A stretch of DNA of 64,000 bases, from assembly GCA_002269645.1 (NCBI GenBank), contig NIVC01001265.1:186001-250000 (forward strand). The letters are read 5' to 3'. Below, one piece after another: positions 1-64,000 of this stretch. The translations under genes and the position numbers were made by a program. How positions within the stretch are numbered: the first letter of the stretch is position 1; each line of letters opens with the position of its first letter. The DNA is from Macrostomum lignano. Lineage: Eukaryota. The notes under the pieces were generated by a model. That model was given only the letters and a program-made list of their open reading frames with translations, was not told where the DNA came from and searched no databases.

Positions 1-311
1 ATCCATGTAAGCTGGACTAGCAATCCATGTAGGATAGTCTAGCAATCCATGTAGGCTAGACTAGCAATCCATGTAGGATAGTCTAGCAATCCATGTAGGC
101 AAGACTAGCAATCCATGTAGGATAGACTAGCAATCCATGTAGGCTAGACTAGCAATCCATGTAGGCTAGACTAGCAATCCATGTAGGCTAGACTAGCAAT
201 CCATGTTGGCTAGACTAGCAATCCATGTTGGCTAGACTAGCAATCCATGTCTGGGCCATAACCGTGGCCATGGCTAGACTAGCAATCCATGTAGGCTAGA
301 CTAGCAATCCA
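1..311. repeat. 22-bp minisatellite (ATCCATGTAGGCTAGACTAGCA) in Hex intron
   Basis: Tandem units read directly, with one interruption near 251-270. Confidence 0.95.
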
Positions 312-338
312 TTCTAATCCCCCGTTGCCCCGCCGCAG

Positions 339-3300
339 ACACTATCGCAGTTTCTGGCGGCCAGGTGAACATCAGTGCCCCGGAGCCCTGGGGCGCCATG
401 TACGGCCTGGAGACCCTCGCCCAGCTCATCTCCCGCTATCCGGACGGCACTCTGCGCCTGAACGAGACTGCGGTGTCCGACCAGCCCAGGTTCGCGCACC
501 GCGGCATCTTGCTGGACACCTCGCGACACTACCTGCCCGTGCGCACCATCATGCAGAATCTGGTACGCCCATTGAGTTATCCTATTAGTAGTTATCCCAC
601 TGGCAGTTATCCCATTGGCACTTATCCTATTGGCAGTTATCCCATTGGCACTTATCTCATTGGTAGTTATCCCATTGGCACTTATCCTATTGGCAGTTAT
701 CCCATTGGCACTTATCTCATTGGTAGTTATCCCATTGGCACTTATCCCATTGGTAGTTATCCCATTGGCAGTTATCCCATTGGCAGTTATCCCATTGGCA
801 GTTATCCCATTGGTAGTTATCCCATTGGCAGTTATCCCGTTGGCACTTGATAGTAATCTCATTGAATTTCAGGACGGCATGGCTTACAACAAAATGAACG
901 TGTTCCACTGGCACATCGTGGATGATCAAAGCTTCCCATATCAGAGCTACACATTTCCTGAGCTGAGCGACAAGGCAGGGCAAATTATTTTTTTCTGGAT
1001 AATTGAGCGAAATGATTAGATCTGTGTTTGCCTGCTAGATCTGCGAGCGACATGATTAGATCTGTGTTTGCCTGCTAGATCTGCGAGCGACATGATTAGA
1101 TCTGTGTTTGTCTGCTAGATCTGTGAGCGATATAATTAGATCTGTGTTTGTCTGCTAGATCTGTGAGCGACATGATTAGATCTGTGTTTGCCTGCTAGGT
1201 CTGCGAGCGACATTATTAGATCTGTGTTTGTCTGCTAGGTCTGCGAGCAGATTGATTAGATCTGTGAGCAATCAGCTAGATCTGTGAGCAATCTGCTAGA
1301 TCTGTGAGCAATCTGCTAGATCTGTGAGCAATCTGCTAGATCTGTGAGCAATCTGCTAGATCTGTGAGCAGTCTGCTAGATCTGTGAGCAGTCTGCTAGA
1401 TCTGTGAGCAATCTGCTAGATCTGTGAGCTATCAGCTAGATCTGTGAGCAATCTGCTAGATCTGTGAGCAATCTGCTAGATCTGTGAGCAATCTGCTAGA
1501 TCTGTGAGCAGTCTGCTAGATCTGTGAGCAATCTGCTAGATCTGTGAGCTATCAGCTAGATCTGTGAGCAATCTGCTAGATCTGTGAGCAATCTGCTAGA
1601 TCTGTGAGCAATCTGCTAGATCTGTGAGCAATCTGCTAGATCTGTGAGCAATCTGCTAGATCTGTGAGCAATCTGCTAGATCTGTGAGCAATCTGCTAGA
1701 TCTGTGAGCAATCTGCTAGATCTGTGAGCAATCTGCTAGATCAGCTCCCTTTCTAACCCGCAGGGAGCCTACTCTGGCCGGCACGTGTACAGCCAGCAGG
1801 ACGTGGCCTCGATCGTCGAGCACGCCCGGCGTCGCGGTATTCGCGTTGTCCCCGAGTTCGACACCCCCGGCCACACCCTGTCGTGGGGTGCTGGCCGGCC
1901 AGGCCTGCTCACCGCCTGCTACAACGGCAAGGGATCGCCTGACGGCACCTACGGGCCGGTGAGGCTGCCGCGAATGTGTGCGGATTAGGGGGATTATGAG
2001 CTGATCAATGTTTCCGAATATGGGATTAGAGCATAAAACAATGGGCAGATTGGTAAAGGATTAGCGGACCGATCAATCAATAAATGGATTAAAGGATTCG
2101 CTTGTGGATCAATAAATGAGTGGATTAAAGGATTATCTTGTGGATCAATAAATGAGTGGATGAAGAGATTAGCAGACTGAGATCAATAAATGAGTGGATT
2201 AAGAGATTAGCAGACTGAGATCAATAAATGAGTGGATTAAGAGATTAGCGGACTGAGATCAATAGATGAGTGGATGAAGAGATTAGCAGACTGAGATCAA
2301 TAAATGAGTGGATTAAGAGATTAGCAGACTGAGATCAATAAATGAGTGGATGAAGAGATTAGCAGACTGAGATCAATAAATGAGTGGATTAAGAGATTAG
2401 CAGACTGAGATCAATAAATGAGTGGATTAAGAGATTAGCGGACTGAGATCAATAAATGAGTGGATGAAGAGATTAGCAGACTGAGATCAATAAATGAGTG
2501 GATTAAGAGATTAGCAGACTGAGATCAATAAATGAGTGGATTAAGAGATTAGCGGACTGAGATCAATAAATGAGTGGATGAAGAGATTAGCGGACTGAGA
2601 TCAATAAATGAGTGGATTAAGAGATTAGCTTGTGAACCAATCAATAAGTGGATTAAGGGATTAGCTTGTGGATCAATAAATGAGTGGATTAAGAGATTAG
2701 CGGACTGAGATCAATAAATGAGTGGATGAAGAGATTAGCGGACTGAGATCAATAAATGAGTGGATTAAGAGATTAGCTTGTGAACCAATCAATAAGTGGA
2801 TTAAGGGATTAGCTTGTGGATCAATAAATGAGTGGATTAAAGGATTATCTTGTGGATCAATAAATGAGTGGATTAAGGGATTAGCGGACCGATCGCTGAA
2901 TCAAAAGATTATTGGATCAGAGCATTAGGGCAGAATATTTGGGCAATGCACAACCAAATGCCGGCCGCCACCCCCTCCAGGTTGACCCAACCAACGAGGC
3001 CAACTACCCGTTCCTGTCCGCTCTTCTGTCCGAGCTGTCCTCCGTATTCCCGGACACCTATTTGCACCTGGGCGGCGACGAGGTGCCATTCGACTGCTGG
3101 CAGTCCAACCCCAAAGTGCGTCAGTTCATGGCCGACCGGGGGTTCGGGCAGAACTACTCACTGCTGGAGAACTACTATGAGAACCGCATCATCAGCATTG
3201 CCACTTCGGGTGCCAACCGGAGCGTCGTGGTCTGGCAGGAGCTGCTTGACAACGCCGTGTCACTGCCTAGGGGCACCATTGTACACGTGTGGAAGGGCGG

Positions 3301-4072
3301 CTGGCAGGACGAGATGGCCAAGGTGGGACCCAATCTCCAATTGGACTCCAATTCACACTCCAATCCACACTCCAACCCACACTCCAATCCACACTCCAAC
3401 CCACACTCCAATCCACACTCCAATCCACACTCCAACCCACACTCCAATCCACATTCCAATCCACACTCCAACCCACACCAATCCACAATCCAATCCACAA
3501 TCCAATCCACACTCCAATCCACCTCCAATCCACACTCCAATCCACACTCCAATCCACCTCCAATCCACACTCCAATCCACACTCCAATCCACCTCAAATT
3601 CACACTCCAATCCACACTAACCCATAAATAATTCTAGCCCATATTCCAACCCATATTCCAACCCACACTCCAGCCGACATTCCGGCCCACACTCCAACCC
3701 ACACTGCAGGTGACCGCCCGCGGCTACCCCGCGCTGCTGTCCTCCTGCTGGTACCTGGACTACATCAAGATGTCGGACTGGAAAGATTTCTACGCCTGCG
3801 ATCCGTTGAGCTTCTCCGCATCGGCTGCTCAGAAAGCCCGCGTCATTGGCGGCGAAGCCTGCCTGTGGGGCGAGTTCGTCGACGCCAGCAACGCCGTCAG
3901 CCAGCTGTGGCCGCGCGCCTCCGCCGTGGCCGAACGGCTGTGGAGCAACCAGACCGACTGGCGGCCGGAAGTGGCCGAGCCGAGGTACGCCGGACAGCGC
4001 TGCCGCATGCTGTACAGGGGCCTAAATCCCGAGCCCAGCGCCAGGACGCACATGTGCTACGGTCGATCGTGA
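339..4072 (+). CDS. Hex: Beta-hexosaminidase (GH20, HexA/HexB-like), 5' part outside window; exons 339-562, 873-974, 1764-1958, 2981-3322, 3710-4072
   Basis: Spliced frame is continuous and has GH20 motifs [58 protein letters not shown] (catalytic DE), [22 protein letters not shown]. All introns end in AG; donors are GT except GC at 975. Confidence 0.96.
575..848. repeat. 15-bp minisatellite (CCCATTGGCAGTTAT) in Hex intron
   Basis: Tandem units; source of the spurious SYPIG/NGITA ORFs. Confidence 0.95.
1014..1742. repeat. Compound minisatellite: ~39-bp units switching to 20-bp units (CTAGATCTGTGAGCAATCTG)
   Basis: Both unit types share the TAGATCTG core; the switch is near 1260. Confidence 0.93.
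2070..2900. repeat. ~38-bp minisatellite (GATCAATAAATGAGTGGATTAAGAGATTAGCAGACTGA) in Hex intron
   Basis: Tandem units read directly. Confidence 0.93.
3345..3705. repeat. 12-bp minisatellite (CCACACTCCAAT) in Hex intron
   Basis: Tandem units run to within a few nt of the acceptor at 3709. Confidence 0.93.
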
Positions 4073-4191
4073 TGGAAGCTGATTGAGAGAAATTTTTGAT
4101 TGACCTTTTTTACTACTGTTTCATTCTGTATGACCGGTGCGTGTTCTACATCGGTTCGTGCTGATGTTTTACTAGCGGGGGGTAGAGATAT

Positions 4192-5165
4192 GAGTGAGTG
4201 AGTGAGTGAGTGAGTGAGTGAGTGAGTGATGAGTGAGTGAGTGAGTGAGTGAGTGAGTGAGTGAGTGAGTGGGTGAGTGAGTGGGTGAGTGGGTGAGTGA
4301 GTGAGTGAGTGAGTGAGTGAGTGAGTGATGAGTGAGTGAGTGAGTGAGTTAGTGAGTGAGTGAGTGAGTTAGTGAGTGAGTTAGTGAGTGAGTGAGTTAG
4401 TGAGTGAGTGAGTGAGTGAGTGAATGAGTGAGTGAGTGAATGAGTGAGTGATGAGTGAGTGAGTGAGTGAGTTAGTGAATGAGTGAATGAGTGAGTGAGT
4501 GAGTGAGTGAGTGAGTGAGTGAGTGAGTGAGTGAGTGAGTTAGTGAGTGAGTTAGTGAGTGAGTGAGTGAGTTAGTGAGTGAGTTAGTGAGTGAGTGATC
4601 GAGTGAGTGAGTGAGTTAGTGAGTGAGTGAGTGAGTGAATGAGTGAGTGATGAGTGAGTGAGTGAGTGAGTGAGTGAGTGAGTGAGTGAGTTAGTGAATG
4701 AGTGAATGAGTGAGTGAGTGAGTGATGAGTGAGTGAGTGAGTGAGTGAGTGAGTTAGTGAGTGAGTGAGTTAGTGAGTGAGTGAATGAGTGAATGAGTGA
4801 GTGAGTGAGTGAGTGAGTGAGTGAGTGAGTGAGTGAGTGAGTGAGTGAGTGAGTTAGTGAGTGAGTTAGTGAGTGAGTGAGTGAATGAGTGAATGAGTGA
4901 GTGAGTGAGTTAGTGAGTGAGTTAGTGAGTGAGTGAATGAGTGAGTGAGTGAGTGATGAGTGAGTGAGTGAGTGAGTGAGTGAGTTAGTGAGTGAGTGAG
5001 TTAGTGAGTGAGTGAATGAGTGAATGAGTGAGTGAGTGAGTGAGTGAGTGAGTGAGTGAGTGAGTGAGTGAGTGAGTGAGTGAGTGAGTGAGTGAGTGGG
5101 TGAGTGAGTGAGTGAGTGAGTGAGTGAGTGAGTGAGTGATCGAGTGAGTGGGTGAATGAGGAGTG
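4192..5165. repeat. (GAGT)n microsatellite
   Basis: ~1 kb tetranucleotide run just downstream of the Hex stop. Confidence 0.97.
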
Positions 5166-5621
5166 AATGATTTGTTAATTGTTCTCAAACTGTCAGTGAT
5201 TATTCACCTGTAGGTATCATTGTCAGCGCATTCTGCCTATTCCGATCACTTCACAAATCTAAAATTTTTCACCCTTCAAAAGCCAGTGTACCGTTTATTT
5301 TTCCTGCACACCTTGTCACATCGGAATTGATGCGCAAGGCCAAAAAACAAACTTTATCAAGTAAAACAATTTTATAACTACTGTATTATTGATTCAATTT
5401 ACTCGTACGTTTTCAATAATTTTTTATTTAGATTTCTTATCTGCAAAATAAAAATTTACGAAAAAATTAAAATGAAACGATTTTTGGTTTTTTAATTATA
5501 TCTTTTACTATTTAGCGCATAGGAATTTAAATTTAATTAACTAATTAAATATATTTTTCTATGACATTGCAGCAGGTTGATTGTGTGAAATTTGTTGGAA
5601 AATTGATTATTCGCGATAAAA

Positions 5622-8524
<2,903 letters not shown>

Positions 8525-8571
8525 CCCATCTACAAACGTACACAGGTACACACCCCTCCCAATGCCTGCAG

Positions 8572-9478
8572 TTGTACAACAGCGACAAGCACATCCGCCT
8601 TCCAGAGTTTGATAACTACGCCAACTACGAGAGTAAGTCACTAAAATCATGGTAAATAAGGGTAGAAACTAAACTAGACTGTCTACTACCGAGTAGCGAG
8701 TCACGGATATAATCAGAACTTTATATTTATTTCCAAAATTTGTCAGGAATTTGTCACTATTAACTGATCCGATGTCAGCAACTGAATCGAATTCAACTGA
8801 GAGCCTTCAAAAACAAACCCGCAGCCCTGGCCAGTGTGAACTGGGAGGCCTTCTGCAAGGCCGCTGAGCGGGCCAAGGCCGAGCTGGAGGCCTGCGGACC
8901 GCCTGAGGAGGCCAAGCTGCTGCTGCTGGAAGGCATCCTGGTGCTCAACGAGGCCTCCGCTGACCGTCTGTGCCATGGGCGAGTCTTCATCCGGCTGGAT
9001 GACAGGGACGAGTTTCTGAGGAGGAGACGGTGAGAGGCTGAGATTGAGGCTGGGATTGTGATTGAGACTGAGATTGAGTTGAGACTGAGACTGAGATTGA
9101 GACTGAGATTAAGACTGAGACTGAGTTTTGATTTATGATGTTCGTTTTAAAATTTAGACCACTAATTTCGTAGCACTACTGATAGTAGAAAACTAGAAAA
9201 GGTGCACATTATTATCAATGGCACGTATGCTCACCCATGGCTCATCCAATTTGCTGTCGCAATGCAGCGAGCGCGTGTACGAGGACGACCCGGTGCCCGA
9301 CGGTTACGACACCGCAGTCACGTGGCCGATGTACGCTGAGCACTGCGCTGCTCTAGCGGGCCGGACTGACGTGACGTTTTTGAATGGCACCGAGTCGCTT
9401 GAGACTCTCTATGCCCAGCTCTGCGGGCTGCTGGACCGGCTGCTGGGCGGTGACCGGCGCTGCCTGACCTCTGTGCCT

Positions 9479-9484
<6 letters not shown>
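8572..9484 (+). pseudogene. Duplicated NRK exons 3-5 (8572-8632, 8825-9029, 9268-9484), lacking exons 1-2
   Basis: Copy offset by 1797 bp with identical ORF translations; lies downstream of the first copy's stop codon. Confidence 0.8.
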
Positions 9485-9870
<386 letters not shown>

Positions 9871-10504
9871 TTCATTCCTACCCGTTCTGTTCATTCTCGT
9901 GTACTCCGCACTGGTTTCAGTCTTGTCGCAGCCGAAGCTCTTTACTAATTGATCTGTTGACTGTTGCTGTGCTTATTAACTGAAATATTTGCTGCATGTC
10001 TAGATTTCTGCAGCAGGAATACGCTCGATTTTTTAAAAATAAAACTACAAGTGCAAATATAAATTCTTAAATAGGTTAATTTTTGTTAGTCCATGCTCGG
10101 ACGTTTAAAAACCAGTGTTTTTGCTGTTTTGTGTATCAGACCTTTTTAGTTAGAGAACTAACTTTAGTATCAGTGTCACCACTGACTAATGAGCCCTGAT
10201 TCATGTTTTACTGACTCATAGTTGCGTGGCTGACTGGATCAGGACAAGCTTGGCAAAACTATTCTTCACTAAGTTTAGCTGACATTAAGAATTCGGTATT
10301 GCTGACTCTGTCCATGCATGGCTCTGTGCTGTGTGTTTCTGACTTGGAAAAACTACATTTGCATGTCCTATTTTGCTCCTGTTGTTTTGAGCTTGCGGCA
10401 GACTGCAGAAGAGTGGAGGGAGAAAGATGAGAAAGAGGAGAAGAGTAGGGAGTTAAGAGAGTAGGAGGGGAGATTTTAGGGAAAAAAAGATAATAGTGAC
10501 GGAA

Positions 10505-11460
10505 AAAAGAGAGGAGAGGAGAGGAGAGGAGAGGAGAGGAGAGAAGAAGAAAGGAATGAGGAGGAGAGGAGAGGAGAGGAGAGTAGAGTAGAGTAGAGTA
10601 GAGTAGAGTAGAGTAGAGTAGAGTAGAGTAGAGTAGAGTAGAGTAGAAGACTAGAGTAGAGTAGATGAGAGGAGAGGAGAGAGGGAGAGGAGAGGAGAGG
10701 AGAGGAGAGGAGAGGAGAGGAGAGGAGAAGAGAGGATAGGAGAGGAGAGGAGAGGAGAAGAAAGGAATGAGGAGGAGAGGAGAGTAGAGTAGAGTAGAGT
10801 AGAGTAGAGTAGAGTAGAAGACTAGAGTAGAGTAGATGAGAGGAGAGGAGAGAGGGAGAGAAGAGGAGAGGAGAGGAGAGGAGAGGAGAGGAGAGGAGAA
10901 GAGAGGATAGGAGAGGAGAGGAGAGGAGAAGAAAGGAATGAGGAGGAGAGGAGAGGAGAGGAGAGTAGAGTAGAGTAGAGTAGAGTAGAGTAGAAGACTA
11001 GAGTAGAGTAGATGAGAGGAGAGGAGAGAGGGAGAGGAGAGGAGAGGAGAGGAGAGGAGAGGAGAGGAGAGGAGAGGAGAGGAGAAGAAAGGAATGGGGA
11101 GGAGAGGATGGGAGAGGAGAGGAGAGGAGAGTAGAGGAGAGGAGAGGAGAGGAGAGGAGAAGAAAGGAATAAGGAGGAGAGGAGAGGAGAGGAGAGGAGA
11201 GGAGAAGAAAGGAATGAGGAGGAGAGGAGAGGAGAGGAGAGGAGAGGAGAGGAGAGGAGAGGAGAAGAAAGGAATGAGGAGGAGAGGAGAGGAGAGGAGA
11301 GTAGAGTAGAGTAGAGTAGAGTAGAGTAGAAGACTAGAGTAGAGTAGATGAGATGAGAGGAGAGAGGGAGAAGAGAGGAGAGGAGAGGAGAGAGGGAGAG
11401 GAGAGGAGAGGAGAAGAAAGGAATAGAGAGGAGAGGAGAGGGTGGAGAAGAGAGGAGAGT
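10505..11460. repeat. Polypurine (GAGAG)n/(GAGTA)n pentanucleotide array with higher-order blocks
   Basis: Blocks such as GAAGAAAGGAATGAGG and GAAGACTAGAGTAGAGTAGATGAG recur. Confidence 0.93.
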
Positions 11461-12407
11461 AATAATGTCGTTATTACTAACGATACATTTCTTCTCCTCG
11501 ATTCAACACGTATTTAGCGGAGGATTTCTGATCGAACAGTGCAAGTTCGAAGAAAATCGGTTGGGCCATTTTTTCTCTAATCGATCACATAGATACCTAC
11601 CTACCGACAAACCATTTTTAGTATATTAGAAGCAGCTCCCAGAATTTTTTTTCTTTCTCAAACCTAAAAATGTCTAGTGAGCCCTTTCTTACTGTTGACT
11701 AAAACAGTGAAGAACCAATTGCAGGGCAGCTGGCTGCTTCTTCATCAACTTTGGTTTCTAGTCAAGACTGGTGCGGGGCGCGACCAGACCGGGCCGCTTT
11801 TGTTGTTTTTGGCGCACGTGTTGAGCGTGCAGCATTCGTATGCTTTCCTGCTTATCCTACCCTGCTGCCCGTTCGTCAGCTATTTTCTTATTAAATCCAC
11901 CTCCATAATGTGGACAAAAGCGACGGAGTGAAGGGCTGTTGAGTGCTGTTGACTCCTCTCTGTCTCTCCGCTCTCAATTGACGCAGCCATGGATGTCTTT
12001 AGCTAAAAGTCTGGACTAGAAAGGTTAATTAAAGTTGTCTAAAAATGCAAAAAGACTGTTATATTTCCTATGTTTTAGCTCAAGTCATAAACTCTGGGAG
12101 CGGAGCAGCTCAGCTGCAAACGCGTCTACGACTCACGGGGTCACGCCCTCTTGGTGGTGGTCGCTGTACACCCTGCAGCTCTTCCAGACTCTCACTCTTA
12201 TGGCACTCTCTGGCTTGTCTCAGGCAGGCAGACAGGCGGTCATATTCTGATGAGTCAGCAGCAATGAATGGAATTCATTATAATATAATAGCTCAAAGCA
12301 AGTTTTTAGTAGACTGCAGCAAGTCTACTGGGTCGCATGGTGGGGTTGGTGGGGGGGGTGCCTGCCTGCGGCAACCCACCGCACAGAGGGCTCAGGCTGC
12401 TGCAGTC

Positions 12408-12415
12408 TATAAATA
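12408..12415 (+). promoter_or_regulatory. TATA box (TATAAATA) of the secreted-peptide gene
   Basis: Consensus TATA ~125 nt upstream of ATG 12534 with no intervening ATG. Confidence 0.6.
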
Positions 12416-12533
12416 AACGGCCCCCTGTGGAGCGAAGCCGTAAGCCAATTCTTATAGACTCCCCAGGCGCATCGATTCGTCAGGAATTCGTGCAGCGGTG
12501 CTGATTCGTGAGCCGGAGATCTCTTGCTGCCAA

Positions 12534-12773
12534 ATGCGCTGCGTTTTGCTGTTGTCGCTGCTGCTGCTGCTGCTGCTGACGACGGCACTGACTGCCAAGC
12601 CGGTGTCTCAGCCAGCTGATGCTGACGACGGTCCGTTCGACGCCGCAGATGACGCCGACGAGCTGGCCGAGTTGAAACGGAAAGACATCCTGGAAGATTG
12701 CCTGCCCTTCCTAGCCAGCACTCTGAACGCTCACGACAGCATCCCGGACAAGTGTCGCGGTCTGCTGACCTGA
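12534..12773 (+). CDS. 79-aa secreted prepropeptide (signal peptide, acidic spacer, KR/KRK site, 29-30 aa two-Cys mature peptide); family unrecognised
   Basis: MRCVLLLSLLLLLLLTTALTA-KPVSQPADADDGPFDAADDADELAEL-KR-KDILEDCLPFLASTLNAHDSIPDKCRGLLT*; GC-rich codons, A at -3, upstream TATA, AATAAA at 12891. Confidence 0.8.
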   Translation: MRCVLLLSLLLLLLLTTALTAKPVSQPADADDGPFDAADDADELAELKRKDILEDCLPFLASTLNAHDSIPDKCRGLLT

Positions 12774-12890
12774 TTGAATTCTGACAACAATGGAATTTTG
12801 AGATCATCTATCAATAGCACACCAGTATCCAGCTGCTCCTGCTGAGTTGCATGTGCGCAATTCTCAAAGAGTTTGTATAAAAATGTGCTA

Positions 12891-12896
12891 AATAAA
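12891..12896 (+). terminator. Polyadenylation signal AATAAA of the peptide gene
   Basis: Canonical hexamer ~118 nt after the stop. Confidence 0.55.
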
Positions 12897-13249
12897 ACTG
12901 TGTAATTAAAATGAAAAATTTATCCAATAATCGATCGGTCTTCGTTATGCTACTTACAGTTGCGTAGAAGTAGTATGCGTAACATTTTTGCTTTTTTGTT
13001 AAGGGCCGTAGTTGCATGACCTTCAGATGCACGCACCGCACAATATAAAAATTTTAATACTACTGTACATGTATCTCCTTCTTACTACTTACGAGTAGTA
13101 GTGTATATCGTGTATTATCGGCGAAATTGGTATGTGTGTACCATGAGAGGGAGATTTTGCTGTTGTTGTATCCGAAAGGAAAGCTCCGCAGAAAATCTAC
13201 AATTTTCATCATCTTGAAGGTTATCCACTGAAAAGTAACGTAAAGTTAA

Positions 13250-13850
13250 CGGAGAGGGAGGGGAGAACAGAGAGGGAGAGGGAAAGAGAGGGGGAGAGGA
13301 GAGAGTGTGAGGGGAGATGAGAGTGTGAGGGGAGATGAGAGTGTGAGGGGAAGGGAAGAGGGAGAGTGAAGAGACAGGAGAGGGCAGAGGAGAGGAGATA
13401 AGTGAGGGGAAGGGGAGAGGGAGAGTGAAGAGACAGGAGAGGGCAGAGGAGAGGAGATGAGTGAGGGGAAGGGGAGAGGGAGAGTGAAGAGACAGGAGAG
13501 GGCAGAGGAGAGGAGATGAGAGAAAATGAGAGAGGGAGAGGGAGAGTGAAGAGACAGGAGAGGGCAGAGGAGAGGAGATGAGTGAGGGAGAGGGAGAGTG
13601 AAGAGACAGGAGAGGGCAGAGGAGAGAAGATGAGAGAGGGAGAGGGAGAGTGAAGAGACAGGAGAGGGCAGAGGAGAGGAGACGAGTGAGGGGAAGGGGA
13701 GAGGGAGAGTGAAGAGACAGGAGAGATCAAGCAGAGGAGAGGAGATGAGAGAGGGAGAGTGAAGAGACAGGAGAGGGGAATAGGAAAGGAGAGAGGGTGA
13801 GGGCAAAGAAGAGAGTGAGATGGTAAGAGTAGAGGGTGAGAGAGAAGAGG
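13250..13850. repeat. Polypurine minisatellite (GAGGGAGAGTGAAGAGACAGGAGAGGGCAGAGGAG...)
   Basis: Direct reading. Confidence 0.9.
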
Positions 13851-14772
13851 AGACACAAGTCTAAGCAGCATTCCTCGCTCTGTGAGTGGCCTTTTTGAAA
13901 TCCTGTCGCTTGTCATCTCGAACAAATTAAAAATTAATTCATACCGGTATTGAGAGGATTTTGTCGTAGAGCTCATGGGTCATACAAAACTATTGAAGGC
14001 TTTGCTGCGGAACAAATAACAGTTTGAACTTTGACAGTAGAGAGAGAGAGTGAGTGCAGGGTGCGGTGAGTTATCAGTGTTTTCCTACTTGTAATGTATG
14101 AGCTAAATTTCAAGTAGCCAAACGATTTAAAAGTTTATAATTGATCAGTTTAGTGAGCACGTGATGCCATTGTCCCTAATCTTGAAAAGTGAAAATCGGC
14201 ATTAAGAATGCAACACCATGCATATCGCCCTGTTCAATTATCTCTATCAAATCGATGAGTTATTACAGCACGAATAAACAACTTGTTGAGCAGCCATTGC
14301 TCAGCACAAATCCCTTTTGAGTCTGCGATGGAATTTGCCGCCTTATTTAGGCTACCCGATAATTCCCCAATTGTTGAGACTCTGCTCCAGTGAGCAGTCC
14401 CAGAGAGATAAATGCTGGATGAGATAAGCGATTTGCAGGTTGCCAACCTGGACTGAGCCATTGCGCAACTCCTTGACAGCCTATGGACTCAAGGGGTATC
14501 GAGATTTCCGATTTAGTTTACTAAATAATCGGCTTCTATAACCATGTCCCCCAGGGCATGTTTGCCAGCTCTGGTGAGGACCAATTAAATTGGCAGGCTT
14601 AATCACGGCTCGTTCAACCTTAATAGGCCACCCCCTCCCCTCGAACCGGGTTGAGATATTAGCTCCGGGGCTGCAGCACACGGAACCAAGAACGTCTAAA
14701 ACTGAGCTATCTGGATTGGAAACAGTGTTAGCTGGATCCCATTATTTTATACCTGAGCAGTGTTGCCATGCG

Positions 14773-15072
14773 TGTGCCAAGATGATGGCGCCCTATAAGA
14801 GTGCCAAGATGATGGCGCCCTATAAGAGTGCCAAGATGATGGCGCCCTATAAGAGTGCCAAGATAATGGCGCCCTATAAGAGTGCCAAGATGATGGCGCC
14901 CTATAAGACGCCCTATAAGAGTGCCAAGATGATGGCGCCCTATAAGAGTGCCAAGATGATGGCGCCCTATAAGAGTGCCAAGATGATGGCGCCCTATAAG
15001 AGTGCCAAGATGATGGCGCCCTATAAGAGTGCCAAGATGATGGCGCCTATTAAAGTGCCAAGATGATGGCGC
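14773..15072. repeat. 27-bp minisatellite (AGTGCCAAGATGATGGCGCCCTATAAG)
   Basis: Tandem units; source of the SAKMMAPYK pseudo-ORF. Confidence 0.95.
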
Positions 15073-15383
15073 TTAGGCGCCAGATGCCAGAGCAGATAAA
15101 TTAGAACACCAGGACGGAACCATCGGCAGGCGGGTGGGGGGTTGGCGTGGCCTGCGTCCCAATTTTGCTGAGCAACAATTAACTCAAAGACTCAAGCTAT
15201 CGCCATGCAGCCAGTCGCCAGCCAATAGGAAGCGGCCTACCAGCGCAGCCACCCCACACCCTGTTTGATGCCTTCATTAGCTCCAGCACGACCCATCTGC
15301 AACAGTAGACATCTGCGCTGTGCACTGGATTTCTTGCTAGTTTATTCAAGAACCAATCTAGTACCAGATATTCCGATTAAATC

Positions 15384-28500: not shown

Positions 28501-30492
28501 TTCTCTAACTGCTTTCTACCTGCCGCTCACCCCTCCCTCTAACTGCTTCCTACCTATCTCTCACCCCTCCCTCTAACTACTTCCTACCTGCCGCTCACCC
28601 CTCTCTCTAACTACTTGCTACCTGCCGCTCACCCCTCTCTCTAACTGCTTCCTATCTGCCGCTCACCCCTCTTCTCTAACTGCTTTCTACCTGCCGCTCA
28701 CCCCTCTCTCTAACTGCTTCCTACCTGCCGCTCACCCCTCCCTCTAACTGCTTCCTACCTGCCGCTAACCCCTCTCTCTAACTACTTCCTACCTGCCGCT
28801 CACCCCTCTCTCTAACTGCTTCCTATCTGCCGCTCACCCCTCTTCTCTAACTGCTTTCTACCTGCCGCTCACCCCTCCCTCTAACTGCTTCCTACCTATC
28901 TCTCACCCCTCCCTCTAACTACTTCCTACCTGCCGCTCACCCCTCTCTCTAACTACTTGCTACCTGCCGCTCACCCCTCTCTCTAACTACTTGCTACCTG
29001 CCGCTCACCCCTCTCTCTAACTGCTTCCTACCTGCCGCTCACCCCTCCCTCTAACTGCTGCCGCTAACCCCTCTCTCTAACTACTTCCTACCTGCCGCTC
29101 ACCCCTCTCTCTAACTGCTTCCTACCTGCCGCTCACCCCTCTCTCTAACTACTTCCTACCTATCTCTCACCCCTCTCTCTAACTGCTTCCTACCTATCTC
29201 TCACCCCTCTCTCTAACTGCTTTCTACCTGCCTCTCACCCTCCTCCCTCCAATCGCGACCTGCCTGCACCTTCTCTCCCATGAATTTCCCTATTCTCCAC
29301 ATCCACCGTTTCCTTAGAAACAATACGAGCGTACATATAGTTCGGGACAATTCTGATCGAAAAAAGCGGTTTGCAAGTCACGAGTCTCGGCATCAGGTTT
29401 CCCTAGCAACCCCTACACCAGGCAGGACTGTCCGAGCTCCGAGCTTGAACAGACCTCCAAAGCAGTACTCGTACAGCCCTGCCAATTAGCGCAGTCTTAT
29501 TCGGGATGCTACTTTTGCCCGTCTCTCTGTCCTCCTCCTCCATAGTGATATTGCCAGCTGGCTCACCGGCGCCCCACAGACAGATCTCGTGATCAATGTA
29601 GGTCTCCTCGGCGTCCGTCCCGTCAGCTCCGGTCACCACGGCTGATCCGTACGCTCTCAGCCTGATGCCTGATAGTGGTGAATAAATAAGCAGTGAATTG
29701 TGAATGATCGGTGAATAGTGAATAATCGGTGAATGACGAATGGTTAATAATAGGTTAATGGTTAATAATCAGTGAATAGTTAATTAATCAGTGAATCGTT
29801 AATAATCAGTGAATGGTTAGTAATCAGTGAATGGTTAATAATCAGTGAATGTTTAATAATCAGTGAATGGTTAATAATCAGTGAATCGTTAATAATCAGT
29901 GAATGGTTAGTAATCAGTGAATGGTTAATAATCAGTGAATGTTTAATAATCAGTGAATCGTTAATAATCAGTGAATCGTTAATAATCAGTGAATCGTTAA
30001 TAATCAGTGAATGTTTAATAATCAGTGAATCGTTAATAATCAGTGAATCGTTAATAATCAGTGAATGGTTAATAATCAGTGAATGTTTAATAATCAGTGA
30101 ATGGTTAATAATCAGTGAATGGTTAATAATCAGTGAATGGTTAATAATCAGTGAATGTTTAATAATCAGTGAATGGTTAATAATCAGTGAATGTTTAATA
30201 ATCAGTGAATGGTTAATAATCAGTGAATGGTTAATAATCAGTGAATGGTTAATAATCAGTGAATGTTTAATAATCAGTGAATGGTTAATAATCAGTGAAT
30301 GATTAATAATCGGTGAATGGTTAATAATCGGTGAATGGTGAATAATCAGTGAATGGTTAACAATCGTTGAATCTCACTCTGAATGTGAATCTCCTCTCGC
30401 AGGTTGGCAACCAGCCTGCCGCTGACGCAGCCTCCGCCATAGAACACGGTCTCCCCGTTGTCAAGCAGAAGTTGAAACTCAACAAACGGCAT
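22778..30492 (-). CDS. Alpha-arrestin (ARRDC-like, ~356 aa); exons 30492-30378, 29668-29567, 27975-27737, 25979-25782, 24042-23784, 22935-22778 (alternative ATG at 30516)
   Basis: Continuous spliced frame with GT-AG introns. Arrestin_N motifs VFYGGGCVSGRLV, IRLRAYG, EETYIDHEICLWG, HQFPFRLRLPPDCPPS; Arrestin_C motifs YSAGEAVQVDI, CSLVSVAYFI. AATAAA on the minus strand at 22750-22745. Confidence 0.88.
22970..23648. repeat. 45-bp higher-order repeat (22+23-bp monomers), arrestin intron 5
   Basis: TCTAGTCACCCCAATGGCTGTT alternates with TCTAGTCATTCCCAATTGCTGCT. Confidence 0.95.
24050..25565. repeat. (GATT)n/(GGAT)n microsatellite, arrestin intron 4
   Basis: Direct reading; source of the NQSI ORFs. 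Confidence 0.97.
26078..27700. repeat. 16-bp minisatellite (GAATATTCTGGTTTGT), arrestin intron 3
   Basis: About 100 tandem units. Confidence 0.97.
28012..29240. repeat. 34-bp minisatellite (CTAACTGCTTCCTACCTGCCGCTCACCCCTCTCT), arrestin intron 2
   Basis: Tandem units. Confidence 0.95.
29740..30362. repeat. 18-bp minisatellite (AATAATCAGTGAATGGTT), arrestin intron 1
   Basis: Tandem units. Confidence 0.95.
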
Positions 30493-30974
30493 TGGCTTGC
30501 AGTTTTCAATCGGCATTTCGAATTTGAAGCAAAATTCGCTCACTGCGACCTGGCCCCGAGGATAAAGAAAGGGATATTATCTACCCTCGTCCTCACCTAA
30601 TCCTCTCTTCTAACCGTTTCGTCTTGGTAAGGCAATGATTGGAGGAGTTCTCGTCTCTCTATCTGCATCCCTGTGCCCGGGATGAGGTGGAAGTGAAACG
30701 AATGGGGACGAAAGGTGTGCGGCGCCGATTTCTAATTCGAGTTCGAAACCCAGAATTTCTGTCCGAGTCGCATTCGCAGAGCCACGCCCTACTTGTTTAC
30801 CGGGGGGGGGGGGTCGGGCAGCTGCGAGAGCCGCGCCGTCAGAGGGAAATGTGGCAGTTTATCTACTGAACATTTATCCACTTCTAGTGAAGCTTTGCTA
30901 ATGCTTTAATCCAGCTCATTTCATGGAGCAGGGCCACCGGACAGTTGGAATTTCTTAGGAATTGGAACTCGGAC

Positions 30975-32661
30975 TGAGACCGAGATGAGGATCAGAGACT
31001 GGGATCGAAGATGAGGATCAGGGACTGGGATTAGAGATGAGAATCAGGGACTGGGGTATACATGAGGATCAGGAACTGGGATTAGAGATGAGGATTAGAG
31101 ACTGGGATTATAGATAAGGATCAGGGTGAATCTCTGATCAGGGTGAATGTGGGATTAGAGATGAGGATCAGACTGGGATTATAGATGAGGATCAGGGACT
31201 GGGATTAGAGATGAGGATCAGACTGGGATTATAGATGAGGATCAGGGACTGGGATTATAGATAAGGATCAGGGACTGGGATTAGAGATGAGGATCAGACT
31301 GGGATTATAGATGAGGATCAGACTGGGATTATAGATAAGGATCAGGGACTGGGATTAGAGATGAGGATCAGACTGGGATTAGAGATGAGGATCATACTGG
31401 GATTAGAGATGAGAATCAGACTGGGATTAGAGATGAGGATCAGACTGGGATTAGAGATGAGAATCAGACTGGGATTAGAGATGAGAATCAGACTGGGATC
31501 GGAGATGAGGATCAGACTGGGATTAGAGATGAGGATCAGACTGGGATTATAGATGAGGATCAGGGACTGGGATTATAGATAAGGATCAGGGACTGGGATT
31601 AGAGATGAGGATCAGACTGGGATTATAGATGAGGATCAGACTGGGATTATAGATGAGGATCAGGGACTGGGATTAGAGATGAGGATCAGACTGGGATTAT
31701 AGATGAGGATCAGACTGGGATTAGAGATGAGGATCAGACTGGGATTAGAGATGAGAATCAGGGGCTGGGATTAGAGATGAGGATCAGGGACTGGGCTTAG
31801 AGATGAGGATCAGACTGGGATTAGAGATGAGAATCAGGGGCTGGGATTAGAGATGAGGATCAGGGACTGGGCTTAGAGATGAGGATCAGACTGGGATTAG
31901 AGAAGAGGATCAGGGACTGGGCTTAGAGATGAGGATCAGACTGGGATTAGAGATGAGAATCAGGGGCTGGGATTAGAGATGAGGATCAGGGACTGGGATC
32001 GGAGATGAGGATCAGGGACTGGGCTTAGAGATGAGGATCAGGGACTGGGATCGGAGATGAGGATCAGGGACTGGGCTTAGAGATGAGGATCAGACTGGGA
32101 TCGGAGATGAGGATCAGGGACTGGGATTAGAGATGAGGATCAGACTGGGATCGGAGATGAGGATCAGGGACTGGGCTTAGAGATGAGGATCAGGGACTGG
32201 GATCGGAGATGAGGATCAGGGACTGGGCTTAGAGATGAGGATCAGGGACTGGGATCGGAGATGAGGATCAGGGACTGGGCTTAGAGATGAGGATCAGACT
32301 GGGATCGGAGATGAGGATCAGGGACTGGGATTAGAGATGAGGATCAGACTGGGATCGGAGATGAGGATCAGGGACTGGGCTTAGAGATGAGGATCAGGGA
32401 CTGGGATCGGAGATGAGGATCAGGGACTGGGCTTAGAGATGAGGATCAGGGACTGGGCTTAGAGAAGAGGATCAGACTGGGATCGGAGATGAGGATCAGG
32501 GACTGGGCTTAGAGATGAGGATCAGGGACTGGGATCGGAGATGAGGATCAGGGACTGGGCTTAGAGATGAGGATCAGGGACTGGGATCGGAGATGAGGAT
32601 CAGGGACTGGGCTTAGAGATGAGGATCAGGGACTGGGATCGGAGATGAGGGATCAGGGACT
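30975..32661. repeat. 24/26-bp minisatellite (GATGAGGATCAG[GG]ACTGGGATTAGA)
   Basis: Tandem units with length polymorphism. Confidence 0.95.
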
Positions 32662-33748
32662 GCGATGGTCATGAGTACTGACATCTAGCAACCTGTGGGA
32701 GCATCGAGGACAATGAACCTGACACAGAAACATAGGCCATAAGAGTATAGCTACAACAGCCTGCAGAATTGGATGCCGCACAGATGACAAGGCGATGAGG
32801 CAACTGCGCCAAGGAAAGTTTTGCCTGGTGTATTTTTCTAAACTATTTTTTAAAGCAGTTCATACTGATGAATGACAGAGATCTGCCGACACGCTACGAT
32901 TAACAACAAATCGACGATGCTGAACAGGTGACAATTTGATATAAATAAAGGCAGGCAAGTATAGCATAAAATAGGTAATATTTGGCTGGGGGCGCGTATT
33001 TGTTAACAAATGTTTTAATAAAAAAGACAATTCAAGTACACGTGCAGGCGCACCATCCGTTTATAAGTAGATATTTATAGATATGTATGCGAATGTGTGA
33101 ATGGCGATGAGACTGCTCAGATATAGGCTAAGGTAAATGGGCGTGTGCTCAACTACAAAAAAGTTTAACGACAAAGGAAAGAAGCCATCCATTCAGCGTC
33201 CGCTCTCGAGGCGATCATTTCGGGTGGGAGGGGGAATTTAAAAACGACGAAGAAAAAACAAATCCGACCAGCTGCGACAACAAATCATTGATTTTAATAG
33301 CAATATTTATAATAGAATAAGAGACTACTAACGCGCGCTGTTTTGGCTACTGCAAGTAGCAAAGTGAAACTATGCATATATAGAGACCGAAATCCGATGA
33401 AATGAATGAGCGAATTAATTAATTAATTAGTTATGCACGATTACTGCGGCTGATAGTACATGCCAGATTATAAATCGATGCGAGCAGCTTAGTACAGTAA
33501 AGCGGCTAACGAAATCGTGATTAAAATGGGACGCGCGGGACGGGACGGCTTTTAATATAGAAGCTCCGTGCTAAAAAAAGACATGTAGCACAGAAGGCAG
33601 GTGAGCGAGCAATATACCTTGTGGATGTGTATATATATAATATCAAGCAATATTTTGGCCGCACAAAGTCAAGCGCATTTCAAGCGGACAGGTTATCAAT
33701 TATTAGGGAGTCCAGGTATTAGTTAATCCACACCAACTCAAGTCTGCT

Positions 33749-36710
33749 TTAAGAGGACCGATTCGGATCGGCCATCGGCTGCAGCGGCATCTGCAGCAGC
33801 TGCGGCACGGCAGCGGGAGCTCCGCCTACAGCCTGGGAGACCTCGGAGTCGTCGGCAGAGTCCAGGCTGACAATGCGAGCCACCGGAGCTGGCGGGGGCG
33901 GCGTGGCCAGCTGAGGCTGGTGCTGGTTGAGCAACACGGGGAAGGCGCGGACAGGGCAGAGCACAGGCGGGCTGCCGTAGCAGTAACCTCCGGGCGCGGC
34001 GGGGGAATAGGCGGCTGCCAGCTGCTGCGGCTGCTGCTGGCTGTACAGCTGTCCGCAGTCGAACTCCACCGACTTAAGAGGGGGAAGGCGAGCATTTTTG
34101 CAGTTGGGCTAATTTTTAGCGCTAGCGAGACAGCCCTTGGGGAAATGAAGGGTGGAGATTTAGGTAGGGAGACACTGGGAATAGCGAGACCAGAATGAAC
34201 GGGTGGAGTTGAAGGGTATTATTGAAGGGGCGGGAATGAAGGCGGGAATGAAGGCGGGAATGAAGGGACGGAAATGAAAGGAAGGGATTAGGGGGGTGGG
34301 AATGAATGCGATGGGAATGAAGGGACGGGACGGGATTCATGGAAATGAAAGATTAAGTGAAGAATTAAGGGATGCGGTTGGTAGAGAAGGCTAAAGAGTC
34401 GTGAAGGGAGGAATTGTGATGGGATGAGTGTTATGAACGTCAGGCTTACCTCGTTAGCGTAGGACTGGTCTGTACAGCTGGGGTCAGTGCCATAGTCGCT
34501 GGTGGCACTCAGGAAAGGGCCCGGTCCTCCGCCGTCTGGGTAGCCTGCGGCGGGCGTCCTGTTGGCAGTGAGCGGGCTGCTGTAGTAAGGCAGGGCGCCG
34601 CCTCCACCGCCAGCCATGGGGCCGAAAGCCGAAGTCGAATAATAGGCAGCGCTTGACGGTGTGTTGCTCTGCAAATGGAGGGAAAAATTAAAGCGCTACA
34701 CAAAGACTGGTACAGAGACAGGTGCTACACAAAGACTGGTACAGAGACAGGTGCTACACAAAGACTGGTACAGAGACAGGTGCTACACAAAGACTGGTAC
34801 AGAGACAGGTGCTACACAAAGACTGGTACAGAGACAGGTGCTACACAAAGACTGGTACAGAGACAGGTGCTACACAAAGACTGGTACAGAGACAGGCGCT
34901 ACACAAAGACTGGTACAGAGACAGGTGCTACACAAAGACTGGTACAGAGACAGGTGCTACACAAAGACTGGTACAGAGACAGGCGCTACAAAGACTGGTA
35001 TAGAGACAGGCGCTAAAAAGACTGGAGAGACAGGCGCTATAAAGACTGGTATAGAGACAGGCGCTAAAAAGACTGGAGAGACAGGCGCTATAAAGGCTGG
35101 TATAGAGACGCGCTATAAAGGCAATTGGCATAGGCACAATGACTGTACACAAATACTTGTAGATATACTACAAAGCAGTTTAATTAAAGAAATCAACTCA
35201 CAAGGGCCGGACTTGGCGACTGTTGCTGATGATGATGATGACCGATTGAACTGGGCCACACTGCGGCAGCAAACTGAGCCGGCAGGCACATCAGCTGGGC
35301 CGCGGTGGCTGCCGACATACCGTGGTGATTTGGAGGGGCACCGTTGACGGCGGCTGCGGCGGCAGCTGCGGCAGCAGCGGCGGCGGTGGTCATAGTGTAG
35401 GGCTGCCCGTAGCCGGCTGGATAATGCAGATCACCGCCACCGCCACCCAGAGCCAGCTGGTGCTGCTGATGATGGTAGTGCTGGTAGAGGCTGCCGGGGA
35501 TGTGGAACACGGCCATACCGTTCTGGTAGGTGTATGGCACCGAGCCGGCCGTGAAGAACACGCCATTGCTGTTGGAGTCGGGCCTGTGGTACAGGGGCTG
35601 CACGCCAGGAGGCGGTCAGAGCAGGGAGGTCACTATTACTCTCGCCGTTTACTCAAGCTCAGAAAATTTTGAGACATTGAAAATTAACTTATTTACTCAT
35701 GTAAAAGAGGCAGGAGGTGATTGATGTGTGCTTTGATGGAAGTTCTAGCAAAGGAAACTACTTTTTAAAAAAAATTACATGTAAAGGGATTGCAGTCTAG
35801 TGGTTAGAGCATCGGATTCACGATTTAAAGGTTGGGGGTTCGATTCCCGATCCCACTAGAACAATTTGTGTCCTTAAGCAAGACACTTAACTCTGCATTG
35901 CTGCAGTTCACCCAGCTGTAAAATGGGTGCCAGCATCAGCTGGGGTAATTGAGGGTGTGTGTGGCGGGCGACCCCCCAGTCCTTGGACTGAACAGCCGTA
36001 TGCAGCCTTCAGATGCGCCGCGCAATAGCTGCGACTGAGCTGTCGGTTGCACACCTGCCCATTGGAGCAGGTGTGATCAATCATTACTAGTAACTAAATG
36101 TAAACAGCAAACTAACTTAGACTGAAATGTACTAACGAGATGCCGAGGCGCTTTACAAATTCAAGACAGCGATAGTTACTCTGGCCGTTTACTCAAGTTA
36201 AAACTGCCCAGATTTAAAAATTCATAATAAACACTTGTCCAAATATTCAAGCAGCGAGTAGCTTACACTCTTTTTGATAGCCGGGCCGATGTTAAGCCGC
36301 CTAGATCGGAATACCAGGCCGTCCCGGGACTCGCGGTCCCTCCGAATGATTGAGTCGGCCAGCTCAGCCGACTCGAACGTAACAAATCCGTAGCCCTTGG
36401 ACGTGCCGCTCTTGTCCGCTATGATTTTCACGTCGCGCACTTCGCCAAGAGCGGAGAAGAATTCCATTAGCTCGGCCTCGGTGGCGCTAGAAGGTATGCC
36501 GCCAACGAACACTCGATTAGGGATTAGAGTGCCGCCGAGTTCAGTATTGGCTGCTGTCGATACGGGAGTCCCTGGCATGGCGACAATGGCCGTTGTTGAC
36601 GCCGTGGGAGCTGCTGACGTGGTGGTCGCAGCGTCCGACACAGACGGCGGTGAGACAGCTGGCGACTGCGGCGACGGCGCTTCGGTGGCGGTCAATTGAG
36701 TGCCGGACAT
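33749..36710 (-). CDS. boule: Boule (DAZ-family RRM protein, ~460 aa); exons 36710-36267, 35597-35202, 34668-34450, 34072-33749
   Basis: RRM GTLIPNRVFVGGI (RNP2)...SKGYGFVTF (RNP1)...LNIGPAIKK is DAZ/Boule-diagnostic; followed by PYTYQNGMAVFH, like the Boule PYTYHNGVAYFH motif. Phase-0 GT-AG introns. Probable 5'UTR intron 37327-36744. Confidence 0.92.
34695..35110. repeat. 29-bp minisatellite (ACAAAGACTGGTACAGAGACAGGTGCTAC), boule intron
   Basis: Tandem units. Confidence 0.95.
35786..36090 (+). mobile_element. tRNA-derived SINE with CORE-like domain, copy 1 (boule intron)
   Basis: A box TAGTGGTTAGAGC and B box GGTTCGATTCC; central TGTGTCCTTAAGCAAGACACTTAAC...CTGTAAAATGGG resembles the MIR/CORE domain; homologous copies at 46676 and 57965. 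Confidence 0.85.
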
Positions 36711-36956
36711 TGCTATTTATTTGTGTACTTCGCGTGATTCGGTCTATAGAGGCAGCAAACAGATGCAATTGTTAGCTAATTTTGAAATCCCGTAAAGCAG
36801 TTAAATTCAAGTTTCAAATACCCTATCCACGATAAATAGTAGAAATTTAACCACAAAACCTTACAATTTACGAAGTCCTTAGTTCTATTTGTATATCATC
36901 CTGTCCATGCATTTTTAATTTTAAGTCAAAAAGTCCATGATTTAAATAATCCTAGC

Positions 36957-37233
36957 CTGCTACAAATACTGCTAGCCGACCTGGCCGATTCGGCCACCGT
37001 AAATTGTGGTGGACCAGGGGTAAGTCGCAAAAATGCCAACCCGAGTACAAATGTAGTACTAATTAGATGCCTAGGCATTTAGCCTTAATAAGACCGTTAT
37101 AGTTACTCCTGCCGTTTACCTTAGAACAAAGCTAATTTTGCTGTAGGGTTTCTTTCCCAAGTAAGTTGCATTTTTGGTCAAAAAGTAAGTCTTATGGCCA
37201 GTGTAAATCAAGGAAGGGGGTTGCGCATGTATG
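36957..37233. mobile_element. MITE family A (TIR CATACATGCGCAAC; left TIR decayed) in the boule 5'UTR intron
   Basis: Right TIR GTTGCGCATGTATG ends at 37233; TCCTAGC is duplicated at 36950-36956 and 37234-37240; internal sequence matches 51677-52611. Confidence 0.7.
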
Positions 37234-39019
37234 TCCTAGCTCTAGGCTCAGCATGACAATTTTGAGAAAATTGAATCAATACATGTTGTAAATTTACTGA
37301 GAATATACTAAATACGACAAACTTACCAGCAAACGCCTGAAGCAAAGATTCAAAGCGAGTTTATTTTATTTGTTGAATTCGAAATGCTACGCGAGCTCGT
37401 GTAAGTCAATCGCATATACACAGATCAACGAGTTATCGTGATGCTGTTTTTTCCTAACTAATCGGCTTCACGGTTTGACTTGGCGGGACCCTTAAAACAT
37501 AAACCCTCAAACGGTATATGGGCTCGGCTCAGCTCTGTGCTTGTCTGCCGCGGGTTGTAAGATAGATAGGCCTCGCTGTGTACGAGACCCTGTTATAATT
37601 ATCCATACCCACCCCAAGCCACCCACCCATCCCCCAACCCCCCGCTGGCCTTCAACCAATTACTCTGTGAGGCCATAAACTGCCCACATCTAAAAGAGAG
37701 AAAGGGGCTGGCTGTACGTGCCAGGGGTAAGAAGAGCGGAGTGGGCCAGTTGCCTCTCCCTCTATCAGCCAATCAGAATTTAGGTTAGTAAATCTCAAGG
37801 GTGCGTGCAAACCCTATTCGTTTGTATCATACCTAATTAATGACGCTGTGTAGGGCAGCGTTGGATTAGATGATAAGCGATTGTAGTAGCATAGGCTGCA
37901 TAGCATAGGATAGCCATTATTAGACCTTGTGTTTTACATACGATAATAATACCCCTGTAAAGCCGTATTGCGTTATTTATTACAATTACACGTGCGATTC
38001 AAAATTAGTTTAGTGTAGAACGGTTAGCAGTGGAAAGTGTCTGGTTTTTCAATTCAATGCTTAGTTTTTGCAAATTTCAACTTGAGTTGAGTTCATGTAA
38101 CTTGATCGTTCAATGTTCATTCTCTTTAAATTTAATGAATTAATTATAATACGTAATATGGCCTGTACTGTGCCGATATAGACTGAATATATAAAATTAA
38201 TTAACTGTAACGTTATTACGTCAGTTCAGCTTTGGCCTTCTGTCCTTACCAGTTTGTGTAAAATTCAGGTTGATGGGGACGGGGTAGGGCAAGGGTTGAC
38301 ATTTTTCGGGTATTCGAGTGAGGAGAGTGTGCGTTCTGCCAACAAAAAATCGATTATTTTCTAATTCGTTCACCCAAGGCGGCCCCTTCTCGGTCTCACA
38401 GTGTACACTGAAGATCGGCGGTCTGCACCAGCCTTAATGTACAGCGTAAGGGATTTACGGTACGGGTCCCGTCAGTTGAATAGAAAGCCCCACATAAGGG
38501 TTATAATCACATTCTTGTTCTGTCTTGGCCATACCCTTCCCACTCGCAGTCCAGTATGCACATGTTTGTCTGGAGCCCTCCTGCTAATTCGTAATTCTTC
38601 TGCATCTCGTAAGCTATACATTAAAACTTCTAAGCCTTAATCTCTTTCATTGACGCCACGCATTGATCGATATTTTTTAATTTGAATGCTGAAAGTTTAA
38701 ATGTAAAGCCTTTAAGGCCTGCACAGCATTTTCGGTTGCCCGTTATGAAGTGAACTTTTGGATCAAATAAATAAAAAGATTTTTGTAATATACGCACGCA
38801 AATATCTAATCTAACGCAGCATGCCAAAGGGATCCCTTTGACACAGGGATGCCAAAATCCCAAAGCTTTATAATCCTGGGACCCGAAATTCCGAAATCCC
38901 GAAAGTTTAGGGCACTCCAATCTTCAACTGTAGGGAATCTAACTAAACTCTAGTCGTATGTTCTCCGTAAATTCTTGGCGTAAAATGTGAGATTGAAATC
39001 AGGTAGAAGATAGTGCAAG

Positions 39020-39640
39020 AGGCCCTCTCCCTCAGTCTCCCTCTCCCTCAGTCTACTCCCTCCCCTCAGTCTCCCTCTCCCTCTCCCTCAGTCTACCCCC
39101 TCTCCCTCAGTCTACTCCCTGTCCTCAGCCTACTCCATCCCCCTCAGTCTACTCCCTCTCGTCAGTCTCCCTCTCCCTCAGTCTACTCCCTCCCCTCAGT
39201 CTACTCCCTCCCCTCAGTCTCCCTCTCCCTCTCCCCCAGTCTACTCCCTCCCCTCAGTCTCCCTCTCCCTCTCCCTCAGTCTTCTCCCTCAGTCTACTCC
39301 CTCTCCCTCAGTCTACCCCCTCCCCTCAGTCTCCCTCTCCCTCTCCCTCAGTCTACTCCCTCCCCTCAGTCTCCCTCTCCCTCTCCCTCAGTCTACCCTC
39401 TCTCCCTCAGTCTACTCCCTCCCCTCAGTCTCCCTCTCCCTCTCCCTCAGTCTACCCCCTCTCCCTCAGTCTACTCCCTCTCCCTCAGTCTACTCCCTCT
39501 CCTCAGTCTACCCTCTCTCCCTCAGTCTACTCCCTCCCCTCAGTCTCCCTCTCCCTCTCCCTCAGTCTACCCCCTCTCCCTCAGTCTACTCCCTCTCCCT
39601 CAGTCTACTCCCTCTCCCTCAGTCTACTCCTTCTCCCTAT
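39020..39640. repeat. Polypyrimidine minisatellite (CTCCCTCTCCCTCAGTCTAC-like)
   Basis: Direct reading. Confidence 0.92.
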
Positions 39641-40030
39641 CGAGCCAGTGTGAAATGCAGGAAAGAATTCTAGCTGCACCTTTTGAGTGTACAGTACATT
39701 ACTTAAAATCCAAAATGCTTTTTTTCCGGTGGGTCAGACTTATTTTAATGTAAGTAATTTAAAGGCCAGTTGCGTACTTGCATGCGATGAAGCGTTCTCT
39801 CCGAAAGAAGATAGACAATGGAGAGTAGAAACGACCAATAGGCATGAGTAAGAGTAGAAGTAGATATAGCGAAGAGCAAGCAGAGCACAGTGTGCCTGTG
39901 CAGGCTCTGTGGATGGATGGCTGGCTTACTCACTGTTTGCCTGGCCTTATTCATGGCCCACAGCTAAGAGCCCAAGCAGAATCAGCGAAGGTTGAAAAAA
40001 TTTAACAACTGAGGTATACTAAAAGCAGCA

Positions 40031-41428
40031 ATGCCACGATATCAAATCAGCACGCGACTTATCAGCCGCTGGCTATGGACTCTCCTTGTCTTGGCTTCCT
40101 GCACCACTTGTCTGTTGCTTTTAGTAGCGCACTCGAGCAGTAGCAGCGAGTCGGAAAAGCTGTTGCAAAACAAGCCACCAATATTTCTACTTTCTCCGCT
40201 AAGATCCCTACAGCAGCAGCATGATCAGAAGCTAAACGGCGAGTGGTTTCCTGACCAAGTGAGCCGAATTCCCTCCACCCAACCTCTTGCCAGCAGAGGT
40301 TTGAGTCTGGATTCGTCGGCTGGGAGCCATGTCCGCAGGCAACAGCAACAGAATCACCGGGCACGTACAGAAGCGGTTAAAAAAGCACCGATGCTAGAGC
40401 CGACACGACAACCGACAGCAGAGGCAGAAGCACCAACGCCAGTAGCAAAGCTTCATCCTGCGGACAGTGACAATGCAAGGCCGACACGACAATCAAGGGC
40501 ACCGTCTGGACAGCCAACGGCTGCAACGAGCTTCCGCGATCTCTGCTGGCAGCGCGGTTTTAGTCCGGCCTCTGGCAAGCCAATCAACCACACCCCGGAC
40601 GATTTCATCATTAGCGAGAGCCGCCTGTGCAGCGGTCGTCCTCTACTGCTGGCGCTTGTGCACAGCGAGTTCGGCTACCGAGAACGCCGCGACCTCATTC
40701 GCAGCACCTGGGCGTCGGTAAACAACATCAACGGGCACCGAATCGTAGTAGCATTTGTTGTTGGCGCCACAAGGACAGCTGAGCAGCAGGCAAAGCTGCA
40801 GGAGGAGAGCCAAGACGCGGCTGACCTTGTGCAGGTTCCGTGCAGTCCGGATGGCCAGCCCAGCGCGTCAACCTGCAAGGCGCTCTACGGACTCAGATGG
40901 GCAAGTCAGAACTGTGCAGGTGCCAGATTTTTGCTAAAGGTTGATGACTACGCGTTTGTGAACGTGTTTCAGTTAGTCACCTTAGTAACTGAACGCCTTG
41001 CTGACGCAAATCAGACATTTTATTGTCGAACAGCACCTGACGAGAATCGAATCACGCAATCAGGCTACTATTGGTACGTGAGCGAGGAGGAATGGCCGGA
41101 GGATAAGTACCCGCTGCACTGCAAAGGCTTAGCCTATCTAATGTCCGGAGATCTGCCTTCGCAGTTGGTTCAGTGCGCCGCCTGGCGGAACCTCCTTCAT
41201 CTAGAGGACATCTTCGTCACGGGCGTGCTGGGCAAAGCATTGCAGGCCAACTTTATGCACTGGCTCAGAGGCTGGGACTCCGACTGGCTGCATCCGAAAC
41301 ACGCCGGACCGGCTGTAGTCAGTGCACTGGTGCTGGCCACCCCAGAGGGTGCGCCGCTGCCCAATTTGCAACGGCGCGTCTGGAGAGCGGCTCTCCGTCA
41401 CAGCGCAGGACTTGCCGGGCTAGACTGA
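40031..41428 (+). CDS. GT31 beta-1,3-galactosyltransferase-like type II membrane protein, intronless CDS, 465 aa
   Basis: N-terminal TM segment and long stem; motifs LLLALVHS...RRDLIRSTW, FVVG, FLLKVDDYAFVNV (DxD-like), YPLHCKGLAYLMS, EDIFVTG. Confidence 0.92.
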   Translation: MPRYQISTRLISRWLWTLLVLASCTTCLLLLVAHSSSSSESEKLLQNKPPIFLLSPLRSLQQQHDQKLNGEWFPDQVSRIPSTQPLASRGLSLDSSAGSHVRRQQQQNHRARTEAVKKAPMLEPTRQPTAEAEAPTPVAKLHPADSDNARPTRQSRAPSGQPTAATSFRDLCWQRGFSPASGKPINHTPDDFIISESRLCSGRPLLLALVHSEFGYRERRDLIRSTWASVNNINGHRIVVAFVVGATRTAEQQAKLQEESQDAADLVQVPCSPDGQPSASTCKALYGLRWASQNCAGARFLLKVDDYAFVNVFQLVTLVTERLADANQTFYCRTAPDENRITQSGYYWYVSEEEWPEDKYPLHCKGLAYLMSGDLPSQLVQCAAWRNLLHLEDIFVTGVLGKALQANFMHWLRGWDSDWLHPKHAGPAVVSALVLATPEGAPLPNLQRRVWRAALRHSAGLAGLD

Positions 41429-54208: not shown

Positions 54209-55910
54209 AATACGCTGTCATGATGGTAAAAGTCAGCGTCACAGGGCGCGCTTCATGGCTTGGGCGCGAACAAAGGCCGCGCCACCGGCAGTGTCCGGGG
54301 CGCCGGCGTCAGCCAGCAGACAGTCGACATAACGCCGAGTTCGCGCTTGACCTCGCCGGTAGGGTGCCTGCAGCGTGAGCAGCAGCACCTCCTGCACCGG
54401 CTGTGGGCAGTACGACTCGGCGCGGATGAGATGGCCTGCGAGCTGGAGTCGCCGACGGCGCAGTAGATCACTTGGACGTGGCAGGCCAGCGCGGCGATAG
54501 AGTGCCGCGTTGGTGACTCGCTCGACGCCGATGTTGAAGGCGGCGCGCAGCAGACCAGCGTGCGCCGCATCGACTTGCTGTTCGAGTGAGTCCGTCAGCG
54601 TCCAGGTCTCGGCGTTGTACAGCAGGACGGTCTCGATTACCGCCTGGAACAGCGCCGCCCTCTGGCGGTCCGGTAGGGCCTCGGACTGCAGGACTGCCCT
54701 CACAGAACGAAAGGCAGCCCAGGCAAGCCCGCGGCGGCGTCGCAGGTCCTCGCGAGCGTCTGGAACCAGACCGCCGAGGTAGACGAAATGCTGACATCGC
54801 GGGAGTTCGGTCGCCTGCCCGTCAGCGCCTCGGCAAAATATTGCAGCCTCGATGTCGTCCGGCACGCAGAGCACAACGGTCTTCTGCGTGTTGACCACCA
54901 GGCCGACACTCGCCGCAACGGCAACCAGCCTGTCCAGCTGCCGTTGGGCGCCCTCGACGGTCGAGGACAGCAGGGCGAGGTCGTCGGCGTAGCCAAGCAC
55001 GCTGAGCCGCTTCTCCGGTTGACGTCGACCCACGCGTCGCTGCAGCAGAAAACCGTCGTCGTCGGTAGGAAGAGCAGTCCGCAGCACCCAGTCAAGCACC
55101 AGGACGAACAGGAACGGCGCCAGCGTATCTCCCTGAAGCACTCCGGAGGATGTCTCAAAGGAGTCCGATAGGCCGTCCGGTGTTGTCACAGCAGCTGTCG
55201 TATCACGGTACATCGCCATGATGGCGGAGATCAGCTGCTCAGGCACGTTGTACGCGCGGAGCACCATTGGAAGCACGGCTCTGACAACCGAGTCGAATGC
55301 CTTCTTGAAATCAATAAAGATATAGCCCTATAAAGATATGTCCTATAAAGATACAGGACATGGTGTCGGCCAACACCCGCTTCCGCAAGCCACTGAGCGG
55401 TCTCGCAACCTTCGTGGGCTGCAAGCGGAGGCGACGGAACGCGCGTGGCAGGAACGCAACCCGGAGACAAGCACAGCTCGACCACGTGCTCGTGCGTTTC
55501 CGTGAGCGTCGTCGCGCCGTCAACTGCCGAACCATCACGCCGCTGGCTCTGCGGTCCGATCACCGGCTCCTCATCTGCGACCTCAACCTTCGCGATCCGC
55601 TCTACCGTCCGCCGAAGCGGCCACCGCGGCGCTACTACCGCGCGCTCAGAGCCACCGATACGCAGCGTCGCTTTGCTAGCGCCTTTAACACCGCGCTGGG
55701 CGACAAGCGTGGAAGTGCCGAGTATGCGATAGTGTGCGCTGCAGTCAGAACCGCCGCGGAGCAAGCAGTCCCGATGATGCAACCGGCTCAACGTGGGCAG
55801 CCGGTCTGGCAGGACGACCCTGCGATTCAGGCAGCGAGGGAAGATCTGGAGAAGCTCCGCTTGAGCAGGCGACCAACCCGCGAGGCAGAGGCAGCTCTGG
55901 CAGCTGTCTA

Positions 55911-57219
55911 CGAGGGGCATACTGAAAGTTTTGAGATACACCAAAACCACAAATGTCTGAAGCAAAATTTTTGTCACAACTTTTCAAAGTAGTTGCCACC
56001 CACTTGTATGCATTTCCTCATCCGGTGAAACCACTGCGTCCAGGCTCCGGCCCACTGTTCTTCTGGCACTGCTGACACTACCCGCTCGAACTCGAATCTT
56101 GCTGTTTCAGGGCTCTCAAACCGAGTCCCACGCAGTTGGTTCTTCACCAAAGGGAAGAGAAAGAAGTCGCAGGGTGCCAGGTCAGGGGAATATGCGGGAT
56201 GCGTCACCAACTGGACTCCATTTTCAGCCAGAAATGCCAATGTTGCAGCAGCTGTGTGCGCACTGGCATTGTCGTGGTGCAGCAGCAGACCACGAAGTCC
56301 GGTGCGCGGCCGGCGTCTGCGCCACGCATCGAGCACGAGTGGCAGGCACTGGTTGATATACCAGTCGGCATTGACTGTCCACCTGTCTTGGAGCGCTACA
56401 GTCGCCAGGTGGCCAGCCTGGCTGAAGAAAGTCGCCACCATCTGCTTCCCGACGCTGCGGGCCCGCTTGACCTTCAATGGGGTGGCATCGTCCGGAAGGA
56501 GCCAAACTGCCGACTGCTGCTTGGTTTCCGGGTCGTACTGGTAGACCCAGGTCTCATCGCCTGTGATGATCTCCCAGCATCGCTTCGAGGCCCCAGAATC
56601 GAATCTTTCAAGCATAAACTCGCACCAACGCACCCTCTCCACTTTCTGGTCCTCCGTCAGGTTGTGGGGCACCCATCGGGCACACCGCTTGGAGGCTCCC
56701 AGCTTGTCGTGCAGGATGGTCGTAACCGCTGCCAATCCAATGCCGAGGGGCGTCTCTGATCTCGGCACAGGTCACTCGCCGGTCCTCGTCAATCATTCTC
56801 CAAACAGCAGCAATGTTTTCATCCGTGACTGTGGAAGCTGGACGTCCCGTCCGAGGCTCGTCATCAAGGCTGCTTCGGCCCCACTTACACTGACTGTACC
56901 AACGAAAAACTGTGGCACGTGAAGGGGCTTGGTCTCCAAAGGCAGCATGTAAACTTTCAACGCACTGCTCCTGCGTGAGACCTTTTCGCTGGTCATAAAC
57001 TATCATGGCACAAAAGTCGCAGTTTGTCAACTCCATTGGAGCAAGTACAGTTTGGTAGGGGGTATTGATTTTGAAGAGTGATTGTGAAAAATTGACAAAA
57101 GCGCGAAGGCTGAAAATTTATACCCAATCATCTTAAGGGTGGTAGAGTATGTACATAAAAATTTGTGCAGTTGTGACTTATGAGTCAACCATATCTCAAA
57201 ACTTTCAGTACGCCCCTCG
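55911..57219 (-). mobile_element. Full-length mariner (1309 bp, DD34D) with 28-bp TIRs and TA TSD; transposase 57036-55974 has one +1 frameshift near 56747-56750
   Basis: TIR CGAGGGGC(A/G)TACTGAAAGTTTTGAGATA; TA at 55909-55910 and 57220-57221; WVPHNL, TGDETW, HDNA-x-YSPDLAPCD with 34 aa between the last two catalytic Asp. Confidence 0.96.
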
Positions 57220-57964
57220 TACCTGCAGCGCCAACAAGCGGCTGTCGATGACGCCATTCAGGCTGTCTCTGCCGCTGGGCCCGATGCCAGAGGGCGCGTG
57301 GCCTGGTCCGCCATCAACGCTCTGACGGGACGAAAGCGGCGCAATCCGCTGAACCTGGCTGGTGACACGCCGGACGAGCGTAGGAACGAGCTGCGCGAGT
57401 TCTTCCCCGCCATCGTCAACGCGCCGCCACCCCCGCTGCCAGACAGTCTGACGCTGCCGCCGGAGACGCCGCTGCCGGCAGAGGAGAGTTTCAGCGTAGC
57501 CCCAGTCAACGCAGCCGACGTTGTCAAGCTCGCCCAGCAGTCACCGGGCGGGAAAGCGCTGGGTCCGGACGAGGTGCCCATCGAGGCGCTGCGCATCCCC
57601 TGTGTGGCCGCTGAGGTCGCCAGAGTGATGAACCGCGTGCTCTTCGGTGAGGCGGCGCCCAACGAATGGACCACGGCGCACATCGTCGCTGTTCCAAAGA
57701 AGCCGGGCACCACTAGGCTTGAAGACCATCGAGGCATCTGCCTTCAGTCCTGTGCAGCGAAGCTGTTCAACCGGATGCTGCTTTCGCGGTTGCAGCCCGT
57801 GCTGGATCCGTACCTGCGCCCAGAGCAGAACGGGTTCCGGCCCCATCGCGGCACAGTGGCGCAGATCCTGGCTCTTCGCCGAGTCATCGAGGAGGCGCGG
57901 ATTCGTCAGTCGATCCTGATTTTAATCTTTACTACTACAATAATAACAATAATAACAGTAATGG

Positions 57965-58314
57965 GTAATACTAACTATTAATTCATTACACCTGCTCTAA
58001 ATGAAATGGGCAGATGAGCAACCGACAGCTTAGCCGCAGCTGCTAATTGCGCGGCACATCTGAAGGCTGCCAAAGGCTGCTCAGTCCAAGGACTGGGGTC
58101 ACCACACACACCCTTAATTACCCCAGGTAATGCGCGCTGGTACCCATTTTACAGCTGGGTGAACTTACTGAAGCAATTATGCAGCTCCGTACATCTACTC
58201 CAGTAAGTGTCTTGCCCCAAGCTTGAACACAAATTGTTCCGAGGGCGAACTCCCGACCTTCAATAGATGTCTGACGCTCAAACCATACATGATGTACTAC
58301 TAGGTTACAGCCCC
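57965..58314 (-). mobile_element. tRNA-derived CORE-like SINE, copy 3 (diverged), with simple-repeat tail toward 57931
   Basis: Reverse complement aligns with copies 1 and 2 (GGGGCTGTAACCTAGT..., CACCCAGCTGTAAAATGGGT, CAGCCTTCAGATG, GAGCAGGTGT). Confidence 0.82.
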
Positions 58315-59877
58315 AAGCGTGCCTAAAATTGTAAAAATGGCACAGCTCGGCTCATTGGTTTTATGAATCTATTTTGTCAATTTTTGCTTAATGACTGTGT
58401 AACAACATATGTAAGAGAATGATTAAATATTGATTCATAAAACTAACGAGTCGAGTTGATGCCAATTTATATTATATTTTTAGAATAATGATATAAAATT
58501 AACATAGAATCAGTTTTCTAAACAAAAAGCTTTATGAATATAAATAGAGCTATCAAAAGGCAAGACATTTATCAAAAGATGTACACTAGCCTGGTCTCAA
58601 CGTTCCATTCTCTGCTAAGAAAATGAGAACCTCCTATCTCTGTAATGTATTTTTTCGGTAAAACTACTAAATTTTTCCAAGAACGTCTTTCTACCCATAG
58701 TTAGTCATTATAGACACTCAAATCAAGCAATAGAAATTCCTTTAAATTTAGGAGCATCTGTTCTGTGTTTTGTCGTCTGCGCTCTGTCGGTATTTCGTTC
58801 AATTTAATAGATTAGAAAAGAAACTAGTCAAAATAATTAAAGCCGCATCGAATTGAAGGGAATGAAGGTTGTGTCTATTTTATTTCTTGTGTTCAACCAA
58901 AGAACGAATCACACCAATTAGCCAACAAAAACCTTTTTAGCATACAAAGTGTGATGCTTTTGCGGTAAGCAGACGAAACATCACGCATCCGTGCATTAGC
59001 AGACCTTGGTTATAATAAGCATTTTTATATCTTCCAAAATTATCCCACCGACCTTTACGCTGCCTAAAAAGTGCTTTTTCAAGCATATAGTTTTCTTCGA
59101 ACAAAGAGATGGGGGTGAAACATTGCAAGGACAATAGCGGAGGCCGGCACTGCATCCGAGGTTTCGGCGGCTGACAATGGAGCAGACCCAGGAAAACCGG
59201 GAGCAGAGGGTGGGGCAACATGCTTTGCGCGAGCTGCAGACACGAAAAACGCATTCGACTTCGCCTGTAAGATTGCTGTGAGTATCTATTCGTGCAGTTG
59301 GATGCGCTGCAACCTAAAATAGGATTTTTCTAAACGGTAAGGTCAATAAATTTGCACGGATTTTAGCTATCAAGAGAGGCGTCGAATCCAGTGCGGACAA
59401 AAGGAATAATAAATGGTCTGCAAAAACAAAAATTTCAGATTGCTGAATATTGAAAAATAGGAGTTCGGTTAGTGCGCGCGGATATCGCCGGTTCGTTTCC
59501 AAGGCAAAAATTTGTGAAACTCGACCGGGGAACAGGAAACAAAGGTGAGAAGCAATCAACAATGGTACGGCACTCTGTCGCTTAGCTCTGTCGATTTGTA
59601 TTGTACTCTCCACCTCCGCCTCTGACAAACACGTATTCGATCTATTCATATATGTAGCTTCATAGGAAAGCCATCAAAATGTGCGACACAAGCGACAGAG
59701 GCGCAACTGTTGAGCATAGGATATTTTTCTCGTTGCTATGGATTTTTGATGAAGAACAAAAGAAGATGCCGATGATGAATGGTAATGAAAAGAGAACAGA
59801 TTTTTAGTTCCTGCGATTAACTCGGTCTCAGTTTACTGCAATTTTTCGCACGCTAGATTTGATTCAGCCAGTCGGGC

Positions 59878-61277
59878 TTATTCACTCGATGAGTCGGAAT
59901 TTTTCTGGCTCAGCAAGTAGTCGAATTCGCCGCGAATAGCAGCCAGCGCCGTCGGGGCTTCCGGGTCCCACGGTTTAATCCCCTGCGACAGAAGCTCACC
60001 AACCTCCTCCTTGCTGAATCCCCACGTGTTGCCGCTGCTCGTGTCAGGCGATGCAGGCAGGGCCTCCACATCGCCGCTCGCCGGGTCCGGCTTCTTGTCA
60101 GCCGAGGCCATTGCCACCAGCGTGCTTGTCGTTGTCTCCGAAGTAGCACTGTCGGTCGCGCGATCGGCAGTAGCGTCCGCAGCAGTCGGAGCCGAAGTCG
60201 CCTCCGTCTTAGATGCGGCAGCGGCCGCAGCAGCAGCGGCAGCAGCTGCCGCTGCTCGATCTTGCGAGTTGCCGACAAACCGACGGCGAGGTCCTCCGCC
60301 ACCGCGGCCACCCATCGTCGACCTACTCATAGAGCGGCCATGTTGGTAGCGTTGCATTCCGCCGCCACCGCCACCGCCACCGCCACCGCCACCGCCACCA
60401 ACGCCGCCGCCGACGCCGCTAGCGTTGCCGCCTCCGCTGCCGGCCGGCAGGATGCCCTGCGGCATGCCCAGCCCATTGAGCATGTAGTTCAGCAGCATGC
60501 ACATGTTGAGCGCGTTTGTGGCCGTTTCAATCTCCTCCTCAACGGCCGGCGGGGCGATATTCTCGCGCAGGCTGTCCCGGACTTGGTTTGGCGGGAAGAG
60601 GCCCAGGTCGTAAGCGGCCATGGAGCCAGCGACTTCGTCTAGCCACTCGTTGTGCATCTTGCGCTCGAATCGAGTCGATTTTATGGCCTTGCCGATAGCC
60701 TTGTCGGTGCAGTGCTGGAAAAGAGACCAGGGCTTCTCAAACACGAGGTTGCACACCTTGCACGAGTACAGCGATCCAAATTCCATCGAGGCGCGAACGC
60801 GCACGTTTTTAATATGCTCGGCGTCCTTTTCAAAGAAGCACTCCAGATAGTGGTCGCGCAGCAGATTGTAATAGCTCTCGTTGTCCTGCCTGTGCAGCAT
60901 TTTGCGGCACGTGGTACAGTAGATGACGCCGTTATCAACCAGTTCGGTCTCGGGCGCTTCGAACTGCTGGGCAGTTTGGAACATGCTGTTGTTGTTAGTC
61001 CCCGATTGATAGCCCTCGCCAGAAGCTCCGGTGCTAGCAGCCTTAATGTCCTCGCTGGGAAGCTCCTCAGACTCGGGGCGCCGTTCTCTACGGACTTCAG
61101 CGGCAGGCGATCGTGGGAAAAATGGCACGCATCGCCGAACCGGCAGCCAGAAGCAGAGAAGAAAAACTTGCACGGCGGCTTTTGGTTTGGGATGTGCAGA
61201 AACTTGCACTGCTGTCCGTACCAGCACCCGCCGAGGGTGTTAAAGTACCTGCAGATTTTGCCTTCGGGGTCCGCCAT
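59878..61277 (-). CDS. Intronless zinc-finger protein: 2x CCCH, C2H2-like fingers, Gly/Arg-rich and poly-Ala tracts; split by a 1-nt frameshift near 61075-61078 (~466 aa if joined)
   Basis: Frame A: CRYFNTLGGCWYGQQCKFLH and CKFFFSASGCRFGDACHFSH (C-x8-C-x5-C-x3-H). Frame B: YCTTC, YSCKVCNLVFEKPWSLFQH, and C-terminal GFSKEEVGELLSQGIKPWD. One extra C in the CCCC run joins the frames (NGAPESEELPSEDIK). Confidence 0.78.
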
Positions 61278-62836
61278 TGCCAATTCTTGCATTTGTGAAC
61301 TTGTACGCTTTTCAGGCTTTCGTGAATATCTGGGCTCTCTTGGATTGACGGTCGAAAAATCATGCGAGCCTTTTGCCTAGAACTTGCTAATAGGGAATCC
61401 AAGGGCGCTGGCAATAGTGACAAAGCAAAGGGCTCTTTTCTGACTGTACTCTGAGATGTCTATGGCCCGATGTTGCCTTCCCCACGAGTCGCGGCAGGAG
61501 TCGGGAGTCGCTGCAGACCCTCTCGTGTGAAGTCAGCTATATCTATGGCCGATGCACTTTGATAGATTTGATAATATGCTGACTTATAGCTGCATTTACT
61601 AATATAGCGTATTTCAAGCATGAACTGCATTGTAGCTACGATATACATACGAGCTGTGACTAGCAACTAGCTCAATTTTCCAATGAACTTTTATCCTTAT
61701 CTGACTTAGAATAGCAATTAGTCTCGGGATTAAGCCGGGAAAGCTCTATTGCAGCAGACAATTTCTACTGCAGACAGAGAAGCATGTTAATGACAATTGC
61801 TAAATTTGAGTTGTGCAATGTGCCCCTCTGATACTTAAACATTGACCAAAACATTGCTGAGATGGTTGGTATAAAACTACTACTGCTATTGGATGAGAAA
61901 CGGTTCAGACAGAAAATCAATGACTACACAATACTCATACTTGCACTAAACATTGAGAAGTAACGAAGATGTGGCGAAGAAGCTCTCGATTGTTCATCAT
62001 CAAGAAATTGACTAAGCAACTCAATATGTTTTTAAGCTTTATGAAAGCTTTTTTGAGGCTTTTTTTCACTGTGGGGCCATGGCAGCCGCTGGAACACTAT
62101 GGGGAATGCGGGAAGAAAGAGAAGGGAGAAACCGCACCCCTCCTCGCATACAAAGGCGAGCGGGTTGCTCCATTGTCGCAAAATTTGAGAGGAACTACCG
62201 GGCGCAGTTCAAAGCCCCTCCCCCAACCCCAGCTGAGAGACAATGCCCTACCTGGCTGCAACAGCGCAGTTGGAAAGTTTCAGCACCAACATGGCAGCAT
62301 GAGAGAAGGTAGAGAAACACACCGTCTTCCTTAAATGAATGTCTCAAAGGTAAAGAGAGAGAGAGAGAGTCGGAGAATCTGGTCACGCAAACTGCCGGAT
62401 GAAGCAAACAATTGGATGAAGAGCGAGCGGATGGGAAGCTGGACAAGAGCAGACTGTCCGGCACCTTTGATGACGGCCTTTGAGAAGTTGAGACTCTGGA
62501 GTGTGTACTTAATGGATGACAGGTGAATTGCTTGTTTTTTGTTTGTCCTGCTGCTAAGCTTGAGCTGGGATGATCGACTCACATCGCCAGCTTTGGCTAA
62601 AGCTTGGTTAAACTCTTTGTTTATAGTTATTTAAAATCTTATGCTATGCTATCTTAGCAATTAGAATGCACTTTTAGACGATGTTAGAGCCATAGAAAAT
62701 AATAATAGACAGTTATTCCTTAGTGATTAAGTTGTCCTTGTACCGAGCATATGTTGGAATGCTAATTTCGCAACAGCAATTGTAGCCAAAATACTTTTAA
62801 CCATAGACAGTACAGACCGTAGAAACTTAAAATGGT

Positions 62837-63027
62837 CAAGGAGTTCCATAATTAGCAACCTGGAGTGGAAACGAGTTTTTCAGTTTTACCTCATGAGGCC
62901 AGACTAGCATAGACAGAGTCAGACAGTGCCATAGACATTCAGTGCTGGCTCCTAATCTTTACAATTGGCGTGGCCTCATGATGTAAAACTCGTTTCCGCT
63001 CCAGATTGCTAATTATAGAACTCCTTG
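62837..63027. mobile_element. 191-bp MITE with ~57-bp TIRs and 8-bp TSD AAAATGGT
   Basis: Left CAAGGAGTTCCATAATTAGCAACCTGGAG...TCATGAGGCCA is inverted at the right end; TSD at 62829-62836 and 63028-63035. Confidence 0.87.
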
Positions 63028-63822
63028 AAAATGGTGCATAAGCATAAGTTAAAGATATTGTACTAACGAACGGTCGCGGTCGGCAAAGAGGAGAGAAGAG
63101 AAGAAAGGGACAGAGAAAATAGAGAAGAGAAAAGATAGATAGGAGAAAGGAGATACTAGGGAAGATATGAGATAGGAGAGCAGCGATGAGAGGAGAGAAG
63201 GAAGAGAGCTGAGAAGAGACACAAACCTTGAGCGATTGCTATTGTGAAGTTTCAAAGGACCCGAGGTCCGGATAGAGAGGCTTCGCGGGCCGGAGTTTTG
63301 GCTTCAGCGTCAGCTGCAAAATTGGCATTCTAACTTATGCTTGGTATTCTTCGCAGTTGATATTGATAGAATAAACAGAAAAAAGCATTTTAGGCATTAG
63401 GCATTTCAACATTAAGTATGGACTAGCAACCAAATATTGTTGAGAGCGGGAAAAATTTGAAAATGTTATTCGTTTATACGTATGTACTAAATTGCGTAAA
63501 AGTATATTGCACACATTAAAATATTTTAATACCGACTTGCTGATTGCGAGAGACTGAAAGAGTTTGGAATTGCAGCTGCAAGGCGCCCGCTTCCCACCGC
63601 TCATGGAACTGGCAGGCAAATTACATTAAAATAGCGTGCATTATAAAAGTACTTTTTGCACTCCAGACTGTGAACTACTGCTGTAAGCACGCTGTGTCTG
63701 GCGTTCTTAACTGCATGACTGCATGACTGCATGATTCAAAGTCTCACACACTCATTTAAAATCTTATTCTCCTTGATTTAAAACTATACAAATAGTCAAT
63801 CAAAATTGCAAACTCATTTATT

Positions 63823-64000
63823 CAATACCTCACACCTGGTCATTCAAGTTCCCTCACACACAGGGATTCAATACCTCACACCTGGTCATTCAAGTTCCCT
63901 CACACACAGGGATTCAAAACCTCACACCTGGTCATTCAAGTTCCCTCACACACAGGGATTCAATACCTCACACCTGGTCATTCACAAGTCTCACACAGCT
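63823..64000. repeat. 46-bp minisatellite running off the window end
   Basis: CAATACCTCACACCTGGTCATTCAAGTTCCCTCACACACAGGGATT units. Confidence 0.9.

What the first reader, a model, noticed from the sequence alone, without database searches (positions are those of the whole stretch)
12408..12896. Orphan prepropeptide gene: candidate novel neuropeptide, hormone or defensive peptide
Seen: a compact intronless unit (TATA 12408, ATG 12534, stop 12773, AATAAA 12891) encoding a 21-aa signal peptide, a highly acidic 26-aa spacer, a KR(K) convertase site, and a 29-30 aa mature peptide KDILEDCLPFLASTLNAHDSIPDKCRGLLT with a single C-x17-C pair and no amidation Gly. Known: the signal/acidic spacer/KR/mature layout is typical of prohormones, antimicrobial peptides and toxins. 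The ring size differs from calcitonin, allatostatin-C/somatostatin and natriuretic peptides, and I cannot assign a family. It lies ~2.6 kb upstream of the neural gene hbn. Inference: an undescribed signalling or secreted peptide.
Basis: partly seen in the sequence, partly recalled or inferred. Interest (0 to 1): 0.78.

Follow-up and report, generated by a model that had tools for sequence, protein, structure and literature searches.

The report
Orphan secreted peptide gene, flatworm
This is a real, compact gene of the flatworm Macrostomum lignano for a small, very acidic secreted protein laid out like a hormone precursor; it has no detectable relatives, one copy is already in GenBank as a hypothetical protein, and nothing yet shows it is a neuropeptide.

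Summary

The window is Macrostomum lignano contig NIVC01001265.1:186001-250000. The locus occurs three times in that assembly and the ORF is intact in all three. Only one copy carries a gene call: PAA59727.1, a hypothetical protein that UniProt auto-names 'Saposin B-type domain-containing'. I could not reproduce that label (no Pfam hit, hhalign probability below 0.1%, 2 of 6 cysteines).

A scan of 1.84 billion representative proteins found no homologue. Controls show the database holds no other Macrostomum species, so conservation within the genus is untested.

The case for a prohormone rests on one KR site, which 13% of shuffles produce. The peptide is anionic, which argues against an antimicrobial role. 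No expression data could be found.

Verdict: a genuine lineage-restricted secreted pro-peptide gene. Neuropeptide or hormone function is plausible but unproven, at about 0.3. Interest is modest.

The parts
12408..12415 (+). TATA box (TATAAATA), 126 nt upstream of the ATG; identical in all three assembly copies
   Evidence: sequence; no variable column within 12353-12420
12416..12533 (+). Core promoter and presumed 5' UTR. It has no upstream ATG, and there is a 1-bp C-run indel at 12421 between copies. The transcription start is inferred about 30 nt after the TATA box and was not measured.
12534..12773 (+). Intronless CDS of 79 aa including the stop codon: a secretory pre-pro-protein
   Evidence: intact in three copies
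12534..12596 (+). Signal peptide, residues 1-21. The h-region is encoded largely by a (CTG)7 run that is (CTG)6 in the other two copies. Cleavage after A21 or A18 is inferred from the -3/-1 rule.
   Evidence: Kyte-Doolittle 12-residue maximum of 3.45; CTG indel at 12557-12559
12597..12674 (+). Acidic Cys-free spacer, residues 22-47 (KPVSQPADADDGPFDAADDADELAEL), net charge -8. The N-terminal part is predicted unstructured.
12675..12683 (+). K48-R49-K50, the only basic cluster and the candidate PC1/PC2-type convertase site. There is no Arg at P4, so it is not a furin consensus.
   Evidence: shuffle frequency
12684..12770 (+). Predicted mature peptide D51-T79 (or K50-T79): DILEDCLPFLASTLNAHDSIPDKCRGLLT. 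C56 and C74 are spaced C-x17-C. It is predicted as a helix, a loop and a short helix, and it is anionic.
   Evidence: AF2, pLDDT 61-67, up to 80 over residues 52-61
12774..12896 (+). 3' UTR up to the AATAAA poly(A) signal at 12891-12896. No SECIS or other Rfam element was found.

Best explanation
A genuine, lineage-restricted gene of Macrostomum lignano that makes a small secreted pro-peptide. Shown: it is a self-contained, TATA-driven, intronless unit with its own poly(A) signal. It encodes a 79-aa product (78 aa in the two sister copies) with a classical N-terminal signal sequence. Inferred: the signal peptide is removed after A21 or A18, and a 58-aa, strongly acidic (net -8) pro-form enters the secretory pathway. 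Its C-terminal 30-35 residues fold into a small helix-loop-helix closed by a C56-C74 disulfide. In a cell that expresses a PC2/PC1-type convertase (M. lignano has a pan-neuronal PC2), cleavage at K48-R49, followed by trimming of the basic residues, would release a 29-30-aa anionic, non-amidated, disulfide-looped peptide of about 3.2-3.3 kDa. That peptide would act outside the cell as a signal: neuro- or endocrine, or transferred to a partner. The acidic N-terminal part would be a discarded spacer. My confidence differs by step: a real secreted-protein gene about 0.8, processing at KR about 0.4, a neuropeptide or hormone about 0.3.
For: The anatomy was read directly. It is the only one of 142 short ORFs in the window with a signal peptide, a TATA box and a poly(A) signal. 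GenBank holds a gene model for a 98%-identical paralogous copy, PAA59727.1, in an annotation built from RNA-seq-guided transcript assembly with experimentally set transcript ends. The ORF is intact in all three assembly copies. The only CDS differences are one synonymous change (12647 A/C) and one in-frame CTG indel. The 1264 nt of flank carry 13 substitutions and 7 indel events, most of them not multiples of three. GC3 is 0.75. The single basic cluster sits exactly at the boundary between the low-complexity acidic segment and the Cys-bearing segment that is predicted helical. A PC2 homologue that marks all M. lignano neurons is documented (PMC12435804).
Against: I could find no direct expression, cell-type or peptide data; searches for the gene ID in paper supplements, where any were held as text, found nothing. 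KR arises in 13% of shuffles. AF2 runs one continuous helix through the KRK site at low confidence, so the site need not be exposed. The two sequence lineages are only about 2% diverged, so the clean CDS is not statistically significant evidence of selection. The gene is called in only one of the three copies. There is no amidation signal, no known peptide motif and no conservation data. An anionic 29-mer is an unusual GPCR ligand.
Confidence: 0.4

Rival explanations
1. An unprocessed exocrine secretory product: a 58-aa, highly acidic small protein released by a gland cell (prostate or seminal fluid, cement or shell, adhesive, pharyngeal or epidermal mucus gland). It would act as such, and the KRK would be ordinary surface residues of a helix.
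For: It shares all the signal-peptide and gene evidence above. KR is not statistically unusual. AF2 puts KRK inside a continuous helix spanning residues 37-66. ELKR lacks the P4 Arg that furin in the constitutive pathway needs (sequence). From background knowledge, compact TATA-driven orphan genes for short secreted proteins are typical of flatworm gland and reproductive tissues, and reproduction-related genes evolve fast in Macrostomum (titles of PMC7336406 and PMC5977470, listed).
Against: There is no expression evidence for this either. The gene ID was not found in the held supplements of the reproductive and positional papers I searched. The sharp division into a Cys-free acidic half and a structured Cys-bearing half at the only basic cluster looks more like a pro-peptide design.
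Confidence: 0.3
2. A young or de novo ORF with little or no function. Triplet-repeat-rich DNA, with (CTG)n giving poly-Leu and GAC/GCC-rich sequence giving poly-Asp/Ala, happens to sit between promoter-like and poly(A)-like signals. It is transcribed at a low level and annotated, but it is not under selection.
For: No homologue turned up among 1.84 billion representatives. About half of the protein is low-complexity. The poly-Leu length varies between copies. The gene is called in only one of three identical-quality copies. The CDS-versus-flank difference is not significant.
Against: A canonical TATAAATA, a good start context, no upstream ATG, AATAAA 118 nt after the stop and a textbook n/h/c signal peptide together are improbable by chance. 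The non-repetitive C-terminal 30 residues are identical in all three copies, while the neighbouring non-coding DNA accumulated 1-4-bp indels.
Confidence: 0.17
3. A saposin-like (SAPLIP) lipid- or membrane-interacting protein, as the UniProt automatic name 'Saposin B-type domain-containing protein' implies; possibly a truncated half-saposin.
For: The UniRef name. A weak local resemblance of KDILEDCLPFLASTLNAHDSIP-DKCRGL to helices 3-4 of human saposin A, with C74 aligned to saposin Cys5. The stop codon TGA falls where Cys6 (C-x5-C) would lie (read from the sequence; speculative).
Against: Pfam SapB_1 and SapB_2 gave no hit at E<=10. hhalign against a 7-member SAPLIP alignment gave a probability of 0.06-0.07%. 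Smith-Waterman scores were within the shuffle range, z<=1.8. The secreted part has 2 cysteines, not 6. The structured part is about 35 aa, not about 80. The PDB fold search returned no saposin. No SECIS element supports read-through of the TGA.
Confidence: 0.04
4. An antimicrobial or defensive peptide precursor of the amphibian type: signal peptide, anionic propiece, KR, then the active peptide.
For: The layout is the same: a 21-aa signal, an acidic propiece, KR and a C-terminal peptide with a disulfide.
Against: The mature peptide is anionic (net -2 to -3, pI 4.4-4.8) and only modestly amphipathic (muH 0.33, reached by 7% of shuffles). In such precursors the acidic propiece neutralises a cationic peptide, and that logic is absent here. 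There is no sequence similarity to any AMP family.
Confidence: 0.05

Closest known systems
Single-copy C-terminal disulfide-loop prohormones (somatostatin / allatostatin-C / urotensin II / MCH type)
   Same: Overall design: signal peptide, Cys-free spacer, one dibasic site, and a single non-amidated peptide at the extreme C-terminus that is closed by one disulfide.
   Different: The ring is C-x17-C, against rings of roughly 4-10 residues in those families (background knowledge). None of their core motifs is present. The peptide is longer, anionic and predicted helical. No sequence homology was detected.
Natriuretic peptides
   Same: A large single-disulfide ring near the C-terminus of a pro-hormone.
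   Different: Their ring is C-x15-C with a conserved CFG...DRI...GLGC core (background knowledge). Here the spacing is C-x17-C, the motif is absent and the ring is predicted helical rather than a loop.
Amphibian skin AMP precursors (dermaseptin / brevinin superfamily)
   Same: Signal of about 22 aa, acidic propiece, KR, mature peptide; some have a C-terminal disulfide ('Rana box').
   Different: The mature peptide here is anionic, not cationic. There is no homology of the pre-pro region. The taxon is unrelated.
Saposin-like proteins (PROSITE PS50015; Pfam SapB_1/SapB_2), the public automatic label
   Same: Secreted, helical and disulfide-containing. There is a weak, non-significant local resemblance to the helix 3-4 region.
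   Different: It has 2 rather than 6 Cys and about 35 rather than about 80 structured residues. There is no profile match.
Flatworm orphan secreted peptide / prohormone genes (planarian spp/npp-type genes; Macrostomum prostate-specific seminal-fluid transcripts)
   Same: Short, lineage-specific, signal-peptide-bearing products with dibasic sites and no homologues outside the clade. This is the kind of gene it most resembles in practice (background knowledge; PMC5977470 and PMC4490696, listed).
   Different: No sequence link to any described member could be made. The peptide strings occur in no paper's full text.

Membership tests
Prohormone / neuropeptide precursor | Cleavable N-terminal signal peptide | tested here: met
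   M-R, a 13-residue Leu-rich h-region, then TTALTA. The 12-residue hydropathy maximum is 3.45, the highest of 142 ORFs. SignalP was not available, so the cleavage site is inferred.
Prohormone / neuropeptide precursor | Mono- or dibasic convertase site flanking the peptide | tested here: met
   K48-R49-K50. This is weak evidence: KR occurs in 13% and any dibasic pair in 43% of shuffles.
Prohormone / neuropeptide precursor | Expression in neurons or endocrine cells with the regulated secretory machinery (PC2, 7B2, CPE) | not testable with these tools
   No expression resource was reachable. The gene ID is absent from the supplements held for seven papers.
Prohormone / neuropeptide precursor | Mature peptide detected, or peptide and cleavage site conserved in related species | tested here: inconclusive
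   All three within-genome copies have identical mature peptide, KR and Cys, but they are only about 2% diverged. The databases lack other Macrostomum species: control genes show nothing between 100% identity and distant phyla.
Saposin-like proteins (SAPLIP) | Six conserved cysteines forming three disulfides (C-x2-C ... C ... C ... C-x5-C) | tested here: not met
   The secreted part has only C56 and C74; C3 lies in the signal peptide.
Saposin-like proteins (SAPLIP) | Significant match to SapB profiles | tested here: not met
   Pfam gave 0 families at E<=10. hhalign probability was 0.06-0.07%. Local alignment z<=1.8. PROSITE PS50015 itself could not be run.
Saposin-like proteins (SAPLIP) | Helical bundle fold of about 80 residues | tested here: not met
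   AF2 gives one long and one 4-residue helix, at pLDDT 61-67. The Foldseek PDB search returned no saposin and no hit at E<=0.001. The model is low-confidence.
Cationic AMP precursor (amphibian type) | Cationic amphipathic mature peptide | tested here: not met
   Net charge -2.2 or -3.2, pI 4.75 or 4.35; muH 0.33, not significant.
Somatostatin / allatostatin-C / urotensin / MCH and natriuretic peptide families | Family-specific ring size and core motif | tested here: not met
   C-x17-C read from the sequence. The ring sizes and motifs of those families are from background knowledge. There was no profile or HMMER hit.
Taxonomically restricted (orphan) gene | No detectable homologue outside the lineage | tested here: met
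   The word-index search found 4 candidates and 1 hit, the species' own copy. The full HMMER scan of 1.84e9 representatives found only that copy and a spurious acidic bacterial repeat protein. How far the lineage extends (species, genus or order) is unknown.

The most novel reading that the evidence does not exclude
The gene founds a previously unrecognised, Macrostomum-restricted family of anionic, helical, single-disulfide (C-x17-C) signalling peptides: a neuropeptide or hormone, or a peptide transferred at mating. It would have been assembled recently from triplet-repeat-rich sequence, with the (CTG)n run becoming the signal peptide and GAC/GCC-rich sequence becoming the acidic spacer.
Probability: 0.2. 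Interest if true: 0.55.

Novelty: new member of a known kind. Interest (0 to 1): 0.3.

Why it matters
If the peptide is processed and bioactive, M. lignano would gain a lineage-specific signalling peptide that can be tested directly. The species is transgenic and RNAi-tractable and is used to study regeneration and sexual conflict. The gene would also be a tidy example of a secretory gene built from repeat-derived sequence. In practical terms, the work shows three things: the UniProt 'saposin B-type' label on A0A267EFP7 is probably an artefact, two of the three genomic copies of the gene are unannotated, and the compact 126-bp TATA promoter could serve as a reporter driver once the expressing cell type is known. 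Otherwise it is one of the many orphan small secreted proteins found in any invertebrate genome.

Tried and rejected
1. Saposin membership, the public label. Pfam, hhalign, Smith-Waterman with shuffles and the cysteine count were all negative.

2. Selenocysteine read-through of the TGA, which sits where saposin Cys6 would be. No SECIS or any other Rfam match was found in 12300-13100.

3. Paralogues in the window. tblastn found none.

4. Antisense ORF 12325-12807 (160 aa, longer than the sense ORF). Rejected: it is Arg/Ala-rich junk, and 1-2-bp indels hit it at 12351-12352 and 12421 in the other copies.

5. PDB sequence search. It returned only chance matches of the acidic segment to LHC proteins, E>=0.23.

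6. Fold search. Nothing at E<=0.001.

7. HMMER hit P0002 (E 3e-4). Rejected as a compositional match to a bacterial seven-fold acidic Ig-like repeat protein.

8. Literature. The gene ID and three peptide strings occur in no full text. The gene ID occurs in no supplement file held as text for seven M. lignano papers.

9. Exact-sequence look-up of the 79-aa variant. It is not on record.

I reached the same loci through P0006 instead.

11. The control search with the galactosyltransferase used too strict an E-value cut-off (1e-20) to list distant homologues. It still shows that close congeners are absent.

Full report
**1. What is there**

- TATAAATA starts at 12408.
- There is no ATG between the TATA box and 12534, and the start context is ccaaaATGc.
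- The ORF is 240 nt and ends in TGA at 12771-12773.
- AATAAA lies at 12891-12896, 118 nt after the stop, and ATTAAA at 12905.

The product is MRCVLLLSLLLLLLLTTALTA / KPVSQPADADDGPFDAADDADELAEL / KRK / DILEDCLPFLASTLNAHDSIPDKCRGLLT. Its two cysteines, C56 and C74, are spaced C-x17-C. GC3 is 0.75.

To ask whether this is more than chance, I scored all 142 ATG-ORFs of 40-200 aa on both strands of the window.
- 2 have a signal-like N-terminus.
- 12 have TATAAA 40-250 nt upstream.
- 16 have AATAAA within 250 nt downstream.
- About 0.02 are expected to have all three. Exactly one does, and it is this ORF.

**2. Where it comes from**

The protein matches PAA59727.1 of Macrostomum lignano at 99% identity. 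That entry is BOX15_Mlig004493g2, a 'hypothetical protein'. UniProt lists it as A0A267EFP7 under the automatic name 'Saposin B-type domain-containing protein'.

An exact look-up of a single-exon galactosyltransferase elsewhere in the window placed the window at NIVC01001265.1:186001-250000 of assembly GCA_002269645.1 (Mlig_3_7). A 3.4-kb stretch was 100% identical.

Through the downstream homeobox protein (P0006) I recovered all three copies of the locus held in that assembly:
- L004, which is the window's own contig.
- L003, on NIVC01000980.1.
- L005, on NIVC01002238.1, the same contig as L001.

The peptide ORF is intact in all three. A gene is called only on L005. The window's own 79-aa variant is not on record.

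According to its paper, the Mlig_3_7 annotation was built from genome-guided RNA-seq assembly, with transcript ends set from trans-splicing and poly(A) evidence (PMC5730564). The existence of gene model Mlig004493.g2 is therefore indirect evidence of transcription. I could not see the reads themselves.

**3. Variation among the copies**

L003 and L005 are nearly identical to each other. The window copy differs from them by about 2%.
- In the 240-nt CDS there are two differences: a synonymous GCA/GCC change at 12647, and a (CTG)7 versus (CTG)6 length change in the signal peptide at 12557-12559.
- In the 1264 nt of flank there are 13 substitutions and 7 indel events of 1-4 bp.

Two of those indels, at 12351-12352 and 12421, fall inside the longer antisense ORF (12325-12807, 160 aa). 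That ORF is therefore not conserved.

The pattern fits a protein-coding sense strand. With so little divergence it is not statistically significant evidence of purifying selection.

**4. Homology**

- Pfam: no family at E<=10.
- Word-indexed search of 5.8 billion proteins: 4 candidates and 1 hit, the species' own copy.
- Full HMMER scan of 1.84 billion representatives: that same copy, plus one E=3e-4 hit. The second hit is a bacterial protein with a seven-fold acidic Ig-like repeat, so the match is compositional.
- PDB sequence search: only chance matches of the acidic segment.
- Paralogues in the window: none.

The negative result has limited reach. Two control genes from the same window, the galactosyltransferase and the homeobox gene, return only the M. 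lignano copies and then sequences from distant phyla. Nothing appears at the 70-95% identity expected of congeners. The databases evidently lack other Macrostomum species. A 30-residue peptide would also be undetectable at larger distances. 'Orphan' therefore means no family can be assigned. It does not mean the gene is demonstrably species-specific.

**5. The saposin label**

The label does not survive testing.
- The secreted part has two cysteines, not six.
- Smith-Waterman scores lie within the shuffle distribution.
- The Foldseek search of PDB returns no saposin.

The best local alignment places KDILEDCLPFLASTLNAHDSIP-DKCRGL on helices 3-4 of saposin A, with C74 on Cys5. The TGA stop falls where Cys6 would be. 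This is a curiosity, not evidence, and no SECIS element is present. My inference is that the PROSITE profile match behind the UniProt name is a borderline hit, possibly helped by the hydrophobic signal peptide. I could not run PROSITE.

**6. Physical character**

- After signal removal the product is 58 aa, 6.2 kDa, with net charge -8.
- The spacer alone carries -8.
- The putative mature peptide carries -2 to -3, with pI 4.4-4.8.
- Single-sequence AF2 is low-confidence (pLDDT 61 and 67, reaching 80 over residues 52-61). It predicts a disordered N-terminal part of the spacer, one helix over residues 37-66 that runs through KRK, a loop, and a short helix over 72-75.
- Amphipathicity of residues 51-67 is modest: muH 0.33, reached by 7% of shuffles.

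The anionic charge argues against a cationic antimicrobial design. In such precursors the acidic propiece exists to neutralise a basic peptide.

**7. How it most likely works**

Shown: the gene unit and the secretory pre-protein.

Inferred, in order:
1. The signal peptide is cleaved.
2. C56 and C74 are oxidised to a disulfide in the ER.
3. The pro-form is cleaved at K48-R49.
4. The basic residues are trimmed.
5. A 29-30-aa disulfide-looped peptide is released.

ELKR lacks a P4 Arg. It is therefore a PC1/PC2-type site rather than a furin site, and processing would depend on the cell type. M. lignano has a pan-neuronal PC2 (PMC12435804).

The KR motif occurs in 13% of shuffles and any dibasic pair in 43%, so the motif alone carries little weight. 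What favours a pro-peptide design is that the only basic cluster lies exactly at the junction between the Cys-free low-complexity half and the structured Cys-bearing half.

| Claim | My estimate |
|---|---|
| Real secreted-protein gene | about 0.8 |
| Processed at KR | about 0.4 |
| Neuropeptide or hormone | about 0.3 |
| Unprocessed exocrine gland product (including seminal fluid) | about 0.3 |
| Functionless young ORF | about 0.17 |
| Antimicrobial peptide | about 0.05 |
| Saposin-like protein | about 0.04 |

**8. Context**

The gene sits in a single-copy island between a (GAGAG)n microsatellite at 10509-11459 and a GA-rich minisatellite at 13331-13792.

Upstream, a beta-hexosaminidase gene ends near window position 4070.

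Downstream lies a three-exon paired-like Q50 homeobox gene of 213 aa, with exons at 15384-15507, 15774-16003 and 18081-18368. It has an FTIEGIL octapeptide. Its best outside matches are variously named Rx, Arx, hbn and otp, so 'hbn' is plausible but unproven. This adjacency says nothing about where the peptide gene is expressed.

**9. Novelty and score**

A compact orphan gene for a small secreted pro-peptide is a familiar kind of object in invertebrate genomes. One copy of this one is already deposited, though uncharacterised and probably mislabelled. It is a reasonable candidate for follow-up in a tractable model. No evidence obtained here lifts it above other such candidates. I rate it a new member of a known kind, with interest 0.3.

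Noticed in passing
window 12534-12773; L003 7124-7360; L005 6782-7018: The locus is present three times in assembly GCA_002269645.1 (NIVC01001265.1, NIVC01000980.1, NIVC01002238.1) and the ORF is intact in each. A gene is called only on NIVC01002238.1, so the window's copy and one other are unannotated.
   Followed up: yes
window 12557-12559: The poly-Leu core of the signal peptide is a (CTG)7 microsatellite that is (CTG)6 in the other two copies. The signal-peptide length therefore varies by triplet slippage.
   Followed up: yes
window 12325-12807 (-): The antisense ORF of 160 aa is longer than the sense ORF. It is Arg/Ala-rich and is disrupted by 1-2-bp indels in the sister copies, so it is not a gene.
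   Followed up: yes
window 15384-18368 (+): A three-exon paired-like homeobox gene of 213 aa, identical in all three copies (BOX15_Mlig028926g3). It has an FTIEGIL octapeptide and no OAR domain. Its closest named hits are Rx, Arx, hbn and otp, so its orthology is unresolved.
   Followed up: partly
window 14774-15072: Eleven copies of a 27-bp tandem repeat (GTGCCAAGATGATGGCGCCCTATAAGA), about 300 bp upstream of the homeobox gene's ATG. Each unit contains TATAAGA and ATGATGG. Their significance is unknown.
   Followed up: no
window 4191-11459: Long microsatellites: (TGAG)n at 4191-5170, (CTGT)n at 5991-6727, 7680-8524 and 9477-9776, and (GAGAG)n at 10509-11459. They make the spacer between the hexosaminidase 3' end (about 4070) and the peptide gene about 2.6 kb longer here than in the L001/L005 copy.
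   Followed up: partly
window 40031-41428 (+): A single-exon gene of 465 aa with a Galactosyl_T domain (Pfam E=7e-34). It also occurs in three copies (Mlig024910 g2 and g3 named in GenBank). I used it as an anchor to identify the contig.
   Followed up: yes
window 54239-57981: Fragments of reverse transcriptase (RVT_1) and of a DDE transposase/integrase on both strands, in a GC-rich block (GC 0.57-0.59). These look like decayed or nested mobile elements.
   Followed up: no
window 36222-36710 (-): An ORF with an RRM_1 domain (E=5e-16), probably an exon of an RNA-binding protein gene.
   Followed up: no
whole window: A very high tandem-repeat load: 46 TRF rows with score >=200, including arrays of 1.2-2.2 kb at 20528-22712, 24049-25570, 26080-27700, 28023-29249 and 30982-32666. 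Single-copy genes sit as islands between satellites.
   Followed up: no
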